Shown here: in pieces, positions 1 through 64,000 of the stretch | Numbering within the stretch: the stretch's first letter is position 1 | Layout of the letters: each line of letters begins with the position of its first letter | IMG/VR virus record: IMGVR_UViG_3300042934_000565 | Location: 1,028 to 65,027 of that record | Source: a virus | Lineage: Duplodnaviria > Caudoviricetes | Reading direction: 5' to 3' (one strand) | DNA length: 64,000 nt | The notes under the pieces: model-generated | The model's input: the letters and a program-made list of their open reading frames with translations, nothing else | Database searches by the model: none | What the model was told of the DNA's origin: nothing | Translations under genes and position numbers: made by a program

Positions 1-309
1 ATGTAGTTCCAAATCTCTCCGATGTAAGAGAAAGCGTCTGAGAAATCCTCATGTGCTTCATGTGCCCCCGTCTCCTTCCATGCCTTGATGACCTTCTCGG
101 TCAACTCATTGACCTCGTCGACTGTGATTCCTTCGATCTTCGTCATTACCCTGTCCCCTCCATGTTTGATCCTCGCATCATATTTTTCATGCGCGATGGG
201 AATATCATATCATTCCCCCATACCCATGTATACTCCCAGAAACCTAGGCCATTCCCCTTGTGACATCGTACAACGGGGTTGTAGGGGTCAACAAAGGTCC
301 CGACAAGCG

Positions 310-339
310 TTGACATGGTTTCCCTTGGAGATATATAGT
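310..339 (+). promoter_or_regulatory. SigA/sigma70-type promoter for the HTH gene at 404
   Basis: TTGACA (310-315) N18 TATAGT (334-339). Confidence 0.8.
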
Positions 340-403
340 GTTTATATCGATCAACCCCGATCGAGGAACAAGGATCTAGGGCAACCTAGGAGGGATAGGA
401 AAA

Positions 404-628
404 ATGGCAAAGATCAACGTGAAGGAACTGTCCGAGGAGCTGGACACCACGCCGCGGATGGCGCGGAAGTTCCTGCGGTCGGTCACCCCGCTGGAGGAGC
501 AGCCGGGCAAGGGCGGGCGCTGGGAGATCCAGAAGGCGCAGGTCCGAGGCCTCAAGAAGAAGTTCGAGGCCTTCCAGTCGGAGCACACCCGTCAGGTCGA
601 GGTGGACGACGTCTCCGAAGAGGAGTGA
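404..628 (+). CDS. Small MerR/excisionase-like HTH DNA-binding protein (paralog 1)
   Basis: INVKELSEELDTTPRMARKFLR...GKGGRWEI; purine-rich RBS upstream; acidic tail. Confidence 0.8.
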   Translation: MAKINVKELSEELDTTPRMARKFLRSVTPLEEQPGKGGRWEIQKAQVRGLKKKFEAFQSEHTRQVEVDDVSEEE

Positions 629-636
629 TCTTGGCT

Positions 637-689
637 AGTACGAGCCCCAGGTAAACCTGAGACACAGTCCGGGAGCTTGGGGCTCTACT
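637..689 (+). terminator. Hairpin, probable terminator after the HTH gene
   Basis: GAGCCCCAG...CTTGGGGCTC inverted repeat just after the stop codon. Confidence 0.55.
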
Positions 690-1271
690 GGTGTGTTGTC
701 ATGTGGACATGACTTGGTCTAGAGAGAGAGCCGTCCCGTCCATCTCCTTCTCTCTATATGAATCCAGAGGCACCTAGAGCTCTCAGAGAGGAAAATTTTG
801 GAGTATACATGGTTCTAGAATAATTTGGAGAGAGCAAACTCCGTTGGAACCGCCAGCGTCCGGGTGTTTCTTTGCCGCAATTCGCTCCCAACATGGGATG
901 TCTCCTCAAAAAGTGTTCATCGCTGACGTACATTCCTTTCGCCTCCTCTCTTCTTTCGATTCCTGGAACTCACCCTCCCCTCTTCATCGTCCTCATTCAC
1001 TTCCTCAGCACCCCATCACTCAGGCTTCCTCATCACCCTCATCTCATCGATCCCCTCTACTCCCCCCAGCGTTCCCGTTGATTCCGCTCCAATAATTTGC
1101 CCACTTCCCCAAGCTCAGGAACCCTACGCGTCACCTCATATACGCAGCGCTCTCAAGCTTTTGTGTTCGGGTGGGACGTGCGGAGGGGCGGAGCCCCCCG
1201 CTAGCACTCACACACTGAAGCACGAAGGCGAAGAGAACGTGTTACCCTTGCTCCGTCCAGCACCTTCCCCA

Positions 1272-1883
1272 TTAGTGCACATAATACTCATGGTGACCAG
1301 CCCCTCCAGCATTGTAGGCAATGTCAAGCTTCCCCGCCTGCTGTAATACCCTAAGCCCTGCCCAGAATTGTGCTCCCTCGAGCTCTCCATCCAGCTCGAC
1401 TTGAACTAGGTCAGTGTCAATTTGCTCTCCCCGGCGATAGCCCGCAGCCTTGATCCCAGCCCACACCAGCAGGGCGGCCGGCTTAGCATTCTCTCGGGCC
1501 TCATCCCTCAACTTGAACTGCTCAATGCCTTTCTCAGTGGCCGTGTACAGGAAATACTTATACCGGTTCAAGATTCTGGGTTCGGCAGCGACTTCCTTAT
1601 CCCTAACCAATCGCCTCAGGGCAGTCTCAATCTGGGCCTGAGTCAAATCTACGAGTCGTCTACCCAGCTTGGCCTTAGATATCCCCGGCTTTTTGATGAT
1701 GGCGTCCAATACCTTCTGTACATTCGAGCCCGGGATTGCTGTATGCACCACTCTTGAGAACGTAAGGCCCTTGTCTGGAGCCTGGCTCATGGTGCCATGA
1801 TCTCGGAGCCAGGCTTCTAGGTCTTGCTCGAAGGTTTGGGGGTTGTGCGGGGTGTAGCCGAGGACTTTGAAGCGGAGAGTCAT
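1272..1883 (-). CDS. Winged-helix DNA-binding protein
   Basis: PGISKAKLGRRL...QIETALRRLVRDKEV...LYTATEKG wHTH pattern; ATG at 1883 with GAAGG RBS. Confidence 0.6.
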   Translation of the reverse strand: MTLRFKVLGYTPHNPQTFEQDLEAWLRDHGTMSQAPDKGLTFSRVVHTAIPGSNVQKVLDAIIKKPGISKAKLGRRLVDLTQAQIETALRRLVRDKEVAAEPRILNRYKYFLYTATEKGIEQFKLRDEARENAKPAALLVWAGIKAAGYRRGEQIDTDLVQVELDGELEGAQFWAGLRVLQQAGKLDIAYNAGGAGHHEYYVH

Positions 1884-1902
1884 GGTGCCTTCTTCACGGG
1901 GG

Positions 1903-2043
1903 TTAGTGAGTCTGTGAGTGAGAACAAGTATTATTGTGATCACCTAAAGGTGACACTATCATCTTGGTGAATGACGCGTCCGCGTGATGCGCGCGCGAGA
2001 TGGTACTGACGTCAATAGCCAGTCCTGACTCGATTGGTGTCAT
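1903..2043 (-). CDS. Small hypothetical protein, probably leaderless
   Basis: ATG at 2043 lies 8 nt from TATAGT, with TTGCTT 17 nt upstream of that. Confidence 0.4.
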   Translation of the reverse strand: MTPIESGLAIDVSTISRAHHADASFTKMIVSPLGDHNNTCSHSQTH

Positions 2044-2133
2044 AGTTACTACTATATCATGGGAGGAAGGTGGAAGCAATAACCATACTCTCGGGCTATT
2101 GCCCCGATATTGCAGGTCTGATAGCATATACCT

Positions 2134-2634
2134 ATGCCAAACCCTCAGATTGAGATACAGAACATAGTCTTCGAGGTAGTCGAGGGCAACAAGATCGGCA
2201 CGGTGAGAGTTCCGCGGCTGAAGCAGAACAACTTGCTGCAGGCCGGTATCGTGGTCGTGAACAACAAGCCGGTCAAGCGGCTGAGTGCCTTCGAGCTGAT
2301 CGAGCAGACGCCCACGTACAGCCTGATACTAGGCGGGCACATCGAGCCGGCGGAGAACGGTGATGCTTATACCATCGAGATGAGGTCGATCAACAGCCCG
2401 CCTCGCCCTACCGCTAGGGAGGATCGCCTGCTCGAACTGCTGAACAAGATCGATGACGAGGTCATGCAGTGGGACAGGGACCGCACGGCCAAGCCTCGTG
2501 CTCAGTTCGATGACCGACTCAGCACTACTTACACCAGTGAGGGTCGCTTGAGTCGCATCCAGGCACTGCTCAAGAAGCACTTCGACAAGCACCCGGAGGA
2601 TGTTGGGGATGATGACCTCTTCGACCTCGACTAA
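2134..2634 (+). CDS. Hypothetical protein, leaderless
   Basis: 166 aa ORF with phage-like codon bias; TTGCCC N17 TAGCAT ends 7 nt before the ATG. Confidence 0.65.
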   Translation: MPNPQIEIQNIVFEVVEGNKIGTVRVPRLKQNNLLQAGIVVVNNKPVKRLSAFELIEQTPTYSLILGGHIEPAENGDAYTIEMRSINSPPRPTAREDRLLELLNKIDDEVMQWDRDRTAKPRAQFDDRLSTTYTSEGRLSRIQALLKKHFDKHPEDVGDDDLFDLD

Positions 2635-3211
2635 CTTCAAGCGAGAGACTGACGCAGCCTGGGTCGCGGGCATCATGTCGGTCATGGGTGAGTTCAAGAT
2701 TCCTCACCGAGGTAAGCCCCGCGTTCAACTGCTGCTCGGTAGCACGAAGCACCCTGAGCCCATCGAGATGGTGGCCGCCTACTTCAAGACGCCTCTGGTG
2801 CTGATGTCAGGTCGACTCACACTGCGCCTCTCGGGTGAACAGTTGGACAAAGCCCTCGACAGGGTCTGGCCGTACCTCTCAGAGGCTCGCAAGGCTGAGT
2901 ACAATGGCCTAGTAGCCATCCAGCAGCAGCAGATGAATGCTTACGCGGCCGACAAGAAGCAGAAGCAACTCGACCAGAAGTTCTGGGAGGGTCGCTCCAC
3001 ACCAAGCGATGAGGAACGCCGGGCTCGAGCAGAAGCCTCGTATCACAACCAAGACCCTGCAGTCGAGGTCATCGAGGATGAGCTTGAGCCGACTGAGGCA
3101 GAGGTCGAACTCGCTAAGGTCAGGCGCCAGCTTGAAGAGCAACGTCAGCGGGCAGAAATGCCATGGATCGATTACACGCCCACCACCAAACGAGGGAAGA
3201 AAAATGCCTAA
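2600..3211 (+). CDS. Degenerate LAGLIDADG-like protein with C-terminal extension
   Basis: AAWVAGIMSVMGEF helix and VWPYLSEARK motif resemble phage LAGLIDADG proteins; exact start uncertain (2600/2609/2612). Confidence 0.5.
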   Translation: MLGMMTSSTSTNFKRETDAAWVAGIMSVMGEFKIPHRGKPRVQLLLGSTKHPEPIEMVAAYFKTPLVLMSGRLTLRLSGEQLDKALDRVWPYLSEARKAEYNGLVAIQQQQMNAYAADKKQKQLDQKFWEGRSTPSDEERRARAEASYHNQDPAVEVIEDELEPTEAEVELAKVRRQLEEQRQRAEMPWIDYTPTTKRGKKNA

Positions 3212-3536
3212 CCAGAACAGCGGAGCAAGTCGCATTTACAACGAGCGAGCACGGCAGTCTGTCGAGGAGGGCTACCTGCCCGGGGGTGATGTTGGCCGAT
3301 CCCAGGAGCTCATGAGAGCAGCCATCGGCTATATCGGTCATGCTGGGGCACAGGAGGAATTCGGAGTCATTCTCACCGTGGAGGAAATGGGTACTGCCTG
3401 GCCCTGGCCTCCTGAGAGTTTCAAGCCTGAAGATCCAGTACGCACGCTGGAGAAGGCCGGGGCCCTGATCGCGGCAGCCATCGATGCACTCGAGGCCGAG
3501 CGGGAACTGAAGGCTGGTGAAACAGTTGCCGAGTAA
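3204..3536 (+). CDS. Conserved phage hypothetical protein
   Basis: ERARQ...WPWPPESFKP..PVRTLEKAGALIAAAID, a familiar phage motif; start overlaps the upstream gene. Confidence 0.7.
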   Translation: MPNQNSGASRIYNERARQSVEEGYLPGGDVGRSQELMRAAIGYIGHAGAQEEFGVILTVEEMGTAWPWPPESFKPEDPVRTLEKAGALIAAAIDALEAERELKAGETVAE

Positions 3537-3772
3537 GCTGATCGTCGAGTACCGTAAGCACGATGGCGACCTCGAGTGGATCAGGTCCTTTCAGGACTGG
3601 ACCCAGGATGACGTCGACCGACTCAACAAGATCATCGGCTACAACAAGTATCGGACAAGGATGTCTACAACATGGCAAAATTCCTGATGTACTCGACTAT
3701 CATCTTCGTGGTAGTCCTTTACCTCTCAGCCTTAACCTTCAGCATTTTCATCCCCGTCAATTAAGGAGAATC

Positions 3773-4102
3773 ATGCCCGACAAGTTACACGGCCAGACCG
3801 TACCGCCGAAGTCTTTCACGGTGGTGTGGGACGGAGACAAGCCCAAGGTCAAGGCGAGTCACTGGGAGGTAGGCTACACGCCCGCTTACCAGGCCACTGA
3901 GGACCTGGCCATCGCCCATGCCATGCAGACCAAGATGGTTGAGATCAACAAGGTCCGCAACGAGTGGATCGCCCTCAACCTGCTGGCCGCAGAATACGTG
4001 GCCGATACCATCGAGCGAGCAGGCGAGATGCAGATGGCCGAGATGGGGCTCACACCCGACACCGAACTGCCCGACACCCACGACGACCACCAGGACGACT
4101 GA
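3773..4102 (+). CDS. Hypothetical protein
   Basis: AAGGAG RBS before ATG 3773; stop coupled (TGATG) to the next gene. Confidence 0.7.
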   Translation: MPDKLHGQTVPPKSFTVVWDGDKPKVKASHWEVGYTPAYQATEDLAIAHAMQTKMVEINKVRNEWIALNLLAAEYVADTIERAGEMQMAEMGLTPDTELPDTHDDHQDD

Positions 4103-4494
4103 TGACTGACTACACGTTTGCGAACCGACTCGTCGATATCGCTACTCGGATCAAGCTCGCCGAAAACTTCGACATCGTGGTCGCCAGAGATCTCAAGATT
4201 CCCGATGGTCGCTGGTACTTCCAGATCAAGTGCTGGCGCAAGGATGTAATCACCAAGGAGATGGGCTGGGGTTACGGCGGCAAGGCATATCTCTCTGAGG
4301 AGGCCAGTGACTCCGAACTGGTCGGCACGATCTTCGGCCTCTACAAGAACTACGTTGAGCACGAGGCCCGAGAGTCCTTCGAGTTCGATGGCTACCGCAT
4401 CTATGGTCCGCACATGGATGTGAACGCACTCAAGACCGTCGCTCGCAAGGTGGACGTCCGTTCTGCTCAGCACGTGGAAGACATGGCCCACTGA
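4102..4494 (+). CDS. Conserved phage hypothetical protein
   Basis: TGATG coupling; GGKAYLSEEASDSELV...EHEARESF motif. Confidence 0.7.
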   Translation: MTDYTFANRLVDIATRIKLAENFDIVVARDLKIPDGRWYFQIKCWRKDVITKEMGWGYGGKAYLSEEASDSELVGTIFGLYKNYVEHEARESFEFDGYRIYGPHMDVNALKTVARKVDVRSAQHVEDMAH

Positions 4495-4644
4495 TGGGTA
4501 AGTGCTTCGTATGCGGTAAGAACCATGACAATGAGCCCTGGCGTGAAGCACTGGGAGCACTCAGACTCACACTCACAGGCGACCCCGACAAGGTCGATGT
4601 CCCTCGTGCGCAGTCCGAGGTGGAAACACTGACAAGGATCCTCA

Positions 4645-5007
4645 ATGAAGAACATTAGGTTCGTGCCCCTGGATGATGAGGGTAACCCAGTCCTCGAGCT
4701 CAGCCAGCCACTATCAACCGCTGAGTTCAGCTTCGAGCTGGAGGAAGACACCCACGATCAAGTCGACCTAAGCACCCTGACTCAGACCACTGAGTGGACT
4801 ACCGCACTGACAGTCGATCAGGAAACCTTCGATCTACTGGCCGGGGTATTCCCCCCTCAGCCACGATGGATTCTCGAGAACGGAGAACACAAGCTCGAGA
4901 TATGGAACCTGCGTGAGGGTGAACGAGGCCCTGATGGCAGAATCCCTTACCACTTCGATGGTCGCTTCCTCTGCGGCCCTCACGATGAGGAAGGTAACCA
5001 CCTGTAA
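4645..5007 (+). CDS. Hypothetical protein
   Basis: 120 aa ORF in the same operon, coupled to the next gene. Confidence 0.6.
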   Translation: MKNIRFVPLDDEGNPVLELSQPLSTAEFSFELEEDTHDQVDLSTLTQTTEWTTALTVDQETFDLLAGVFPPQPRWILENGEHKLEIWNLREGERGPDGRIPYHFDGRFLCGPHDEEGNHL

Positions 5008-5225
5008 TGCCTCGAGCTATCCGGCCATATAGCACTGAGTATCCTCATGGTACTCGCCCCCGCTATGTGGCCGGTTGCTCGTGTATCCCTTGCTGCGACG
5101 CTAACGCCGAGTACATGCGTGAGTATCGAGCAGTGCGTAAGATGCTTGGTCGCCCTGCCCCTGGGGGGTCGCAATATCACGCATCGCGCACGATCGAAAG
5201 CATATCCCCCAGCCCCTCAGAGTAG
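5007..5225 (+). CDS. Small Zn-binding protein
   Basis: HGTRPRYVAGCSCIPCCDANAEY, the HG..Y..GCxCxxC motif common in actinophages. Confidence 0.7.
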   Translation: MPRAIRPYSTEYPHGTRPRYVAGCSCIPCCDANAEYMREYRAVRKMLGRPAPGGSQYHASRTIESISPSPSE

Positions 5226-5234
5226 ACACTAATC

Positions 5235-5285
5235 GCCCCTGATATCATCGACCGGTCATTGATCAGTCTGATATCAGGGGCTTTT
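5235..5285. terminator. Intrinsic terminator between convergent units
   Basis: GCCCCTGATATCA...TGATATCAGGGGC followed by TTTT. Confidence 0.8.
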
Positions 5286-5431
5286 AGGCGAGCTTCTAGG
5301 TGACTCGAATGTCAAGCTCTCCGCGATAGACCGCGGCTACGATGTCCTGCAGTGTTTCTTCGCGGATACGATCGTCGTGCTCACGCAGCCACTTGCTCTC
5401 GAGGATGCGGTCAGCCATGCCGGCCCCTCGC

Positions 5432-5683
5432 TTAAAGGGCCTCCGCGTCAGTAGGCTTATCAGCTGCTTTCGTTCTAGCGGCAGAAAGCTCGAGGAACGC
5501 GACGTAGAATCGTCCGAGCCTCGCATCCAAATGGAACGGGTCAAAGTCTGTTCCAGTGATGGCATCATACATCTCCTTGTCTGACTTAGAGAGCACATTC
5601 ATCAGAGCCTGCCCGTACCGAAGTGAGGGGTCCTGAGTCTTGGCTCGAGCTGCCTTGTCGATGAGTTCGAAGAGGGTTAACAA
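5432..5683 (-). CDS. Hypothetical protein
   Basis: LRYGQALMNVL...GTDFDPF, a familiar phage motif. Confidence 0.65.
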   Translation of the reverse strand: MLTLFELIDKAARAKTQDPSLRYGQALMNVLSKSDKEMYDAITGTDFDPFHLDARLGRFYVAFLELSAARTKAADKPTDAEAL

Positions 5684-5921
5684 CTAGCGCCTTCCGCCCA
5701 GACCTGAGATGATGAGCATGATCAGAATGAACATAGTATACATCCACTCGTACCACTCCAGAATCACTCCGCCTCCCAGGTCTTGTTCTTGATGTTCGTA
5801 ATGCGCCGACCATAGGCTTCGCTGTTGCGCACGAACTCAGCGACATCCTGGATGCCTCGCTTGTCGATATAGACATACTGACCCCGCTGATCGATGTAGC
5901 CGATCGTGAACGTGTCATCCA

Positions 5922-6530
5922 TTAGCTGTCCTTCCGCTTCTTGAGCTTGAGTTCCCGAGGCGTTGCCCGAGGCGGAACTTCCTCTTCGATGGGCCGACCC
6001 CGTACGCCTACCTGGCCCTCGTCCTCGAGCGGTCGAAGCAGCTCGTAGAACGGTGACCCAGAAGCGAAGCCGCGCTCGAGATATCCCTCGACCTCGAGCT
6101 CCTTGAGCACCTTGTCGATGGCCAGCAGCGAAAGTCCCACACCATCGGGCTCGGGTGCTGCGAGGCGGTGGGGATACACCCGGTTAGGCGAATCGATGAG
6201 CGGCTTGCCCTGTCGGTCCACCCCATTCAGACCCGTCGTGCCCTGTGTGGAGGGCCCTGCGGTGACATGCTGACGGATCCAGTTCTCGATCTTTGGTCGG
6301 TTCACCGGCTTACGACCGCGCACCCCGCCGTTGCCCCCAGGCGTCGACTTCGTGCCACCCGCTCCTGCTCGGTGCTCCTTGACCGTAACACTCTTGATGA
6401 GTGAGTCCGACCGAGTGAGTGCCTGCTGGATCGTGAGCTGAAGGTACCGAACCATCTGCTCAGTGCTACGGTCCGTGCCATCGCTCTTCTTGCCCTCTTC
6501 GATGTCGAGAACAATACTGTACTTAGCCAC
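5922..6530 (-). CDS. Hypothetical protein with possible C-terminal winged helix
   Basis: 202 aa, AGGAG RBS; LSLLAIDKVLKELEVEGYLER. Confidence 0.65.
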   Translation of the reverse strand: MAKYSIVLDIEEGKKSDGTDRSTEQMVRYLQLTIQQALTRSDSLIKSVTVKEHRAGAGGTKSTPGGNGGVRGRKPVNRPKIENWIRQHVTAGPSTQGTTGLNGVDRQGKPLIDSPNRVYPHRLAAPEPDGVGLSLLAIDKVLKELEVEGYLERGFASGSPFYELLRPLEDEGQVGVRGRPIEEEVPPRATPRELKLKKRKDS

Positions 6531-6611
6531 TAGCGATTCTCCTTTCTTCGATTATCGCTATCGAATTGATTCAATATAAATATATCAAAGGCATTCGCAT
6601 TTAGCAATTCT

Positions 6612-8666
6612 TTATTTATCTACAACCAAGAACCACCTATTGCTACCGTCACTCAGTTGCTCGCGTTCCACGAGCTCATTGTCGAGATGACGGGCAAGCT
6701 GCTTGTGTACGGCCGAGCGAGTGATGCCTCGAGCCTCTGCGATGGCCTGGGTAGTCATCGGTCCCATCTCGAGAATCTCGAGCAGCTTATCCTTGGCTGA
6801 CTTCTCGCGACGAGGCTTCCATCCCCCGCCAGTTTCCTTGGTAGTTTCCTCGGGCTTGTCTTCAGACCAGGGGCTGATCATAGGTGACCACTCGAGGTTA
6901 CGCACGTTCTCCATGCGATAGGCATTACCCGGGATCGTCTTCGACTCTGTATCGAGCTTCAGGTGTTCGCCCCCAGTGTGACTGATGTAGATGCTATCTT
7001 CAGCCCATGCATGGTTTGCCACTGCCCCGAGCATGCGCTGGCCCGGGCGTGACTTCTCACCCTTGCTCATGTGGTGGATGACGATGACCGCGCAGTTATG
7101 CTTACGCGATAGAACCTTCAGCGGCCTGAAGATCTTGTTCGTCATCTCCTGAGACTTGTTCTCCTCGACATCGCCGGCGGTCATCATCAGCGTGTCAATG
7201 ATCAGCAGTTTGTAGGGTCTACCTGATAGCCCGTCAGAGAGCGTTTCGTCGAGCCACAACTGCCAGGCCTCGTCACTGATCGTGAACGACTTCTGGATGT
7301 AGGCCATGACGTCTGGGTCGAATGACTGTTCCTGATCTGGCGGCAGCCACCATACCCCAGCCCCGGACTCATCCTTGACTAGCTCGAACTTGTCGGTGGC
7401 TTTGTTGACCCAGATCTTTGCCGACCTGTTCTTGAGTGTTGCCGGCGGATCTTCTTCCTGGATATATAGGACAGGCCCGGGATCAACAACCCGAAAATGA
7501 CCGAGGAAATCAGCACCGGTAGCAACAGAAAAGGCCAGGTCGAGACCGAGCCAAGACTTGTAGGACTTAGGTTCACCAGCAATGAAACCACAAGCACCCT
7601 CCGTTAGAATTCCTTGGACGAGATACCGAGGCTTCTGAATGTTGCGGAGTAGGGCGCCCATTCGCTCCGGAGCTGGCCGGTCGACTGGTTCTTCTTCACC
7701 GCCCGTGCCCTCCAGCTTCTCGATCGTCTCGTCTGACCTCTTCGCAATAGCCTTGCTTGCTTCTGCAATGAGTCGCCGAAGTTCATCATGGCGGGTGTTG
7801 AACTTATTCCAAACAGTTTCCCGTACGATTGCGACGATCTCAGAGACGCTACATCCGACATCAGCAAGGCATCGGATGAGATACCAAAGCTTGTCAGACT
7901 TGTCCCCAGATGCTTCCTTGGCATTGAGCAACTCCCTTGCCGTGTGATTCAACTTGAGTCGAACTCGAGCGATGACTGCGAGCCTGTCCACACCATCGAT
8001 CTCGGTGCCCAGCGCCTCGGTCAGTTGGGTGGTACCGTGATTGACTTCAGGCAGCTCAGCGAAGTCGTTCAGCTCATACCGCGGTCCATCCACCCAGAGC
8101 ATCTTGCCCTTTGGTGACTTGCCCCTGTCTTCATACTCGAGCTTGTGATTGTCCCACCCCGGTATGCGAAGCAGCTGTGTCGTGTCCCAGCCCGAGTGAT
8201 CCGCGTTGACATGATAGGTCAGACGCTGGTTCTCATTGCCAGGCCACGAAGCACCACCGAAAGAACCCGAGCCCCGCTGTGCAAGCCAGAGTGCCTGATA
8301 GTGACCGGGGCTTGACTCCCAGGCGATCGTCGGCGGGTAATCATCGATGGTGTGGGGGTCTGCTTCATCGAGGTCAGCCCAGAGGGCGTACTCATCCATG
8401 GCAAAGCCCTCTTGCCGGACGGGGTACTCGAAGAGGTTGGGACACCAGTACAGATCGTGCTGGGTATGCGCGAGCATGTGATCAATGATCTGCTCACGTT
8501 CCTTCGGCCAAAGGAATGGGGGACCGTCGCTGTAACCCTTGCGCCTTTCGCCGGTACGTCGCTGAACCTCACGGTCGATGTAGGGGAAGAAGGCATACCC
8601 GCTCTGCCTCCCCCATGCCTGAGATATGATTCGAAGAGTCTTCTCGGCTTCAGCCTTACTTACCAT
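6612..8666 (-). CDS. Primase-helicase: RepB/AEP-type primase, RepA-like (AAA_25) helicase and C-terminal HTH
   Basis: LWADLD, ESSPGHYQALW, LLRIPG primase motifs; Walker A GEPKSYKS, Walker B LLIIDTL, VIHH. Confidence 0.9.
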   Translation of the reverse strand: MVSKAEAEKTLRIISQAWGRQSGYAFFPYIDREVQRRTGERRKGYSDGPPFLWPKEREQIIDHMLAHTQHDLYWCPNLFEYPVRQEGFAMDEYALWADLDEADPHTIDDYPPTIAWESSPGHYQALWLAQRGSGSFGGASWPGNENQRLTYHVNADHSGWDTTQLLRIPGWDNHKLEYEDRGKSPKGKMLWVDGPRYELNDFAELPEVNHGTTQLTEALGTEIDGVDRLAVIARVRLKLNHTARELLNAKEASGDKSDKLWYLIRCLADVGCSVSEIVAIVRETVWNKFNTRHDELRRLIAEASKAIAKRSDETIEKLEGTGGEEEPVDRPAPERMGALLRNIQKPRYLVQGILTEGACGFIAGEPKSYKSWLGLDLAFSVATGADFLGHFRVVDPGPVLYIQEEDPPATLKNRSAKIWVNKATDKFELVKDESGAGVWWLPPDQEQSFDPDVMAYIQKSFTISDEAWQLWLDETLSDGLSGRPYKLLIIDTLMMTAGDVEENKSQEMTNKIFRPLKVLSRKHNCAVIVIHHMSKGEKSRPGQRMLGAVANHAWAEDSIYISHTGGEHLKLDTESKTIPGNAYRMENVRNLEWSPMISPWSEDKPEETTKETGGGWKPRREKSAKDKLLEILEMGPMTTQAIAEARGITRSAVHKQLARHLDNELVEREQLSDGSNRWFLVVDK

Positions 8667-8668
8667 AC

Positions 8669-8935
8669 TTACTCAAGACCCTCGATCTTGTAGTTACGCA
8701 TGGTCTCCGCCAGCTCCTTTGCCAGCTTCAGCAGGGCGATGCCTTCGGGGCTACCGCGTTCCGGTCGATCGTTGTCCTCGATGTACTTCTTTTCGAGATG
8801 GGTGAGCACGAACTGCTGCATCCCTAGCTTGCCCTGCACCAGCCCAGCCTGAAAGATGGGGTAGGTGGGATCCTTCTTCATCCCGGCCGGAGCTTTCGCA
8901 TATCCTCGAAGCTGTGAGTCCAACTGCTTACCCAT
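8669..8935 (-). CDS. Hypothetical protein
   Basis: 88 aa ORF directly upstream of the primase. Confidence 0.65.
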   Translation of the reverse strand: MGKQLDSQLRGYAKAPAGMKKDPTYPIFQAGLVQGKLGMQQFVLTHLEKKYIEDNDRPERGSPEGIALLKLAKELAETMRNYKIEGLE

Positions 8936-9137
8936 TTGGTAGTCCCTAGTGATGTGAGTGAGTACTTTGTATATGAGCCCTGAGGTGGCTCATCCCTACG
9001 ATCATATCGTCGAAATCTCGGGGAGGCAAATGCCTCAATCTCGGGTAAGGGCATACCGGAGTTTGATCCACTTATTCTCATGCATTATGATCGATATGCG
9101 CCCATCAATCGAGGGGCAATAACTAAAGGAGGTGCCA

Positions 9138-9716
9138 ATGGTAGAGTCAGGTCAGATCACAATTCGGGAGTTGCTCCGCGATCCCCAGTTCAAGGCCTAC
9201 TTCATCAAGGTTCCCAAGCTGCCCGACCATTATACGCCAGAAGCAGAACCCTGGCGCCTTTTGGTGGTGAAGCAGGGTGAGCATAAGTGGCGATCGAAGC
9301 GGTTCGGCACATACCAGGAGGCTTTCGCCGGGTTCAAGAAGATGCTGCCAGTCATCAGCGACGCGGCAATCAACTGCCCCGGCCTCAATTTTATGCCACC
9401 CACTCGCACCGTGAAGCTCAAGGGTCGCTTCGAAGTAGTCAAGGGCATTCAGAAGCCCGTTCTTCGCACCCTGGTATGGGCCCCCCGCCTTGAGGCTGAT
9501 ATGCCTCGGCATCATTGGTGCGGGTACTGCCGTCGGCCCACGGTATTCGTGAACAAGGGCATGCCCTCTCGGATGCTGAATGGTTTCACCCTACCGGCAA
9601 CGCGCGTTGCTTATCGCTGCAATGTATGCGGCTCGAGCGACGAAATCATGGATATTCGTAGTCCTGAGCTCAATCAGCAGTGGGATGTGAAGCGCCCCAG
9701 GTTGTATCGTGCCTGA
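9138..9716 (+). CDS. Hypothetical protein with C-terminal Zn ribbon
   Basis: AGGAGG RBS; WCGYCRRP...RCNVCG. Confidence 0.75.
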   Translation: MVESGQITIRELLRDPQFKAYFIKVPKLPDHYTPEAEPWRLLVVKQGEHKWRSKRFGTYQEAFAGFKKMLPVISDAAINCPGLNFMPPTRTVKLKGRFEVVKGIQKPVLRTLVWAPRLEADMPRHHWCGYCRRPTVFVNKGMPSRMLNGFTLPATRVAYRCNVCGSSDEIMDIRSPELNQQWDVKRPRLYRA

Positions 9717-9862
9717 TCTCCCACACCTGAGTATCGAGGAGCTCGAGTCGACGATCAGAGTGCTTGAAGTTATGCGCTCTTCAGAAGGTGAGCGGGCAAG
9801 CGCCTACCGGGTAGTTCTCACCGATGTACACCAAGTGATAAGAAATGCGAGAGATATCAGCG

Positions 9863-10087
9863 ATGGCCACTGAGCACTTTTGGGTCGAGATGAGCTATAT
9901 GCCCGTCTCGGTCGAGATAGATGAATCAACCGGGGACGTCACCATTCTTGCCGACGAAGGCGCGGATGAAGTGATGAAGGAGGAGGCCCTCCATGGCTGC
10001 TGGTTCTGCCATACACCCTTGAACACTGAGTCGGTCAAGACTGAGTGTGAAGGTCAGGACGCGGCAAAAGAAGTTGAAATAAGTTGA
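9863..10087 (+). CDS. Small hypothetical protein
   Basis: CWFC...C motif, acidic. Confidence 0.55.
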   Translation: MATEHFWVEMSYMPVSVEIDESTGDVTILADEGADEVMKEEALHGCWFCHTPLNTESVKTECEGQDAAKEVEIS

Positions 10088-10096
10088 AACCCCGCC

Positions 10097-10125
10097 TTGA
10101 CTTGAGAATGCCCCCCCGATAAGTT
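10097..10125 (+). promoter_or_regulatory. Probable promoter for HTH paralog 2 and the tRNA/ncRNA block
   Basis: TTGACT N17 TAAGTT. Confidence 0.6.
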
Positions 10126-10174
10126 AGTCATATCGCCCCGCGCGATGCCTGATAAATAAATGAGGAGAACAAGC

Positions 10175-10867
10175 ATGGGACTGAAGTACACTGAGGCAAG
10201 CCTCAAGAAGAAGTCGGTTGCCGATCTGAAGGAGCTGGCATCGGACCTCTTCGATGAGGACGAGCTCGACGAGATCACGACGAAGCAGCCGCTCATCGAC
10301 AAGCTGGTCGAAGTCGAGGACGACGAAGAAGTCGAGGAAGACGACGAGGTCGAGGAATCGGACGACGAGGAAGAGGTCGAAGAGGACGACGCCGACCCCG
10401 AGCTGCCCGATGAGGAGGAGGAGGACGAGGTCGACGAGCCCGCCCCCGCCAAGTCGAAGGCCGCAGCCAAGAAGCAGACGAAGTACACCGAAAGCGGCAA
10501 GGCCGACAACGGCGAAAAGCTGCTCGGGGCTAAGGAGGTCGCAACGGCCATCGGGACCGACGCCAAGTCGCTTCGTCAGTTCTTCCGCTCGGGCAAGTCG
10601 AGCTTCACCGCAGTGGGTGCCGGCGGCCGCTACGAGTTCAAGGAATCCGACGTCGAGAAGATCAAGTCGGAGTTCGAGACCTGGAAGGCCGGCAAGCCGG
10701 GCCGGGGTCGAGGCACCAGCGAGGGTGGCAGCACCCGGAGCCGCAGCACCACTCGGGGCCGCGAGGTGAAGCCCGAGGATCAGATCGAGGAAGTCGAAGA
10801 GATCGAAGAACTCGAGGACCTCGAAGAGCTGGACGAGGCCGACCTCGAGCTCGAAGAAGAGGACTGA
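10175..10867 (+). CDS. Acidic multi-domain DNA-binding protein with MerR/Xis-like HTH (paralog 2)
   Basis: LGAKEVATAIGTDAKSLRQFFR...GAGGRYEF; N-terminal KKKSVADLKELA; D/E tracts; AGGAG RBS. Confidence 0.8.
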   Translation: MGLKYTEASLKKKSVADLKELASDLFDEDELDEITTKQPLIDKLVEVEDDEEVEEDDEVEESDDEEEVEEDDADPELPDEEEEDEVDEPAPAKSKAAAKKQTKYTESGKADNGEKLLGAKEVATAIGTDAKSLRQFFRSGKSSFTAVGAGGRYEFKESDVEKIKSEFETWKAGKPGRGRGTSEGGSTRSRSTTRGREVKPEDQIEEVEEIEELEDLEELDEADLELEEED

Positions 10868-10871
10868 AGGA

Positions 10872-11269
10872 CTGGGCCCCTTGCGAGGATCAGCGCTAGG
10901 GGATAGGGTTATACCTGAACGACAGCACCGCTAACTAAGACGCTGCGCCCCTCCTCACAACTTAACATTGGTTCGACTAGGCGAACAGAAACAGATCTTA
11001 GGCCTAGTGCGGGTGGTCCCTTTAAGCTGGGGGCAACGGGGATAAGCGATCAAAGCCTGGAAGCGCCCCGCCACCGTGATAGACTCATCGCAGCTCCTCA
11101 TACCCTGGAGAGTCCCTGAGGTCGGTGGGTTGACTAACTCTAACCATGGTGATATCATCTAACTTAACATCGAACTGCCCCAAAGAGTGACCCGGGGTAG
11201 AGGTCCTGGTACAAAGGGTTCGGTTACGGACGACGGTTCGTATTCCATTAATGTACACGAGGGCCGCCC
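10872..11269 (+). ncRNA. Unassigned structured non-coding RNA(s) upstream of tRNA-Leu
   Basis: No credible ORF; stems ACTAGGC/GCCTAGT, CCTCA/TGAGG, GGTCCT..GTACA/TGTAC..AGGGCC. Confidence 0.45.
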
Positions 11270-11342
11270 ACCCCATTAGCCCAAAGGCAGAGGCAGTGGA
11301 CTTAAAATCCACTCAGTATCAGTTCGAATCTGATATGGGGTA
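11270..11342 (+). tRNA. tRNA-Leu (anticodon TAA), short variable arm, no encoded CCA
   Basis: Acceptor ACCCCAT/ATGGGGT; anticodon arm GTGGA-CTTAAAA-TCCAC; T arm ATCAG-TTCGAAT-CTGAT. Confidence 0.9.
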
Positions 11343-11551
11343 CGGCTAGTGATCTGGTACACGGCTTGCTTACAGAAACAAAGGCCAGCGAGGTTGTAAG
11401 GCTCCTCGGAAGTTAAACGCCCGGGAAAACGGCTTTTAGGGTAAGATTACGGGGCCGGGGTAAGGGTTTGGTTAGCCCCTAACAACTCAATAGGGTTGCA
11501 GGACAGGAAGCCCAGGATTTGCCATGGTGTATCCGAGTCTGAGAAACCCAT
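11343..11551 (+). ncRNA. Unassigned structured RNA(s) between the tRNAs
   Basis: GGTTGT...ACAACT-CAA and GGGTT...AACCC-A closing stems; no ORF. Confidence 0.4.
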
Positions 11552-11624
11552 TCCCAGTTAGCTTAGTTGGCAGAGCATCGGACTGTTAATCCGAGGGTCG
11601 GTGGTTCGAGCCCACCACTGGGAG
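11552..11624 (+). tRNA. tRNA-Asn (anticodon GTT)
   Basis: Acceptor TCCCAGT/ACTGGGA; anticodon arm TCGGA-CTGTTAA-TCCGA; T arm GGTGG-TTCGAGC-CCACC. Confidence 0.95.
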
Positions 11625-11772
11625 CAATAGGTTGTCGGTGACCAATGTAACCCAATGAGGAACCGTCAACAACTCAACATGGGCCTCAGGCGAGAGAAAG
11701 GCACACGCGCCGAGGAAAGCACGCCAGGGGTAGGGCCGCAGTGCCACTCGAGCGCCCCGGTAATAGTGAGTA

Positions 11773-11845
11773 GCCCCCGGGTGGGCCAAAGCGGCAGATG
11801 CAAAGTACTAGGAAATATTGCCCGGTTCAAATCCGGGGAGGTCCA
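11773..11845 (+). pseudogene. Degenerate tRNA-like element
   Basis: Perfect T arm CCCGG-TTCAAAT-CCGGG and a 3' CCA, TGCAAA upstream, but acceptor and anticodon stems are non-canonical. Confidence 0.35.
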
Positions 11846-11846
11846 C

Positions 11847-12122
11847 ATGGTGAATATCCATTGCAGCAACTGCCAGGGAGTCTTCGACTTTGACCACCCG
11901 TCAGTGCTATCAGCAGCAGATCTTTACAAAGTAACACTGACATGCGCATGGTGTGGGGTAGCTCTCAAGGCCCCGAGTGACGAGGTTTATATGATCACTC
12001 TCGATGAGTACACCCAGCGGGCACTCAAGCGACAAGGTCATCCTGGCTATCGCAGCACTGGCAATGGCTACGTACAACTTCTTCCCACACCGAAAGCCGC
12101 CGGAGACCCCAGCTCCGGTTGA
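11847..12122 (+). CDS. Zn-ribbon protein
   Basis: GGAGG RBS; HCSNC...TCAWCG. Confidence 0.7.
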   Translation: MVNIHCSNCQGVFDFDHPSVLSAADLYKVTLTCAWCGVALKAPSDEVYMITLDEYTQRALKRQGHPGYRSTGNGYVQLLPTPKAAGDPSSG

Positions 12123-12140
12123 GTCAGCCCACTGACTCCT

Positions 12141-12177
12141 ACTAGACCTCGACTCCCTCCCCTTGTCGAGGTCTAGT
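12141..12177. terminator. Hairpin between convergent units
   Basis: ACTAGACCTCGAC...GTCGAGGTCTAGT perfect 13 bp stem. Confidence 0.75.
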
Positions 12178-12260
12178 GGTGTGTCGCGTGTTCAGCTTCC
12201 CAGATCAATTGATCGATCGATGCGCGCATGATGATCAAGCATATCCTCAGGATGCCGAGA

Positions 12261-12572
12261 TTAAACCCTGGATTGCCGAGACCCTTTGCGCGCATCATTG
12301 CGCGACTTCGACTTCGAGGATTTTAGGTTTGATTCTGTCGACTTTTGCTCACGTAATAGACCGGCGGTTTCTCTCCGCTGATACTCTCGGAGCGCATCCA
12401 TCATGTAGTCTTCGCGCGAGGATTCAGGGGTACGCAAGCATTCGTATGCCATCTCGCGTAAGTTACTTTCGGTCAGACCTCGTGCCCAGGCCTCGCTCAG
12501 TTCAGCATAGCTGGGTTCACCCGCTGATGTAACTCGAGCGGCTGGGGCGGGACGATTCTCGGGACGGATCAC
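12261..12572 (-). CDS. Hypothetical protein
   Basis: Coupled by a 4-bp overlap to VRR-NUC. Confidence 0.55.
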   Translation of the reverse strand: MIRPENRPAPAARVTSAGEPSYAELSEAWARGLTESNLREMAYECLRTPESSREDYMMDALREYQRRETAGLLREQKSTESNLKSSKSKSRNDARKGSRQSRV

Positions 12573-12880
12573 CGGTTTCTCTTTCTTGCTACGAGGTGAT
12601 TCTTAACCACCATCAGGGCTTCTTGGGGGGAGCAGACCACGGTCGCCAGGCCGCCTGCCTCATTGATCAACCCATGCACATAATCCTGGCGCGCTGAGGT
12701 ATTATCCCGAGTGCTGGGGAGCTTAACTTCGAGCCCGATATAGTAGCCCTCAGCGCATACGATCAGGTCAGGTAACCCCGCCATCATCATCTCGCTGCCA
12801 TGAACCTTGAAGACGAACCATCCCTCGAGCTTGAGGGCGTCCTGTATCTTGCGCTGAAGTCGGGACTCGGGCTGGGTCAT
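12569..12880 (-). CDS. VRR-NUC nuclease / Holliday junction resolvase
   Basis: ESRLQRKI...GLPDL...GLEVK...Q PD-(D/E)xK pattern. Confidence 0.9.
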   Translation of the reverse strand: MTQPESRLQRKIQDALKLEGWFVFKVHGSEMMMAGLPDLIVCAEGYYIGLEVKLPSTRDNTSARQDYVHGLINEAGGLATVVCSPQEALMVVKNHLVARKRNR

Positions 12881-13014
12881 GGGATGATCCTATCAGTGGT
12901 CTAGTGAGTTCGGCAAGGTCATGAGTCCGCCAGAAACCCCAGCCTGGGTTTCCCCGCGAGGAGAGGCAGACTGGGGCTCTGGGTTCATGCCGGAGGGACT
13001 AGTCCCGGCAGGTC

Positions 13015-13821
13015 TCAGATGTCGTCGATGTCGATGTCATCCAGATCGTCGTCCGAGAGCTCCGCGGCCTTGACCGTGGACTTCGGCTTGGCGGTGCGCT
13101 TCGGCTTGGGCTCCTCCTCGGCCGGCGCTGCCGACTCGAGCTTGGCGAGGAAACCCTTGAGGTCGTCGTCGGTGTGCTTGGTGAGGATCTTGAAGTCGGC
13201 CTGGAGGGCCTTGATCCGCTGCTTCAGCGCCGTGCGGTCGAGACCTTCGTAGGGGTCAGCCTCTTCAGCTTCGTCCTCCTCAGCCTCCTCTTCGGGCTCC
13301 TCCTCAGCCTCTTCGGCCTCGTCGTCGTCGACCGAACCGTTGTCCATGTCGTCGATATCGACGTCGTCGTCGTCCTCAGGGGCGTCGTCGTCATCGTCGT
13401 CCGAGGAGGTGGTCAGCGTCTCATCGCCGATCTCCGAAGCCGGGAAGACCCCCGTGATCTCCGAGGTCTCCTTGTCCTTGTAGTCCTCGCCATCCTCGAT
13501 CGTGACGCCGATGAGGCGACCGACGATCTGGTTGGGGTCGACCTTCGACCGCTTCTTCGGCACCGTCTTGCCGGCAGCGACGAGGATGTTGCGAAGCTTC
13601 CAGAGCGACTTCTCATCGAGCTTGCAGTAGTAGCGGAAGACCGAAGACGGCTTGTTCTTCAGCTTGACCGCGAAGACGTAGGCATCGGTCTTGTCGGGAG
13701 CGACGGCGTCAGCCACCGAAGAGATGATGGCGAGATAGTCACCGGCCTTGACCCGAGACTGGTTGAAGCCCGAGGACTCCTTGACGTTGGTCATGTCGAC
13801 GTTGCGTGCGGTTGCACCCAT
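13015..13821 (-). CDS. ssDNA-binding protein (DUF669/gp2.5-like) with acidic tail
   Basis: GDYLAII...SLWKLRNILVAAG; very acidic C-terminus; next to a Sak4-like ATPase. Confidence 0.75.
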   Translation of the reverse strand: MGATARNVDMTNVKESSGFNQSRVKAGDYLAIISSVADAVAPDKTDAYVFAVKLKNKPSSVFRYYCKLDEKSLWKLRNILVAAGKTVPKKRSKVDPNQIVGRLIGVTIEDGEDYKDKETSEITGVFPASEIGDETLTTSSDDDDDDAPEDDDDVDIDDMDNGSVDDDEAEEAEEEPEEEAEEDEAEEADPYEGLDRTALKQRIKALQADFKILTKHTDDDLKGFLAKLESAAPAEEEPKPKRTAKPKSTVKAAELSDDDLDDIDIDDI

Positions 13822-13897
13822 TGCTTTTTCTCCTTGTTATGAGTGGTCGATATTCAGTTTATCATGCCAGGTGTGGAGATCCAAGGTTCTCCATTCC

Positions 13898-14698
13898 CTA
13901 GGCTTTTACGACTGCCTTCGGTGCGGCAGTGCTCCCAGTGCGGATCAACCGCGTGAGTTTCGGGGCGGATGGGTTGGGGATGTAGTCAGGCAGCACGAAG
14001 TCCGAGCGGTACCCGGTGTCATACTTGAGAGACTCACCGATCCAGAGGCGACGTTCTGCCTTGCCATCGTCGTTGCGAATTACATAGATGCGACCGATGA
14101 CATCCACGATCGAGTTGACGTAGCTTCGGACACCCTTGGGCAGGTCAGGGATGAAGATCGCATCGGCACCTTCGATATCCTCGTCCTCTTCGGAGTCGAA
14201 CGACTCAGACATGCGTTCCTGAGCGGTGAAGATGACCCCCATTGGCAGGTTATGGAAGCGCGTCAGAAGATCCTTCATCAGCTCGCCACTCTTGCCATAG
14301 TCCTTCAACTGCACCATGCCCGGGATGCGGTCGAGCGACTTCTCCTCCTGAAGCTTCATCACATACTTCAGCGACATGTTGGCGTACCGAGTGAGACCAT
14401 CGACCGCCACCCATTTGTAAGGGTGGTTGCCATACTTGAGGAAGTTGAACGCGTCGTCGATGTCCTCCCAGCGCTCGATCTTCCAAACATGAGGGTTCTT
14501 CGACTTCATCTCGTCGGTGCCATCCTCGGGGTCCAGGATCAGGGTCTGCTCCACACCCCCACTCAGGGCGAAGGTCGACTTGCCTTTCTTGTTCCGGCCA
14601 TAGACCAGGAACTTGGGCATGCGTCGGGTCGTGGCTGGTCGTGTGATGTGCTTAGCCGCCAGGGCCTCGAAGTCAATCTTCGGTTTGGCCGTTGCCAT
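13898..14698 (-). CDS. AAA_24 / Sak4-like ATPase recombinase
   Basis: YGRNKKGKST, LILDPEDG, VAVDGLT, FTAQE. Confidence 0.85.
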   Translation of the reverse strand: MATAKPKIDFEALAAKHITRPATTRRMPKFLVYGRNKKGKSTFALSGGVEQTLILDPEDGTDEMKSKNPHVWKIERWEDIDDAFNFLKYGNHPYKWVAVDGLTRYANMSLKYVMKLQEEKSLDRIPGMVQLKDYGKSGELMKDLLTRFHNLPMGVIFTAQERMSESFDSEEDEDIEGADAIFIPDLPKGVRSYVNSIVDVIGRIYVIRNDDGKAERRLWIGESLKYDTGYRSDFVLPDYIPNPSAPKLTRLIRTGSTAAPKAVVKA

Positions 14699-15023
14699 TG
14701 TTCTCCCTAGTAATCTCGAGCTGAAGGAAGTGCGCGAACTTCTTGCTGAAGTCATCGATCATGGGACCGTCGACCACTGTGCCTTTACCTACGAGGCCGT
14801 AACGAATGCCCTCGATGTTCACCGCTAGGTAGTCCAGGACCTGGCCCATGCGGCGATGCAGAAAGGTTATCACATCGGAAGTCAGGGCAGCAACCCCATC
14901 GACTCCGTCCATAGTGATGAAGATGTCATCCGACACCATGTATTCCTCGATGGAGGGTTCAACACCCATAGCCATCCCAGGGCTAGCCTGTTGAATGCCA
15001 GCCATGATGCTGCGGATGTGCAT
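14673..15023 (-). CDS. Hypothetical protein
   Basis: Operonic ORF, coupled start/stop. Confidence 0.55.
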   Translation of the reverse strand: MHIRSIMAGIQQASPGMAMGVEPSIEEYMVSDDIFITMDGVDGVAALTSDVITFLHRRMGQVLDYLAVNIEGIRYGLVGKGTVVDGPMIDDFSKKFAHFLQLEITRENNGNGQTED

Positions 15024-15382
15024 CAGAAGTCCACTCGACCGACAAGACGCTGGATCTGACGAAGTCGTCGTTCGAGGCGATCAGCCAAGCTCTCTAGCTG
15101 TTCGGCAAACTGACTCTGGTTGTTCCAGTCTGTCTTCATTTCCTCGTTCTTACCCCGAGAGGACTCAGTCGTTTCCGGGTCATTCTTCATCAGGATCGGC
15201 TCGAGCGTCCCCTCGAGAACCCCGATAGCCTCATCCAGGCGCTGCGATAAGTGGCCGAGTCGATCGATCTGACCACTGATGGTGCGAGGACGAAGATCCT
15301 CTGCCTGTTCCTTTCTATCCTGGTAGCCGGCGAAGCTCTGGCTCTCTGACATGTCATCTCGTACTCGGCTATAGTCTGCCAT
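15023..15382 (-). CDS. Hypothetical coiled-coil protein
   Basis: AAAGGGA RBS before ATG 15382. Confidence 0.6.
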   Translation of the reverse strand: MADYSRVRDDMSESQSFAGYQDRKEQAEDLRPRTISGQIDRLGHLSQRLDEAIGVLEGTLEPILMKNDPETTESSRGKNEEMKTDWNNQSQFAEQLESLADRLERRLRQIQRLVGRVDF

Positions 15383-15395
15383 TGTCGTCCCTTTC

Positions 15396-16472
15396 CTATG
15401 CGGCCTTGTCCGCGTCATCGCCGGCGCGGTCCTGGTAGTAATCGTTGGGATCACCCTCGGTGTAGTTCAGTCGGATCATGCGCTCGACGTCACCACCCAT
15501 GATGTGGGCTACGTGAAGGTCCTCGTAGTCCTCAAAGAATCCTCGCTGCTGAGGGTCCGCCATCTCGATGGCAGCGGTGTCGTCGAAGTCATAGTTCTGC
15601 ATCCGCAGTGCCGTGCGGTAGTTCATCAGCATGACTCGGTCGAGCATCTCATCAGACTTCTCGAGGATATCGCGGCGGAAGAACTCGGAAGTCTGCATCG
15701 CCCCGTGCTGATACTGAAGCCCTCTAAGGTATTCTGCCTTGGCTCGATCCTGCGGGCGAATCTTGAACTGGGGGTTCTCTTCCTTGTACTTCTTCAACGC
15801 CCGAACGAAGGTGGGGTAGTCGGTATCGCACGCCGAGTCAGAGATGCGGTCACCCTTGACTAGCAACTTAGGTGTGGAGGCTGGCTTCCATCGTAGATAG
15901 TTCCAGATAAAGCCCTGCACCGGAAGACCATTTTCACGGGCGGCCCAGAGGTATAGAGCAGACTGACTGTCTCGGAGTCGGAACTGCAGATCGGGCAGAC
16001 TTCGATGTGTCTTGTGATCAACAAGCCATAACCCGTACTCGTTCTCAATGAGCGCATCAACCTTGCCACGGTAGAGAGTGCCATCGGGAAACTCGCATTC
16101 TAGTGTGAACTCATTGGCGACGTAAGTCCAGGGGTCATTCTTGTAGTGCCAAGAGTAGGACTCCATGATCTTGCCGATCTCAGTCGGCATGTCACCGTAG
16201 TAATCCTTCTCCTCATCGAAGAGTTGATCGAACTGGTGACTGTAGTGCTTGTGAACGCCCCGCCAGTCCTTGCCATTGCCCTGAGCTTCGAGCAGCGCAT
16301 GCACCCAAGTGCCTCGCTTGAGCGGCTTCTTGAGCATCTTGGGCTTGAGCCGACGGACGTACTTGAAGTAGGCGCACATCTCACAACGACGGAATGTCTT
16401 CAACATCGAGTGAGTGATGATTCGCTTCCCAAGCTCCTCATCGAAGTAAAGTCCCTTATGCTCGGGCGTCAT
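15396..16472 (-). CDS. Cas4/RecB-like PD-(D/E)xK exonuclease
   Basis: HSMLKTFRRC, RGTWVHALLE, GKVDAL...LVDHKT, QSALY. Confidence 0.85.
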   Translation of the reverse strand: MTPEHKGLYFDEELGKRIITHSMLKTFRRCEMCAYFKYVRRLKPKMLKKPLKRGTWVHALLEAQGNGKDWRGVHKHYSHQFDQLFDEEKDYYGDMPTEIGKIMESYSWHYKNDPWTYVANEFTLECEFPDGTLYRGKVDALIENEYGLWLVDHKTHRSLPDLQFRLRDSQSALYLWAARENGLPVQGFIWNYLRWKPASTPKLLVKGDRISDSACDTDYPTFVRALKKYKEENPQFKIRPQDRAKAEYLRGLQYQHGAMQTSEFFRRDILEKSDEMLDRVMLMNYRTALRMQNYDFDDTAAIEMADPQQRGFFEDYEDLHVAHIMGGDVERMIRLNYTEGDPNDYYQDRAGDDADKAA

Positions 16473-16494
16473 CAGCGCCTCAAGCCGCGCCAGC

Positions 16495-16725
16495 TCAGTC
16501 ACGGTCGAGCTGCTCGTACAAGTCTTTGCAAGTGGGGCAGACGGGGAACTTGGTGAAGTCCCGAGAGGGTCGCCATTTCTTTCCGCAGAGTGCGGTGATT
16601 TCCACACCATCGAAGATCGAGCGTTCGATGTCTGTTCTTCGGGCGTAGTGAGCGAAGAGGTCGTGATCGCCATCCTCGGTCACCGTAGTGACGCGAGTAT
16701 CCTCTAAAAGATCGGAGTCAGCCAT
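16495..16725 (-). CDS. DUF3039-family protein (actinobacterial host-type)
   Basis: GDHDLFAHY...ALCGKKWRPSRD...FPVCPTCKDLYE. Confidence 0.85.
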   Translation of the reverse strand: MADSDLLEDTRVTTVTEDGDHDLFAHYARRTDIERSIFDGVEITALCGKKWRPSRDFTKFPVCPTCKDLYEQLDRD

Positions 16726-16756
16726 TGCCGTGTCCCTTGAGTAAGTAGTTAAGTCA

Positions 16757-16785
16757 ATACTACCATCTTAGAACGCGGCAGTCAA
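16757..16785 (-). promoter_or_regulatory. SigA-type promoter for the DUF3039/recombination operon
   Basis: TTGACT N17 TAGTAT on the minus strand. Confidence 0.7.
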
Positions 16786-17987
16786 TTACTCGTTTCCTTG
16801 ATCCTTCGCCCACTCTTCGAGGAGCCGGGCCTGTTCTGCTCGCCATGCCCAGAGTCGCTCGGCAATGATCCTCTGTTGTTCCTCGAGCAGGCTAACCGCC
16901 GTGCCATCCGGATGGGTGATTGCCCCGCTCTCATGGACGACGTAACGCCCAGCCGGTAGATTGTCCATAGTCATCATTGACCTCCCCTTGTGTTCATCGC
17001 TTCGCACACTTCTTGCAGTAGATGGCAGTGAAGCAGGTCTTGTTGTATGAGCGTGACCATAGCTTCATGTTGAGGCCACATACCGTGGTGTCGATGTCAG
17101 TCTCCAGCACTCGATGCTGAAGCGCGGGTCGACCTGACCCTGTGCGTGCCAGTACAAATACTCCCCTAGGCATGCTCATCGTGCCCACTCCTTCGCTACC
17201 CTGACCCAGTCTTCAGGGGTATTCAAGGGCCTTATTCCATGCTTTACCAACCAGAGGGTGAACCGAATCCATTCTTCTTCGGTCCACCCTAGGTCATCAA
17301 TCAAGTGTCGTTTTGCCTGGAGCCGGGCAAGCGCCATCACTTACCGCCTTTCTGGGGCTGCGAGGTGAGGTGGTAATGATTGCCGAATGGGCACTTGTAG
17401 ATGCGCTGAGGGTCAGTGTCGAAGAATGGGTGCCGGGCAAGCTCGAGCTTGGCATCGAGTTCGTCTCGGAAGATGACCTTGTTATGCCGACCGCAGAACC
17501 TACGCTTCGCCTTGGACTTGTAATGCCGAGTCATCTCAGACACCCAGCCGATCACGAAGAGTAGCGGTATCGATGGTAATGACCATCATCGACCCTGCCA
17601 CATAGCCTGCGCCCTGGGACTGCATCAGCTCCCAGCCTCGAGCAAGCCACTTGGTCACCGCAGTCTGATGCACCTTGTGCACCAGGAGGGGCGTACCCTC
17701 AGCGGCCTCCTTCAGAACCCTGCGCTCTTCACGACGAATCAGGAACTCGTCGGCATTCTGCCAGCGCTCCCGAATCGTCCACTTGCGCTCCTTTGCGATC
17801 TTCACCTCTACGCCCCCTTAACATCAGCGAGCTTGGTAGCTCCCTTGAGGTAGGTGGGGTGAGCGTCGGTCTTCATGTGCTCATCGCAGAGATAAGCCCA
17901 TGGTCCTCGCTTGGTCTTCGCGTCGTAAGTCGCTGGGACCGTTTCGCCCTGCTGCTTGTGGAGATCGCAGTCGCGGGTTATTGCCAT
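16786..17987 (-). other. Run of about six small hypothetical genes (16786-17007, 16994-17179, 17176-17337, 17337-17555, 17536-17805, 17808-17987)
   Basis: Tightly packed ORFs; several Cys/His motifs, e.g. CDLH..ATYDAKT..GPWAYLC and IYKCPFGNHYHLT. Confidence 0.6.
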
Positions 17988-18054
17988 TTCATTCCTCCTT
18001 GGTTTTGCATTTCGATTGCCTGCATGATCATTTTATCAACAGGGGTATTCCCTA

Positions 18055-18408
18055 TCAACTACCAATTTGCCCCGACTTCAGGAGCTTGTACCTACGCAGC
18101 TCGGCGTTGATTTCGGCTCGCTTGCGTGGAGTCAAGAACTTCCAGATGTCGGCAAGGAACCCGCGGACCGCAGCATAACCCCCGATTTCAAAGCAGGGAT
18201 CGCCTGTCGGCGCCATGATCACATTGCCATTACCGACTGCATCGATGAGTCGATCGTTCACATCAGGATTGCCAGTGACGGCTAGGAGACCGATTGCATG
18301 ATACATGCGAGTCGGCCCCTGCTCGATCGTGACAGCGACAACTCCACACCCCTCAATGACGCCTGCTGCCCAGATGAGGGACTCTCGGTAATTCATGCTA
18401 TCCATCAT
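18055..18408 (-). CDS. Degenerate single-domain LAGLIDADG-like protein
   Basis: LIWAAGVIEGCG helix; IWKFLTPRKRAEI. Confidence 0.55.
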   Translation of the reverse strand: MMDSMNYRESLIWAAGVIEGCGVVAVTIEQGPTRMYHAIGLLAVTGNPDVNDRLIDAVGNGNVIMAPTGDPCFEIGGYAAVRGFLADIWKFLTPRKRAEINAELRRYKLLKSGQIGS

Positions 18409-18414
18409 ATCATC

Positions 18415-20943
18415 CTATGCTGCCTTAGCATACTTGTATGACTGCTCGTATGCGTAGACCTGATCGTGGTAAAGTTCTACCTTGTCACCCCAGTGCTGAC
18501 CGACTGAGACATCTGCAACGATCGGGATATCGACCACCGTACCGAATCGCTTGTAAACATGGTGCATATCTTCCATGCTGTCCTTGATTATCGGCAGCAC
18601 TCGTGCGACGTAGTCGTCTCGAATCTCGAAGTTGATAGCGTCGTGCACCAAGCCAAGGCAGTGAGCGAACTGATCCCACCCGAGCTCACGAAGCTTTCGG
18701 TTAATCTCGATCATGGCGATGACTGCCAGGTCACTACCGAAGCCCTGTACCGGAGAGTTGATCGCCTGTCGCTCGGCTTCAGCGCGTACCCCCTGATCAG
18801 GCGAATAGATGTCGGGCAGATGACGAATGCGACCCAGGGGCGATACCACCCGGCCATATTTGTTGACCAGGCGTCGCTGCTTTGCGTGCCATGCGGGCAA
18901 CTTGGGGTAGAGGTCGAAGTATGCGATACGGGCTGCCTGAGCTTCCATCTCGGTGAAGATCGAGCCATAGCTACTGAAGGCAGTCTCGATGAACTTGCGC
19001 CAGCCCATGCCATAGAGGAAGCCGAAGTTAACCGGCTTACCGACTACCTTTCGAATCTCCTTGGTCACCTGAGATTCAGGCAGCCCAGTGACTCGAGCGG
19101 CAGTCATCAAGTGGATGTCGCCACCAGTAGCATAGATATGCTTCATCGTGGTTTCATCCGCCATGAATGCGGCGATCCTCAGCTCGATCTGGCTATAGTC
19201 AGCCTCCACGAATGTCCAGCCAGGCGGCGCCCCGAATAGACCCCGAATGAATGGATCTCTTGGTACCTGTTGAAGATTGACACCTCGCATCTTACCCCGA
19301 GAACCGGAGATCTTGTCTTCATCCGCTTTGCCAGAACTAAGACGTCCCGTAACGGTTCCTGCGAGTTTGAAGTTCGTGTGAATTCTATGGTTATCATCGT
19401 AGAGCTCCGAGTATGGGTTGAAGAACGAGCTGAGGTGCTTCTGCTTCGTAACTCTATCAAGCATACCCTGGAGGGCTTCATGCTTATACTCTGACTGAAG
19501 ATGCTTGATTACATCCTCTGCCATGCTCGGGTCACCAGGCGAGCCATCCTGCTTTACCTTGCCCCGTTCGAGCACTGGCATCTCGAGCCATTCGAACAGC
19601 ATCCATCGTGCGAACTTAGAGGCATTGAAGTTAACGGGTAGCGGCTTGCCCCTGGCATCGGTGGGCCATACATCCGCAGGCACCTTGTCAAGCTCGGCGG
19701 CAGCATATATGCGGGCCTCGACATCTGCCAGGTTCTGCTCGGCAATCGGCTTGCGTTCCTTCAGTCGCTTGACATCGATCCATGCCCCGCGTATCTCAGA
19801 GTCGATCAGGTCACGCTGTGCCGGCATCGTCTCGAACTTGAAAATACGGGCAAGTCGGGGTTCGGCCTTGAACTCCTCGACCAACTGTTGCTTCACCCAG
19901 TACATGTACCAGGTGTCGAGAACATTGTAGTGAAGAACTTCTTTGATCGGGTAGTTCAGCAGGTTGCCCGTGTCGATACCCCATGCCTCAACACCGAGGC
20001 GCGCCATCGCCTGAGGCTTGAGCCCTTTCTGCACGTTCTCATTGAGCAGGGCGATGGCGAGCATCGTATCGAAGGATGGATAAAGCTTAATCCCGCACCA
20101 GATCAACCACTTGCAATCGAAGGAGGCGTTGTGAGCAACCACCTTACGGATGCGCTTAACATGCCGGCCAATAAGGTCCAGGATATACTGCCAGCGACTA
20201 CGCCAAGGGGACTGGGGATGATATAGAGGTACAGCAAAGACAGTGCGACCCATGCTCCCGTCAGGCTTGCGTATAACGCAAGTAGCAGCAAGACTAACCA
20301 TTCTCGCCTCAGGCTCATAGTACTCACCGCCGTTCGTTTCGATGTCGATGTAGATTTCATCCGTCATCTCGAGGATGCGGAATACTTTCTTCAGTGTTTC
20401 CTTGGTATCCGCAATAAGATACTTGGGCTGAGGAAACTTGTTGTCGCGTTCGAGCACGCGGTTAGCGAATAGTCGGAGATCAGCAATGTATCCGGGGAGC
20501 TGCCCAGGGTTGCGATTGATAGCACTGGGAGAGAGGGTAGACATGACGTCAGAACCAAGGGCTTCGAAAAACTTGCCCCTATACTTGGTGATGCCTGACT
20601 TACCCACAACGGCTTGCAGAGCCTCATTTCCCAAACAAAGGATGTGCTTCCGCTTTCGGGTTTGTATCTCCGGGATGAGATACTTAGCCGCATGTTCCTT
20701 GAGCTGCCGTGTAGTAAGTGATGTATCGAACTCCCGGCACTTAATAACGGGGGTAAAGAGGATCTTCGATACGTCGAGCCCGAGTTCCTTGAGCTGGAGA
20801 TCGAGAGCATCTTGAAATCGTCCCGAGCTCTTTCTGTTAGTAACAACCACGACTTCAGCATCGAGAGGTCCCACTGAGAAGGATGATTGGTCATGGTTGC
20901 CACATACCTCGCAGATGTCGGGCAGGGTTGAAAGCTCAAGCAC
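18415..20943 (-). CDS. polA: Family A DNA polymerase with N-terminal UDG-like domain and 3'-5' exonuclease
   Basis: Exonuclease DIET, HNASFD, YNVLD; polymerase TGRLSS, ADYSQIELR, KPVNFGFLYG, VHD; probable leaderless GTG at 20943. Confidence 0.95.
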   Translation of the reverse strand: MLELSTLPDICEVCGNHDQSSFSVGPLDAEVVVVTNRKSSGRFQDALDLQLKELGLDVSKILFTPVIKCREFDTSLTTRQLKEHAAKYLIPEIQTRKRKHILCLGNEALQAVVGKSGITKYRGKFFEALGSDVMSTLSPSAINRNPGQLPGYIADLRLFANRVLERDNKFPQPKYLIADTKETLKKVFRILEMTDEIYIDIETNGGEYYEPEARMVSLAATCVIRKPDGSMGRTVFAVPLYHPQSPWRSRWQYILDLIGRHVKRIRKVVAHNASFDCKWLIWCGIKLYPSFDTMLAIALLNENVQKGLKPQAMARLGVEAWGIDTGNLLNYPIKEVLHYNVLDTWYMYWVKQQLVEEFKAEPRLARIFKFETMPAQRDLIDSEIRGAWIDVKRLKERKPIAEQNLADVEARIYAAAELDKVPADVWPTDARGKPLPVNFNASKFARWMLFEWLEMPVLERGKVKQDGSPGDPSMAEDVIKHLQSEYKHEALQGMLDRVTKQKHLSSFFNPYSELYDDNHRIHTNFKLAGTVTGRLSSGKADEDKISGSRGKMRGVNLQQVPRDPFIRGLFGAPPGWTFVEADYSQIELRIAAFMADETTMKHIYATGGDIHLMTAARVTGLPESQVTKEIRKVVGKPVNFGFLYGMGWRKFIETAFSSYGSIFTEMEAQAARIAYFDLYPKLPAWHAKQRRLVNKYGRVVSPLGRIRHLPDIYSPDQGVRAEAERQAINSPVQGFGSDLAVIAMIEINRKLRELGWDQFAHCLGLVHDAINFEIRDDYVARVLPIIKDSMEDMHHVYKRFGTVVDIPIVADVSVGQHWGDKVELYHDQVYAYEQSYKYAKAA

Positions 20944-20949
20944 GATTGT

Positions 20950-20979
20950 ATTATACCACCTTCGAACTCGAGAGGTCAA
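20950..20979 (-). promoter_or_regulatory. SigA-type promoter for the polymerase (leaderless)
   Basis: TTGACC N18 TATAAT, 7 nt before the GTG. Confidence 0.75.
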
Positions 20980-21379
20980 TTACCTCAATCCCCTGTGCGC
21001 GGAGTAATTCCACACCAGCGGTCAGGCGGTAGGGTACCTTAAATCGTAGAGATCCGATACCCACGTTAAGCAACGAGCGTGCACAGTCAAGGCAGGGCGC
21101 ATGGGTGCAGTAGGCATCACTGTCACCAAGCCTGATACCTTCTCGGGCTGCGTAGGCGATGGCGTTTCGCTCGGCGTGTTCGACGATCTTACATCCCTCT
21201 GTTTCGTCGGGGAGGTGTACGCAATGGGCCATACCACGAGGAGCACCATTATAGCCAGTAGCGAGGATACGACCATCGCGAGCAAAGACCACCCCCACCT
21301 GGGCACGCGAGCAAGTGCCGCGACGGGCGACAACCTCAGCGACCTCCATGAGCATCTGTTCACGGCTGATCCTTTCCAT
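20951..21379 (-). CDS. dCMP deaminase
   Basis: TCSRAQVG, TGYNG, HAERNA, PCLDC. Confidence 0.95.
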   Translation of the reverse strand: MERISREQMLMEVAEVVARRGTCSRAQVGVVFARDGRILATGYNGAPRGMAHCVHLPDETEGCKIVEHAERNAIAYAAREGIRLGDSDAYCTHAPCLDCARSLLNVGIGSLRFKVPYRLTAGVELLRAQGIEVIDLSSSKVV

Positions 21380-21502
21380 CACTTGGCCCAGGTCTTTCCG
21401 CAGCTGCACCTATACAGCTCGCCTCGAGCGGACATATCGAACATCGGAACAGAGACCCTCGTCATCGTAACGAAGTGCCGCCACTTGTGCCACCAAAGCA
21501 TA

Positions 21503-22378
21503 TCAGTACCAAAGCTTTCCCTGGGAGTTCCAGTATTTGATCATCTCGACGTCCTGGTCGAAGATGTGCATGTTTGCGGTGTGGAAGATCAGTTTGCCGA
21601 CCTCGAGCGGATACTGCTGAGGCTCGTTGTACTTGTATTCCCAGAGTCGATTGACTTCCCCTACTACCCACTGGGCAAGTCGAACGGCGAGGTAGACATC
21701 GTCCTGAAAGTGTCTGAGAAGATCGGTCGAGCGCATGAAGTAGCTGATGTCGAGCACACCATCGCGGATGATGAAGTGATACCCGAGGGTGCAAGGGACC
21801 CGCTTGCCGTGGACTGCTCCGGTATCCTCCGGGAACCAGATGGGGAGGTATGCCTGCCGAGTCAGCGGTGACTTGAACAGTTGGTTCACAACATCGCGCA
21901 GATCGCCATAGTCGAAACGGATACCCCGCATCTCACCATTTGTGAAAAGGGATCGATTGTATCCCTGGATTTGGCCCGCATTCTTCGGCCACATGCGTTC
22001 GGGGTAGGTGTGACTGAATGCCTCACCCTCACTCTTGTGAGCGACGTTCGTGCCCTCTTTCTTGGCGGCGAACGGCCACCAGGCCTCGCTCGGGCTCGGA
22101 TTGAGGGGCTCGCCACCTACGCGCTCAAGGAAATGATCCTCGGCCCAAGGCAAACGAGCCCCCGTCTCACGAGCCAGTTCTTCCTTCGTCTGCGGCATCT
22201 GCCACTGGAAGACGACATGAAGCAACTCTCGCATCTTGGCATCTGTTGATTGACTTTGCCACTCCCCCAAGTCCACCGCTGGCTGCTCCAATAATTTCCG
22301 CTCCAACATTTCGAATAGTACCCGAAAGGTGAGGGGCAGGTTCGTGTTGAGATTGTCGAACTGCGAAGCGATGATCAT
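21503..22378 (-). CDS. Thymidylate synthase-family enzyme, dCMP (hydroxy)methylase-like
   Basis: TRQAYLPIW, catalytic VPC, MRSTDLLRHFQDD, NMHIF. Confidence 0.85.
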   Translation of the reverse strand: MIIASQFDNLNTNLPLTFRVLFEMLERKLLEQPAVDLGEWQSQSTDAKMRELLHVVFQWQMPQTKEELARETGARLPWAEDHFLERVGGEPLNPSPSEAWWPFAAKKEGTNVAHKSEGEAFSHTYPERMWPKNAGQIQGYNRSLFTNGEMRGIRFDYGDLRDVVNQLFKSPLTRQAYLPIWFPEDTGAVHGKRVPCTLGYHFIIRDGVLDISYFMRSTDLLRHFQDDVYLAVRLAQWVVGEVNRLWEYKYNEPQQYPLEVGKLIFHTANMHIFDQDVEMIKYWNSQGKLWY

Positions 22379-22450
22379 GGAAGTAGTCCCTTAGGTCTCT
22401 GAGTCGTCTCTAATGATGCCGAGATATCGTCATGCGGTAGTTAGATCATA

Positions 22451-23482
22451 TCACTCATCGTCATCCTCGTCATCGTCGCCCCCTCCGACGAATGGATCTC
22501 CATACCTACGGTTGATCGGCATCCCGATTCGTTCGAAGTCCAGCTCATCGACATGCACCGAGGGCAGCGGCTTGTATGCGGTGAAGAACTCCTTCTCCTC
22601 ACCCTTGAGTGGGCCGCGCTTGTAGTACTCCCAACCTTCGAACTGCTGAGCGTACTCGTAGCCATGCACCTCGGTATGGTACCGGCGAATGACTCGGCGG
22701 AAGGTGTTATAGGTCAGCGCCCCGTAAGTGCGACCTGCCTCATCTTCAGCGACCACCTTCTGGAACCACTTCCTCGATCCTCGGATCGCCGGGTGGTCGA
22801 TGATCAAACGCTTATGTTCTCTATCCAGCTCAGACGAGGGAGCCAGGATGAGTTTACGGAACAGCTGCGACCGCTCATCGTCAGGGCTGGTAAGCACATA
22901 GCTCACCGACTTGAAGAAGTGCCACTGCGTTGCCTCGTTGATCCAGACGAAGCGCAGCTTCTTCACATCGATCCCGAGTTCCTGAGCCAGGTACTTGCCG
23001 ATCACATATGCGACCGAAAGGTCGAGCCCCGCGATGTACCCCATGTAAGAGGTGCGGCTGTGCAGAGTCAGCGTCGGGTAGGGCTTGGCCTTGTAGCTGA
23101 AGCTCAGCATGCACGCGCCCCAGATACGAGTCTGCTTGTTCTGATGCCCGGTTGCCTCACCACCGCGAGGCTTGACGGTCTTGGTACGCATGACTGCGAT
23201 GCCGCGTTCCTTCAGACCGATACGTGAGGTGATCCGACCGATCCAGGTCTCGAGGTCCTGCGGATCGATGTACTGACGAATGAGCATCGACCATCGCTGC
23301 TTGGTCAGCCACGAAGTCTTGAGGTCGAAGTCCCACTCCATCGAGTCGCACTCGGCGATCACCATGTGCTCGGATACATCCACCGAACTGATGAGGTCGA
23401 GGCTATCGGGAGTACCGAAGAGCAGTCCATCCACGAGAGCATCGTGAAGCTGCGTCATGGTGTGGGTGTGGTAATGCTTCAT
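22451..23482 (-). CDS. Highly divergent second thymidylate synthase-fold protein
   Basis: WGACMLSFSY...LTLHSRTSYMGYIAGLD...QWH matches the spacing of the TS PC / RSxD..N / HxY motifs. Confidence 0.55.
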   Translation of the reverse strand: MKHYHTHTMTQLHDALVDGLLFGTPDSLDLISSVDVSEHMVIAECDSMEWDFDLKTSWLTKQRWSMLIRQYIDPQDLETWIGRITSRIGLKERGIAVMRTKTVKPRGGEATGHQNKQTRIWGACMLSFSYKAKPYPTLTLHSRTSYMGYIAGLDLSVAYVIGKYLAQELGIDVKKLRFVWINEATQWHFFKSVSYVLTSPDDERSQLFRKLILAPSSELDREHKRLIIDHPAIRGSRKWFQKVVAEDEAGRTYGALTYNTFRRVIRRYHTEVHGYEYAQQFEGWEYYKRGPLKGEEKEFFTAYKPLPSVHVDELDFERIGMPINRRYGDPFVGGGDDDEDDDE

Positions 23483-24072
23483 GCCTGCACCGCCTTGTAG
23501 AGACCGTCGGTCACTGAGCAGTGGAAGAACCGAGTACCCTCGGCTGACATGGGGTACGAGCGAAGCAGATTCTCGTGCTCCTCACCCTCGTACATGTAGC
23601 AGAAGACAGCGGCATCGTCGAGGGCCCGCTTACAGCCAGGGCACTTGGTGCTGACCCCGTCGTAACCCTCCTCCTGTCGCTTCTCGTTCTTCTTGTGCTT
23701 GTTGTCGTAGGCGAGCTTGACCGATTCTGCATCCATGCCCAGCCCCAGGAAGATGTTGAGCAGGAAGTGCAGAGCATCGATGGCCTCACCCTGTGCGGCC
23801 TCGAGATTGATGTGCCGGGACTTGGCCCAGGGCTTCCACCCGATTTCGCCCAGCAGCTCATGCAGCTCGTCGGTCAGGGCGGTGACGTTCCAGTGAAGGA
23901 AATCGATCAGCGGCTTGCGATCTTCATCGGTGTTCTCGTAGTTGCCCTCCTCATCAAGAAGCGCGAACTCGGGAGAGTCGAAGGCGTTGAGGAAGAGATT
24001 AATCGGGTGCGGCGATGGCATCTTCCCCTGAAGCTCGCTCTGCTGATCGAGGAAGTACTGGAGGGTGGTCAT
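23479..24072 (-). CDS. All-alpha NTP pyrophosphatase (dimeric dUTPase/dCTPase, MazG superfamily) with Cys-rich C-terminus
   Basis: DELHELL..WKPW, EAIDALHF, YDNKHKKNEKRQEEGY. Confidence 0.9.
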   Translation of the reverse strand: MTTLQYFLDQQSELQGKMPSPHPINLFLNAFDSPEFALLDEEGNYENTDEDRKPLIDFLHWNVTALTDELHELLGEIGWKPWAKSRHINLEAAQGEAIDALHFLLNIFLGLGMDAESVKLAYDNKHKKNEKRQEEGYDGVSTKCPGCKRALDDAAVFCYMYEGEEHENLLRSYPMSAEGTRFFHCSVTDGLYKAVQA

Positions 24073-24611
24073 AGGAAAGCCCTTTCCTGAGCTCGGTTGA
24101 GTGGGAGGTAAAGAGGACCGAGAGGGTCTCGATCGCTCCAGACAGTGTAGTCATAGACGACAGCGCCGGCATGAATCACGTCGAGGGAGGCCCGCTGAAG
24201 GTATGCCGTGTACAGCTGTTCGACATGATCCCACACCGCGCGATTCGTTTCGTCGCCCGCGATGTTCATCTTCACTACGCTGAGCGGTGGCAGGCAGTAG
24301 ATGATGATCGGCTTTAGCTGGTAGAATCGACGAAGCGAACCATGTACCCAAGCTGGAGAAGTGAAGCCCGCTCGTTGCTCCTTGCGGAGTACGGGGCCGT
24401 AGATGAACTCGCTGATGAGTCGGTATCGATCAAAGAGGGTGTACTGGAATCCCTCAGCAAGATTCTGATCGACCCACTGCTGAAGATCGACCAGGTCGTT
24501 CGTCTCTTTGCTCACCACTCGAGGAGCGACCGTCAGATCGGGGTAAGCGTCGAGGATGTTCTTGATCAGGGTTGTCTTGCCCGAGCCGTCAGGGCCTTCG
24601 ACGATGATCAT
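24069..24611 (-). CDS. dNMP/thymidylate kinase-like protein
   Basis: IIVEGPDGSGKTT, FDRYRLISEFIYG. Confidence 0.9.
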   Translation of the reverse strand: MIIVEGPDGSGKTTLIKNILDAYPDLTVAPRVVSKETNDLVDLQQWVDQNLAEGFQYTLFDRYRLISEFIYGPVLRKEQRAGFTSPAWVHGSLRRFYQLKPIIIYCLPPLSVVKMNIAGDETNRAVWDHVEQLYTAYLQRASLDVIHAGAVVYDYTVWSDRDPLGPLYLPLNRAQERAFL

Positions 24612-24760
24612 CCGTTCGTCTGAAGGTAAGAGATGTTCTTCTCGGGGTCACGGATGATGTCGACGATCTCGACGTCCGTGCCCTGAGGAGTGATGACCTT
24701 GATGAAGTCATCGCCAGAGGTCTTATCCCCGATCATCTCGTACAGATCGCGAGCTCTCAT
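24608..24760 (-). CDS. Small hypothetical protein (50 aa, not in the ORF track)
   Basis: ATGA overlaps at both ends; MRARDLYEMIG... Confidence 0.6.
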   Translation of the reverse strand: MRARDLYEMIGDKTSGDDFIKVITPQGTDVEIVDIIRDPEKNISYLQTNG

Positions 24761-24963
24761 TCTACTACCCTTTCGTATCCGGAACCCTTGAGGTCCTTGA
24801 CGTCGATGATGGCGGGGATACCGCTATCGGTGGTGACTCGAGCTTGCCACTCCTGAGTCATGGTTTTGGGTGAGATGAACTCCGTCACGGTGAGGATGAC
24901 GCTTCCATCTTCGGACTTGAATCGGGCACCGAGCGGTACCCCGTAAACCTTATTGGCTGGCAT
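24757..24963 (-). CDS. Hypothetical protein, leaderless first gene of the nucleotide operon
   Basis: ATG 7 nt from the -10 box. Confidence 0.7.
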   Translation of the reverse strand: MPANKVYGVPLGARFKSEDGSVILTVTEFISPKTMTQEWQARVTTDSGIPAIIDVKDLKGSGYERVVE

Positions 24964-24969
24964 ATATAG

Positions 24970-24998
24970 AGTATACCATTCTCGAATCTTCGAGTCAA
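24970..24998 (-). promoter_or_regulatory. SigA-type promoter of the nucleotide-metabolism operon
   Basis: TTGACT N17 TATACT. Confidence 0.8.
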
Positions 24999-26614
24999 TG
25001 AACCGTATTCTTGAACAGGTCCAGAGCCGCGTGCATCTTATCTGCGTTATCCAGGGATTGACCGATACGAAGCAGACGCTCGGGTGACTGAATCATTTTC
25101 TTACCGATGTCACTATCCTCGAGCAGGGTTGTGTATCGTTCCTCATCGACGGTGCCACGTGCGAGATAGAACTCATGGAAGGTGGGCTTCTGGCTCAGGG
25201 CGATTCGGTCGGAGAATTGCTTGAAGTTGACCCATGAGGATGGGAGGCTGTACCATTGCAGAATGCTAGCCGCGGATAGATCGATAGCCTCTCCAGCAGC
25301 GGCTGGCTGACCGATGAAGATGGCGCCTCCAGACACCTTGGCAAATTGCTTGGGGATCGGTGCGCGGTCGGCCTGCTTGACACCACCGTGGATAGCGAAT
25401 GTAGGTACACCGAGCTTCTTACCCAGTTTAATGAGGCGAGCGATGTCAGCCTTAAAGAGAGCACCTATGACTACCTTCTCGTCAGCTTCCATAAGATCTT
25501 CGAGACGATCCTGTATAACCCTGAGCTTCTCCGATCCGATGGCCACCAGCCTTCCCTTGGGATGAAGCTTTGTCGGTGCCGTCTTGGCAAACCCCGATGT
25601 GATCTGCTGAAGCCGGAGAATTTGTACCAGCTTGATCGAAGCCTCAGTGATCTCGCCCGTGCGGATTCTCGCGACCATATCCTCCGCCATCTCATCGTAT
25701 GCCTTGGCAGACTCTTCGAGTTCGATAGGGATGATTTGAGGAGTGGACTTGGGGAGGTCATAACATTCTTCTCGGGTAATGCTGAAGCTGTCTAGATGGA
25801 CGAGGTCATGCAACTGCTTGGTATTACGAGGCCCGATGAACTTGGCGTAGTTTTCTTTCTGAAGCCAACGGCCATACTCCGCCTTGAACTCAGCGAAGTT
25901 CATTGCCTCACCATTGTCATCGACGAAACGGTGGGGGTTTACGAATCGCCACTGAGCATAGATGTCGAAGAGGCGCTTGCTCTTAGTCACCGGAGTACCA
26001 GTGAGAATCATGCGCTTGGCATCAGGGGATCGATCGGCAATGGAAAGAAGCGCCGTTGTCTTCTTAGCAGAGGGGGACTTGATACGGTGGCTCTCATCGA
26101 GGATGATCATCTGAGGCTGCCACTTTAGCACCATGTCCTTCATGGCATATCGCCCACCAGCTCTGGTGGATCGACGATGGACACCTTCCCTGTCGAGCAT
26201 GGGCTGACCCTTATTGGGTCCGCGTTTGTAGTACATCAGCTCGCCCGGTGTGGAGAAGGCATCATAGTTGACGATCACGATGTCGAGGATGTTCTTGCCA
26301 TAGTTAGGCATCGCGCCGTTCTTACGACCATCCTTGTCCATGATGACGAGGCGGTATGGTACGGGGCAATTCTCTTCGAGCTGCTCCTTCCACACCTGAA
26401 TGGCGACGACGGGCCCGACCACGAGAACACGATTAACTTCCTCGAACTCGTGCAGAATTGACGCCACATCTACGGCGACCTTGGTCTTGCCCGTTCGAGG
26501 GTCCATCAACAGAGCGAAGCCCTGGTTGCCCTCGCGGTAATGCTTCAGAGCCGCTTTAATCGCCCGGACCTGATGGGCATACGGCTTCTTCTTGGGCTTA
26601 TAGACGCGACTCAC
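24995..26614 (-). CDS. SNF2/SF2 helicase
   Basis: PRTGKT, ILDESHRIK, LTGTP, QILRLQQI, GEAIDL. Confidence 0.92.
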   Translation of the reverse strand: MSRVYKPKKKPYAHQVRAIKAALKHYREGNQGFALLMDPRTGKTKVAVDVASILHEFEEVNRVLVVGPVVAIQVWKEQLEENCPVPYRLVIMDKDGRKNGAMPNYGKNILDIVIVNYDAFSTPGELMYYKRGPNKGQPMLDREGVHRRSTRAGGRYAMKDMVLKWQPQMIILDESHRIKSPSAKKTTALLSIADRSPDAKRMILTGTPVTKSKRLFDIYAQWRFVNPHRFVDDNGEAMNFAEFKAEYGRWLQKENYAKFIGPRNTKQLHDLVHLDSFSITREECYDLPKSTPQIIPIELEESAKAYDEMAEDMVARIRTGEITEASIKLVQILRLQQITSGFAKTAPTKLHPKGRLVAIGSEKLRVIQDRLEDLMEADEKVVIGALFKADIARLIKLGKKLGVPTFAIHGGVKQADRAPIPKQFAKVSGGAIFIGQPAAAGEAIDLSAASILQWYSLPSSWVNFKQFSDRIALSQKPTFHEFYLARGTVDEERYTTLLEDSDIGKKMIQSPERLLRIGQSLDNADKMHAALDLFKNTVH

Positions 26615-26758
26615 TGGTAGTCTGCCAGGAATCGAAGGCCGTCCAGAGGGATGATCGCGGGATCGATGTGGTTACCATCCATCCACCAGCCACTACCATC
26701 TTTACGAAGGTAGTAAACCTTGCTCAGGTTGTCACTGGGATTCCAGTAGGCAGCCGGC

Positions 26759-27142
26759 TTAGTTGGAAGCTCGTCCATTGGCTCTCCATGATCGTGCGCT
26801 CAGGCTTTCAATTACGAAGTGTAACGGGCCCTTGCCGAGGTCGAATGTCTGCGGGTTAATGATATCACTTGGCGCGACCAAGTTCACTAGTCCCGAGATT
26901 GACGCAGCCGGTCGCTTACATTCAGTACAAACCCACCACCCAAAACGGCGGCCGCGCTTAGTAGTCGCAGCCTTAGCCTTAGTGGTAGTCCACTTCTCAA
27001 CTCCGCACTGGCAATACGCAGTAGGTTTCGCGAAGAGTCCGACGACTCGGAAGCGCTTACCTTGAGCGGCATCGATCTTCTCCCTTAACTTGACTGCTGA
27101 TTCCTCATCGTCGAACTCGATGAGCAGGTATCTGCTACCCAC
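26759..27142 (-). CDS. Hypothetical Zn-binding protein
   Basis: YCQCG...WWVCTECKRP. Confidence 0.65.
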   Translation of the reverse strand: MGSRYLLIEFDDEESAVKLREKIDAAQGKRFRVVGLFAKPTAYCQCGVEKWTTTKAKAATTKRGRRFGWWVCTECKRPAASISGLVNLVAPSDIINPQTFDLGKGPLHFVIESLSARSWRANGRASN

Positions 27143-27380
27143 GACTCAACTCCTTCACTGCACCGCACGTGTCGCAGTACTTGATCTTGGGCTTGAGGTA
27201 TCCGAGAGCGACGTCGATTCTCACCTTCAACCATGACTGATCAGTGGGGCACTTATCGAGGGTCACGATGGCAACCTCTCGGATATCCTCGGGCGCAGTT
27301 TTTCGCATACCCTCATCATATATGCGCGTGATAACCAAGTCAACGGTCGAGATGCCATTCTCTTCTTCCTTGACAGCCAT
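27135..27380 (-). CDS. Hypothetical protein
   Basis: 81 aa, YCDTCG; overlaps the next gene. Confidence 0.6.
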   Translation of the reverse strand: MAVKEEENGISTVDLVITRIYDEGMRKTAPEDIREVAIVTLDKCPTDQSWLKVRIDVALGYLKPKIKYCDTCGAVKELSRG

Positions 27381-27398
27381 GCTGAGTCGATATATAGT
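27370..27398 (+). promoter_or_regulatory. SigA-type promoter for HTH paralog 3
   Basis: TTGACA N17 TATAGT. Confidence 0.8.
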
Positions 27399-27448
27399 TG
27401 TACATGCAAGCTCAACTGAGCAACTGACCCCAAAACGAAGGAATAATC

Positions 27449-27862
27449 ATGGCTGCTGCCAAGAAGTCCACCGCCAAGGCAACCGTCAAGGCAACGCCGG
27501 CGCCGGAGCCCGAGGTCACCGAGGAGGTCGAGACGTTCGGTGTCGCTGACGTCGCCGAGCTCATCAAGACCAAGACCGGCAAGGTGGTCAAGACCCGCGA
27601 CCTCCGCATCCTCCTCCGCAAGCTCGCCCGTGACGGCCGACTCGACCGCGAGATCATCGCCGGCAACCGTCAGCGCTGGGAGTTCGATGGTGCGGACGAC
27701 CCCCGCGTCGAGGTCATCATCGAGGCATTCGAGAACGGCGAGCTGGATGCCGACAAGAAGGCGAAGCTCGACGCCCTCAAGGCTCGGAAGGCGGCCCAGA
27801 AGGCCGAGGCGAAGGCAGCCGCTGAGGCCGAGGCCGGCGACGAGGAGGAGCTCGAGGAGTAA
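27449..27862 (+). CDS. HTH-like DNA-binding protein (divergent paralog 3)
   Basis: FGVADVAELIK...RDLRILLRK...GNRQRWEF; K/A-rich arms and acidic tail; strong codon bias. Confidence 0.75.
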   Translation: MAAAKKSTAKATVKATPAPEPEVTEEVETFGVADVAELIKTKTGKVVKTRDLRILLRKLARDGRLDREIIAGNRQRWEFDGADDPRVEVIIEAFENGELDADKKAKLDALKARKAAQKAEAKAAAEAEAGDEEELEE

Positions 27863-27883
27863 TTCTCGACCCCCGACAAACAG

Positions 27884-27923
27884 CTAGACCCTCCAGGTGA
27901 ACCCGAATCCCTGGGGGGTCTAG
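27884..27923. terminator. Hairpin between convergent units
   Basis: CTAGACCCTCCAGG...CCTGGGGGGTCTAG. Confidence 0.75.
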
Positions 27924-28034
27924 TCATGTGTGCCGCGATATCGAGACGATAAATGACTCGAAGTCATATGGTCGAGGCGATTAGGCCCATCTCTGAGCCC
28001 CTTGCAAGATCGCTCTGATCATCGACTCATCGCG

Positions 28035-28346
28035 TCATTCAGTCGGTCCGGCCGGGGGAAAGAAAGACTGGATGGCGGTCTGAATGTGGGTGTCCGTGAC
28101 GGCACTCAGGTTAGCACCGGGCAACGGAGGCAAGGCAGCAATCGCCGCGTTTCGCACGCTCAGTGCATAGGCATAAACATCGGCCATGCTCTGTCCGGCA
28201 TCGACCTCGATACCGACAACCAGACCCATGTTCTGCTGAACCCAGTTGTTGGCATTAGGAACCCCCAGCATTTCTGCGGTGGCGATGGTTCGAGCGATGA
28301 GGTCACCATCGGATCGAGCAGAGATGTGTTCGGTAGTAGTAGCCAC
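28035..28346 (-). CDS. Hypothetical protein at the end of the tail operon
   Basis: GTG start with AGAGG RBS; AVTDTHIQTAIQ. Confidence 0.7.
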   Translation of the reverse strand: MATTTEHISARSDGDLIARTIATAEMLGVPNANNWVQQNMGLVVGIEVDAGQSMADVYAYALSVRNAAIAALPPLPGANLSAVTDTHIQTAIQSFFPPAGPTE

Positions 28347-28359
28347 TGTATTTCCTCTC

Positions 28360-30261
28360 TTACGCGGCCTTGACGATCCAGTTAACTACGAGGTACGGCT
28401 GCAGGTTGTTGTGCGCGCCACCACCTCCGGTGGCCGCCGGGTCCGTCCATGTCCCAGTGGGGGCGTTGTTGTGCGGGGGGATGCCGGTACCGGTCGTGAT
28501 GCTGCCAGCTGCAGTGGTGCGAATTAACCCGTTATCATGGGTATGGCTAGGCATCTCCGCCACGGATAGCGTGTGGGTCTTCGCACCACCAGTTTCACCG
28601 AGAGCGTTGAATTCTGTCTGACCGGTATCCTTACCCACCGGGACTCTACCCTTAAGGTTGGGCAGGTTGAATGTCGTAGAACCGTCACCGCTACCAAAGG
28701 TTGTACCCCAGAGCGCATACAGAATGCTATAGGTCACTCGAGATACTGCCTGACCTTGCATCAGTAGCCAACCCATTGGAGGAGTGTCAGTCATCCACAT
28801 CTCGACAGAACCGATTGGAGCCACTGCCCCATTCCGTGAGAAGATATCACCGGCGACATCGACCATGCCATTCTCGCGGAACTTGCCGAATCCCACACCG
28901 AGCTCAGCATCCCAGTGCATGAAGATGGCAGCCACCGGAACCTGAAGAATCGTGGCGGTGGTGATGAAGTCGTCGTAGACCTCCACCTTGACCTCATAGG
29001 CAGTGGTGATGGCGTAAGGTCCGGTGAGCAAAACATTGCTGTTGAACGTGAGACCACCCGGAGTAACGGTACTCTTTACCGTCCAGGTTGAGGTACCTCG
29101 AGTTCGAGTAGACAGTCGGTAGTTAAGCGCGTTACGCTGAGTGGTATTCATCAGCGACTGCACCGCAGCGTTCAGGTCAACCCGGATGTACGTGCCATCA
29201 TCCTCGTCGACTGTGCCCCCGGAAAGCGCTCGCCGAGCCGTTGCGGTTGTGATCGTAGGAGGCACATAGTTGAGGACGGTAATGCTGACCGTCTTGGTAG
29301 TGCTTCGACCTCGAGAGTCAGTTACCTTGCCGCGAAGAGTAATGGTTCCATCAGCACTGAGGGGAAGAGAAGTGCCAGACGAAGAGTTGATGGTCTGGAG
29401 AATCGTAGAACCCTTGAGGATCTCGATCTTGTAGGAGGTGATGGTTGACCCATAGTAACCTGCCGCACCAGTAATGGCGAGAGCCAACTTGCTGATGGTT
29501 TCAACATAAGCCCCGACATTCGAGGCAACGCCAGTGGTAGCTTCAGAATGGGTGATCGTTGTGAAGTCCGGAACTGCCGTAGACAGCGCTCCGATAACGA
29601 TGCCAACATCACTGTGACCAATAGAACTGCCATTGACGATGGTGTGGGTTCTGATGAATCCCGAACCCGAGGCAGAGTTGGGGAACTGGTTCAAGAGGGT
29701 CAGCGGAACGGCCCAGGTGGTCGAAGCCCCGACGCCGTTGGCAATGGTGCCAGATGCATTGCCGAAGAAGTATTCGATGTTATGAGTGAAGCTTGTGCTA
29801 GCGCGGTTGGTCACGATGGTGATTGTCTCACCAGCGTTGAAGATGTTATCGCCGTCAGCCGTAGGGACGGATGCTCGGGGGATTGTAGTCAGACCCATGG
29901 AGCCCGAGCATGATGCACTACCAATTAGAGTGCCACCACCAGCGGATGCCGAGAAGTTGATGTTCAGGCTACCATCGGCGTTGTGAGTTACGTTGATAGC
30001 GGGGTTAGCGCTATAGAGAACCAAAACGTCATAGTTTCGGAAGTCATAGGTTGTACTGCCCGAGGCCGTCTGACCATGTACATTCCAGGACCAGGTCAAG
30101 GCAGCAGACAGCGAGTACGACCCATTGCTCGAGGTCTCATTGATCCTGAGGTCTACCTGCAGAGCAGAGTAGTTACTACCTATGTTCTGTGAGTGCTGAT
30201 TGACCGTATGAACCAGCGAGTACTGAGACCGACCGCTGAATGCATCTGAAGCACTAGCCAA
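28360..30261 (-). CDS. Minor tail/fibre protein (DUF859-like N-terminus, tail-collar domain C-terminus)
   Basis: LTTIPRAS...SFTH; GWLLMQGQAVSRVTY...GDGSTTFNLPNLKGRVPVG; HNNLQPY. Confidence 0.85.
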   Translation of the reverse strand: MASASDAFSGRSQYSLVHTVNQHSQNIGSNYSALQVDLRINETSSNGSYSLSAALTWSWNVHGQTASGSTTYDFRNYDVLVLYSANPAINVTHNADGSLNINFSASAGGGTLIGSASCSGSMGLTTIPRASVPTADGDNIFNAGETITIVTNRASTSFTHNIEYFFGNASGTIANGVGASTTWAVPLTLLNQFPNSASGSGFIRTHTIVNGSSIGHSDVGIVIGALSTAVPDFTTITHSEATTGVASNVGAYVETISKLALAITGAAGYYGSTITSYKIEILKGSTILQTINSSSGTSLPLSADGTITLRGKVTDSRGRSTTKTVSITVLNYVPPTITTATARRALSGGTVDEDDGTYIRVDLNAAVQSLMNTTQRNALNYRLSTRTRGTSTWTVKSTVTPGGLTFNSNVLLTGPYAITTAYEVKVEVYDDFITTATILQVPVAAIFMHWDAELGVGFGKFRENGMVDVAGDIFSRNGAVAPIGSVEMWMTDTPPMGWLLMQGQAVSRVTYSILYALWGTTFGSGDGSTTFNLPNLKGRVPVGKDTGQTEFNALGETGGAKTHTLSVAEMPSHTHDNGLIRTTAAGSITTGTGIPPHNNAPTGTWTDPAATGGGGAHNNLQPYLVVNWIVKAA

Positions 30262-33200
30262 GAGCCCTCACCACCGTTCCTGTTCCGAACTTCTCCAGCT
30301 GGTGATTACCAAGTGTAACCTTTTCCCCAACGAACTGGTTAACATACATGGTACCAGAATTCCAGTAGGAGACGACGTTCCCGTTCTCCAACATCTCGAT
30401 TCTATCACTGCGAATAGCTGTCGCAAAAACCGAGCCGGGACTAGAGATTACCGCACCTTCAGCACCGAAGGCATAGTAAGTCTGCATCTCTGTCAGGTTA
30501 TCCTGAGTTCCTTGCAGGTTAGTCTCCACACCAGCGATCGTGTCCTGGGTGGCGACGATGGTAACGTTGCCCGCGATGTTGAGCTCATCACCAACCGCAG
30601 GCGATAGGTGGTTAGTTTCAACCGCGCCCGCCTGAATGTGGTTTGCAATGATGGCATTGGCGGCAATCTTCTCTGCCGTTACTGCTTCTGCTGCGATCTT
30701 CTCGGCAATGATGGCGGCAGCCTGAATCTTCTCAGCCGATACCGAGTTAGCCTGCAAGTGTTCAGCGACGATCGAGTTCGCCGCGACCTTGTCAGCAGTA
30801 ACCGACCCTGCGACGATGTCAACCCCACTGACCATCTTCAGCAGTCGGAAGTCATCGACGAAGTATACCGAAGTGTTAGTGGTGTCAGCGATCCAAACCT
30901 GGGGCTTGAAGTAGTTGATTCCCTCAGGCACTGTCCAGCTACCCATTACCATGATGTAACCGGCAGTGATCAGCTCACCAGAACCCTCAACCTCAGTAAT
31001 GGTACCGAGAGCAGTAGTTGCTCCCGACATCACTCGGATCACGAGGCCATCATCAGGAACCGTCGTCTGAGGATCGATGTACATCCGGAAGTAGAAGGTG
31101 TCACCAGGCTGGCAGGGGAGGACTCGATTATACTGGAAACCCTCTCGAGCAACTGTTGTTGCCGGCAGGCGAAGGTGACGAGTACCAGTACGAGGCAGCG
31201 TAGTAACGTTCGTGACCCCTGAGCCCAGCGTCCAGAACTCCGAAGTGTTGAGTTCGAAGCTGGCGTCACTGAGCATGTTCGACTGTTCAGCTGCAGCCCT
31301 GGCCGCTTCCTCGGCAGCCTCAATGGCTGCTTCAATCGCCGGGTCAAGATCGCCGAGGTCAACCCCCGTAATCGTGATCGGACCCGCCGTGGCGGATACC
31401 GTCGAAAGGATGCCCGCTCCGTCAACCGCGGTGAATCGAACCCATCGCTGTGCGCCAATGGTCTCACCGGGGATGCTGATCTGACCCGCACCAGTAAGAA
31501 CGTTACCCTTACGAACCCAGGGCTGACCAGTTGCTGCGGTGGAAACCTCGGCATAAAGGTATCGGAACTGAGGCGGAGGAGTGGCACTTGCAATCTGCCC
31601 ATTCCAGGCAGCGATCAGAAGACCCAGCTCGCTTGCAAGCGTAGGTGTGGAGGGGGCCCCCATCGGAACGGTCGGACCCGCGACGGTGAAGGATACCGAG
31701 GCCGACCAGTCGGAGGGAGTAGTATCTTCGTTGATCGCTCGAACCTGGAAAACCCACTGATCGGTTGGCACCAGGGCCCGAATGGTGATGTCCGACGAGG
31801 TTACAAAGCCATAGCTTACGAAGTTCGAGCTACCGTTTCGCCAGCCCCATACCTCATAGTACGTCGGGGTAGTTGCCGTCAGGTCAGTGTTCTGGGTAAC
31901 AGGGTTCCAGTCAAGTACCACCTGACCGCTGGCCGTAACTCCATTGGGAGTCCAGTAACCGACGTTGGAAGTTACCGCAAGCCCCGTAGGGGCCATGGGC
32001 TTAAGGACTGCCGGGGTAGCAGGCGGCGGAATGACGATCGGCTGTCCCACACCAGGGGTCGAGCCGGAGACGTTTGCCAGCGAACCACCAACCCCGCCAC
32101 CACCGAGCTTCTCGATAACCCGATTGATTCGATCCTCGTTGTTTCGGAAGATCGTATCGAACTCGATGGTGTAGATGACGCGGCCAGCATCGTTCTCAGT
32201 GACGGCGATCGACATCACCCGGCGAGGGACAGGTACTCCACGATCGTTAGGGGCCAGCACCCAGTCACCAATGTTGAAGTCTACGAACGGTACATACTCA
32301 TCGAAGATAAGGTCGTAGCTGGCACCCTCTTCTTCTCGAGCTCGTTGAGCGAATACCAGGCTGGCGATTTTCCCGGCGAAAACAGCCGGAACATTCGTAT
32401 CAAGGGTTGACTCGAGGCGACCATAGATTCCTACCGAAGCCGAGTCAGAAGCTTCTACCCATCCCTCGATTGTCTTAAGCAGGAGGTCGTTCTTGATCTT
32501 CGCCTTGCTCTGAGTCGACGCAGTTCGAAGGTGCTTACCCAGTTTGAACTCGATGGGAGTAGCAGTAATCGTGCGAGTAGCGAGAGTGGTCATCGACGCG
32601 TTAGGGGTACCGGCCCAGGCAATTTGCGCCGAGGGGGTATCAGGAAGGTCACCACTGAGCGCCCCATTATCGACACTGCCAACCTCAAAGACAATGTTCT
32701 TGATAATTGCCGTAGAGTTAAGTGCCGCAGTCTGACGAAGTAAATAGACGGTGCCCCTAGCAGAGCTGTTGGTGGTGAAGGTGAACGACAGTCGCTTGGT
32801 TTGACCTACTCCTACAGAAGTATAAGGGCTATTAACATGTGTTGTAACCCAGCTTCCTTGAGCACTAAGTCGCCAGCCATCAGCAACTACCCCAATGACA
32901 TCCATACTGACGGTATAAGTTTGAACTCCGACCTGGTAATCAACATTGCCAGCCAGATTTACCCCAGAGTCTCCCACTCCCCCAGCGGTAGCCGTGACTC
33001 GAAGTCCCTTAGTAGCGGAGTCGAAAGCGATGACCGCAGAGTTAGCAACGAAGAAGTTTGCAATGTCCGTCGCCGTGTCACCCATCGGCTTCGTCATGCG
33101 GTTAGTGCGACGAACTGAGTAACTGCCACCCTGGTACTGGGTACGATCTACTCCTCGTACGGGCAGCATGTTGAGTTCGAGGGTATCAGGGTCGATCCAG

Positions 33201-34414
33201 ATGTCGACCGAAGCTTCCTCGAGCTTACTCACTACCGAGAGAAGTGACTCACCTACTGCGAAGCTCCACTCGCCGTACATCGATGTAGGCCAGGGTACTC
33301 CATTGGAGTCGAGGGTGTTAGTGAAGGTTTTGGTCAGGTAGGTAAGGGACTCTACCCCTCGAGCTACTGCCTCAGCGATGAGGTCACTCAGCACTTCACC
33401 GGGCGACCATCCCGGAGCCTCGGCCGGGTATGCAAGAACCTTCCAGCCAGAGGACTGGGACCTACCTACGAAGGATTCCTTGTCGGTACCAGTAATCTTG
33501 GCAATCGCCATGGCCAGAGCAGCCGGGCCCTCATATCCAGGGGCATTCAAGTTGTGTGCGCGGTAGGCAATCACATGACTACCTGCGGTGAGGTCGATTT
33601 CTACTCGAGTAGCTTCTCGCCAGGAGGCCGACTTCTCCGAGCTCTTGGCGATCTGCTCACCATCGACGTACAACTGGAATACATCGTCTACCGAACTGTA
33701 GATGGCATACCGACCAGATGAAGCCAGTGTGATGGTGTAGCGAAAGTATACATCCCCATAGGGCATGGTCGCACTGTAAGCGGAACCCCAGATCCACTCA
33801 GCGTTCTTGGCACCCGAGGGCCACTTGTTCGGTATCTCATAGTGGGTCTTGGAACCCACCGTGCTAAAGACGTTAGGAGCGATCCAGCTTGCCGAGTTGT
33901 ACCAGGAACCGACCTCGCTGGCGAAGTTGAAGTATCGTGTGGAACTGGATGTCTGCTTGATTCCCCCGAACGGTTCGACGCGCGCATCATCGAACAGTTG
34001 CTTCAGGCCGGGGCCTGCAGGCTTCCAAGCGATCTCTGAGCGTTCTCCCGCCCCGACGATGATCGATTCTTTATCACCGATCAGGAAGGCGCCTACAGGC
34101 GTTCCGTCGACAAGGAGCTTGCACATATTGCGACCCTTGAGAAGGAGAGGATCCTTCACGATCTTAGGGTCACTACGGGAAATGGCGAAAGAACCGCCAC
34201 CCACTGCCTTCATCTCAGCGAGAGCGGTGGGAGCCTTACGGAAAGGCAGGATGCCATAGGGCGTGGTGTAATCGTCGTACTTGTAGATCTGAAGCTGGAT
34301 GCCAGTGCTGTTTGATACTACCGGCAGGGGTTCGGGATCGGTTCCCTCTTCAGAGACACCAAAGACTCCGCCTCCCACACCATAAACGCTGGAACCCGAA
34401 CCTCCATAAGTCAT
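30254..34414 (-). CDS. Large tail-tip/central fibre protein (PA14/CBM-like, FN3, beta-repeat)
   Basis: 1386 aa downstream of Dit; VDDVFQLYVDG; PMAPTGL FN3; repeated xAEKIxA units. Confidence 0.85.
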   Translation of the reverse strand: MTYGGSGSSVYGVGGGVFGVSEEGTDPEPLPVVSNSTGIQLQIYKYDDYTTPYGILPFRKAPTALAEMKAVGGGSFAISRSDPKIVKDPLLLKGRNMCKLLVDGTPVGAFLIGDKESIIVGAGERSEIAWKPAGPGLKQLFDDARVEPFGGIKQTSSSTRYFNFASEVGSWYNSASWIAPNVFSTVGSKTHYEIPNKWPSGAKNAEWIWGSAYSATMPYGDVYFRYTITLASSGRYAIYSSVDDVFQLYVDGEQIAKSSEKSASWREATRVEIDLTAGSHVIAYRAHNLNAPGYEGPAALAMAIAKITGTDKESFVGRSQSSGWKVLAYPAEAPGWSPGEVLSDLIAEAVARGVESLTYLTKTFTNTLDSNGVPWPTSMYGEWSFAVGESLLSVVSKLEEASVDIWIDPDTLELNMLPVRGVDRTQYQGGSYSVRRTNRMTKPMGDTATDIANFFVANSAVIAFDSATKGLRVTATAGGVGDSGVNLAGNVDYQVGVQTYTVSMDVIGVVADGWRLSAQGSWVTTHVNSPYTSVGVGQTKRLSFTFTTNSSARGTVYLLRQTAALNSTAIIKNIVFEVGSVDNGALSGDLPDTPSAQIAWAGTPNASMTTLATRTITATPIEFKLGKHLRTASTQSKAKIKNDLLLKTIEGWVEASDSASVGIYGRLESTLDTNVPAVFAGKIASLVFAQRAREEEGASYDLIFDEYVPFVDFNIGDWVLAPNDRGVPVPRRVMSIAVTENDAGRVIYTIEFDTIFRNNEDRINRVIEKLGGGGVGGSLANVSGSTPGVGQPIVIPPPATPAVLKPMAPTGLAVTSNVGYWTPNGVTASGQVVLDWNPVTQNTDLTATTPTYYEVWGWRNGSSNFVSYGFVTSSDITIRALVPTDQWVFQVRAINEDTTPSDWSASVSFTVAGPTVPMGAPSTPTLASELGLLIAAWNGQIASATPPPQFRYLYAEVSTAATGQPWVRKGNVLTGAGQISIPGETIGAQRWVRFTAVDGAGILSTVSATAGPITITGVDLGDLDPAIEAAIEAAEEAARAAAEQSNMLSDASFELNTSEFWTLGSGVTNVTTLPRTGTRHLRLPATTVAREGFQYNRVLPCQPGDTFYFRMYIDPQTTVPDDGLVIRVMSGATTALGTITEVEGSGELITAGYIMVMGSWTVPEGINYFKPQVWIADTTNTSVYFVDDFRLLKMVSGVDIVAGSVTADKVAANSIVAEHLQANSVSAEKIQAAAIIAEKIAAEAVTAEKIAANAIIANHIQAGAVETNHLSPAVGDELNIAGNVTIVATQDTIAGVETNLQGTQDNLTEMQTYYAFGAEGAVISSPGSVFATAIRSDRIEMLENGNVVSYWNSGTMYVNQFVGEKVTLGNHQLEKFGTGTVVRALG

Positions 34415-34416
34415 GG

Positions 34417-34761
34417 TCAGTTAACTCCATCGAACTTAGCCAGGGCCATGCGGTCCAGGCGACGGATAGCGCGAGCAATGTCCTTGATGTAGCTTGCCGG
34501 TGACGCATTGATTGTCGCGTTTGCCGTGTCGATGATCGTCTGCATCGCCGCGAGGTCCTGCACGATGTTCGCTTCGATCGCGCCCTTGTTGGTTGCTTCG
34601 GTGAGCTGCGTGGCTTCTGCAACCGCGCGAGCGTTCTCTTCCGTCGTGTACGGGCGAGTGGAGAGCTGCACACCGGCAGGGTCGTAAGTGCGGTACGTGC
34701 GTGTCGCGTCGTCCCAGATTTCTCGGAGGACACCCTCGGCGTCGTAGGTACGGAAGCTCAT
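34417..34761 (-). CDS. Tail-associated hypothetical protein
   Basis: Coupled ORF; RTYD repeats and coiled coil. Confidence 0.7.
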   Translation of the reverse strand: MSFRTYDAEGVLREIWDDATRTYRTYDPAGVQLSTRPYTTEENARAVAEATQLTEATNKGAIEANIVQDLAAMQTIIDTANATINASPASYIKDIARAIRRLDRMALAKFDGVN

Positions 34762-36254
34762 GTCAGTCTCCTAAGTGCAACTGCAGTCGAGAAGGTGGTA
34801 CCCTCCAGCATGGCCTTGCTCCTGCCGCCGACGGTGTCTGTGCCGATGAGCGGGGTCGGTCCGCCCGTGGCGATCACGCCCCAGACTCGTGCGACCGAGG
34901 CACTGCCCTCGGCTTCGATGTAGAGACCGTCGGCAGGAATGGAGATGGGAGCATCGAGGAGCTTTGTGATGATGCCCACGGCGGTGGGATCGTACACCAC
35001 CGTCGAGATGACCGTCGTCGAGGGACGGAAGTTCGTCGGATCCACTTCGAGAAGTCGGATCGTGATCGTGTCCCCGACGCCGCCGATGGTCGTGATCTTC
35101 AAGAGCGTCGCGTCGTACGTCCCCGGCATGTAGGGGAAGTAGATTGGCGGGCCACCAGGAATCTTCGCCGCCGCGCTGATAGCAGTGATGAACGGGGACG
35201 GTACCCACTCGTCGATGGCAGGGATAGCGGTAGCTACGACGCCGCCACCGCCACTCGGTGCAGGGATCCACTTCAGACCGGTCACCTCCGCGCTGTCGGC
35301 AGAGAGGACCTGGCCGTTGGTACCTGCCTGAAGACGAGTCACCGAGTCATCGGCTAGACCGACGAGGAGATCACCCTTGGCGTTGATGAGGCTTTCGGGA
35401 ATACCCGAAGCACCAGAGGGGGCAGCGATATCGATGGTCCAGGTATTTGCCGCCCGCTTGATTGCTACCGCTCGTCGCCATTGCGGAGCGACTAGAGTGG
35501 CTCCGTTAACCGTTGCTCCAGTGCCCGCGCCGAATGTCGCAGAACCAGCGCCGATGATCAGGAAGTCGATCCAGGCCCCGATGGGGAAGGCTACTGCCGA
35601 GTCCTGGGGAAGGCTGACGGCGATGGCTGCCGCGTTGCTCAGGGTCACCAGTTTACCCTGGTCGGTGAGTACCGGGGTGTATGATGTCCCAGTCTGAGCA
35701 TTGACCCCGACATACAGGCCTCGAGTTGCGAGCAGACCCGCAGCAGTGATTGCTCGTGTCGTATCGGTACCGGCTGTCGCCTCAGCAGTTGTCGCGAGTT
35801 CGACAGCTCCCTGAGCAGTTGCGGTGGCAGCGGGGACAGCGGCCGGAACGGCAGTAGCGAAGTCCGAAATCTGAGCGGCGGTGTGGGTGTGCGAGCTCGC
35901 GGCCTTGGTATCTGCGACAGTCTTCAGTCCGGCGGGAGTGACGGCCCGGGCGGTATCTGTACCAGTCGTCGCCTCAGCCGTCGTGGCAAGCTCGACGATG
36001 CCGGCAGCTGTCTCAGAAGCGGCGGCAACCGAAAGGACAGTTCCAGTGATGCTGAGGGGGGCGGAGAAGCTCAATGCCACCCATGCACTCGCGGAGTCGT
36101 CCCAGAAGACGATTCGATCTGCACCGGGGTCAGCGAAGGCCTCGACCTTGCCATTGTTCAACGCAGTGAGGGCATCGTTGATCTTCTGGGCCCAGTTACC
36201 CGTTGTGGGGTAATCGGGAGTTGTTCCCGGAACCGGTAGATCAAGGGTTGTCAT
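34758..36254 (-). CDS. Tail fibre / minor tail protein
   Basis: Two GxVELATTAEATxGTDTxRAxTxAGL repeats; NAQTGTSYT; AKGDLLVG. Confidence 0.85.
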   Translation of the reverse strand: MTTLDLPVPGTTPDYPTTGNWAQKINDALTALNNGKVEAFADPGADRIVFWDDSASAWVALSFSAPLSITGTVLSVAAASETAAGIVELATTAEATTGTDTARAVTPAGLKTVADTKAASSHTHTAAQISDFATAVPAAVPAATATAQGAVELATTAEATAGTDTTRAITAAGLLATRGLYVGVNAQTGTSYTPVLTDQGKLVTLSNAAAIAVSLPQDSAVAFPIGAWIDFLIIGAGSATFGAGTGATVNGATLVAPQWRRAVAIKRAANTWTIDIAAPSGASGIPESLINAKGDLLVGLADDSVTRLQAGTNGQVLSADSAEVTGLKWIPAPSGGGGVVATAIPAIDEWVPSPFITAISAAAKIPGGPPIYFPYMPGTYDATLLKITTIGGVGDTITIRLLEVDPTNFRPSTTVISTVVYDPTAVGIITKLLDAPISIPADGLYIEAEGSASVARVWGVIATGGPTPLIGTDTVGGRSKAMLEGTTFSTAVALRRLT

Positions 36255-36280
36255 GTGAAACTCCTTCTGTGATGACTATA

Positions 36281-37114
36281 TCAGACCCAAGCGCCCCGAG
36301 CCTGGAGGCTTACTATTCCGATGCCACTGGAGGAACTGAGTTCAATAATGTTGGTACCCGGTTCGAGCTGCATCCACTGGTATGACCCTGAGTGAATGAT
36401 CCGAGACGAGACATCATATTCCACACCCGAGGAGGGCTGGAAGGTGGCGTCATAGGTCCGAGGGTTGATTTCTACCGAGTCGCCCGACAGCACAACTTCG
36501 GGAGATGTAAACTGGATACCATTGGTGAGGTTCCGAATGGTGACGTTACTACGAGAACCGGTGATGGTGAACAACATGTTCAGTGTCGGGGCATTACCCG
36601 GGACGATGATGGTGTTGTTACCATTAACCAGGTTCGTCGAAAACAGGGCATCGTCATAGAAGAACGGATCGGCCAGGATAAGATCGATAACGCAGCGACC
36701 CGCAGCAGGTCCGATCATAATGGGTTCCATACCAGAAGCGTAGGCAGCCAAGGCAGTTGCCGAAACGACCCCCGCACCATATGTATCGTAGAACCGCTTG
36801 GTCAGTTGGAACTGCTTCCCGCCTTTCCAAAGCAGGCGAACCAGATCGTTGTAGTTCTTCATGTACTGGGCTTTGGTAGCAGCAACTGCGCTGTTGCCCG
36901 CATCCTGAGCTACACCCCGAAGCCACATACCCAGCGAGTACGTGTTCTGATCTGCGGTTTTGCTGACGTGACGCGCCCCGGGATACAGGGGAACGATGAC
37001 GTTCTCTCCTCGCATAGCCGGCGGACCATTACCTCCGAGGGTCTCGATCGACCTCGCGTAGGTGTGGAGGCTTTGACCGTCGGCCTGCCAGTAGGTCTCA
37101 GTGTTGTTCGGCAT
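36281..37114 (-). CDS. Distal tail protein (Dit-like)
   Basis: Immediately after the TMP; ADPFFY, LEPGTNII. Confidence 0.85.
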   Translation of the reverse strand: MPNNTETYWQADGQSLHTYARSIETLGGNGPPAMRGENVIVPLYPGARHVSKTADQNTYSLGMWLRGVAQDAGNSAVAATKAQYMKNYNDLVRLLWKGGKQFQLTKRFYDTYGAGVVSATALAAYASGMEPIMIGPAAGRCVIDLILADPFFYDDALFSTNLVNGNNTIIVPGNAPTLNMLFTITGSRSNVTIRNLTNGIQFTSPEVVLSGDSVEINPRTYDATFQPSSGVEYDVSSRIIHSGSYQWMQLEPGTNIIELSSSSGIGIVSLQARGAWV

Positions 37115-37115
37115 G

Positions 37116-40100
37116 TCATCCTACCATGTAAGCCGTCTTGCGAATGGCGTTCGGGAGCGAGACGTCGAGGTTTTCGCCCTCTTCCTTCGTGACTTCGAGC
37201 TTCTCGATATTGAAGGTATCCTTCTCTGCGATGTCCGTCATCAGATCGGTAAGGGCAGCGAGCTGTCCCTGGAGACCCATGTTCAGCGGGTCCATCTGGG
37301 TCTGGAGGTTCAGCATCATGTCCATCTCGCGAGCTGCGTAAACCTGATCGTAGAACGAGTCGAGCGAGTCGCTGATGACCCCGAAGGTGCGCTCCAGCTG
37401 CGGAGCAGTCTTCTCCATACCGACCACCATACCCATGATGGTGTTAACTCCGATGTCTCGGAAGACCTTAGACGGCGAGTTGATGTTGAGAAGGTTCTTG
37501 GCGAAGTCAATTGCCCCGCCTACCACATCCTGAATTGCCCCGATAACCCGCTTCGCCATTGCGGTAACTCCGCTGACGAGGCCTTCGATCATCTGTCGAC
37601 CCATGCTCACCAGAGCACCGACAATGGCTGGAATAACTTGCGGGATAGCCTCAACGATACCCATGAAGAGCTGCACGGCAGCATTGATAAGCTGAGGGAT
37701 GATGCCGATGATGGTACTAACCAGTACCGGTACCATACCCAAGATCGCACCGATGAGCGGGGGAATGATCTTCGGAATGGCCATGACCAGTGCCAGGAAC
37801 AACTGGATAGCTGCCTGTATCAGGGCCGGGATCAGTCCGATCACCGTACTGATGAGGATGGGCAGCAGACCAATCACGGCTTCGATCAGCGGGGGGATGA
37901 TCTCTGGAATCGCCTCAACGATTGCCATGAACAGGTTGATCGCTGCCTCGATGACCAGCGGGATCATCGCTAGGAGCGCCGCTAGGACCATTGGGATCAT
38001 GCCTACGACCGCAGTGATCAGCGGGGGCAGAATGACCGGAATGGCCTGTACAATGGCGAGGAAGAACTGAACTGCCGCGTTGAGCAGAAGAGGCAAGGCC
38101 TGGATCAATGCCGTGAGGATGGCAGTAATGGCGGTGATCAGAGTAGTAATGATCATCGGCAGTACAGTGGTGATTGCCATGACGATGCCGGTGAACAGCT
38201 GAATAGCTGCTGTTAGAATCATCGGCAGCATCGAGACCAGAGCCACTAGGATGGTGGTGATGACCTGGGTCAGGGCGGCAATGATCGTAGGCAGAATAGC
38301 CGTGAGCGCAGTCACGAGGCTGGTCAGCGTGGTGAGAAATGCCGTCAGCAGCAGAGGCGCGGCAGCTACGATCACCTGGAGAATCAGAGTAATCAACTGG
38401 ACCACCGTCGTCAGAATGACGGGGATTATGTTGACCATGGCAGCCGCGAGGCCGGCAAAGATGTTCATAATGCCCTGGAGTCCAGTGGCATCAGTTCCCA
38501 CACCCGCGAATGCTGCGCCGAGTCCCGCGAGGAGCTGGGTAATGATCGGGAGCACTGGGGCGATAACCGCCATCAGGAAGTCGCCGATGATCTGCAGCAG
38601 GGGGATTACGACCTGGAGGGCACTAGCGAACCAGCCGCTGAATGTACCGGCGAGCTGGGTCAGAAGCGGTCCTACTGCTGCCAGAGCAGTAGTCAACCAG
38701 CCACCCAGTAGCTCAGCGAACTGCTGAAGCATCGGCAGAACAACTGCCATCGCCTGGTTGAAGACGGCCATCAACTGGGCCCAGACTCCCTTGCCTGTCT
38801 CAGTCTGAGTGAAGAAGAATGCCAGTGCCGCAGCGATCGCGAGAAGAAGTGCGATGATAGGTGTGCCCGGGAAGAGCATCACGGCCTTGAGGCGAGCCCA
38901 GGCGAATGCCACGATGGGAATCGTCTTACCAAGGAACAACATGGCGTCGTTGAGTCGAATCGCCAGACTAATGATGTTGAGTAGAGAACCCGCGAACAAT
39001 CCAGCTACACCTATGAAGATGAGCATGCCCGCTACTACTGCTGCGGTCGTCGTGATCAGACCGAGTGTACTGGAGTCGAGGCTGTTCAGCCAATCGACTA
39101 CTGCCTGGATACTCTGAACCAGTCCTCGGGCGAATGCCTGCTGAGTAGAACCGATGTTGATGACTAGAGTCTGAAGGTTACCCTTAAGAATCTCGATGTC
39201 ACCACTGAGGTTATCCAGTCGTTCACTGGCGATGTCCAGTGCAGTAGTCTTCCCGATCTCGGCATTGAGTCGGGCAAGACCAGCAGAACCCTCGTTGAGG
39301 AGGTTAAGAATAGTAGGCAGCGAGGTGATCGGGAAGATCTGCCCCAGGATATCCATCTTCTTGTCAACGCTGAGCTGAGACAGCGGCCCATTGAGCATAT
39401 CGAGAAGCTGGGGGATAGGCTTAAGAGCACCTGAAGCATCGAGGAGGCTGTTAGTGCCATCGTCAAGGATGATCCCCAGTTCCTTGAGGGCTTCCTTACC
39501 AGTTCGGGTAGGGGCGATGAGCTTATCGAACATCTGCCGGAGACCGGTACCGGCCTTGGACCCCTTGATACCATTCTCACCGAGGAGAGCGATAGCAGTG
39601 TTGACATCTTCGAAGCTAATGCCTGCCGTCTTCGCAGACGCACCCGCATATGTCATGGTGGTGATGAGGTCACCAACATCGATGGACGATGCGTTGGCAG
39701 CACCAGCCAGCTTATCAACTACATCAACCGCATCTTCGGCGGAGAGGTTGAATGTGTTAAGAATTGTAGTTAGCGATGTCGCAGCCTGAGCCAGTGGAAT
39801 ATCAGTAGCAGCACCAAGGTTGGCAACGGCGTCACCGATACCATTGAGGATGTCCTGCGTCTCCACACCAGACTTTGCCAACTCGACGAAGGAGTCGGCG
39901 ATTTGATCCGCGGAGTAGATGGTATCGGCACCGAGCTGCAGTGCCTTCTCACGGATCTTGTCATACTCTTTCTGAGTTGCCCCAGATACTGCGGTGAAGA
40001 AGTCGAGCTTACGTTCGAACTCGGCAGCAGCATTAACTGCAACCATGATGCCGGCGGCCATCCCCGCCCCCGCGGTGACGAATCCAGCCGATACTGCCGC

Positions 40101-40232
40101 GATGGCGCCGGCACCAGAATTAAGGGCAGATACAGCAGAGAGGTGGTGCTGACGAACTTCGGTGTAGGCTTTAATAGCCTCCTTGACATCCAGTTCGATC
40201 CAGCCCCGGATGCCACCTAGGTCGTTTGCCAC
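37116..40232 (-). CDS. Tape measure protein
   Basis: 1038 aa; TP901-type core (GIKGSKAGTGLR), amphipathic repeats, INSPSKVF. Confidence 0.95.
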   Translation of the reverse strand: MANDLGGIRGWIELDVKEAIKAYTEVRQHHLSAVSALNSGAGAIAAVSAGFVTAGAGMAAGIMVAVNAAAEFERKLDFFTAVSGATQKEYDKIREKALQLGADTIYSADQIADSFVELAKSGVETQDILNGIGDAVANLGAATDIPLAQAATSLTTILNTFNLSAEDAVDVVDKLAGAANASSIDVGDLITTMTYAGASAKTAGISFEDVNTAIALLGENGIKGSKAGTGLRQMFDKLIAPTRTGKEALKELGIILDDGTNSLLDASGALKPIPQLLDMLNGPLSQLSVDKKMDILGQIFPITSLPTILNLLNEGSAGLARLNAEIGKTTALDIASERLDNLSGDIEILKGNLQTLVINIGSTQQAFARGLVQSIQAVVDWLNSLDSSTLGLITTTAAVVAGMLIFIGVAGLFAGSLLNIISLAIRLNDAMLFLGKTIPIVAFAWARLKAVMLFPGTPIIALLLAIAAALAFFFTQTETGKGVWAQLMAVFNQAMAVVLPMLQQFAELLGGWLTTALAAVGPLLTQLAGTFSGWFASALQVVIPLLQIIGDFLMAVIAPVLPIITQLLAGLGAAFAGVGTDATGLQGIMNIFAGLAAAMVNIIPVILTTVVQLITLILQVIVAAAPLLLTAFLTTLTSLVTALTAILPTIIAALTQVITTILVALVSMLPMILTAAIQLFTGIVMAITTVLPMIITTLITAITAILTALIQALPLLLNAAVQFFLAIVQAIPVILPPLITAVVGMIPMVLAALLAMIPLVIEAAINLFMAIVEAIPEIIPPLIEAVIGLLPILISTVIGLIPALIQAAIQLFLALVMAIPKIIPPLIGAILGMVPVLVSTIIGIIPQLINAAVQLFMGIVEAIPQVIPAIVGALVSMGRQMIEGLVSGVTAMAKRVIGAIQDVVGGAIDFAKNLLNINSPSKVFRDIGVNTIMGMVVGMEKTAPQLERTFGVISDSLDSFYDQVYAAREMDMMLNLQTQMDPLNMGLQGQLAALTDLMTDIAEKDTFNIEKLEVTKEEGENLDVSLPNAIRKTAYMVG

Positions 40233-40241
40233 CTCAACTCC

Positions 40242-40511
40242 TTAAGAGAAGAGGAGAGACGGGTCTGCGAAGTTACCCTTGGCGTCCTTGCCCTCAAGAA
40301 TGAGTTTAAGTTCGCGTTCCCGGGCGGCCTGCATACCTGCTTCCCCTCGCTGCTTCTTCCTGCCTATGTTTTCGAGTCGGTTGGTGATCGAGGTTCCCAG
40401 GTACCAGACTGCCTGGTCAAGGCAGTATGCTTCATAACTACCCGGCGTTAGCCCCATCACCAGACTCGGCTGCACCTGCTGATCCCGGGATTGCAGATAC
40501 AGCAGCCACAT
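40242..40511 (-). CDS. Tail assembly chaperone extension (gpT-like, probably frameshift-fused)
   Basis: Overlaps the chaperone 3' end in the +1 frame; lies just before the TMP. Confidence 0.7.
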   Translation of the reverse strand: MWLLYLQSRDQQVQPSLVMGLTPGSYEAYCLDQAVWYLGTSITNRLENIGRKKQRGEAGMQAARERELKLILEGKDAKGNFADPSLLFS

Positions 40512-41040
40512 TGCTTTCGTATTTCTGGCGAAACGTCTCGAGGTCCCTCGTTCCTCCCGAAATCCACTGGAACAGGAACTGCTTGTCCATCAGTTCGATC
40601 TCGTCGGTGTACAGGAACTCATCCTCCTTGCGGAGTTCATCAGGCTCGGTGACCTGGTTCTCGGGGAAGAGAAGGTTGTGACGATCGACATCGGCCTGTG
40701 TGGGAGCGCGTCGAACCTTGGGTTCCTGGATGACCTGAGCGGTCACCACATCCATGAGTTCAATCATCTCACCGAGAGAGTCTACATCATCGGCGAGCTT
40801 GCTAGCTTCCTCCATGGCGTCACCCGTGTTACCACCCTTGAGTGCCTTCTGAACGATGGCGAGCAGCGAGTTGGGGATGGTGCCGTTGGCAATGAATGCC
40901 GTGAGACCTCCGGGGTTCTTCGCCTTGACGACGAGGCCGGAGGGAAGTTCGATTTTGCCGCCCATGCGTTCGCGGAAGTCGCCGATCTGAGAGACTCGGA
41001 TCTGCTCGGCCTGGGATGCTGACTTGCGTGCGGTAGCCAT
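40438..41040 (-). CDS. Tail assembly chaperone
   Basis: Between the major tail and TMP genes; DKQFLFQWISGGTRDLETFR. Confidence 0.8.
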   Translation of the reverse strand: MATARKSASQAEQIRVSQIGDFRERMGGKIELPSGLVVKAKNPGGLTAFIANGTIPNSLLAIVQKALKGGNTGDAMEEASKLADDVDSLGEMIELMDVVTAQVIQEPKVRRAPTQADVDRHNLLFPENQVTEPDELRKEDEFLYTDEIELMDKQFLFQWISGGTRDLETFRQKYESNVAAVSAIPGSAGAAESGDGANAG

Positions 41041-41082
41041 TTTGGGTCCTCCTGGGGATCGGGGCTATCAGTGTTGTTGGTG

Positions 41083-41898
41083 TTACGCGACGGAGACAGT
41101 ACCGGGCGTAACGGTGATGGTTCCCATCTCGACGGTACCAGCAGCCGACAGGGTGATCGTGAAGGTCGGGGAAGTACCCGAGACCGTCGCGGTAACCCCG
41201 GTGAGGGCGCTGAGTCCGTTGATGGCGGTCTGGATCGCGGTGAAGGTCGCGTTCCAGGCGATGTCGGCCGTGGAGTAGCCGTTGATGAGGAGTCGATAGT
41301 TACCTGCCGTCGGCGAACCGCTGAGGCTCAGCGTCCATCCAATCTTCACCGACGGATTAACTAAAGGGGCTGCCGTCTCCTTGTGGCGGAACATGTACAG
41401 CTTCGAGTCCGTCTCGTTGCCGAAGCCGGTTCCGGAAGCCGCGGTGAGAAGGAACGACCCATTCTCCATCGAGCCCTCCAGATCACCATCCGCCTTGCAG
41501 CGGTAGACGATCGCCTCGAAGTCGCCGCCGTTGTCCGAGATGGCTCGGCCGTAGACGTTGAAGTAGGGACGAGCATCCGTGGTGAGCTTCGTGAACGTCT
41601 TGATGACGTTCGGAGTGACGCCCGTCGAGCCGACGGTACCGCCACCGAGAAGCTTCCAGGCCTCGAGCGAGATACCGCCACCCTCGAGTTCCCAGTTGAC
41701 CGTGGGACCTGCACCGTGCGAGGCAACCTTACGGTCGTCGCCATCGAGGGTCTCGAAGTCTTCCTGCTCAGCGAAGCTGAAGGTTCGTGACGCGGGCAGG
41801 AATACGGCACTTCCGGGGACCTCAACACCAGCGTCGTTGAGGGGGACGATTCTCACCTGCCTCAGCCCGAAAGGAATTGCATAACTAGCGAGAGGCAT
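41083..41898 (-). CDS. Major tail protein
   Basis: PFGLRQVRI..ETLDGDD..RPYF..YRCKA; C-terminal Ig-like extension; synteny. Confidence 0.85.
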   Translation of the reverse strand: MPLASYAIPFGLRQVRIVPLNDAGVEVPGSAVFLPASRTFSFAEQEDFETLDGDDRKVASHGAGPTVNWELEGGGISLEAWKLLGGGTVGSTGVTPNVIKTFTKLTTDARPYFNVYGRAISDNGGDFEAIVYRCKADGDLEGSMENGSFLLTAASGTGFGNETDSKLYMFRHKETAAPLVNPSVKIGWTLSLSGSPTAGNYRLLINGYSTADIAWNATFTAIQTAINGLSALTGVTATVSGTSPTFTITLSAAGTVEMGTITVTPGTVSVA

Positions 41899-42103
41899 CT
41901 CCTAGTCCTTTCTGTTGGTCGACCCGAGGGTCTTTGTATTTGTGGGTGTCTACCACTTTCCCCGTTTCGAGCGAGATAGTGTGTAGAACGATTGTTCCCG
42001 GATAAGCTCCGTGAGCCCGTCGCTTGCACCTGACTTCGAGAGTGTGTGCCTCTGGATCGTAGACCCCATAGAGGTTTCCCTCGCATCGGAGTTCAATCGC
42101 CAT
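41885..42103 (-). CDS. Small Com-like Zn-ribbon protein
   Basis: ELRC..LYG...LEVRCKRRAHG...H. Confidence 0.55.
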   Translation of the reverse strand: MAIELRCEGNLYGVYDPEAHTLEVRCKRRAHGAYPGTIVLHTISLETGKVVDTHKYKDPRVDQQKGLGDASR

Positions 42104-42204
42104 AAGCTTCTCTTATTCTGTCGCTTCGTAATTTATCATGGCGCGCGAGATCGGCGTTTTCAGGAGCTCTGAGTGGGCTCTGGGGATATACCTATCCGAT
42201 CTGA

Positions 42205-42462
42205 TCAGCCCTTTGACGACTTCGCAGACTTGGGAGCTTCCTCCTCGGCGACCTCTTCCTCGGCCGCCTCGACGATTTCGAACTTGCCGAAGATGTCGGG
42301 ATTGCTGACGAGCGCCTGAGCCACATCGTCCGAGACCTCAGTCTCCACACCCTCGGGGAACTCGGTCTTGTGAAACCCGGTCACGTCGGCATGACGACGA
42401 AGGTCATTACCATCGAGAATCCGGTAGTCGGCGTGGTCGTCGATGAACTTGACGATAGCCAT
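42205..42462 (-). CDS. Hypothetical virion-region protein
   Basis: AGGAGG RBS; EVSDDVAQALV. Confidence 0.7.
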   Translation of the reverse strand: MAIVKFIDDHADYRILDGNDLRRHADVTGFHKTEFPEGVETEVSDDVAQALVSNPDIFGKFEIVEAAEEEVAEEEAPKSAKSSKG

Positions 42463-42463
42463 G

Positions 42464-42883
42464 TTAGTCCTCCTTGATTACCTGTAGACGGATATACCGA
42501 AACACCGTGTTTAGTGTATCGTCATTGAGGTCCTGAGACGTCTCGAGGAAACGAGTGGACCAAACCTTGTGTACTGCGGAGTTCTTGTTCTGAAACGCCT
42601 TGCGAATCTCGAGTATGACCGCGTCGATCTTATCGTAGTCCGCAGTGACACCATCGTTGAAATCGTGTACCCAGATTTGCACGAACTGACGACTGATGTC
42701 TCGCTCTTCAGAAAACTCTTCGGCAGACTCATTACCCAGTTTGTAAACCACATAGGGGCACTCCTCTTTGGAAGACGTCATTGTCTTCTTAGCGAATACC
42801 CGAGGATTGGTCGGTCCCCCGACGAGGTCAGTGATCGAGGCAGTCCCAGTAAGCGTGCCGTAGATAAAATGCCGGGCGGTCAC
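42464..42883 (-). CDS. Tail terminator
   Basis: RVF...PYVVY...VQIWVHD; synteny. Confidence 0.75.
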   Translation of the reverse strand: MTARHFIYGTLTGTASITDLVGGPTNPRVFAKKTMTSSKEECPYVVYKLGNESAEEFSEERDISRQFVQIWVHDFNDGVTADYDKIDAVILEIRKAFQNKNSAVHKVWSTRFLETSQDLNDDTLNTVFRYIRLQVIKED

Positions 42884-43248
42884 GGTGTACTCCCCTTTCG
42901 AGCATAGCGAATGCGTCGTATCGCATTGTAGGTAATTCGTCGAGCATGTTCTTCTAGCGTGGGGCGAATGATGGCGAACCGACCGTTCTGGATTACTTCC
43001 AGCCAGAAACCATGTTCAACTGTATGCTGAAGATACATCCGGACTACATCGTCCTCATTCTCAACATAAGCAGTCAATCCCCAGCGAGCAGCACCTGTGC
43101 GGTCTTCCCAGATAGCATCCTGCCTCATCTGGGCTTCGATCTGGTCTCGCGATTCGAGGTATTCCTCTTCGGCTACATCATCCCACTCAGGTCCATTGAA
43201 CCACTCAATGATGCCGTCTTCCCAGTGGATCCTACTCTTAGCTACCAC
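42880..43248 (-). CDS. Neck/tail-completion protein (HK97 gp10-like)
   Basis: WEDRTGAAR...HTVEHGFWLE...FAIIRPT. Confidence 0.8.
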   Translation of the reverse strand: MVAKSRIHWEDGIIEWFNGPEWDDVAEEEYLESRDQIEAQMRQDAIWEDRTGAARWGLTAYVENEDDVVRMYLQHTVEHGFWLEVIQNGRFAIIRPTLEEHARRITYNAIRRIRYARKGSTP

Positions 43249-43630
43249 GATTATCGAACCCTTGCAGTTCGATCGCGGCGAAGGTGGATTCTTGACGGGC
43301 CTCGTGAATGCCTACGACTTTGTAGTTCTCACCAAGCCACGTGAACTTATCGTTCGGCTGAAGATCTAGAGTGTGCATCCCTATTAGGCGATACTCGGTG
43401 TTCGGGATGTCACCTGCCTCGGCGTTAACCAGACCGGCAGTATAGCGTCGCACGTTCTGAACGATGCGAGCGGTTTGAGGCTGGAGGGTAACATCGGGCT
43501 GAGCGATGTACCCCCCAGTACCCGGATTCTTGACGGGAGGCTGGGCCCGCACTACCACGAGACTGAAGGAGTCGGCATCGATAAACGCTCTAACGTTTCG
43601 GCGCCTCATCAACATCTCAGTAGGGTTCAT
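43238..43630 (-). CDS. Head-to-tail stopper
   Basis: DLQPNDKFTWLGENYKVV; synteny. Confidence 0.7.
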   Translation of the reverse strand: MNPTEMLMRRRNVRAFIDADSFSLVVVRAQPPVKNPGTGGYIAQPDVTLQPQTARIVQNVRRYTAGLVNAEAGDIPNTEYRLIGMHTLDLQPNDKFTWLGENYKVVGIHEARQESTFAAIELQGFDNRGS

Positions 43631-43968
43631 GTGCGGACTATCTTCCCAATCCGAGTGCGACCAATCCGACCCTCACCAGGACCGGAGGTAATGCGTCCTC
43701 GGTAGTACCTAAGCATGAGCTCGGCGTTTTCCATCAGATCGCCAAGCTTACGCGATGCGGCACCGTCGGTGACATCCACCAGGCTCGCCCAGGCGGCGAT
43801 CTTGGCTTCCCAGCCCTCAACGACGGCATGGTTCATATCGGAGGCGGCCGTCAGCCAGATCGTGATCTGGGCGTCGGTGAACATGGTATCCGCCTCTGAT
43901 CCTCCGCTAGGGAAGACCTCTCCCGTTTTTTGACGGAAGATGGTGATGTTATCGGCGGATGCGTCCAT
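43627..43968 (-). CDS. Head-to-tail adaptor
   Basis: FTDAQI...WEAK...VDVTDGAASRK; synteny. Confidence 0.7.
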   Translation of the reverse strand: MDASADNITIFRQKTGEVFPSGGSEADTMFTDAQITIWLTAASDMNHAVVEGWEAKIAAWASLVDVTDGAASRKLGDLMENAELMLRYYRGRITSGPGEGRIGRTRIGKIVRT

Positions 43969-43970
43969 GG

Positions 43971-44357
43971 TTACTTGCCGGCCTCATCCTGAGCGACGAG
44001 CGCGGCGCGAACCTCGCCAGCCTTCAGCTTCGAACCGTCCTCGTGAGTGAGCTTGATGCCCCGCTCCTTGGCCAGGTTGCCGAGCTCGGTGCCCTTGACC
44101 GAATCGTAGGGACCTTCCCCATCGGTCTCGTCGTCTTCCTCATCGTTGCCCGACTCGACGACCTGACCGACTGCCCCCGGCTGGTTGGGGACATTCGCAG
44201 CCTTGAAAGCGCGGAGTTCCTCAAGCTCGGCCTGGAGTGCGTCGACGTCCACACCCTCCTGGCGGCTGAGGGTCTGGCGGGCGTGCCAGCGGGGATCGTT
44301 CGAGATGGTCTCGCCGAGCGAGTTCTGGAAGGTGACGATGTCGTCGTTGTCAGCCAT
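43971..44357 (-). CDS. Hypothetical protein with C-terminal HeH/Rho-N-like motif
   Basis: YDSVKGTELGNLAKERGI...KAGEVRAAL. Confidence 0.65.
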   Translation of the reverse strand: MADNDDIVTFQNSLGETISNDPRWHARQTLSRQEGVDVDALQAELEELRAFKAANVPNQPGAVGQVVESGNDEEDDETDGEGPYDSVKGTELGNLAKERGIKLTHEDGSKLKAGEVRAALVAQDEAGK

Positions 44358-44390
44358 GATCTTCTCCTTGTTTGAGGCTGGCTAGTTGAA

Positions 44391-44431
44391 AGGGGGAGGA
44401 CCAGTGGCGTAGAATGCCTAGGCCCTCCCCC
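44391..44431 (-). terminator. Hairpin after the major capsid gene
   Basis: GGGGAGG...CCTCCCC followed by TTT on the minus strand. Confidence 0.55.
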
Positions 44432-44437
44432 AATCGG

Positions 44438-45622
44438 TTAGAACGTTGCCGGGTCGTACGCGGCGGGGATCACGTAGGGAAGAGCTGCCTTCACCTGCAT
44501 GATGGCGATGGAACCGCGCTGGCGGACGCCAGTTCCGATGCCGCGGCGGTAGAAGGAGTCGATCAGCGGGTAGTCGCTTCGCGCACCCGGGATCAGCTTC
44601 AGCCCGCGGTAGTTCGGGTTCGAGTGCTGACGGAGCCCGATGGGGTTGGTCAGGCGGTCGGTGCCGCCAGTCGCAATCGCCACCAGGTAGCCGGCCGGGA
44701 TGAGCCCCTCTTCGACCACGTGGAACGGGCCGTAGGTGCCGATCTCGCCCGGGACCGTACCCTCAGGACCACCGACGTAGGAGCCGTTGTTCGGCACCCA
44801 GACCTTGCCACCGTAGAGGTTGGGGTTCGGCACGAAGTCGAACGACGCCCCCGTCGAGGTCTTGTACGTCTTGATGATGGTGGCTTCCTGCTTGTTGACC
44901 CAGAGGATCAGCTGGTAGCCATTCTGAAGGTCGTACCCGTGCTCGGTGAGGAGCGTGGCCAGGTTGTCGACGTTCACCGAGGTGACGGCCGCGTTGCCCG
45001 AGACGACGTAGTGCGTGTGCGTCCCGGCGAACGTGGTGTTGTTGTAGTCCGGGGGCACCTCACCATCACCGTTGTAGGCCGCGTAGACCGTCATCGGCTC
45101 GTTCTTGTCGGTGTAACCCGAGGTGTTGATCGGGTTGAAGAGGCGCTCCATCACCTTGCGGAACTGGAGCTTGGTGTCAGCCTCCAGCGCCAGGTTGTGG
45201 TTCACCCGCAGGTCGTCGGCCGACGCCTCGGCGAGGTACATCCAGGTGTACCGAATCGCGAGGTCGTAGAAGTCGAAGTCGTACCCGCGGAAGAACCGAG
45301 TCGCGCCACCCTTGATACCGACGGGCTGACCGTACTCGGACGCCTTCTCGAAGTCCACCGAGCTGGGCACGGAGACTTCCGACGTGATGTCGACCACCGG
45401 ATAGGTGAGGACGTTGATCATCGTGTTCTTCTTCGCGTTGCGAATCCGAATGGTGTCCATCACCTCGTTCCAGAACTCGTTGAGGTCGGTGCCATCCGCC
45501 GCCTTGACGACGTCGGCCCGCTCGTTGAAGCCGTTCTCGCGGCCGAAGACCTCGAGCGACTGCGATCCCTCGTCCAGGAGCCAGTGGATGAGGTGCTCAG
45601 GGGATGCCTGCAGCAGAGTCAT
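44438..45622 (-). CDS. Major capsid protein
   Basis: 394 aa, very strong codon bias, follows scaffold and decoration genes; FEKASEYG. Confidence 0.85.
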   Translation of the reverse strand: MTLLQASPEHLIHWLLDEGSQSLEVFGRENGFNERADVVKAADGTDLNEFWNEVMDTIRIRNAKKNTMINVLTYPVVDITSEVSVPSSVDFEKASEYGQPVGIKGGATRFFRGYDFDFYDLAIRYTWMYLAEASADDLRVNHNLALEADTKLQFRKVMERLFNPINTSGYTDKNEPMTVYAAYNGDGEVPPDYNNTTFAGTHTHYVVSGNAAVTSVNVDNLATLLTEHGYDLQNGYQLILWVNKQEATIIKTYKTSTGASFDFVPNPNLYGGKVWVPNNGSYVGGPEGTVPGEIGTYGPFHVVEEGLIPAGYLVAIATGGTDRLTNPIGLRQHSNPNYRGLKLIPGARSDYPLIDSFYRRGIGTGVRQRGSIAIMQVKAALPYVIPAAYDPATF

Positions 45623-45637
45623 GTTCCTGTTCCTTTC

Positions 45638-46099
45638 TTACGCCAGCGCCGCAGCGCCGAGGGGGATGCGGACGATGAGACGGCCCTTGTCGGCCATGAC
45701 TCCGACGAGGAACTTGCCCGTAGGAGCCGTGTTCGAGAGAACGCCGGCGGTGTTGACGTAGACCTTCGAACCCGGGGTGAAGACGGCGGGATCGAGCCCG
45801 ACGATCTCTCCGGAGGTCATGATGTCGACTGCCTCACCGGTCTTTGCGCCGATGAAGCTAAGGCCGGGGGAGCCCGGAGGCGTCCCGTACTGACCGACCG
45901 GCTGGCGAACGATGTTCTTGATCAGGAGGCCCACGAGGCCCGAAGCCCCGGTGGTACCAACGATGACTCGACCACTCGTGTTGAGCGAGACACCGACCGG
46001 ACCAATGCTACCGTCAGTCAGCGTGAGGTCCGCACCGAGACGAGCTCGGAACGAACCACTGATCGGGTCGACCTTGTCATAAGTAGGCTTCTGAGCCAT
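45638..46099 (-). CDS. Capsid decoration/cement protein
   Basis: KVDPISGSFRA..GEAVDIMTSGEI..GSKVY; synteny. Confidence 0.7.
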   Translation of the reverse strand: MAQKPTYDKVDPISGSFRARLGADLTLTDGSIGPVGVSLNTSGRVIVGTTGASGLVGLLIKNIVRQPVGQYGTPPGSPGLSFIGAKTGEAVDIMTSGEIVGLDPAVFTPGSKVYVNTAGVLSNTAPTGKFLVGVMADKGRLIVRIPLGAAALA

Positions 46100-46138
46100 G
46101 ACTAGTTACCCTTTCTTCTGAGGATTGGTGTGGATGTA

Positions 46139-46804
46139 TCAGAGTGAGGGATATCGCTCTGCGTAGACCTCTTCGGGAGTCTGCGTCTTCCGTCGTCGGG
46201 AACCTCCATGAGCGCTGCCAGTGGCTTCGCCGTCGTTGGTGCCCTTACGAATGAAGTGCTGCTTTTTCGCCGCGAGTGCCTTGACTACCGTCGAAACGGT
46301 GGTGAGATCGATGTCGATGTCCGTGGGGTCTTCATCGTCCTGATCGAAAGTGATCTTGGTCCGATCCACCCCATTCACCGCGTCTTCGACGTCGATGAAC
46401 TTGGCTTCCCGGGCCGCCTCTCGGATGGCCGAGTCGATGTCCCGCTTCAGGATGCCAGCCGCAAGCTTCTCCGACCGGGCCAGGGCAGCAGCCTCACGCT
46501 GCTTTGCTTCCTCGACCGTGTCGTTCTCTTCCTGCGATACAGCAGCCTTGACGTTCCGCTCCTTGCGGAGCTCCCGTTCGAGCTTCTTGGAGTTGCGTCG
46601 TTCAGCGTTGAGCGCCTTCTGAAGCTTCTCCAGGTCGGTCTCTTCTCCGTTGGGTTCACCGGTGCTGTCGGTCGAGTCGGTCGAACCCGCTTCGCCTTCA
46701 CCTTCCGGATCTTCCTCACTCGAATCACTCGAGTCGCCGGCGGCATCAGGATCTTCGTGACCAAGGATCACCCCAGGCCAGCGACCCCAAAAGTCGTCGT
46801 CCAT
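46139..46804 (-). CDS. Capsid scaffolding protein
   Basis: Acidic N-terminus, coiled coil LQKALNAER; position between portal and capsid. Confidence 0.8.
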   Translation of the reverse strand: MDDDFWGRWPGVILGHEDPDAAGDSSDSSEEDPEGEGEAGSTDSTDSTGEPNGEETDLEKLQKALNAERRNSKKLERELRKERNVKAAVSQEENDTVEEAKQREAAALARSEKLAAGILKRDIDSAIREAAREAKFIDVEDAVNGVDRTKITFDQDDEDPTDIDIDLTTVSTVVKALAAKKQHFIRKGTNDGEATGSAHGGSRRRKTQTPEEVYAERYPSL

Positions 46805-46831
46805 TGCTTTCTCCCTCTAGCGGATCACCCG

Positions 46832-48424
46832 CTATTTTTGTTCGGCCTCGGTACCGTTACTTTCGTTGGTACGAGACTTGTTGTTGCTTTGGTTTCCCTC
46901 AGCGCCCTCAGAAGAATCACTCTTCTGGGAAGTCTGTAGCTTTGCAGCTTCCATCATCGCCCGCATCTGATCCTGGAAAGCCTTCTCAGCTTCCTTGTCG
47001 ATCTGGTCCTGGATGTCAGCGGGGAACTCGTACCCCAGCTTCTCCATTTCATCCCGGTAGTACTGAGCCGAAATGATCTTGCGGTCACGCATGTTGTTGA
47101 GTTCATTCAGCGTGGCAGCCCGATCCTGGGGCAGCTTTTCGCCGATTGCTGGAACTATATCACCCTCGAGCACTTCATCTTCGAAGACCTCATACCAAGT
47201 CTTCCAGTCGAAGAACAACTGAGTAAGCTTATCTAAGCCCGCCTGGTCGCGAGACTCAAGGCGAGCGAGGGTTGGCAGGAACTTGATGGCTAGGGCGATA
47301 CCCGACTGGGCAACTGTAGCCTCAACTTCACCGAGTGCCACATCGGTCAAACCCAGTGCTCGGTTAATGGAGCCTTCCAGGTAGTTGATGTTATCGATCG
47401 CCGGAGTGATGGATCCCACACCCTCGACTCGGCGGAAATAGGCTCCGGCAGGGACTTCCATCACCTTACCGGGAGCAACCTCCCAGTCGGCTTCGGTGGT
47501 ATTGCCGGCAGCGTCCTGAGTAATAGGTCGGCCACCATCGGTAGCATAAACGCCCAGGCCCTCGAGCGACAGGGCACCCGATACGTCAGTGCTGCTCTGG
47601 GAGATGACCTCAGTCAGTCGCTCCATACCGCGGAGTTCGGACGAGCCGTAGTCATCGCCGCCCCAGGCCTGATTCTTGAACCAGTAGATGGGGAGGTGCT
47701 GAATTCGTTCATCCAGGTAACCCTTTGGCAGAATGGTCTTGACCTTTTCGGCCTGCCCAGTGTCTTCCCCAGTCAGCCAGGACGTGTCCCTAATCGCCCA
47801 GATGGCCTCTTCGCGGCTGATACGCGGGGTCGAATCTGGGTCCTTCGGGTCTTCCCGCTCAATGCGGTACGTGAGTCGGTGAAGTCGCATTCGCTGCTCA
47901 GGATCATCCTTGAGCGCGGGCAGGTATGCCATCGCAATGTGGCAGCCGATCATCTTGTCCGGAACATCTTCGTCCCAGATCGGGAAGACATCCATCGGCT
48001 GAAGAACCGTCAGCGAGATTCGGTTATCCTTGGCCTTACGAGGGTTAGCGGTGAGATGGAAGATCCAATCACCCCGCGCAACTCCAGCGATCTTCGCCTC
48101 GTTGAAGCGAGAGTAGAAGGACTCGCGCTTGAGGAAGTTCTCGAGGATCTTCTTTGTCTTATCCTCAGTGCAGGTGATCTGAAGTCCCTTGAGCAGGAAG
48201 TGGGCCGTGGTATTAACGACCTTTCGAGCACTCGGGATATAAACCGGTTCTTCGCCCTCGAGTACGCGCAGTGCAAACTGTCGCGGATCGTTCCAGTACA
48301 TGTCGTCGTACTGGATATAGGCAGCGATTCGAGCTCGCTCTTCCGGGGGAATCCAGGTCATCGCCTGGTATGCAGTACCGACATACCCTTTAGTGGTAGA
48401 CCACTGGCTAGGTTCTGTACTCAT
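46832..48424 (-). CDS. Portal protein
   Basis: 530 aa directly after the terminase; YGSSEL, QSGIALAIK. Confidence 0.9.
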   Translation of the reverse strand: MSTEPSQWSTTKGYVGTAYQAMTWIPPEERARIAAYIQYDDMYWNDPRQFALRVLEGEEPVYIPSARKVVNTTAHFLLKGLQITCTEDKTKKILENFLKRESFYSRFNEAKIAGVARGDWIFHLTANPRKAKDNRISLTVLQPMDVFPIWDEDVPDKMIGCHIAMAYLPALKDDPEQRMRLHRLTYRIEREDPKDPDSTPRISREEAIWAIRDTSWLTGEDTGQAEKVKTILPKGYLDERIQHLPIYWFKNQAWGGDDYGSSELRGMERLTEVISQSSTDVSGALSLEGLGVYATDGGRPITQDAAGNTTEADWEVAPGKVMEVPAGAYFRRVEGVGSITPAIDNINYLEGSINRALGLTDVALGEVEATVAQSGIALAIKFLPTLARLESRDQAGLDKLTQLFFDWKTWYEVFEDEVLEGDIVPAIGEKLPQDRAATLNELNNMRDRKIISAQYYRDEMEKLGYEFPADIQDQIDKEAEKAFQDQMRAMMEAAKLQTSQKSDSSEGAEGNQSNNKSRTNESNGTEAEQK

Positions 48425-49830
48425 GCTGCAATCTTCCTCTTCCGAATTGAGCCCTGCCGGCTAATTCTACTACCAATCGTGGACAGTTTTTCCATGTGGC
48501 CCTTGAAGAATCGCCCGAGTGCTTCCGGTCCATGGTTATTGTCATCCATGGGGATTTCACTAGCGTTGCGATCTTGGTTACGATTCTCGGGCCAACGGTA
48601 ACCCTCTCGCATCTCCCAGATGAGACGATCACAGCTTCGATCGACCATCAGCATGGGCAGCTTGTCGGGGTCGTTATCATCCATGTAATCCGGCTTACGC
48701 TTGAGCGCAGAACGAATCAGCTGGAGTCGGGGGTTAATCTCGCCACCCGTATTTGCCCGAGTGGGTACCCCTACGTGGCGGCGAAGAATAGCCGCATCAT
48801 CAGGTGACGACGGGTCAACGTAGATGGCAAGAAGATTGCTGGCAAGGTGATGTTCCTTCATCTCCTTAGCGATGAGCTCAGTATCAGTGAACTTCCACCG
48901 CTTCTCGCCAATGACATACACCCGGTCGGTTTGGGGATCGATCTGAATCCAGAGCCAAACCCAGTCGTTGGTGTAACCGAAGTCGACGGCAGCAAAGAGG
49001 GGCCAGTCTCGTCGGTAGCTGATGTCCTTGACATGGATGTCGTCGTCCCATTCCTTCATCACGCGACCGCGCTTGAGGACGAACTCACCACCATACTGCC
49101 GACGGAACTCATCATCCGTAAGGTCTGCAGCAGCTTCGATAATCTCCGGGTCCTGTCGACCACCGGGGAAAACGTGAGTGTTAGTCCAGGAAGGAAGCTG
49201 CCATGACTTCCACTGGCTCATCACTGGATCCTGACCTCGAAGGTAAGCCCAGTAAAGCAGGTTATTTTCACTGACATCCTCAGGCACCCCACTCATCATG
49301 GAGAAACCTCGTTTGTCAGACAAGGCAGGTCGCACGTACTCGGTGAAGGTTCGTTTGAGATGTCGACCGGCCTCAGCTAGTAGCACGAAGTCAAGACCCT
49401 CACCGACCAAGCTATCGGGGTGCTGAGCGGATCGGCATTCAATCTCCCAGCCCCAGTTCGTGGCGATACGCATGTTACCGTTTTCCACGTTCTTGATGAA
49501 CTTGTTCGAGAGGGTATCGATGCCGAGGGCCTTGAACGTGTTGTAGATAACGCGGAATTCCTTCTCAGCATCACCATAGTTCGGCCCAATGATCCAGCCT
49601 CGCATCGGCTGGTTGATGTAATTCTTGACGAAGGCAGTAGCCTCAATCTCCTTACCCCCGAAGAGAGACTTACCCCACCGTCGTCCGTTGCAAAGCACGC
49701 GGTGTCGAGTGTTGTCGTAGTGCACCAGGCTCTGACCCGGGTGTGGACGATAGCCCGTTGCCTCGAACCACTTATCCTTACGGAACAGTCGGCCGTCGAC
49801 TAATGCCGGGATACTCGGCCCTCGTGCCAT
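48421..49830 (-). CDS. terL: Terminase large subunit
   Basis: GRRWGKS, LVGEGLDFVLLAEA, AVDFGY, NHGPEALG. Confidence 0.93.
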   Translation of the reverse strand: MARGPSIPALVDGRLFRKDKWFEATGYRPHPGQSLVHYDNTRHRVLCNGRRWGKSLFGGKEIEATAFVKNYINQPMRGWIIGPNYGDAEKEFRVIYNTFKALGIDTLSNKFIKNVENGNMRIATNWGWEIECRSAQHPDSLVGEGLDFVLLAEAGRHLKRTFTEYVRPALSDKRGFSMMSGVPEDVSENNLLYWAYLRGQDPVMSQWKSWQLPSWTNTHVFPGGRQDPEIIEAAADLTDDEFRRQYGGEFVLKRGRVMKEWDDDIHVKDISYRRDWPLFAAVDFGYTNDWVWLWIQIDPQTDRVYVIGEKRWKFTDTELIAKEMKEHHLASNLLAIYVDPSSPDDAAILRRHVGVPTRANTGGEINPRLQLIRSALKRKPDYMDDNDPDKLPMLMVDRSCDRLIWEMREGYRWPENRNQDRNASEIPMDDNNHGPEALGRFFKGHMEKLSTIGSRISRQGSIRKRKIAA

Positions 49831-49906
49831 TTGCCGACTCCTTATGATTTATCGTGCGCGTCGATTGAGGCGAATGTCGCGTTCTCTGCGTCTTCTCAGA
49901 GATATG

Positions 49907-50185
49907 CTATCGACGCGACTCGCGATATCGCAACCGCTCGATTCTCGCCAATTCCTGCTCGCGACGAACTCGCGCCGGATCTGGCTTAGGCACCTCGTCC
50001 GGATCGAAGTACTGGTTCCCATACCAGACTCCCGGATCGAGCGAGGCTCGGCTATCCTCTTCTTGTCCTGTCAGATAGCCGAGCCGAAGCTTGTCTGCGG
50101 GGGTGAGAGCATCAGTTCCTTTCGGGAACACGGTGTTGGGCATAACGCCCCCACCCTCGTATTCTGTGCGATCCTCCACACCCAT
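49907..50185 (-). CDS. Hypothetical protein
   Basis: AAGGAG RBS after the holin. Confidence 0.6.
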   Translation of the reverse strand: MGVEDRTEYEGGGVMPNTVFPKGTDALTPADKLRLGYLTGQEEDSRASLDPGVWYGNQYFDPDEVPKPDPARVRREQELARIERLRYRESRR

Positions 50186-50194
50186 GACAGCTCC

Positions 50195-50470
50195 TTACTT
50201 GCCCGTGATCGAAGCGGGAGCGAGGTAGGTTGCCCCACCCACCAGGCCGGTCGCAACGATGGTGGCGATGGCGATGGTCACCCACTCCTGGCCGGTCACG
50301 ACGTTGTCGGTGATGGCAACGCCGAGAGCACCGAGGAATGCGACCGCGATGGTGGCCACCGTAGCAGCCACGGCCTTCGCCGGACCGAGGTCGACCTGGT
50401 CAGATGCGGAGCTGACCGTCTCACCGGCGACGAGCGAAACCTTCTCGCCGTTCACATCGTAATTCGTCAT
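50195..50470 (-). CDS. Holin
   Basis: Two TM helices, KAVAA...VTGQEWV; lysis cassette. Confidence 0.75.
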   Translation of the reverse strand: MTNYDVNGEKVSLVAGETVSSASDQVDLGPAKAVAATVATIAVAFLGALGVAITDNVVTGQEWVTIAIATIVATGLVGGATYLAPASITGK

Positions 50471-50479
50471 CTCTGTTCC

Positions 50480-51208
50480 TTACTGGTTGGGCCGGCAGAT
50501 GTAGGCCGGCTGCGGGTCCCCATTGGGGTCTTCGGGATTCTCCGTGTATTCAACATATACGAGGGCCAGGGTAGAGCCTTCGGGGCAGGTAGGCCCTGCC
50601 GGACCAGTGGCACCGGGTTCGCCCTGAGCACCAGCCGGTCCAGGTTCACCCTGAGGGCCAGCGGGACCAGCAGCGCCAGGCTCACCGGGTACACCTTGAG
50701 GACCTTGTGGCCCCTGAGCGCCATCCACACCATCCGAGCCTGCTTCGCCAGTGACACCAGGCAATCCCTCGGGACCCATCGGACCCATAGCCCCAGGAGG
50801 GCCCTGGAAGCCCCTCTGACCCTGAGGGCCAGCAGGACCTGTTATCTCCTCAGGATCAACCGGCCTAGGTTCGTCCGGAATTTCACCGGGGATAGCATTG
50901 ATCTGGTCGTACAACTCTTGGCCCGTACGGGTCAGTTCGACGATGATCTCGTCCTGAGCCTCGTTGCGATCGATCTGTTCCGCTAGCTCAGTATTGAGGT
51001 GGGCATTGCGTGCGGTCAGGTTTGCGATGAACCATCCCGTTACAGCAAACATGCCCAAGAGAACGATTACGGCGATGGCGTAGGGCCACAAGACCTTGGT
51101 TGTCTGAGGCGTCTCATACGTCGCGGCCACAATAGCTCCAGGCGAGGTATCGACGACGGTCAGGTGACCAGGGTCGAGCTGGTCCTCGCCGTCGTTGGCT
51201 TTGGTCAT
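50480..51208 (-). CDS. Membrane-anchored collagen-like protein
   Basis: TM helix, coiled coil, long Gly-X-Y run, CPEG...C tail. Confidence 0.8.
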   Translation of the reverse strand: MTKANDGEDQLDPGHLTVVDTSPGAIVAATYETPQTTKVLWPYAIAVIVLLGMFAVTGWFIANLTARNAHLNTELAEQIDRNEAQDEIIVELTRTGQELYDQINAIPGEIPDEPRPVDPEEITGPAGPQGQRGFQGPPGAMGPMGPEGLPGVTGEAGSDGVDGAQGPQGPQGVPGEPGAAGPAGPQGEPGPAGAQGEPGATGPAGPTCPEGSTLALVYVEYTENPEDPNGDPQPAYICRPNQ

Positions 51209-51567
51209 GGGGTTCCTCCCGGTAGAAAGCGCATTAGATAGTTTAGCGCTACCGTTCCGATGATTAATATCCACTGCCAGTTGGTCGCGCTTTGAACCCT
51301 CTGCCTCGACTGGGCTTCCGCCAGTGCCTTAGCCGCGGCTGCAGTTTCGGCGGCCTGTCGAGCTGTGCTTTCCGCCTGTATGTCTAATCGGAGTTGGGCT
51401 ATATCTTCAGTTTTTCGGCGTAGCTCGTCATTCACCCGAGTTCGTTCATCTCGGAAGGTATCCTTTGTCACCAGGTCCCTGAGGGTCTCGTCCATTCCCT
51501 CGAACCGACGAATCATCTCCGCCTGGAACATCTTCATCCAGAGTGGAGCATGCTCCTCATCAGCCAT
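51205..51567 (-). CDS. Coiled-coil membrane protein of the lysis cassette
   Basis: C-terminal TM helix WQWILIIGTVALNYL. Confidence 0.7.
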   Translation of the reverse strand: MADEEHAPLWMKMFQAEMIRRFEGMDETLRDLVTKDTFRDERTRVNDELRRKTEDIAQLRLDIQAESTARQAAETAAAAKALAEAQSRQRVQSATNWQWILIIGTVALNYLMRFLPGGTP

Positions 51568-51590
51568 GATGACTGTGAACCTTTCTACTG

Positions 51591-53369
51591 TTACTGGCTC
51601 AGCAGCTCGTCAATCTGATGTCCCCACTCTTCCAACTGACTCCGCGGAACTTCCACGAGAACATCGGGTTCGGGTTCAACAACCGGCGGTTCGCCAGTCG
51701 CAGGATCAAGCTTGCCGGTGTGGAACATCTCGGCGTACTGCCGGACCATGTCCACCTTGATTTCGGAGCAGGAGGTCGCATAGAACTCCTTATGGAGGCG
51801 AAGAGCCTCTGCTCGAAGCGAGGGGTTCAGGTGCTCGATGATGTACGTCAGGTAGCCGATGGTCTTGTAACCATGGTTGCTGACCGAGGTCGTGATGAGA
51901 GGGTCGCACTCGCACTTCCAGGCGAACGGGTTTCGCTGACCCGTGGTGAGAGCGATCTTGGCGAGAGGCATGGTCTTCGTGATTCGACCTGCGGAACCCA
52001 CGAAGTTTGCACCGACATCGGGGGTACGGTTCAGGTAGTCGACGTTGCCATCGTGCGATCCCCCCTGACCGGGAAGGTTCCACCAGTGGAGGTGACCCTC
52101 GATGGGGTTGTACGGAGTCTTGTAGTAGTTCTGGAGGTTGAGGTTCCACTGCGACGACGAGAGGAACTGAGCGTCGAACTTCTCTTCGTAACGGATCCAC
52201 GAGGGGAAGTGCTCGAAGGTCGGTTCGATCAACTTGGGAGTGGCTGAAGCCTCATCCGCCGTTGGGGGAGTCGGATCCGGCTTGACGACGGGCGGAACGA
52301 TATCGGTCCAGGCCTTGGCCCATGTCAGCGGCCCGATCTTGCCATCTGCCGATAGTCCGGTGGTAGTCTGCAGTGTCTTGGCTGCTCGACCCGTATAGGT
52401 GTCCGTCGAGTTCGACCCCTTAGGCCCGTAATAACCATCAGCCCCGTCGGGACCGAGGTCGAAGCCCTTGGCAATCATCTGCGCCTGCCACTGCTTGAGT
52501 TCAGCGTTGAACGAGTACCAGCCGGAGATGGAGTCGTCACCGCCCTGCTCGGGACCGAAGTACTGGTGAGGCTGCAGCGGGAAGGCCGGAGTACCAGGGG
52601 CGGGCGTTGGGGTGATGAACAGCTTGGAGTCGGTGGCAGGACCGTAGATCGCATCGGGATCGAGATCGTTGGCAAGCTGGGCGATGTACGTCTTCCAAGA
52701 CGTCTCGTTACCCCACTGTCCGTCGACCTTGGCGTTGATCCGCTTCTGGATCTCTTCGACGGACCGTGAGACGGAGTCGAGCTTGCGACCCGCCTTGATT
52801 TCTACTGCAACCGATGTGGTGTTCGGTCCGAAGATGCCGTCACTGGGGAGCTGAACGGAGCTCTGGAAGGAGCGTGTCGCAGCATCCGACATCGGCCCCC
52901 AGCCGTTGCCGACTCCGCCGGTGTCGTAACCGAGCGAAACCAGGAACTGCTGCTTCTCGGTATCGGACCACATGCTCGAGCCGGTGCCGCCCCCGACCAC
53001 TCGCTGCGGATCGAAGAACTGCCAGTAGCCGGCCGTGGTCGCATGACCAGCGACTTCGGAGTGAAGGTGGGGACCGGTAACGCGTTCGCCGAGGTCGCCC
53101 GTGAAACCCAGCTGACTGGACTCGTTGACCCAGTCGCCGACGTTTGGGCAGCCATTGTGGCTGTTCATGTGGTGGTAGCCGACGAGGGCCCCTGTGTCGT
53201 ACTGCACCCAAATGTAGTACCCACCGCGGGGGTTCTTGCTCTTGGTCTTGACCTGACCATGACCAGAGGCGCGGAAAATGGTACCCTTAGGTACAGGGAA
53301 GTCGACGCCAGAGTGCCCGTCATAGGTATGGGGGTTGTTGAACGGCATAGGAAGTCTTGGCATGACCAT
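51591..53369 (-). CDS. Endolysin: M23 peptidase, peptidoglycan-binding repeats, amidase-like C-terminal domain
   Basis: HSGVDF and TGPHLH; DGIFGPNT/DGKIGPLT repeats; HLHWW...HKEFYATSC. Confidence 0.9.
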   Translation of the reverse strand: MVMPRLPMPFNNPHTYDGHSGVDFPVPKGTIFRASGHGQVKTKSKNPRGGYYIWVQYDTGALVGYHHMNSHNGCPNVGDWVNESSQLGFTGDLGERVTGPHLHSEVAGHATTAGYWQFFDPQRVVGGGTGSSMWSDTEKQQFLVSLGYDTGGVGNGWGPMSDAATRSFQSSVQLPSDGIFGPNTTSVAVEIKAGRKLDSVSRSVEEIQKRINAKVDGQWGNETSWKTYIAQLANDLDPDAIYGPATDSKLFITPTPAPGTPAFPLQPHQYFGPEQGGDDSISGWYSFNAELKQWQAQMIAKGFDLGPDGADGYYGPKGSNSTDTYTGRAAKTLQTTTGLSADGKIGPLTWAKAWTDIVPPVVKPDPTPPTADEASATPKLIEPTFEHFPSWIRYEEKFDAQFLSSSQWNLNLQNYYKTPYNPIEGHLHWWNLPGQGGSHDGNVDYLNRTPDVGANFVGSAGRITKTMPLAKIALTTGQRNPFAWKCECDPLITTSVSNHGYKTIGYLTYIIEHLNPSLRAEALRLHKEFYATSCSEIKVDMVRQYAEMFHTGKLDPATGEPPVVEPEPDVLVEVPRSQLEEWGHQIDELLSQ

Positions 53370-53412
53370 CTCCTTAATTCCCCACTCATCCTATCACGAG
53401 TAGGGAGGAGGA

Positions 53413-53757
53413 TCAATACCAGGTCGGTACTATGTCACCATCCACTAAGCTAACCACCAGATGATGCTTGAGCGGCGTTCTGTTCCTCATATCGAAGCGC
53501 GATGGCCCCACACCACCAGCAGGATGGGTGTGCCAAAGTGCCACCGACTCATCGATCCACTGTATCGGAATATCGAGAGCCAGGATCATCTCCTTAAGCT
53601 CTTGCATATCGACTGCGAATGAATCGCGGGGCGACTCTGAAGTATTCGTCAGGGAGTAAACCAGGCCTCCTGCGATGATTCCCACCGCTTCATTAGGGGC
53701 GGCTTGCAATGCATGGAGGTGCAGAGCAGCTTTAACCGGCCCCGACAGCTCGATCAT
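53413..53757 (-). CDS. Stand-alone JAB/MPN+ (JAMM) metallopeptidase
   Basis: NEAVG...WHTHPAGGVGPSRFD = E..HxHx7SxxD. Confidence 0.9.
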   Translation of the reverse strand: MIELSGPVKAALHLHALQAAPNEAVGIIAGGLVYSLTNTSESPRDSFAVDMQELKEMILALDIPIQWIDESVALWHTHPAGGVGPSRFDMRNRTPLKHHLVVSLVDGDIVPTWY

Positions 53758-54071
53758 CCCTGGCCCGAGAAGATGCGAATGATGTCCTTGGAGTCAAGGA
53801 TCGGGCGATTCACTCCGTCGAACGAGATCGTTTTTTCGGAGAGTATTTCGACAAGTGTGGCGAAAGCTCTCGCTTCTGGAGATGGCCCGGGCTGCGGCGC
53901 ACCCAGACTTGCACGCTCTCGTGGTGCTTCGCGCCGAGCTGGCGGACCTGGCTTGAGGGGGACAAGGTTGTCGCTAACGGGGTTGAAGACATGGTTCTTA
54001 TCTCCATGATTCTCTCGAGTTGTTTCGCATACCAGGCACATCTCATCGGGGCTTAATGGTGCGTCGGTCAT
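53754..54071 (-). CDS. Hypothetical protein
   Basis: CLVC...H...H motif; coupled on both sides. Confidence 0.65.
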   Translation of the reverse strand: MTDAPLSPDEMCLVCETTRENHGDKNHVFNPVSDNLVPLKPGPPARREAPRERASLGAPQPGPSPEARAFATLVEILSEKTISFDGVNRPILDSKDIIRIFSGQG

Positions 54072-54862
54072 CCCGCTTCATCCCATTCTTCTTCTTCGGC
54101 GGCTGCATTAGCCAGCTCCATCGTGAGGCCGGGCAGGTGACCGACCATGTAGTTGCCAGTGGCCATCTCGGCGGGGTTCACCATGACGGAACCGAGGATC
54201 GCCTGCAGCTTAACCGAGACGTCGTTCTCGACGCGCTGGGTGGGCTTACCGACAACGTGCTCGATCAAGAACTGAGCAGCCTGAAGCTTCGTCGATGCAG
54301 CCACTAGAGGACGACCCCGGTTATCCGTAGAGTCATCATTCAGGATGGACTGAACCACCGTGATAGCATCCACCGTAGCGACTCGCATGCCCGTCTTGAC
54401 AACAGATTTGAATCGATCCATGGCCTCTTCATAAATCTCACCGGAGATATACGCAGGCTTCGGGCCTCGGAACGATCCATCACGATTACGAGGGCGGCCT
54501 CGAGCCAGTTCCTCAGCATCCCACTCGCTCAGGGGCTTGCGGAACTTGATCTCTTTCTCGACGTCGGACAGGTTCATCTTCTTGGCGAAGGCATCCTGAG
54601 CCCGCTTCTGTCGGCGGTATATCTGCTGCTTGTTGAGGCGGTATCCCTCAGGCGACATCGGAGCGGCATCCTCATCGCGCCACCGACCAGTGGCATGCTG
54701 CAAGTAGTCCTCAGCCGCGCTGAAGTCGACTGTTTGGATCTTCGCTGTCCTTGCCGCCAACGCTGATTCTTGTAACCTTGACAGCTCGAGCTGCAGGGCT
54801 TTCCCCGCTAGCCGTGCCCGCTTCAGTTCCTGGGGCAGTTCGCTGAACTCCTTGACCGGCAT
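54068..54862 (-). CDS. Terminase small subunit-like protein
   Basis: RGRPRNRDGSF; KLQAAQFLIEHVVGKPTQRVE is typical of TerS-like proteins. Confidence 0.55.
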   Translation of the reverse strand: MPVKEFSELPQELKRARLAGKALQLELSRLQESALAARTAKIQTVDFSAAEDYLQHATGRWRDEDAAPMSPEGYRLNKQQIYRRQKRAQDAFAKKMNLSDVEKEIKFRKPLSEWDAEELARGRPRNRDGSFRGPKPAYISGEIYEEAMDRFKSVVKTGMRVATVDAITVVQSILNDDSTDNRGRPLVAASTKLQAAQFLIEHVVGKPTQRVENDVSVKLQAILGSVMVNPAEMATGNYMVGHLPGLTMELANAAAEEEEWDEAG

Positions 54863-55164
54863 AGGGTTGTTCCACCTTAGGCTTGGGATCTACATGAGCT
54901 CGAGTCTCATCGGATCGAAGTCGGGTTCTTAGTTGACCCTGGGTTGTGGTCACAGAATGTTGAACCGAGCTGACGATGCTTCGTACTCGCACCATCTCCT
55001 GTTCGAGGTAGATGACTCGCTGGTGCATGAAAAACACCAGGGTGAGAGTCACCGCCTGAAGAACCAGTGCGATAATGACCAGCAGCATCAGAGTGTCCAT
55101 CGCCATCCCTTTCTCGTAAACCTTATCACTCGAGGGCCGTAAGAAGCAACCTAATCGCCCTCGA

Positions 55165-55512
55165 TTATGCTTCGATCATTTTCCCACTGATCATGTCAGG
55201 GAATCGCAGTGACATCCGTGCCCCCATAGGAGACAGCTCCTGCATCGCGTCATGCAGCAAATGATCGACGCCGTGCTGTCGGGCGATGTTTCTGATGAGG
55301 TCAAACTCAAATGGGAAGTACCCCGTAGCGGCGGGCGGCAAAACCACATGGAGATAGCCTAGGAACCAGCGAAGTTCCCCCCATCGGTTGTAGGCATGTA
55401 CCCTCTTGTCGATCTTGATCTCGGCCTCCTCCACCAGATGGTCGATGTGTTCCATCGTGATCTGGTGTCCAACATCGAGGGCGAGGTGAATCTTGTCCAG
55501 AGTATCAGTCAT
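55165..55512 (-). CDS. Hypothetical protein
   Basis: AGGAG RBS, 115 aa. Confidence 0.6.
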   Translation of the reverse strand: MTDTLDKIHLALDVGHQITMEHIDHLVEEAEIKIDKRVHAYNRWGELRWFLGYLHVVLPPAATGYFPFEFDLIRNIARQHGVDHLLHDAMQELSPMGARMSLRFPDMISGKMIEA

Positions 55513-56375
55513 CGATCTCTCCTAGCAATCTCAGTAGTGCTTCGACTTCGGTGGCGAGGATCTCCCGAGAGCGACCCAAGCTGATCGTGCGACGTACTTC
55601 CTTGCACTGCTCTTCAACCATGAGGCGCCAGTCCATGGCCTTGAGCTCAGGAGTCATGCGCTTGAGTCGCATTGCTCCGTCTGCTCGCGTCGGCAGATAC
55701 CGAACAGCCTCGTAACTGCCCAACATACCGCCGACGTATTGCTGCAATCGTTCCTTAAGACTCATCGAGGAACTCCCTGTCCTGACCCTTACCCGGATAC
55801 TCGTTCCGCTGGGCGATGATCTGGACTGCCATGAAGTCATCATATGCCCGATAGGTCTCAGCCACGAAGTTCGCCCACCGGTAGGCTTCCTTCTGGGTAA
55901 CAAAGGAGCGATTCCACTTCTTGGCTTTGCCATTTGTCCAGGCATACCAAGCTTTGGTCTTATCTGTCCTCATCTGATGGGGCAGTCGACGAACGAACCA
56001 TCGACCTCCTCGTACCGGAGGGCGCTGATACTTACGAGGGCTGAATGGGGCTCGGAATGCGTGCCGAGTCCAACCTCCCCCGTTCCACCAGCCCTGGTAG
56101 ATCATGGTGCTACCATCGAGCTCTTTAACCTTGGTAGCTCGAGGGCGCCAGTCATTCGCCACCATTGGTAGCAGCCTCTCGCTTTGCCTCGATTTCGACG
56201 ATCTGCTGATCGACCCAGGCTGCTGCCTTGGCAGAGGTGGTGAAGCGCTGATTCGCCCAACCTCGGGCAGAATGCAGCGCCCGTGAGTCAGTTGTGTGGA
56301 GCATGCGAGCGATCTTGAATCGACCCCTGAGCGCATACATGGCGATAGCGAATCGGTCTTCCGGTGTGATGGTCA

Positions 56376-56537
56376 TTACTTCTCCTCCTTGAGGAATCGC
56401 AGTTGTTGCCGGTATACTGACCGTTGTGTATCATCCGTGTCGATGATCCAGAACTTACCGTCCAGATAACCCTCGACTTTAACCTTGCGACCTCTGAAGA
56501 TCGCATACCGTGGGATATTGGTTTCATCGATGATCAT
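56376..56537 (-). CDS. Small hypothetical protein, leaderless
   Basis: ATG 7 nt from the promoter TTGACT N17 TATGAT (56544-56572). Confidence 0.65.
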   Translation of the reverse strand: MIIDETNIPRYAIFRGRKVKVEGYLDGKFWIIDTDDTQRSVYRQQLRFLKEEK

Positions 56538-56576
56538 GCTTCCATCATATCGACAATGCAGTACCAAGTCAAAGCT

Positions 56577-57251
56577 TTATAACCCCATGGATACTCGGAT
56601 TTTATCCACCTCAAGCCAGAGTTCGTGGCTACCGCCGGTATCGGGGTGGGCATTGCGCTGTGCGCGCCTCAGCAGCTTCTTGTCCTCGATCTCAGTAGGC
56701 CATTCCACACCAGCGATCTTGGCGAGTCGTATACGCCGGGCCTGCCGAGTACTAGGGCCGCCCATCCTGTCAGCCTGCTCTTTGAGCCGAGCAAACTCTT
56801 CATTGAGTTTCTCCCAAACCCGTCTGGCATCCTCATTCTCTTGCTGGCGGTCTCGTTCTGCTTTGGCTCTGGCTCTGGCCTGGGCCTCTCGAACCTTCTC
56901 TTCTCGTTCTTTCCGCAGTCGCTCTTGTTCCTGCTGAGCAGTACGAGCCTTTTCACTCTCAAACCAGTAGGGGTCAAACGTGGGTCGGTATCGTCGTTGC
57001 TCCTCCCGATCCATAGCCTCCCACCGCTTGCGGTAACTCTCGCGCTGACTCGGCGTATGACCGAGGATGCGTCTACCTATGTTTATCAGGTCATCATCCG
57101 TCAGCGGAACGTACTGCGTTATTCTGCGACCTCGCTCATCGAACAGCTCGATCTTAACCATGCGATACGTATTACCACGACGGTTGGGACCATAACCATT
57201 GTCAAACTGATCACGGATGAAGTTCTCGAAGAGGTAGTCGTCCTCGTTCAC
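56577..57251 (-). CDS. Protein with C-terminal J-domain-like HPD motif
   Basis: LLRRAQRNAHPDTGGSHELW after a coiled coil. Confidence 0.75.
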   Translation of the reverse strand: MNEDDYLFENFIRDQFDNGYGPNRRGNTYRMVKIELFDERGRRITQYVPLTDDDLINIGRRILGHTPSQRESYRKRWEAMDREEQRRYRPTFDPYWFESEKARTAQQEQERLRKEREEKVREAQARARAKAERDRQQENEDARRVWEKLNEEFARLKEQADRMGGPSTRQARRIRLAKIAGVEWPTEIEDKKLLRRAQRNAHPDTGGSHELWLEVDKIRVSMGL

Positions 57252-57529
57252 ATGTGTCTCTTCTCAAAGTGGTTAACGTACATTGCTCGTGTGCTGAATG
57301 TTCTGCCCTCTACGGGGCACTGGACCTTATTACCTCGGAGCACGTACTTGGGCTCTTCGACCCCCTCGGGAAGTAGACCGCTCGGGGTAGGAGCCTCTTG
57401 GCGTGTATCCTGCAGGTTCGGCAGTTTGCCATTGCTCAACCCGAACATCTTTAGCTTCCTCTCGAAGCATCTCCATGATCACCGAGAAGACCTCGTCGGG
57501 AATCGCCCGTACCTTGATTGTGGCGTTGA

Positions 57530-57823
57530 TCATACGTCTTCACCGTGCTGGCGTCGATAGATCCAGATTCTATGGGCATCGTCGAGGAACTGCTCGCCGG
57601 CCCTCTCCAGCTCTATCATCCGACTCAGGGCATACCACTTGCGCGGCTCCCACCCTTTCTTCTCGATGTGGAAGTTGAAGATCCATGGCCCGACCCAGAC
57701 CATGAATGAGATCGGCTCCTTGGTGTCCGGGTTGCTCTTCCAATGCGGGATATACCCGATCCCCAGTCGGAATCCACGAGCTTTGACGACTTTGAGGTGT
57801 TTGCTTCGATATTTCACTGCCAT
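57530..57823 (-). CDS. Hypothetical protein, leaderless
   Basis: ATG 7 nt from TTGACT N17 TATGAT (57830-57858). Confidence 0.65.
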   Translation of the reverse strand: MAVKYRSKHLKVVKARGFRLGIGYIPHWKSNPDTKEPISFMVWVGPWIFNFHIEKKGWEPRKWYALSRMIELERAGEQFLDDAHRIWIYRRQHGEDV

Positions 57824-57860
57824 AGATCGATCATATCAATCCGCGTTACCAGAGTCAATG

Positions 57861-58118
57861 TTATCGATCCCTGCTCACGATCATCACGGGGTAGGCGCTC
57901 TTGTGATAGGGCTCAGTGACAACCACCGTGAACTGGCGCCACCACCCAGGCTCGCGCTTCGGACGAGACGCATCGAGCGCCTTTTTGACTGCCTCGTTGG
58001 GAATGATGCCGTGATCCCAGAACTCGGACATATCGATGGCCTCAGTCATATACCACTTGCCGCTCGGCTTGAAGTAATCGACCCTGACCATGCCGGGGTT
58101 CTCGCTGAAGTGTGTCAT
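57861..58118 (-). CDS. Conserved phage hypothetical protein
   Basis: VRVDYFKPSGKWY...EPYH..YPVM. Confidence 0.7.
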   Translation of the reverse strand: MTHFSENPGMVRVDYFKPSGKWYMTEAIDMSEFWDHGIIPNEAVKKALDASRPKREPGWWRQFTVVVTEPYHKSAYPVMIVSRDR

Positions 58119-58648
58119 CGGAGCTTCCAGCCCTGATGCTCGATCGCCAGACGGAGCTCATTCAGCGCCGCCTCAGCTGTGGGCCCGGTCCTCGCCATCT
58201 CCACCAGTGAAGACTTTGGCGAGGGGCCGCCGTGGGTTATACTGCCCCCATATCTGAGCCGCGCAACAATCGACGCCGTCCACTCAATCGAAGCAGTGAT
58301 CGGTTCGCCATTGTACAGCTGCCGCTCGGTCTCCTCGACCATCATCACGTCCGAAAGCTCGAACCAGTATCCAGTTGTGCTCGGCGGAGTCGGTGTCTCC
58401 ACACCATCGGGTATCACTTTCCCAGGCCTCCAGCCCTCGTGCCAATCAGTCATTTCTTCCTCCGTTGCCGCTTTTACGTAATTCAGTGAGTAGTACTTCA
58501 ACTCCTTAACGCCATCGAACATCACACGAGCGTCACCCCTACTTGACAGTCCCATGAATGTGCCTCGCCTGGCCCTCATGTAAGGCACTCTGACTACGAC
58601 CGGGTCGCCCTCCGTAAGTACAACGACCTCCCGAAACTCCTCGCTCAT
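58115..58648 (-). CDS. Hypothetical protein
   Basis: ATGA-coupled on both sides. Confidence 0.65.
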   Translation of the reverse strand: MSEEFREVVVLTEGDPVVVRVPYMRARRGTFMGLSSRGDARVMFDGVKELKYYSLNYVKAATEEEMTDWHEGWRPGKVIPDGVETPTPPSTTGYWFELSDVMMVEETERQLYNGEPITASIEWTASIVARLRYGGSITHGGPSPKSSLVEMARTGPTAEAALNELRLAIEHQGWKLR

Positions 58649-59085
58649 TTCTCTCCCTCGATAGACGTAGGATGTGCTGCTTGAGCCTTGCTCTCACTGA
58701 CCCTGTCAGCCTCCTCGCTGGTAGACTCAGGCTCTGTGAGCACCTCTACCGGCCGGTATGGGGTCGAGCCATCCGGCGCCCAGTGATCCGGCCAGTGTAC
58801 CTCCATGATCCGACCAGGGCCCACCTTGAAGCCCTCAGTGTCCAGCTCCGGCGCTCTTACTACCAGAGGCCGAGAGTTGGGGTGCGGCAGTGGGTATCCG
58901 CGCGCTTGCCAGGTCTCAGTAAGCCTTCTCCGACTTACTCGCTTGCCACCATCTCTATACAAGTCCGAGATATGCCCAGAGTGATCGATGTAGTGCTCGT
59001 TGAGTCCGATCACGGTCTCGAGCGAATAGTACCGGGCGACTTCCCAGTAAACCGGCACCGTCAGGGGTGTGGGCAGCGGGTTCAC
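58645..59085 (-). CDS. Hypothetical protein
   Basis: Coupled on both sides. Confidence 0.6.
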   Translation of the reverse strand: MNPLPTPLTVPVYWEVARYYSLETVIGLNEHYIDHSGHISDLYRDGGKRVSRRRLTETWQARGYPLPHPNSRPLVVRAPELDTEGFKVGPGRIMEVHWPDHWAPDGSTPYRPVEVLTEPESTSEEADRVSESKAQAAHPTSIEGEK

Positions 59086-59426
59086 TCGGCGATCACCTCT
59101 GAGAGATGCACCAGGTGTCCAAAGGCGCCGATCTTCACGTACAGCACGTTGTCATCGGTGGGCAGACCATTGAGGCCGCTTCGAAGCCCGTAGATCAGGC
59201 AGGCGGGATTGCCCTCGGCGAACATCCATGACCCTCCGGTCAAGGAATCCCAGTAGTCTTCGACCTCGGCCTCGTGCTCCTGAGGGTATCCTTGGGTGTC
59301 GACCTGGAAGTGGCCTTTGCCGGCGAACTTCACCTTGATCTTCTCGTAGCGGCCGAAGATCGGGCGGCCCTTGGCGTCCAGGTTCTGGATGGGGGCGGGG
59401 TTCTGGGTGGGGTTCTGGTCAGGCAT
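59082..59426 (-). CDS. Conserved phage hypothetical protein
   Basis: EDYWD..TGGSWM...GNPACLIY..GLPTDDNVLY.KIG.FGHLVH.SE. Confidence 0.75.
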   Translation of the reverse strand: MPDQNPTQNPAPIQNLDAKGRPIFGRYEKIKVKFAGKGHFQVDTQGYPQEHEAEVEDYWDSLTGGSWMFAEGNPACLIYGLRSGLNGLPTDDNVLYVKIGAFGHLVHLSEVIAE

Positions 59427-59652
59427 TGATAATCCTTTGTGCGGTGGCGATTGAGAGGGGGATTTTGAGTTCGACGGTCAGGAGCGGGGCTTCTGGGCCT
59501 GACTGCTCAAGCGACCAATCGGTGAGTGCCGAGTGAGTGGCGAGGTAATGATCGACGCTCAGACCCATAGCTCTCAGAATCTCAGCGGTTCGTTCGGGGC
59601 TGTCAGGTTTCAGGATTGCCATGCCTCTATCATATCGACTCGGTTTGCTCAT
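59419..59652 (-). CDS. Hypothetical protein
   Basis: Overlaps the next gene's start. Confidence 0.5.
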   Translation of the reverse strand: MSKPSRYDRGMAILKPDSPERTAEILRAMGLSVDHYLATHSALTDWSLEQSGPEAPLLTVELKIPLSIATAQRIINA

Positions 59653-59927
59653 CGCAATGTCGGGGATACCTCGACGACCTTATTGACGATGAAGGAGCAT
59701 ACGTGGGTAGACGTTTTTCAGGAGAGAGCACAGTCAGCACGAAGTACGGTCTCGAAGGCCCCTTCGAATATTTGAATTGAATTTTAGGGGAGGGGTTCGA
59801 ACATATATTCGTTATCAAACCGTTATCAAATATATGTCTTGATTGTCCCGATTGTCCCCATTGTCCGATAGACTAAAAGCGTTCGATCAACCGATTGAAC
59901 GAAATCGAAAATCAAGGGGATGAAACA

Positions 59928-60161
59928 ATGGCCGCATCGAATGCAAACGCAAAGAACCTTTCGATTCAGGAAGTCGCTGATCGAATCGAAGTCCCTGCGA
60001 AGACAATTCGAAAGGTTCTTCGCGCCAATTCCGAAAAGGAAAATCAGCCGGGACGTGGGGGCCGATGGATTGTCGCTGAAAGCGATATCGAAAAGCTCCG
60101 CGCGCTGATCAATTCGCACACGGCGAAAAGCGCAACGGTCGCACAATTCAGCGATGACTGA
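59928..60161 (+). CDS. Small MerR/excisionase-like HTH protein (paralog 4)
   Basis: LSIQEVADRIEVPAKTIRKVLR...QPGRGGRWIV; AAGGGG RBS. Confidence 0.8.
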   Translation: MAASNANAKNLSIQEVADRIEVPAKTIRKVLRANSEKENQPGRGGRWIVAESDIEKLRALINSHTAKSATVAQFSDD

Positions 60162-60171
60162 ATGACCGAAT

Positions 60172-60210
60172 AGGATATCCCGCCCATTGAATTGGGCGGG
60201 ATATTCTTTT
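60172..60210 (+). terminator. Intrinsic terminator
   Basis: GGATATCCCGCCCA...TGGGCGGGATATTC + TTTT. Confidence 0.9.
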
Positions 60211-60314
60211 ATCATTTTTTATATTCATATGAATATAGTCCCGCGCGGGGAGTATATGGCGTATACGGGGAAAGTGCGGAATGCGCGGAATTCGGAGAGA
60301 ATGCGGAGAATACG

Positions 60315-60573
60315 GGGAAGCGCTTTCCGCGACCCAATCATGGGAAAGCGGTTTCCTAGAGAGGGGGGACGCCCCGCATGCTTGCTATTGCCCCTGCTAT
60401 CAAACCCCCTCAGATCGCCCCCTATGCCCGGGGGAGTGCATGCGCGTTTCGGGGCAACCCCCCGACGGATATATATTCACTGGGGAAGAAGTGTTCGAAA
60501 GTGGACTCTCGGAAAGCGCTTTCCATTCGAACATTCTTCCGAAGAGGGGAGAGCGCCGGAAAGCGCTTGCCGG
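60315..60573. repeat. Four copies of the palindrome GGAAAGCGCTTTCC
   Basis: 60315-60328, 60343-60356, 60511-60524 (perfect), 60558-60571. Confidence 0.85.
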
Positions 60574-60927
60574 AACACAGAGAACGGAATAATTTTCACT
60601 CCGCAAAGTCCGCTGGAACTAGGGCGGTCCGCCGCTGCCCAGCCGATCTCCGACTCCGCGAATTCCTTTTGCGATGCGCGATCGATGCATGATCAGAGAA
60701 TGCTCCAGGGAGTCATAGAATCATGTCCCTGATTCCCCAATGATCGAGCATGCATCATCGATCGATTCGATATGTCAGGCGATTAGGGATCGATCTGCGA
60801 TCTTATTCCTCAGCTTCCAGCCAGTCCGTTCCGTCCACACCTGCATTCTGCGAGCGCTGTCTCTCGATTCCGTGGGCAGACACAAAGAAACCCCGAGTTT
60901 CCTCGAGGCTCCTTGTGGGTCCTTCAG

Positions 60928-61191
60928 TTACCCGTACATCTCGTCATACTCCATCTGCCGTTCCAGCATGTACGCGAAATCCGGATCGTGCATTGCTCTG
61001 TAGACGTCCTGCTTGATCTTCTCATCGGACCCGTACTTCTGTCCGTTGCAGTCTCCTCTTTCGTGACCGCAGCATGGGAAGTCTTCGCAAACCCCACCTT
61101 GCTGTTGGATCTGGCACGAGTGATTCTGCATCAGTGCCATGTCGTCTGTGCAGCTGAACCCACATTCCGAACAAGTCATCTCGATAGCCAT
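60928..61191 (-). CDS. Small Cys-rich hypothetical protein
   Basis: CSECG...CEDFPCCGH; GGGAGG RBS. Confidence 0.7.
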   Translation of the reverse strand: MAIEMTCSECGFSCTDDMALMQNHSCQIQQQGGVCEDFPCCGHERGDCNGQKYGSDEKIKQDVYRAMHDPDFAYMLERQMEYDEMYG

Positions 61192-61205
61192 GTCCCGGTC
61201 CTCCC

Positions 61206-61553
61206 TTACTTCTTCACTTCACCGCAGCGCTTGCAGATTCCCATGCGGTCCTCGTGGCCCCAAATCTTGCAGGCTCCGACGTGACCTTCCTTGATCGTCC
61301 GATCCGTCCAGTGAGCGTCATCCGGCTGAGCCAGTGGGAACGAATCCTTGTAGCTCCGAAGGATGGAGTCATCCAAGACCTTCCCCGTGTCGAGGTTCTC
61401 GATGACGTAGCGTTCCCGATTCCCCGTCTTCTTGAACTCGTACTCCATGTCCCTCTGTGCCAACTCCAGAGTGGCGAAGTGTGCGTAGTAGTCCTTGTTG
61501 CGGCAGGATACCTGGAAGGGCTTGTGGGTGGGAGTGTGGGTGTTGTTGGTCAT
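61206..61553 (-). CDS. Hypothetical protein
   Basis: AAGGAG RBS; own promoter TTGACC N16 TATGAT (61602-61629). Confidence 0.7.
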   Translation of the reverse strand: MTNNTHTPTHKPFQVSCRNKDYYAHFATLELAQRDMEYEFKKTGNRERYVIENLDTGKVLDDSILRSYKDSFPLAQPDDAHWTDRTIKEGHVGACKIWGHEDRMGICKRCGEVKK

Positions 61554-61703
61554 TTCTTCATCTCCTTCGGTGTTTCGAAGTTCAGATTTGATCTTCGATC
61601 AATCATACCATCGTAGAACCAAAGGTCAAGGCTTCCCGTTGACATTGTTATAAACCGTGATCTCCCTATTCCCCGTTTTCTGTCGAGAACCTATTCCCAG
61701 CCG

Positions 61704-61730
61704 TCCCGTCTCTCCCGTCTCTCCCGTCTA
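61704..61730. repeat. Tandem 9-mer TCCCGTCTC x3
   Basis: TCCCGTCTC TCCCGTCTC TCCCGTCTA in an intergenic gap. Confidence 0.8.
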
Positions 61731-61851
61731 CGGAGAATGGCGGAGTTCTCGACGGAACCAAGAGAAACTCTGGAACGGAATAATTTGAACTCTCCCAAAC
61801 ACACTGGAACTCGAGTACGCGTGGCGTGCGTACCCGAGCCAGCCTGTGCGT

Positions 61852-62289
61852 CTATTGCTGCGAGCGCTGTGCTTCCATGTTCTTCATGACCTCGTTGTAG
61901 AAGTCCCACTGGTGGCGGTAGGCCCTGGCGAGGAGGTCAACGAGTCGGTCATCCTCGAGATAGTCGGTGAGCTCCTGTTCGAGCTTGGTGAGCCCAGTTC
62001 GGGGATCGATGATGTTGTTGATCTGGTCATCGGTCAGTTCGTCAGCTCGGTCCGTGAGCAGGATCAGGGCTTCGGCGTTAGCCACCACATCGTCCTGTGA
62101 GTCGCCGATCAGATCTTCAGCGAGGTGAGTCCAAAAGATGTCATCGGTGGGTCCATAGTAGTCAGCCTCGGTGAAGGCTTCAACGGTGTCTCGGAAGGCA
62201 TTGGGAAAGTTGGATGCACTGGCGATCTCAGATGAGATGAACCAGGTGGCGTAGGTCTCGAAGGTGAGTGAGATGCGGGTGATGGACAT
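61852..62289 (-). CDS. Acidic hypothetical early protein
   Basis: AGGAG RBS, 145 aa. Confidence 0.7.
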   Translation of the reverse strand: MSITRISLTFETYATWFISSEIASASNFPNAFRDTVEAFTEADYYGPTDDIFWTHLAEDLIGDSQDDVVANAEALILLTDRADELTDDQINNIIDPRTGLTKLEQELTDYLEDDRLVDLLARAYRHQWDFYNEVMKNMEAQRSQQ

Positions 62290-62291
62290 GG

Positions 62292-62660
62292 TCAGTTCTC
62301 CTCGATACGTCGTGCGAAGTTGTCCGTCAGACGACGGAGGGTCTTCCGAGCGGCCAGGCGCTGGTGGATGCGTTCCTTGAAGTAATCCCCGGAGCTGTCG
62401 TTGGCGTCGTCCTGGAGGTTTGTGATGAGTTCGACCAGGTCCTCCTCGGCAGGGTCCATGTCGGTCAGCGCGAGTGCGGCCGGCATGTTCATCATCAGCA
62501 GGGTGTAGAGATAGAAGATGCTCATGTCATCTTCGGTCGGATCGTACTCCATGGCAACTTCGATGTAGTCCATGGCGTCATCGGTCAGAGCGTCGGCCAG
62601 GTCACGTTCGTGTCCCATGAAGCTGTCGGCAGGGGCGTTGTCGAGATCGTAGTTAGTCAT
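62292..62660 (-). CDS. Acidic hypothetical early protein
   Basis: AAGGAGG RBS, very D/E-rich. Confidence 0.75.
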   Translation of the reverse strand: MTNYDLDNAPADSFMGHERDLADALTDDAMDYIEVAMEYDPTEDDMSIFYLYTLLMMNMPAALALTDMDPAEEDLVELITNLQDDANDSSGDYFKERIHQRLAARKTLRRLTDNFARRIEEN

Positions 62661-62692
62661 TGGTCAGTCCTCCTTGTTGTGTGGGTGAGTGT

Positions 62693-63145
62693 TCAGGTGT
62701 CGTGTCCGGGAAAGTACTGGCGGATGACGCGGCATTCCTCGGGATCGTCATCGAAGCATGAGGCGTAATCGTCGTGGTGTACCGGGCAGACCGAGTTTTC
62801 GAGGCAGAGTGTCGAAATCAAGTCGCGAGAGTAAGGGTCGGCGCAGAGGACTTTGTAGGCGTGGGTCAGATGGCCGGCGATGAGATCGACTCGTTTGTGA
62901 ATTTCGGGTTGGTCGATGTATTCCTCGAGATAGTAGGTGGTGTCGAGCGGCTCGGTCTCGTCTTCGTCGCGGCAGAGCAGATCACGAAGCATTTCCTGTC
63001 CGAGATCGTAGATGTCGTCCGGTCGGTAGGGGTGAGTCTGTTCGTAGGGCCGCGTCGTGAGAGAGCGGATGTAGTCACGAGCGAGTGATCGATCGTAGGA
63101 GGTGTAGGCCTTGGGAGCGTCTTCGGGCGTCGGTAGGGTAGTCAT
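62693..63145 (-). CDS. Acidic hypothetical protein with Cys/His motif
   Basis: CPVHHDDYASCFDDDPEEC; promoter TTGACA N18 TAAAAT (63189-63218). Confidence 0.7.
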   Translation of the reverse strand: MTTLPTPEDAPKAYTSYDRSLARDYIRSLTTRPYEQTHPYRPDDIYDLGQEMLRDLLCRDEDETEPLDTTYYLEEYIDQPEIHKRVDLIAGHLTHAYKVLCADPYSRDLISTLCLENSVCPVHHDDYASCFDDDPEECRVIRQYFPGHDT

Positions 63146-63383
63146 GGGATCGTTCCTTTCGATTCCTGCATCGCGATTGCGATAATTCATTTTATCAAAC
63201 CCAGTCAACCGATGTCAAACCCTGGGGAGATTAACTCCCGAAGTCCGCGAGATACTGCGCAAGATTCCCGATGACCGAAGCGATCATGTCCACGTGCTCC
63301 TTTTCCTGCTCCGGATCACCCGTGTTGTCGATGACAAGCTGGGCCAAGTAGTTGCTCTGTGATGTGTTAACCATTTCTCTTCC

Positions 63384-63617
63384 TTACTCGTAGTAGATGA
63401 TGTCGTCGATGACGAAGAACGTCTTCCCCAGCCCGTTCGCCCCACCGTCCCAGTGGCAGTTGTTGCTGTCTTCCGTCTGGCACTCCGGGTACCATTTGCC
63501 GTCCGGACCGATCCCGGCTCCGATATCCATGCTCCACACCAGCATGATTCCGAGGATCGCCCCCATCACGATCCCTCCAACGATGCGATCCCAACGGATC
63601 TTGAACTTCTTAGCCAT
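63384..63617 (-). CDS. Small membrane protein
   Basis: TM helix, then PECQTEDSNNCHWD..GNG.G actinophage motif. Confidence 0.75.
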   Translation of the reverse strand: MAKKFKIRWDRIVGGIVMGAILGIMLVWSMDIGAGIGPDGKWYPECQTEDSNNCHWDGGANGLGKTFFVIDDIIYYE

Positions 63618-63841
63618 TACTCAAACCTCCCACCGAGCTGGTAGTATCCTTCGCATCCGACTGCGATCGTCCATGGCCTGTCCGGGCCCTCACCGAGGAT
63701 GACCAGGTGATCTGGCGTCACCTCGAGATACGATCCCCACTCACCATCGCATTCCGAGCAACGGTGAATCTGTTCCAGTTCCTCTCCTTGCTTCACATCT
63801 TCGACGAGATACTGGATCACCGAGGTATTGATGAGAGTCAT
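63617..63841 (-). CDS. Hypothetical protein
   Basis: Downstream of the promoter TTGACA N17 TATGAT (63874-63902); coupled to the next gene. Confidence 0.6.
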   Translation of the reverse strand: MTLINTSVIQYLVEDVKQGEELEQIHRCSECDGEWGSYLEVTPDHLVILGEGPDRPWTIAVGCEGYYQLGGRFE

Positions 63842-64000
63842 TTCATTCCCCTTTCGCGATTGATCATGGGAATATCATATCAATCCCGTGAACCTATGTC
63901 AAACCCCCTCTCATTCTCCGTACTGGTACGATCCTGCGCCTCGAGAACGCTTGGGCATGGCGGCGTCGACTGAGTGGATCAGTTGCTGCAGGAAGTCATT

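Follow-up and report, generated by a model that had tools for sequence, protein, structure and literature searches.

Results and Discussion

Genes and RNA elements at the locus

The window, that is, the whole stretch of 64,000 nucleotides analysed in this study, derives from a complete 65-kb Triscuit/Huwbert-like phage of Microbacteriaceae from soil. The block described here (10868-11846) is preceded by an HTH gene of 235 aa (10160-10867) and runs from its stop codon to the ATG of the next gene, a small Zn-ribbon-like gene, for whose protein a pattern search of IMG/VR found no relative. Both tRNA genes that had been recognized from the sequence were found by ARAGORN and Rfam as Leu(taa) and Asn(gtt) (Table 1). 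The former has a length of 74 nt, its variable loop is short and its CCA is not encoded. The latter is common to the five genomes of the group that have an RNA block at this position (the window, L001, L021, L022 and L025).

The block had been regarded as a non-coding region with more RNA genes than the two tRNAs. This view is borne out by the pistol ribozyme and the tRNA-like RNA described below, and by the result that none of the five open reading frames of 64-75 aa within the block matches any PHROG family. Moreover, indels of +1, -2 and -1 within 11687-11820 in a soil variant break the sole frame that runs into the next gene. Coding readings of the block were rejected on these two results. 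The soil variants are DNA contigs from four runs, and among the 8 runs that contain the stretch none is recorded as RNA. The variant changes cited below are those listed, namely 40 of 59 substitutions and 12 of 16 indels. When the block was compared by blastn with 50,697 phage records, only the two tRNAs gave matches, and Rfam at relaxed thresholds gave nothing besides tRNA and pistol in the window, in L001, in L003 and in the loci of six relatives.

The sequence-only reading had also described the block as rich in stems. The fold energies of eight segments of the window, however, gave ordinary z-scores of -1.52 to +1.62, not clearly above chance, and the description is therefore thermodynamically unsupported. 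The particular stems proposed at 11202-11265 and 11493-11550, together with that at 11630-11674, are present in the minimum-free-energy folds. In the two hairpins before tRNA-Leu, five listed soil-variant changes affect paired positions; pairing is retained at four of them (11238, 11239, 11255 and 11263) and lost at 11252. No homologue was found for the hairpin unit before tRNA-Asn, and the minimum-free-energy fold of 11421-11551 has a z-score of -0.34. The spacer hairpin at 11630-11674 folds with -13.1 kcal/mol (z -1.52).

Table 1. Features in and next to the RNA block (positions in the window)
Feature	Position	Strand	Basis or remark
Promoter-like site, TTGCGA, 17-nt spacer, TAGGGT (putative)	10881-10909	+	By eye; missing from consensus scan
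Leader motif copy 1, ACAACTTAACAT	10957-10968	+	Ends 2 nt before pistol P1
Pistol self-cleaving ribozyme (predicted)	10971-11081	+	Rfam RF02679; helices checked base by base
Pistol P1	10971-75 with 10982-86	+	5 bp
Pistol pseudoknot	10976-81 with 11003-08	+	6 Watson-Crick pairs
Pistol P2	10995-97 with 11078-80	+	3 pairs plus G/A mismatch
Pistol active-site bases	UUAGG 10998-11002, GCG 11009-11011	+	Agree with RF02679 consensus
Pistol P3	11012-17 with 11070-75	+	52-nt insert, unusual
Pistol favoured cleavage site (predicted)	G11076/U11077	+	Directly after P3, before P2 3' strand
18-nt block common to region downstream of L003 pistol	11111-11128	+	Alignment
Sigma-70-like promoter, TTGACT, 17-nt spacer, TG then TATCAT (putative)	11130-11158	+	10/12 positions, consensus match only
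Leader motif copy 2, CTAACTTAACAT	11159-11170	+	Motif scan
Two hairpins before tRNA-Leu	11175-11200, 11202-11265	+	Minimum-free-energy fold, z -1.43
tRNA, anticodon UAA, labelled Leu	11270-11343	+	ARAGORN; Rfam tRNA 57.8 bits
Unit 2, conserved 77-nt pseudoknotted element	11344-11420	+	Starts directly after A73-C of tRNA(UAA)
Unit 2 helix	Unit positions 1-3 with 25-27	+	By eye
Unit 2 hairpin GUG/CAC, loop forming pseudoknot	Loop pairs with GCCAG 11384-88	+	By eye
Unit 2 A-rich strand, then hairpin CGAGG/CCUCG with variable loop		+	By eye
Unit 2 conserved tail, GAAGUUAAACGC		+	Comparison with L001
Leader motif copy 3, ACAACTCAATAG	11482-11493	+	Motif scan
Hairpin unit closed by GGGUU/AACCC	11493-11550	+	Minimum-free-energy fold; directly before tRNA-Asn
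tRNA-Asn(GUU)	11552-11625	+	ARAGORN, Rfam
Spacer hairpin GGUU..CGGU / ACCG..AACA	11630-11674	+	Minimum-free-energy fold; 3' strand enters motif copy 4
Leader motif copy 4, ACAACTCAACAT	11669-11680	+	Adjoins 5' end of tRNA-like RNA
tRNA-like RNA before Zn-ribbon gene	11681-11846	+	Descriptor scan, minimum-free-energy fold
Small Zn-ribbon-like gene (CxxC ... CxxC)	11847-12122	+	Homologues in L002, L004 read by eye

Leader motif and promoter-like sites

The four motif copies noticed previously in the block (10957, 11159, 11482 and 11669) were confirmed, all on the plus strand. In the 64-kb window AACTYAAYA has seven occurrences, where 0.65 are expected, and none of 100 shuffled sequences reached seven. 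In three relatives (L021, L022 and L025) the motif occupies positions -12 to -1 of tRNA-Asn, next to the point at which RNase P would cut. Since it adjoins the tRNA 5' end there, the 12-nt motif ACAACUYAAYAK appears to be a leader of RNA cassettes. This placement also fits processing at tRNA-type 5' ends and, to that extent, the earlier proposal of a processed precursor. The leader at 10868-10961 aligns over 98 columns, with 80.6% identity, with positions 1102-1193 of L025, where the same leader and motif are followed at once by tRNA-Asn and no other units.

A consensus promoter scan of 9000-12400 gave four sites against 1.0 expected. The predicted start of the putative promoter at 11130-11158 falls inside motif copy 2.

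Two further proposals fared less well. The sequences ACAGAAACA and CTGGTACA had been noted to occur twice each. As a signal this is weak: the block has seven repeated 9-mers against 2.1 in shuffles, 10 of 300 of which reach seven, and four of the seven are the leader motif itself. The acceptor-like stems suggested for GGTTGT/ACAACT are not conserved; in L001 the GGTTGT that would pair from 11392 with ACAACT (11482) sits in a variable hairpin loop.

Modularity among relatives

Relatives of the phage carry the units separately. Only unit 2 and tRNA-Asn are common to L001 and the window, and only the pistol is common to L003 and the window. L004 has no RNA block, and its Zn-ribbon gene directly follows the HTH gene. 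A metagenome scan with the HTH protein returned 20 loci, with tRNA-type RNAs in L024, L025 and L026 (the same contig as L002) only. The ~1-kb block is thus a non-coding mosaic of separate RNA cassettes, all on the plus strand, and not the single new large RNA that had been offered as one explanation. A large structured RNA of the GOLLD/ROOL kind would agree with the size of ~1 kb, the non-coding nature and the position beside tRNAs. We regard it as extremely improbable, however, since the units assort independently among relatives, a promoter-like site lies within the block, and GOLLD, ROOL, Y RNA and HDV-like models gave no Rfam match at their cut-offs in the 64 kb or at E <= 10 in the block.

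Pistol ribozyme

One of the cassettes is, by sequence, a pistol self-cleaving ribozyme, and the earlier suggestion of a self-cleavage test was therefore apt. The Rfam covariance model RF02679 matched 10971-11018 with 38.9 bits (cut-off 34.5), and a syntenic pistol in L003 scored 41.9 bits; all helices are present in both. When the model was run against the whole records of five relatives, only the record of L003 matched. Between the window and L003, six of the 15 comparable pairs of P1, the pseudoknot and P2 are changed on both sides with pairing kept (two in P1, three in the pseudoknot and one in P2). In the soil variant X3, P1 is altered on both strands and a 4-bp helix is retained.

Like known pistols, the RNA has P1, a 6-bp pseudoknot from the P1 loop to the P2-P3 junction, a purine and G, GCG and, tentatively, the order P3-GU-P2. 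The active-site roles of the purine and G before the pseudoknot and of G-C-G after it follow PMC6154101, according to which the class is usually found in a phage context. The alignment by Infernal (cmscan) omits P3 in the window and places GU at 11013-14. Under the P3-GU-P2 reading used in Table 1, L003 shows a clean 12-bp P3, GU and a 4-bp P2; the window shows a P3 with a 52-nt insert and a weak 3-bp P2, and the variants X3 and X4 have A in place of G at 11076, the favoured cleavage position. The insert, the three-pair P2 and the A at the cleavage-site G of a close variant differ from known pistols, as do the host group, which is of Actinobacteria type and not Firmicutes, and the position of the ribozyme at the head of a tRNA array. 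None of the 10 papers found on pistol and self-cleaving RNA mentions an actinobacteriophage. To our knowledge, pistol ribozymes have no established biological role. The present one occupies a defined position, with a message on one side and a tRNA array on the other, and relatives in its phage group have been cultured on Microbacterium foliorum; such a role would therefore be testable.

Unit 2 at the 3' end of tRNA(UAA)

Unit 2 is 89.9% identical over 79 columns to L001 6702-6779, and the flanks cannot be aligned. In L001 it also follows a tRNA-type 3' end, and two different tRNA-type RNAs precede unit 2. At its pair 1:27, three genomes show G·U, G-C and A-U. The copies in these genomes are close and near-identical, and the structure given in Table 1 therefore rests on very few informative changes. 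Pattern scans of IMG/VR returned the L001 contig as the only further copy; other loci from these scans were coding or AT-rich sequence and were judged chance matches on reading. We infer that unit 2 is a cis-acting element that matures or protects the tRNA 3' end.

Unit 2 could alternatively be a self-cleaving ribozyme, either a new one or a pistol relative that has been strongly altered, and would then cut at the tRNA 3' end like RNase Z. In each of two different tRNA-type RNAs, A73-C is directly followed by unit 2, whose layout, traced by eye, resembles that of a pistol (a hairpin with a loop that pairs downstream, then an A-rich strand and another hairpin). Unit 2 also lies 270 nt from a pistol, and ribozymes reportedly cluster, as Weinberg and colleagues are said to have found in 2015. 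Theta (minimal HDV-like) ribozymes at phage tRNA 3' ends, described for gut phages by Kienbeck et al. 2024 (PMC10879173), are a precedent for the position. Like them, unit 2 is conserved and structured and begins no more than one or two bases from the 3' end of a phage tRNA with no encoded CCA. Unlike them, it gave no HDV-family match, no nested double pseudoknot of P1, P1.1 and P3 and no catalytic C were found in it, and it comes from a soil phage, not a gut phage; cleavage here would be hypothetical.

The model searches argue against this interpretation. Unit 2 gave no Rfam family match at E <= 10, including a 165-nt search (11336-11500), and models of hatchet, twister, twister-sister, hammerhead and hairpin ribozymes gave none at E <= 10 in 10700-12300 or 11336-11500. 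HDV-family models likewise gave no match at E <= 10, with the qualification that Rfam may not include a theta-specific model. Threading by eye as a pistol, a permuted pistol, an HDV-like, a hatchet or a hairpin ribozyme failed each time; for the HDV-like/theta layout no P1 partner for 11344-50 and no P1.1 were seen. The three near-identical copies also count against a ribozyme, as does a Pfam scan of 30 window ORFs, in which neither an RNA repair enzyme nor a CCA-adding enzyme was found. Taken together, we consider a ribozyme at this position unlikely. The enzyme search gave a single hint, a match to AAA_33 in 24069-24611 that is weak and scores below the cut-off.

The earlier reading had proposed decoys against host anticodon nucleases; the extra units might act in this way, or as spare parts. 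The sequence GUUAA in the tail of unit 2 equals the anticodon plus the 3' side of the tRNA-Asn loop (five bases), and tRNA-Asn is the unit kept by the phage group. However, GUUAA is not presented in a stable stem-loop, and the tRNA-like RNAs described below are devoid of any anticodon loop. Such a function is thus very unlikely.

The tRNA-like RNA before the Zn-ribbon gene

The last RNA of the block has a 7-bp acceptor stem (GGGCCUC/GAGGUCC) with G3·U70, a T arm (11821-25 / UUCAAAU / 11833-37), A73 at 11845 and C at 11846, which is followed by the AUG at 11847. About 130 nt replace the D and anticodon arms, and there is no anticodon arm. Of the tRNA mimics suspected previously, this one unit (11681-11845) qualifies. 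A descriptor scan of both strands of the 64 kb gave three matches, the two tRNAs and the tRNA-like RNA, against a mean of 0.01 in 100 shuffles. The minimum-free-energy fold retains the acceptor stem and the T arm, and the listed acceptor change in the soil variants (11685 C>T) keeps its pair.

Two known classes were considered for this RNA and rejected. As a canonical tRNA it has no anticodon arm, and ARAGORN was negative even with introns and a lowered threshold; Rfam gave no tRNA-model match, only tRNA-Sec with 16.8 bits over a shifted stretch. As a tmRNA it was negative in ARAGORN and Rfam, and tag frames read by eye had no hydrophobic ends. The 7-bp acceptor stem with G3·U70, A73 and the standard T arm and loop are nevertheless like the acceptor of tRNA-Ala and the tRNA-like domain of tmRNA, G3·U70 being the alanine identity determinant. 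A large domain inserted between acceptor and T arm is also like tmRNA. Unlike tmRNA, the RNA has no convincing tag reading frame, and the tRNA-like RNAs of the relatives have a normal D arm, which is absent in tmRNA.

Six more tRNA-like RNAs occur in related phages. A73-C is present in all seven and G3·U70 in six, the exception being that of Hubbs. They are unannotated in SallyK and Hubbs and labelled tRNA-Ser in Huwbert. A syntenic one in L002 also adjoins an AUG, and the junction A73-C-AUG is thus found in two divergent phages. The whole 120-nt form of L001 is ~78% identical to those of SallyK, Nike and Hubbs, with compensatory changes in the long arm. The interior of the window RNA has no supported fold and no sequence similarity to the interiors of the relatives.

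These comparisons bear on the possibility that function is confined to the two tRNAs and perhaps the pistol, and that the rest is mosaic debris of a recombination hot spot, consisting of decayed tRNA genes, duplicated leaders and chance hairpins. For most of the spacer sequence, 27 related loci contain no homologue, the locus is highly variable among relatives, the fold z-scores are ordinary, and RNAs of tRNA type that lack an anticodon loop might be pseudogenes. Against this, unit 2 is kept at 90% identity while its flanks diverged past alignment. The intact acceptor stem and T arm recurring in seven phages, the 120-nt form with its compensatory long-arm changes, and the A73-C-AUG junction retained in divergent phages also argue against decay. 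We therefore consider this possibility rather unlikely, although it is the most serious of the alternatives.

Proposed working of the island

The reading that we prefer, with a probability of roughly 0.6, is that a rightward operon of this lytic, Triscuit-like phage ends in a modular RNA island, the precursor or precursors of which are cut into the pistol, the tRNAs, unit 2 and the tRNA-like RNA. While the identities, conservation and covariation of the units are observed, we infer their transcription, cuts and functions as follows. The island would most likely be transcribed as one or two precursors, from the promoter-like sites at ~10881-10909 and 11130-11158. The pistol would cleave itself, most likely at G11076/U11077, and so detach the message and leader before it from the RNA that follows; the cut would create one end with a 2',3'-cyclic phosphate and one with a 5'-OH. 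The second unit would consist of the two hairpins and tRNA(UAA), to which unit 2 would be a conserved pseudoknotted 3' trailer starting right after A73-C. The fourth unit would be a hairpin with tRNA-Asn. The fifth would be the tRNA-like RNA with its alanine-type acceptor features, the 3' end of which would be separated by one base from the AUG that follows. Processing at this end may set the 5' end of the next message, in the manner of tRNA punctuation.

Punctuation of messages by tRNAs is known from mitochondria, and mascRNA-type tRNA-like ends are a related case; the tRNA cluster of phage T4 yields stable small RNAs. The island resembles the former in that a tRNA-shaped element lies directly against an open reading frame, and the latter in that small stable RNAs would be co-transcribed with tRNAs. 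In either arrangement, tRNA-processing enzymes would define the ends. In contrast to both, the element here lies upstream of an AUG, in a phage of Gram-positive bacteria. The tRNA-like RNAs recur upstream of genes; they would offer a phage a new means of setting message ends or of engaging alanyl-tRNA synthetase.

A bolder version of this model, which we hold to be doubtful, is a machinery that makes ends by RNA only: unit 2, as a new self-cleaving class or a far-diverged pistol relative, would replace RNase Z, and the alanine-type tRNA-like RNA would be the punctuation mark. If so, host tRNA enzymes would excise a near-leaderless message for the next gene at the tRNA-like RNA, and Huwbert, Triscuit and L025 would contain further such classes in the conserved RNAs that adjoin their tRNA 3' ends. 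New ribozyme classes have earlier been found by looking beside known ones, and unit 2 and the 3'-abutting RNAs of the relatives are thus concrete candidates for testing.

Genomic setting of the island

The non-coding RNA-gene region at 10868-11846 (+ strand) can be described as a new variant of the known phage tRNA clusters with attached ribozymes. We infer every transcript and every cut at this island from the sequence. The virus record (65,027 bases, with direct terminal repeats) is rated complete, and the window covers nearly all of it. The DNA polymerase I of the phage is 69-72% identical to the enzymes of two Microbacterium phages (Huwbert and Triscuit) and of Curtobacterium phage Shrew. 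Triscuit has been described as lytic and as a siphovirus, with a 67.5-kb genome (58.3% G+C) that has terminal repeats and a single annotated tRNA (PMC7302621). Beside its exonuclease and polymerase domains, the polymerase (gene at 18415-20979, - strand) matched the uracil-DNA glycosylase superfamily at its N-terminus.

The island lies at the end of a rightward gene set, between the genes of an HTH protein and a Zn-ribbon-like protein (see the table). In a related phage locus (L004), the homologous Zn-ribbon gene follows the HTH gene directly, with no RNA between them. In two variants from soil sequencing runs (X3 and X4), a T>C change at 10865 removes the stop codon of the HTH gene by altering its first base, and the gene would extend by 13 codons to an in-frame TAG at 10904-10906. 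A long near-perfect hairpin at 12134-12185, between the convergent Zn-ribbon gene and leftward genes, is probably a two-way terminator; a weak Rfam match to mir-9223 at this hairpin was judged spurious.

The sequence-only reading had described two tRNAs, four motif copies and several stems in a non-coding block, and all of these were found at the positions that it gave. The motif AACTYAAYA occurs seven times against 0.65 expected, a number reached in none of 100 shuffles, and four of the seven copies lie within the block on the + strand. The block appears to be non-coding, as none of its five ORFs (64-75 aa) had a PHROG match. An open frame (11655-12122) crosses the tRNA-like RNA and continues as the Zn-ribbon gene. 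It is the sole frame reaching that gene, and its upstream part is most likely not coding because indels of +1, -2 and -1 within 11687-11820 of a close soil variant break it. Other parts of that reading did not hold. Folding energies do not support a richness in stems (z-scores from -1.52 to +1.62 for eight window segments), the repeats ACAGAAACA and CTGGTACA are unremarkable taken alone, and the pairing of GGTTGT (11392) with motif copy 3 is not kept in the single relative having that region.

Features of the island and its flanks
Feature	Position	Partner	Detail
HTH protein gene	10160-10867		Acidic protein; left of block; MerR-like and PHROG 'excisionase and transcriptional regulator' matches
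Pistol P1	10971-75	10982-86	
Pistol pseudoknot	10976-81	11003-08	6/6 pairs Watson-Crick
Pistol conserved bases			UUAGG 5' and GCG 3' of pseudoknot
Pistol P2	10995-97	11078-80	3 pairs and a G/A mismatch
Pistol P3	11012-17	11070-75	52 nt enclosed
Pistol GU step	11076-77		
Two hairpins	11175-11200, 11202-11265		Ahead of tRNA(UAA)
Unit 2 helix	Unit positions 1-3	Unit positions 25-27	3 bp
Unit 2 hairpin GUG/CAC			Loop CUGGUA pairs with downstream GCCAG, forming a pseudoknot
Unit 2 A-rich strand			12 nt
Unit 2 hairpin CGAGG/CCUCG			Loop is the sole variable stretch
Unit 2 tail			GAAGUUAAACGC, invariant
tRNA-Asn, 5' neighbour			58-nt hairpin
tRNA-Asn, 3' neighbour	11630-11674		Hairpin running into motif copy 4
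tRNA-like RNA, acceptor stem	11681-11687 (GGGCCUC)	11838-11844 (GAGGUCC)	7 bp, third pair G·U
tRNA-like RNA, T arm	Directly 5' of acceptor 3' strand		5-bp stem, loop UUCAAAU
Zn-ribbon gene	11847-12122		91 aa, two CxxC pairs; right of block

A pistol-class element

The Rfam pistol model matched 10971-11018 with 38.9 bits (cut-off 34.5), and a second match (41.9 bits) was found in the related locus L003, where it directly follows the homologous HTH gene's stop codon. The Infernal alignments of both omit P3, and on this reading the window element would have no P3 and be cut at 11013|11014. This is unlikely because the fold needs P3. When the helices were read by eye and then checked by script, the L003 element was complete, with a 5-bp P1, a 6-bp pseudoknot, GCG, a 12-bp P3, GU and a 4-bp P2, and the window element follows this plan (see the table). 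The features used are those given in a review of the class, namely three stems, a 6-bp pseudoknot, purine 32, G40, G42 and, with only modest conservation, a G-U step between P3 and P2 (PMC6154101). Six of the 15 pairs in P1, the pseudoknot and P2 are changed on both sides between the window and L003 with pairing kept. The X3 contig covers the entire block and differs across 1,100 nt by 56 substitutions and 12 gaps; its P1 lacks one base of the 5' strand, bases have been both inserted and lost on the 3' side, and a 4-bp helix persists.

We assign this element to the pistol class with a probability of about 90%, as a candidate ribozyme whose activity is predicted. Three features count against full activity: P2 is weak, P3 has a large insert, and X3 and X4 have A in place of G11076. 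The class is common in Firmicutes and lies near phage genes according to the same review (PMC6154101); the window element would be a new member of it, and both its host group and its context are unusual. In L003, about 200 nt of non-coding sequence without a tRNA (6694-6900) follow the pistol and end, where genes converge, at a strong hairpin that has a U and A run (about 6897-6940). These 200 nt may be a small RNA freed by the ribozyme.

tRNA(UAA) and the adjoining unit 2

The window and L003 have an 18-nt block in common downstream of their pistols (11111-11128 in the window). Just after this block comes the best-matching sigma-70-like site in the region (11130-11158; TTGACT, 17 nt, TG then TATCAT), which agrees at 10 of 12 positions and whose predicted start falls inside motif copy 2. 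At paired positions of the two hairpins ahead of tRNA(UAA), four of the listed changes in soil variants keep pairs and one breaks a terminal pair; this support is weak, as pairing often survives a transition. The tRNA itself (11270-11343) has the anticodon UAA, but its variable loop is short. In bacterial leucine tRNAs this loop is normally long, and the amino-acid identity is therefore uncertain. Pseudomonas phage 16Q has similar tRNAs, which are annotated as Leu.

Unit 2 (11344-11420, 77 nt) starts at the base after A73-C of this tRNA. It shows 89.9% identity to L001 6704-6779, where it follows A73-C of a different, tRNA-like RNA and neither flank can be aligned. In the structure, which was read by eye, pair 1:27 differs among three genomes (window, G·U; L001, G-C; X3, A-U), and the pseudoknot has one extra A-U pair in L001. 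No Rfam family matched, even when 165 nt were searched alone at E <= 10, and four IMG/VR pattern scans gave no copies beyond those of the window and L001. HDV-like, pistol, hatchet and hairpin ribozyme folds could not be fitted. Unit 2 occupies the same position, at a tRNA 3' end, as theta ribozymes (PMC10879173). It would act in cis at the tRNA 3' end; self-cleavage is possible, with a low probability.

A proposed cassette leader motif

tRNA-Asn(GUU) is common to five genomes of the group with an RNA block at this place (the window, L001, Huwbert, Triscuit and L025). The sequence ACAACTNNAYAK was found in the window's own copy and in three of 42 other loci (Huwbert, Triscuit and L025), ending at -1 of tRNA-Asn in all three. 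Since L025 carries the window's leader (80.6% identity) and the motif followed at once by tRNA-Asn, the window has about 590 nt of extra cassettes relative to L025, each with its own motif copy at the head. The 12-nt motif can be read as a leader retained with each cassette. It may be tuned for RNase P, whose leader preference agrees with its A at -4 and its U or G at -1.

A tRNA-like RNA at the start of the next gene

A descriptor was defined as a T arm with the loop UUCRANY followed directly by a 7-nt strand pairing with a 7-mer 40-220 nt upstream. On both strands of the 64 kb it matched exactly three places, namely the two tRNAs and the tRNA-like RNA (11681-11846), against a mean of 0.01 in 100 shuffles. 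It also matched in six relatives: L001, L002, Huwbert (an annotated tRNA-Ser), L024, SallyK and Hubbs, the last two being unannotated in their records. Five of the six reached 40.6-49.6 bits with the Rfam tRNA model, the match containing a large insertion, and ARAGORN with introns allowed gave inconsistent anticodons. G3·U70 is present in six of the seven (all except Hubbs) and A73-C in all seven. L001, SallyK and Hubbs share an entire 120-nt form with compensatory changes in the long inserted arm, whereas the plan common to this form and the window is limited to the acceptor and T arm. A tmRNA reading was tested and rejected.

In the window, the acceptor stem of the tRNA-like RNA is followed by A, C and then the AUG at 11847; there and in L002 the element stops one base 5' of the homologous gene's AUG. 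The T and acceptor stems of the window's element bury a GGAGG that lies five bases 5' of the AUG. Cuts by RNase P and the 3' tRNA enzymes would define the 5' end of the message.

The RNAs of SallyK (1201-1323) and Hubbs (1198-1320), and also one of Nike, are 123-nt tRNA-shaped RNAs about 25 nt upstream of a gene start. They have normal acceptor, D and T arms, and three hairpins stand where the anticodon and variable region would be. L025 contains another, less regular tRNA-like RNA (about 1535-1635), in which the acceptor-type stem has 8 bp, the T arm has one mismatch and the end is A-C; a leader-motif copy in its interior suggests a nested insertion.

Other structured RNAs in relatives

In Huwbert (4541-4700), Triscuit (4331-4490) and L025 (1279-1400), the 3' end of a tRNA or tRNA-like RNA is immediately followed by a conserved structured RNA, 'unit 7'. 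It showed covariation in the first hairpin, conserved segments CCCGGAAAU and GGUCGGG as well as GAAAU, and no Rfam match at E <= 1. An element of about 115 nt follows tRNA-Asn in L001 (6934-7045) and Huwbert (4333-4445), upstream of the next gene's ribosome-binding site. The two copies are about 90% identical, with four-way-junction-like stems and one compensatory change (CCGC/GCGG vs CCGG/CCGG). Since other conserved RNAs thus abut tRNA 3' ends in relatives, the locus is a general hot spot for structured RNAs.

What the first reader, a model, noticed from the sequence alone, without database searches (positions are those of the whole stretch)
20951..24998. Pyrimidine cassette with two TS-fold genes, both carrying the dCMP-type Asp: candidate new cytosine-modification (or dCMP-to-dTMP) pathway
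Seen: one promoter (24970-24998) heads an operon of dNMP kinase, all-alpha dUTPase/dCTPase, a divergent TS-fold gene (22451-23482), a TS-family gene (21503-22378) and dCMP deaminase, directly upstream of PolA. Established: the 12th residue counting from the R of RSxD is Asn in thymidylate synthase (E. coli N177, dUMP) and Asp in T4 dCMP hydroxymethylase. Here gene 1 reads RSTDLLRHFQD-D and gene 2 reads RTSYMGYIAGL-D, so both have Asp. Both keep a Cys at the catalytic position (VPC; WGAC), but gene 2 has lost the RSxD Asp. Inference: the layout parallels the T4 logic of dCTPase, dCMP modifier and dNMP kinase, so the virion DNA may contain a C5-modified cytosine, perhaps made by a TS heterodimer or a two-step reaction. 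Alternatively 5-methyl-dCMP is deaminated to dTMP as a non-canonical thymidylate route. No glycosyltransferase is recognisable.
Basis: partly seen in the sequence, partly recalled or inferred. Interest (0 to 1): 0.82.

Follow-up and report, generated by a model that had tools for sequence, protein, structure and literature searches.

The report
Paired cytosine-type thymidylate-synthase-fold phage genes
A complete soil phage carries, next to its DNA polymerase, a gene set that looks built to alter cytosine nucleotides before DNA synthesis. It includes a second, never-studied enzyme of the thymidylate-synthase fold that is also present in many cultured phages such as the therapeutic phage Muddy.

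Summary
On the minus strand, behind a promoter-like site (24998-24970), lie a dNMP kinase, an all-alpha dUTPase/dCTPase-like hydrolase, "gene 2" (22451-23482), "gene 1" (21503-22378), a dCMP deaminase and a UDG-exo-PolA.

- **Gene 1:** a divergent thymidylate synthase (TS), barely over the Pfam cut-off, with Asp at the E. coli N177 site.
- **Gene 2:** no sequence-level family (PHROG "unknown"). A confident AlphaFold model (pLDDT 94.9) has the TS fold (Z 15.2 to phage dCMP hydroxylase AfhB, 14.3 to MilA, about 11.5 to TS). Its family keeps the Cys, the Arg and an Asp at the N177-equivalent place, but has lost the folate-contacting Asp169.
- **Conservation:** the cassette recurs in 12 of 12 loci examined. 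Hosts are Microbacterium, Curtobacterium, Streptomyces, Gordonia, Mycobacterium (Muddy), Serratia and Pseudomonas.
- **Rest of the genome:** no canonical TS, ThyX, DHFR or glycosyltransferase was found.
- **Published context:** Asp-type TS plus deaminase plus pyrophosphohydrolase plus PolA is a published hallmark of cytosine-modified metavirome contigs. So is the route from 5-methyl-dC to dT.

The T4/Xp12-like logic is therefore known. The obligate second TS-fold enzyme is not, and I found no paper on it. Its chemistry, and whether the virion DNA is modified at all, remain untested. This scan flagged the same pair earlier on other DNA (e1-3442728, e1-6083289).

The parts
24970..24998 (-). sigma-70-like promoter site (TTGACT-17-TATACT, TG-extended) heading the cassette
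   Evidence: consensus match only
24757..24963 (-). 68-aa ORF of unknown function, first gene after the promoter-like site; its stop overlaps the next start by 4 nt
   Evidence: no family
24608..24760 (-). 50-aa ORF of unknown function; its stop overlaps the kinase start by 4 nt
   Evidence: no family
24069..24611 (-). P-loop dNMP (thymidylate-kinase-like) kinase; inferred to phosphorylate the modified or ordinary pyrimidine dNMP
   Evidence: phrog_761, E 4e-16; Pfam hits all below their cut-offs; present in 12 of 12 loci
23479..24072 (-). all-alpha dimeric-dUTPase/MazG-type dNTP pyrophosphohydrolase; dUTPase and/or dCTPase role inferred
   Evidence: PF08761, E 5e-12; phrog_18650, E 2e-62
22451..23482 (-). 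gene 2: cryptic TS-fold protein (phrog_13667). Catalytic-type C124, R143 and D154 at the N177-equivalent place; Y146 replaces the folate-contacting Asp169; helical insertion at about residues 205-280; acidic C-terminal tail
21503..22378 (-). gene 1: divergent TS-family enzyme with C196, R216-S-T-D219 and D227 at the N177 site; R193 at the L143 site and T197 at the H147 site
20951..21409 (-). zinc-dependent dCMP-family deaminase (HAE and PCxxC motifs present)
   Evidence: PF00383, E 2e-19; phrog_174, E 5e-45; sequence
18415..20979 (-). DNA polymerase I with 3'-5' exonuclease and an N-terminal UDG-like domain; the consumer of the dNTP pool
   Evidence: PF00476, PF01612, PF03167
24995..26614 (-). 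SNF2-family helicase upstream of the cassette; part of the conserved replication module
   Evidence: found by tblastn in 10 of 12 loci

Best explanation
The cassette is a pre-replicative pyrimidine-nucleotide module with phage T4 / Xp12 logic.

Proposed steps:
1. The all-alpha hydrolase returns dCTP and/or dUTP to the monophosphate.
2. Gene 1, a folate-type TS homologue retuned to cytosine by Asp227, adds a one-carbon group to C5 of dCMP, giving 5-methyl- or 5-hydroxymethyl-dCMP.
3. The phage kinase and host NDP kinase raise the product to the triphosphate, and PolA puts it into phage DNA.
4. The adjacent deaminase converts part of the cytosine-nucleotide pool, modified or not, into the thymidine branch.

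Gene 2 is a second, catalytically competent TS-fold enzyme that also acts on a 4-amino-pyrimidine nucleotide. It does not use folate in the canonical way. It either works on gene 1's product or substrate as a further step, or serves as gene 1's obligate partner.

Shown: the folds, the conserved residues, the gene order and its conservation.
Inferred: the substrates, the product, incorporation into DNA, and any contact between the two proteins.
For: **Gene 1 is cytosine-type.**
- D227 aligns with the Asp of the N229D L. casei TS mutant and of MilA. It is invariant in 29 of 29 family members and present in the Muddy and Serbin homologues.
- The two positions that differ most between TS homologues of modified and unmodified metavirome contigs are 177 and 147 (eLife PMC8670742, section 11). 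Gene 1 has D and T there, gene 2 has D and M.

**Published metavirome data** (bioRxiv 10.1101/2024.12.05.627091, section 5).
- 104 of 149 deaminase genes on modified-cytosine contigs lie within 3 kb of a TS gene, against 17 of 277 on unmodified contigs.
- 85.1% of those 104 TS genes are of the cytosine type.
- The co-located domains are TS, PRA-PH, DNA_pol_A and its exonuclease, which is the layout seen here.
- 5 of 7 such TS homologues tested made 5mdCMP.

**Gene 2 is an enzyme of the TS fold.**
- Model pLDDT 94.9, pTM 0.92.
- Z 15.2 (rmsd 3.4, 184 aligned) to AfhB 9iqu; Z 14.3 to MilA 5b6e; Z about 11.5 to L. casei TS. 396 of 1000 chains reach Z >= 8.
- Y71, G122, C124 and R143 are invariant, and R63, S142, D154 and W180 are >= 96% conserved, in 78 sequences.

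**Tight linkage of the two genes.**
- Gene 2 is found in 85 phage records and gene 1 in 114. The actinophage counts are identical: Gordonia 68, Mycobacterium 9, Streptomyces 4, Microbacterium 2 and Curtobacterium 1 in both. The 85th gene-2 record (Mycobacteroides) reappears among gene-1-family hits.
- The order kinase, gene 2, gene 1, deaminase, PolA holds in 10 of 12 loci by tblastn.
- The other two loci (Serbin, PMBT14) have in the same slot a 'hypothetical' protein that matches the gene-2 profile weakly (hhalign E 5e-4 and 2.5e-3). For PMBT14 the match is also structural (BFVD rank 4, E 3e-8).
- The gene 2 stop overlaps the gene 1 start in 4 of 8 annotated loci.
- 20 pairs of gene-2 and gene-1 homologues have the same longest-contig length, which is indirect evidence.

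**Gene 1 is probably not the phage's dTMP synthase.**
- Triscuit carries a canonical Asn-type ThyA right beside its gene 1 homologue.
- The complete 65,027-bp genome holds one PF00303 match only (gene 1), no ThyX and no DHFR.
Against: - No member of either subfamily has been assayed, and no nucleoside analysis of any carrier phage turned up in my searches.
- The field reads the cassette as thymine synthesis (Azira announcement PMC10353413, passages).
- Gene 1 does not match the finer published signatures (NAR PMC13326640, sections 24 and 28). The L143 site holds Arg, neither acidic (hydroxymethylase) nor hydrophobic. D169 is kept, so it is not a 5hodCMP synthase.
- Gene 1 is only 23% identical to the Xp12 methylase. 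No Xanthomonas record is among the organisms named or rows shown for this subfamily at E <= 1e-6, although six organisms and 55 rows are not shown.
- Xp12 has a DHFR beside its TS; this phage has none.
- The Asp rule was established on other TS subfamilies.
- Equivalence of gene 2's Cys, Arg and Asp with TS residues rests on motif spacing and predicted secondary structure. Profile comparison of the two families fails (probability 0.2%).
- The gene 1 model is mediocre (pLDDT 69.7), with the Cys loop and residues 90-158 below 50.
Confidence: 0.5

Rival explanations
1. The cassette is only a thymidylate supply line and the DNA stays canonical. dC nucleotides of a high-GC host are turned into dT. 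This runs either by dCMP to 5-methyl-dCMP (gene 1) followed by deamination, or by the ordinary path from dCMP via dUMP to dTMP. The kinase is a plain dTMP kinase, and no modified base reaches the virion.
For: - All four named enzymes (deaminase, TS, dUTPase, dTMP kinase) also make up a textbook dTMP route, and the Azira announcement reads them so.
- The deamination route from 5mdC to dT is published for Xp12-type phages.
- The phage has about 56% GC, and no canonical TS or ThyX of its own.
- My literature searches returned no report of modified DNA in any carrier phage.
Against: - In Xp12 the same route coexists with full 5mC substitution.
- Asp-type TS plus deaminase was overwhelmingly a property of modified contigs.
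- Triscuit adds a canonical ThyA to the cassette, which would be redundant if the cassette only made dTMP.
- This reading gives no role to the strictly linked, catalytically conserved gene 2.
Confidence: 0.25
2. Gene 1 and gene 2 are the two subunits of one heteromeric TS-fold enzyme. TS is normally a homodimer with shared active sites, so neither protein would be active alone.
For: - Identical actinophage distribution and fixed adjacency.
- Overlapping stop and start in 4 of 8 annotated loci.
- Gene 1 keeps only one Arg (TRQ) where TS has the Arg-Arg pair donated across the dimer. The identity of that motif is recalled; the alignment is.
Against: - No direct evidence of contact.
- Both proteins keep a full set of Cys, Arg and Asp, which also suits two separate enzymes.
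- In the window, Triscuit and Shrew the two genes are separated by a 72-nt gap or a small ORF.
Confidence: 0.2
3. Gene 1 is an ordinary dUMP-methylating TS despite its Asp. Gene 2 is a non-catalytic or regulatory TS-fold relic.
For: - Gene 1 keeps RSxD and the P-C motif.
- It is the only TS in the genome.
Against: - Asp at this site switches L. casei and E. coli TS to dCMP (cited), and it is invariant in the family.
- Gene 2's Cys, Arg and Asp are invariant or nearly so across 78 sequences that fall to about 22% identity with it. A relic would not be expected to keep them.
Confidence: 0.1

Closest known systems
Metavirome neighbourhood 'Asp177 TS homologue + dCMP-family deaminase + PRA-PH/MazG hydrolase + PolA', and the Xp12 / PaMx74 5-methylcytosine system (bioRxiv 10.1101/2024.12.05.627091; Xp12 record MT664984)
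   Same: - Asp-type TS directly upstream of a deaminase, an all-alpha pyrophosphohydrolase nearby, and PolA with its exonuclease next door.
- A deaminase that could feed dT from modified dC.
   Different: - Gene 1 belongs to another TS subfamily: 23% identity to the Xp12 TS, and no Xanthomonas record among the organisms named or rows shown at E <= 1e-6.
- The two deaminases share 29% identity over 84 residues.
- No DHFR here, whereas Xp12 has one adjacent.
- The parts of that paper I read do not mention a second TS-fold gene; its supplementary figures could not be seen.
Phage T4 hydroxymethylcytosine precursor pathway (gp56 dCTPase/dUTPase, gp42 dCMP hydroxymethylase, gp1 dNMP kinase, cd deaminase). 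Recalled, and described in PMC13326640 section 24.
   Same: The same four enzyme roles, and a TS-fold enzyme with Asp at N177.
   Different: - Neither gene has the acidic residue at the L143 site that T4-type hydroxymethylases carry (gene 1 Arg, gene 2 Trp).
- No glycosyltransferase.
- Two TS-fold genes instead of gp42 plus a canonical td; only Triscuit has a canonical ThyA.
AfhB / RB69 gp48-type flavin-dependent 5-hydroxy-dCMP synthases (PDB 9iqu, 9iqc; NAR 2026, PMC13326640)
   Same: - Best structural match of gene 2 (Z 15.2).
- Minimal TS core, Cys nucleophile, Asp at N177, and loss of the folate-contacting Asp169.
   Different: - The diagnostic D169N is not present: gene 2 has Tyr, and Glu in the Serratia and Pseudomonas forms.
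- 11% sequence identity.
- Gene 2 has a helical insertion of about 75 residues.
- No arabinosyl- or glycosyl-transferases in the genome.
- Flavin binding is untested.
MilA CMP hydroxymethylase (PDB 5jnh, 5b6d, 5b6e)
   Same: - Second-best structural match of gene 2 (Z 14.3).
- Near-best sequence match of gene 1 in PDB (E 6.9e-5).
- Asp at N177.
   Different: MilA acts on a ribonucleotide in antibiotic synthesis and, per PMC13326640, has Asp at the L143 site. It is a bacterial enzyme, not part of a replication module.

Membership tests
Thymidylate synthase / dCMP hydroxymethylase superfamily (PF00303) - gene 1 | Sequence match to the family profile over the curated cut-off | tested here: met
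   26.9 bits against a cut-off of 24.3, covering only profile positions 109-173 of 266. It is the sole match in the genome.
Thymidylate synthase / dCMP hydroxymethylase superfamily (PF00303) - gene 1 | TS fold with a P-C nucleophile and the R-S-x-D motif | tested here: met
   Z 16.1 to human TS 4jef (rmsd 3.4, 204 aligned), though the model is only pLDDT 69.7. C196, R216, S217 and D219 are invariant in 29 of 29 sequences.
Canonical dUMP-methylating thymidylate synthase (ThyA) - gene 1 | Asn at E. coli position 177 (and His at 147) | tested here: not met
   D227 and T197. The canonical ThyA of Triscuit in the same alignment has N and H.
Thymidylate synthase fold - gene 2 | Sequence match to PF00303 or to any solved TS | tested here: not met
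   - No Pfam family at E <= 1.
- No TS among PDB hits by phmmer or by the family profile.
- hhalign against the gene 1 family gives probability 0.2%.
Thymidylate synthase fold - gene 2 | Three-dimensional fold | tested here: met
   - pLDDT 94.9.
- The 44 Foldseek rows shown, of 142 at E <= 0.001, are all TS-family entries.
- Z 15.2 (AfhB), 14.3 (MilA), about 11.5 (TS), with alignments to TS spanning residues 7-333.
Thymidylate synthase fold - gene 2 | Catalytic Cys, phosphate-binding Arg166 and base-reading residue 177 at equivalent places | tested here: inconclusive
   C124 and R143 are invariant and D154 is 96% conserved. Their spacing (19 and 11 residues) and secondary-structure positions match gene 1 (20 and 11). 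No residue-level superposition could be obtained.
T4-type dCMP hydroxymethylase | N177D together with an acidic residue at the L143 site (PMC13326640, section 24) | tested here: not met
   N177D is met in both. The L143 site holds Arg193 in gene 1 and Trp121 in gene 2. The Xp12 methylase has Asn there in my alignment, so the rule is loose.
5hodCMP synthase (AfhB / RB69 gp48) | D169N signature (PMC13326640, section 28) | tested here: not met
   Gene 1 keeps D219. Gene 2 has Y146, and Glu in the Serbin and PMBT14 forms.
5hodCMP synthase (AfhB / RB69 gp48) | Bound flavin and O2-dependent hydroxylation | not testable with these tools
   Needs purified protein, UV-Vis or HPLC of the cofactor, and 18O2 labelling.
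Xp12-type 5mC module | Asp-type TS immediately followed by a dCMP-family deaminase | tested here: met
Xp12-type 5mC module | Orthology of the TS and an adjacent DHFR | tested here: not met
   23% identity. No Xanthomonas record among the organisms named or rows shown at E <= 1e-6, with 6 organisms and 55 rows not shown. No DHFR in the genome.

The most novel reading that the evidence does not exclude
The two TS-fold proteins are successive or heteromeric enzymes that build, at the nucleotide level, a cytosine derivative not yet described in DNA. Gene 2 founds a new, non-folate chemistry class within the TS fold. The base would be present in the virions of this phage, of the 85 cultured actinophage records that hold gene 2 (including the therapeutic phage Muddy), and in a more distant form in Serratia and Pseudomonas siphophages.
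Probability: 0.2. Interest if true: 0.85.

Novelty: new variant of a known kind. Interest (0 to 1): 0.65.

Why it matters
- **Many cultured phages may be misread.** If the cassette modifies cytosine, dozens of cultured actinophages now annotated as carrying a "thymine synthesis" operon would have non-canonical DNA. Muddy, which is used in compassionate phage therapy, is among them. That would bear on restriction and CRISPR evasion, host range, engineering and sequencing of these phages.
- **A new enzyme family.** Gene 2 would add a previously unrecognised family of 191 clusters at 50% identity to the TS fold. This fold has recently yielded unexpected chemistry (flavin-dependent dCMP hydroxylation) and useful enzymes (5mC-selective deaminases).
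- **Easy to test.** The carriers include easily grown phages of harmless hosts, so the question can be settled directly by LC-MS.

Tried and rejected
- **Heterodimer prediction.** Complex prediction of gene 1 (alignment A3) with gene 2 (alignment A1) gave no verdict. The score was 0.00 in two runs and the controls were not run. It counts neither for nor against binding.
- **Sequence-level links of gene 2 to TS.** All failed: Pfam at E <= 1, phmmer and profile searches against PDB, and hhalign against the gene 1 family.
- **Related loci.** The search for related loci with alignment A1 was rejected as too divergent. The single protein gave only 5 IMG/VR loci.
- **Fused forms of gene 2.** A search among proteins of 602-2000 aa found none, which is weak evidence.
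- **Sequencing runs.** 7 runs are listed, all soil metagenomes kept as contigs. No RNA holder is listed and no raw reads are kept, so neither expression nor base-calling anomalies could be examined, and I did not lay reads.
- **Palindrome statistics.** No strong avoidance: the lowest 4-mer is TGCA at observed/expected 0.69, and only 2 of 64 six-base palindromes are absent, both AT-only. This is too weak to count as evidence of protection.
- **Gene 1 fold search.** It did not separate the TS subfamilies (Z 16.1 for human TS against 14.7 for AfhB).
- **ESM Atlas.** Gave only viral 'hypothetical' clusters plus one cluster with PF00303 on 67% of members (score 0.94).
- **Literature.** Searches on Muddy, actinophages, the Serratia and Pseudomonas carriers, dCMP methylases and AfhB returned nothing on gene 2 or on the DNA composition of any carrier. 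Subscription-only papers are not covered.
- **5hodCMP synthase and T4-type hydroxymethylase.** Both were considered for both genes and rejected as memberships on the published signature residues.

Full report
**What the DNA is.** The window is positions 1028-65027 of a 65,027-bp virus record. The record has direct terminal repeats and CheckV rates it 100% complete. Near-identical sequence is held in soil metagenome runs.

PHROG and Pfam scans of 64 and 43 ORFs show a siphovirus:
- terminase, 48421-49830
- portal, 46832-48424
- tape measure, 37116-40232
- tail proteins, 28360-34414
- endolysin, 51591-53369
- primase-helicase, 6612-8666
- Cas4-like nuclease, 15396-16673

The nearest cultured relatives are Microbacterium phages Triscuit and Huwbert and Curtobacterium phage Shrew, at about 70% DNA identity over the region.

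**The observation.** The minus strand carries, in order:
- a promoter-like site TTGACT-17-TATACT at 24998-24970
- two small ORFs of 68 and 50 aa
- a P-loop kinase, 24069-24611
- an all-alpha dUTPase-family hydrolase, 23479-24072
- gene 2, 22451-23482
- gene 1, 21503-22378
- a zinc deaminase, 20951-21409
- a UDG-exo-PolA, 18415-20979

From the 68-aa ORF through gene 2, each stop overlaps the next start by 4 nt. Gaps of 72 nt and 93 nt flank gene 1. A second promoter-like site (20979-20950) precedes PolA, so "one promoter, one operon" is plausible but not exclusive.

**Gene 1.**
- It barely passes PF00303 (26.9 bits against a cut-off of 24.3, core only) and matches phrog_160 'thymidylate synthase'.
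- Its best PDB sequence hits are 1njc, titled an L. casei TS N229D mutant, and MilA. In both alignments the second Asp of FQDD (D227) faces the Asp at the N229/N177 position.
- In 29 family members C196, R216, S217, D219 and D227 are invariant.
- At the other published diagnostic sites gene 1 has R193 (L143 site) and T197 (H147 site), and it keeps D219 (D169 site).
- It therefore carries the cytosine-type switch. It fits neither the T4-type hydroxymethylase signature nor the 5hodCMP-synthase signature.
- It is only 23% identical to the proven dCMP methylase of Xp12.
- Its AlphaFold model is mediocre (pLDDT 69.7), but the fold is clearly TS (Z 16.1).

**Gene 2.**
- No Pfam family at E <= 1, no PDB sequence hit, and PHROG 'unknown function'.
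- The family is large: 406 proteins in the word-index search and 191 clusters at 50% identity in the exhaustive search.
- With a 73-sequence alignment, AlphaFold gives pLDDT 94.9 and pTM 0.92.
- All 44 Foldseek rows shown are TS-family entries (142 at E <= 0.001).
- VIA-align gives Z 15.2 to the phage HY126 dCMP hydroxylase AfhB (rmsd 3.4, 184 aligned), 14.3 to MilA and about 11.5 to L. casei TS. Alignments to TS span residues 7-333.
- Among 78 sequences, including the distant Serratia and Pseudomonas forms, Y71, G122, C124 and R143 are invariant. R63, S142, D154 and W180 are at least 96% conserved.
- C124 precedes strand 125-131, R143 lies in strand 137-146 and D154 lies in the first turn of helix 151-169. 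C196, R216 and D227 of gene 1 occupy the same places, with spacings of 19 and 11 residues against 20 and 11. This is the basis for equating them with C146, R166 and N177.
- I could not obtain a residue-level superposition, and profile-profile comparison of the two families fails.
- The folate-contacting Asp169 is replaced by Tyr, or by Glu in the proteobacterial forms.

**Conservation.**
- tblastn finds gene 2 in 85 phage records and gene 1 in 114. The actinophage counts are identical: Gordonia 68, Mycobacterium 9, Streptomyces 4, Microbacterium 2 and Curtobacterium 1 in both. The 85th gene-2 record (Mycobacteroides) reappears among gene-1-family hits.
- Gene 1 also occurs in Serratia, Pseudomonas, Brevundimonas, Yersinia and, more distantly, Clostridium phages.
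- In 12 of 12 loci examined the order is kinase, then gene 2 or a protein in its slot, then gene 1, the deaminase and PolA. A dUTPase-type hydrolase sits between kinase and gene 2 by tblastn (8 of 12) or by annotation (PotPie, Serbin, PMBT14). In L006 none was detected.
- In Serbin and PMBT14 the slot holds a 'hypothetical' protein of 262-269 aa. It aligns weakly with the gene 2 profile at the Cys, Arg and Asp motifs (E 5e-4 and 2.5e-3). The PMBT14 protein is also a structural match (BFVD rank 4, E 3e-8).
- Muddy gp45, annotated as hypothetical, is a deaminase.
- Triscuit has an extra canonical ThyA (FNIASY) next to its gene 1 homologue.
- The present genome has no second TS, no ThyX and no DHFR. 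No glycosyltransferase or methyltransferase was recognised.

**What is already known.**
- A 2024 preprint (10.1101/2024.12.05.627091; section 5 and passages read) reports that deaminase genes on cytosine-modified metavirome contigs lie near a TS gene in 104 of 149 cases, against 17 of 277 on unmodified contigs.
- 85.1% of those 104 TS genes are of the cytosine type. The co-located domains are TS, PRA-PH, DNA_pol_A and its exonuclease.
- 5 of 7 such TS homologues made 5mdCMP. One deaminase converts 5mdCTP to dTTP, as proposed for Xp12.
- The eLife 2021 MetaGPA paper (section 11 read) identifies positions 177 and 147 as the discriminating ones.
- The NAR 2026 paper (abstract and sections 24 and 28 read) adds the L143 and D169N signatures and the flavin-dependent 5hodCMP synthases.
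- By contrast, an actinophage genome announcement reads the same four annotated genes as a thymine-synthesis operon (passages).
- In the parts I read, none of these papers mentions a second TS-fold gene. Their supplementary figures were not seen.

**Interpretation.**
- Most likely (0.5): the cassette is a T4/Xp12-style pre-replicative module. Gene 1 is the folate-type C5 transferase on dCMP. The kinase and PolA carry the product into DNA. The deaminase feeds the thymidine branch.
- Gene 2 would be a second active enzyme on a 4-amino-pyrimidine nucleotide with a non-canonical cofactor, either as a further step or as an obligate partner.
- The main rival (0.25): the cassette only supplies dTMP and the DNA is canonical.
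- The heteromer idea (0.2, compatible with the main reading) has only genomic support.
- The weakest point throughout is that no enzyme of either subfamily, and no DNA of any carrier phage, has been analysed.

**Novelty.** The cassette logic is known. The strictly linked, structure-only TS-fold paralogue that has the cytosine-type Asp but lacks the folate Asp is, as far as my searches reach, undescribed in print.

This scan had already noted the same pair on two other genomes (e1-3442728 and e1-6083289). I reached the same reading from my own calls.

Noticed in passing
window 18415-20979 (-): PolA carries an N-terminal UDG-superfamily domain (PF03167, E 2e-9). By eye, the usual family-4 catalytic motifs (recalled from memory) look replaced, so it may be a non-catalytic DNA-binding module. 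Homologue alignments start at residues 13-23, so the true start is probably downstream of the TTG at 20979.
   Followed up: partly
window 20950-20979 (-): The best promoter-like site of the region (TTGACC-18-TATAAT, 11 of 12 positions, TG-extended) lies at the end of the deaminase gene, just before PolA. PolA may therefore also be transcribed on its own.
   Followed up: no
window 22451-22490 (-), C-terminus of gene 2: Gene 2 ends in an acidic tail (GGGDDDEDDDE). It is also present in Triscuit (GGDEEEDDDE) but absent in Muddy gp47. Such tails often mediate protein contacts in phage replication complexes.
   Followed up: no
L001 8281-9078 (Triscuit gp67): Triscuit (and, by annotation, Huwbert) carries a canonical Asn-type ThyA directly after its Asp-type gene 1 homologue. 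The two annotated 'thymidylate synthases' there are different enzymes.
   Followed up: partly
L002 7667-8209 (Muddy gp45): Muddy gp45 is annotated as a hypothetical protein. It is 51% identical to the window's dCMP deaminase (E 3e-35) and carries the HAE and PCxxC motifs.
   Followed up: yes
window 44414-46105 (+): No major capsid gene was identified. The longest ORF between the scaffold and head-tail genes lies on the opposite strand to its neighbours and has no family hit, so it may be a shadow of the real capsid gene on the minus strand.
   Followed up: no
window 12569-12880 (-) and 18055-18408 (-): A small HNH-type endonuclease (phrog_93, E 6e-20), and an unassigned 117-aa ORF directly downstream of PolA.
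   Followed up: no
whole window: Palindromic 4- and 6-mers are barely avoided. The lowest 4-mer is TGCA at observed/expected 0.69, and the only absent 6-mers are TAATTA and TTTAAA. That is unusual for a phage exposed to restriction, but it is not diagnostic.
   Followed up: partly
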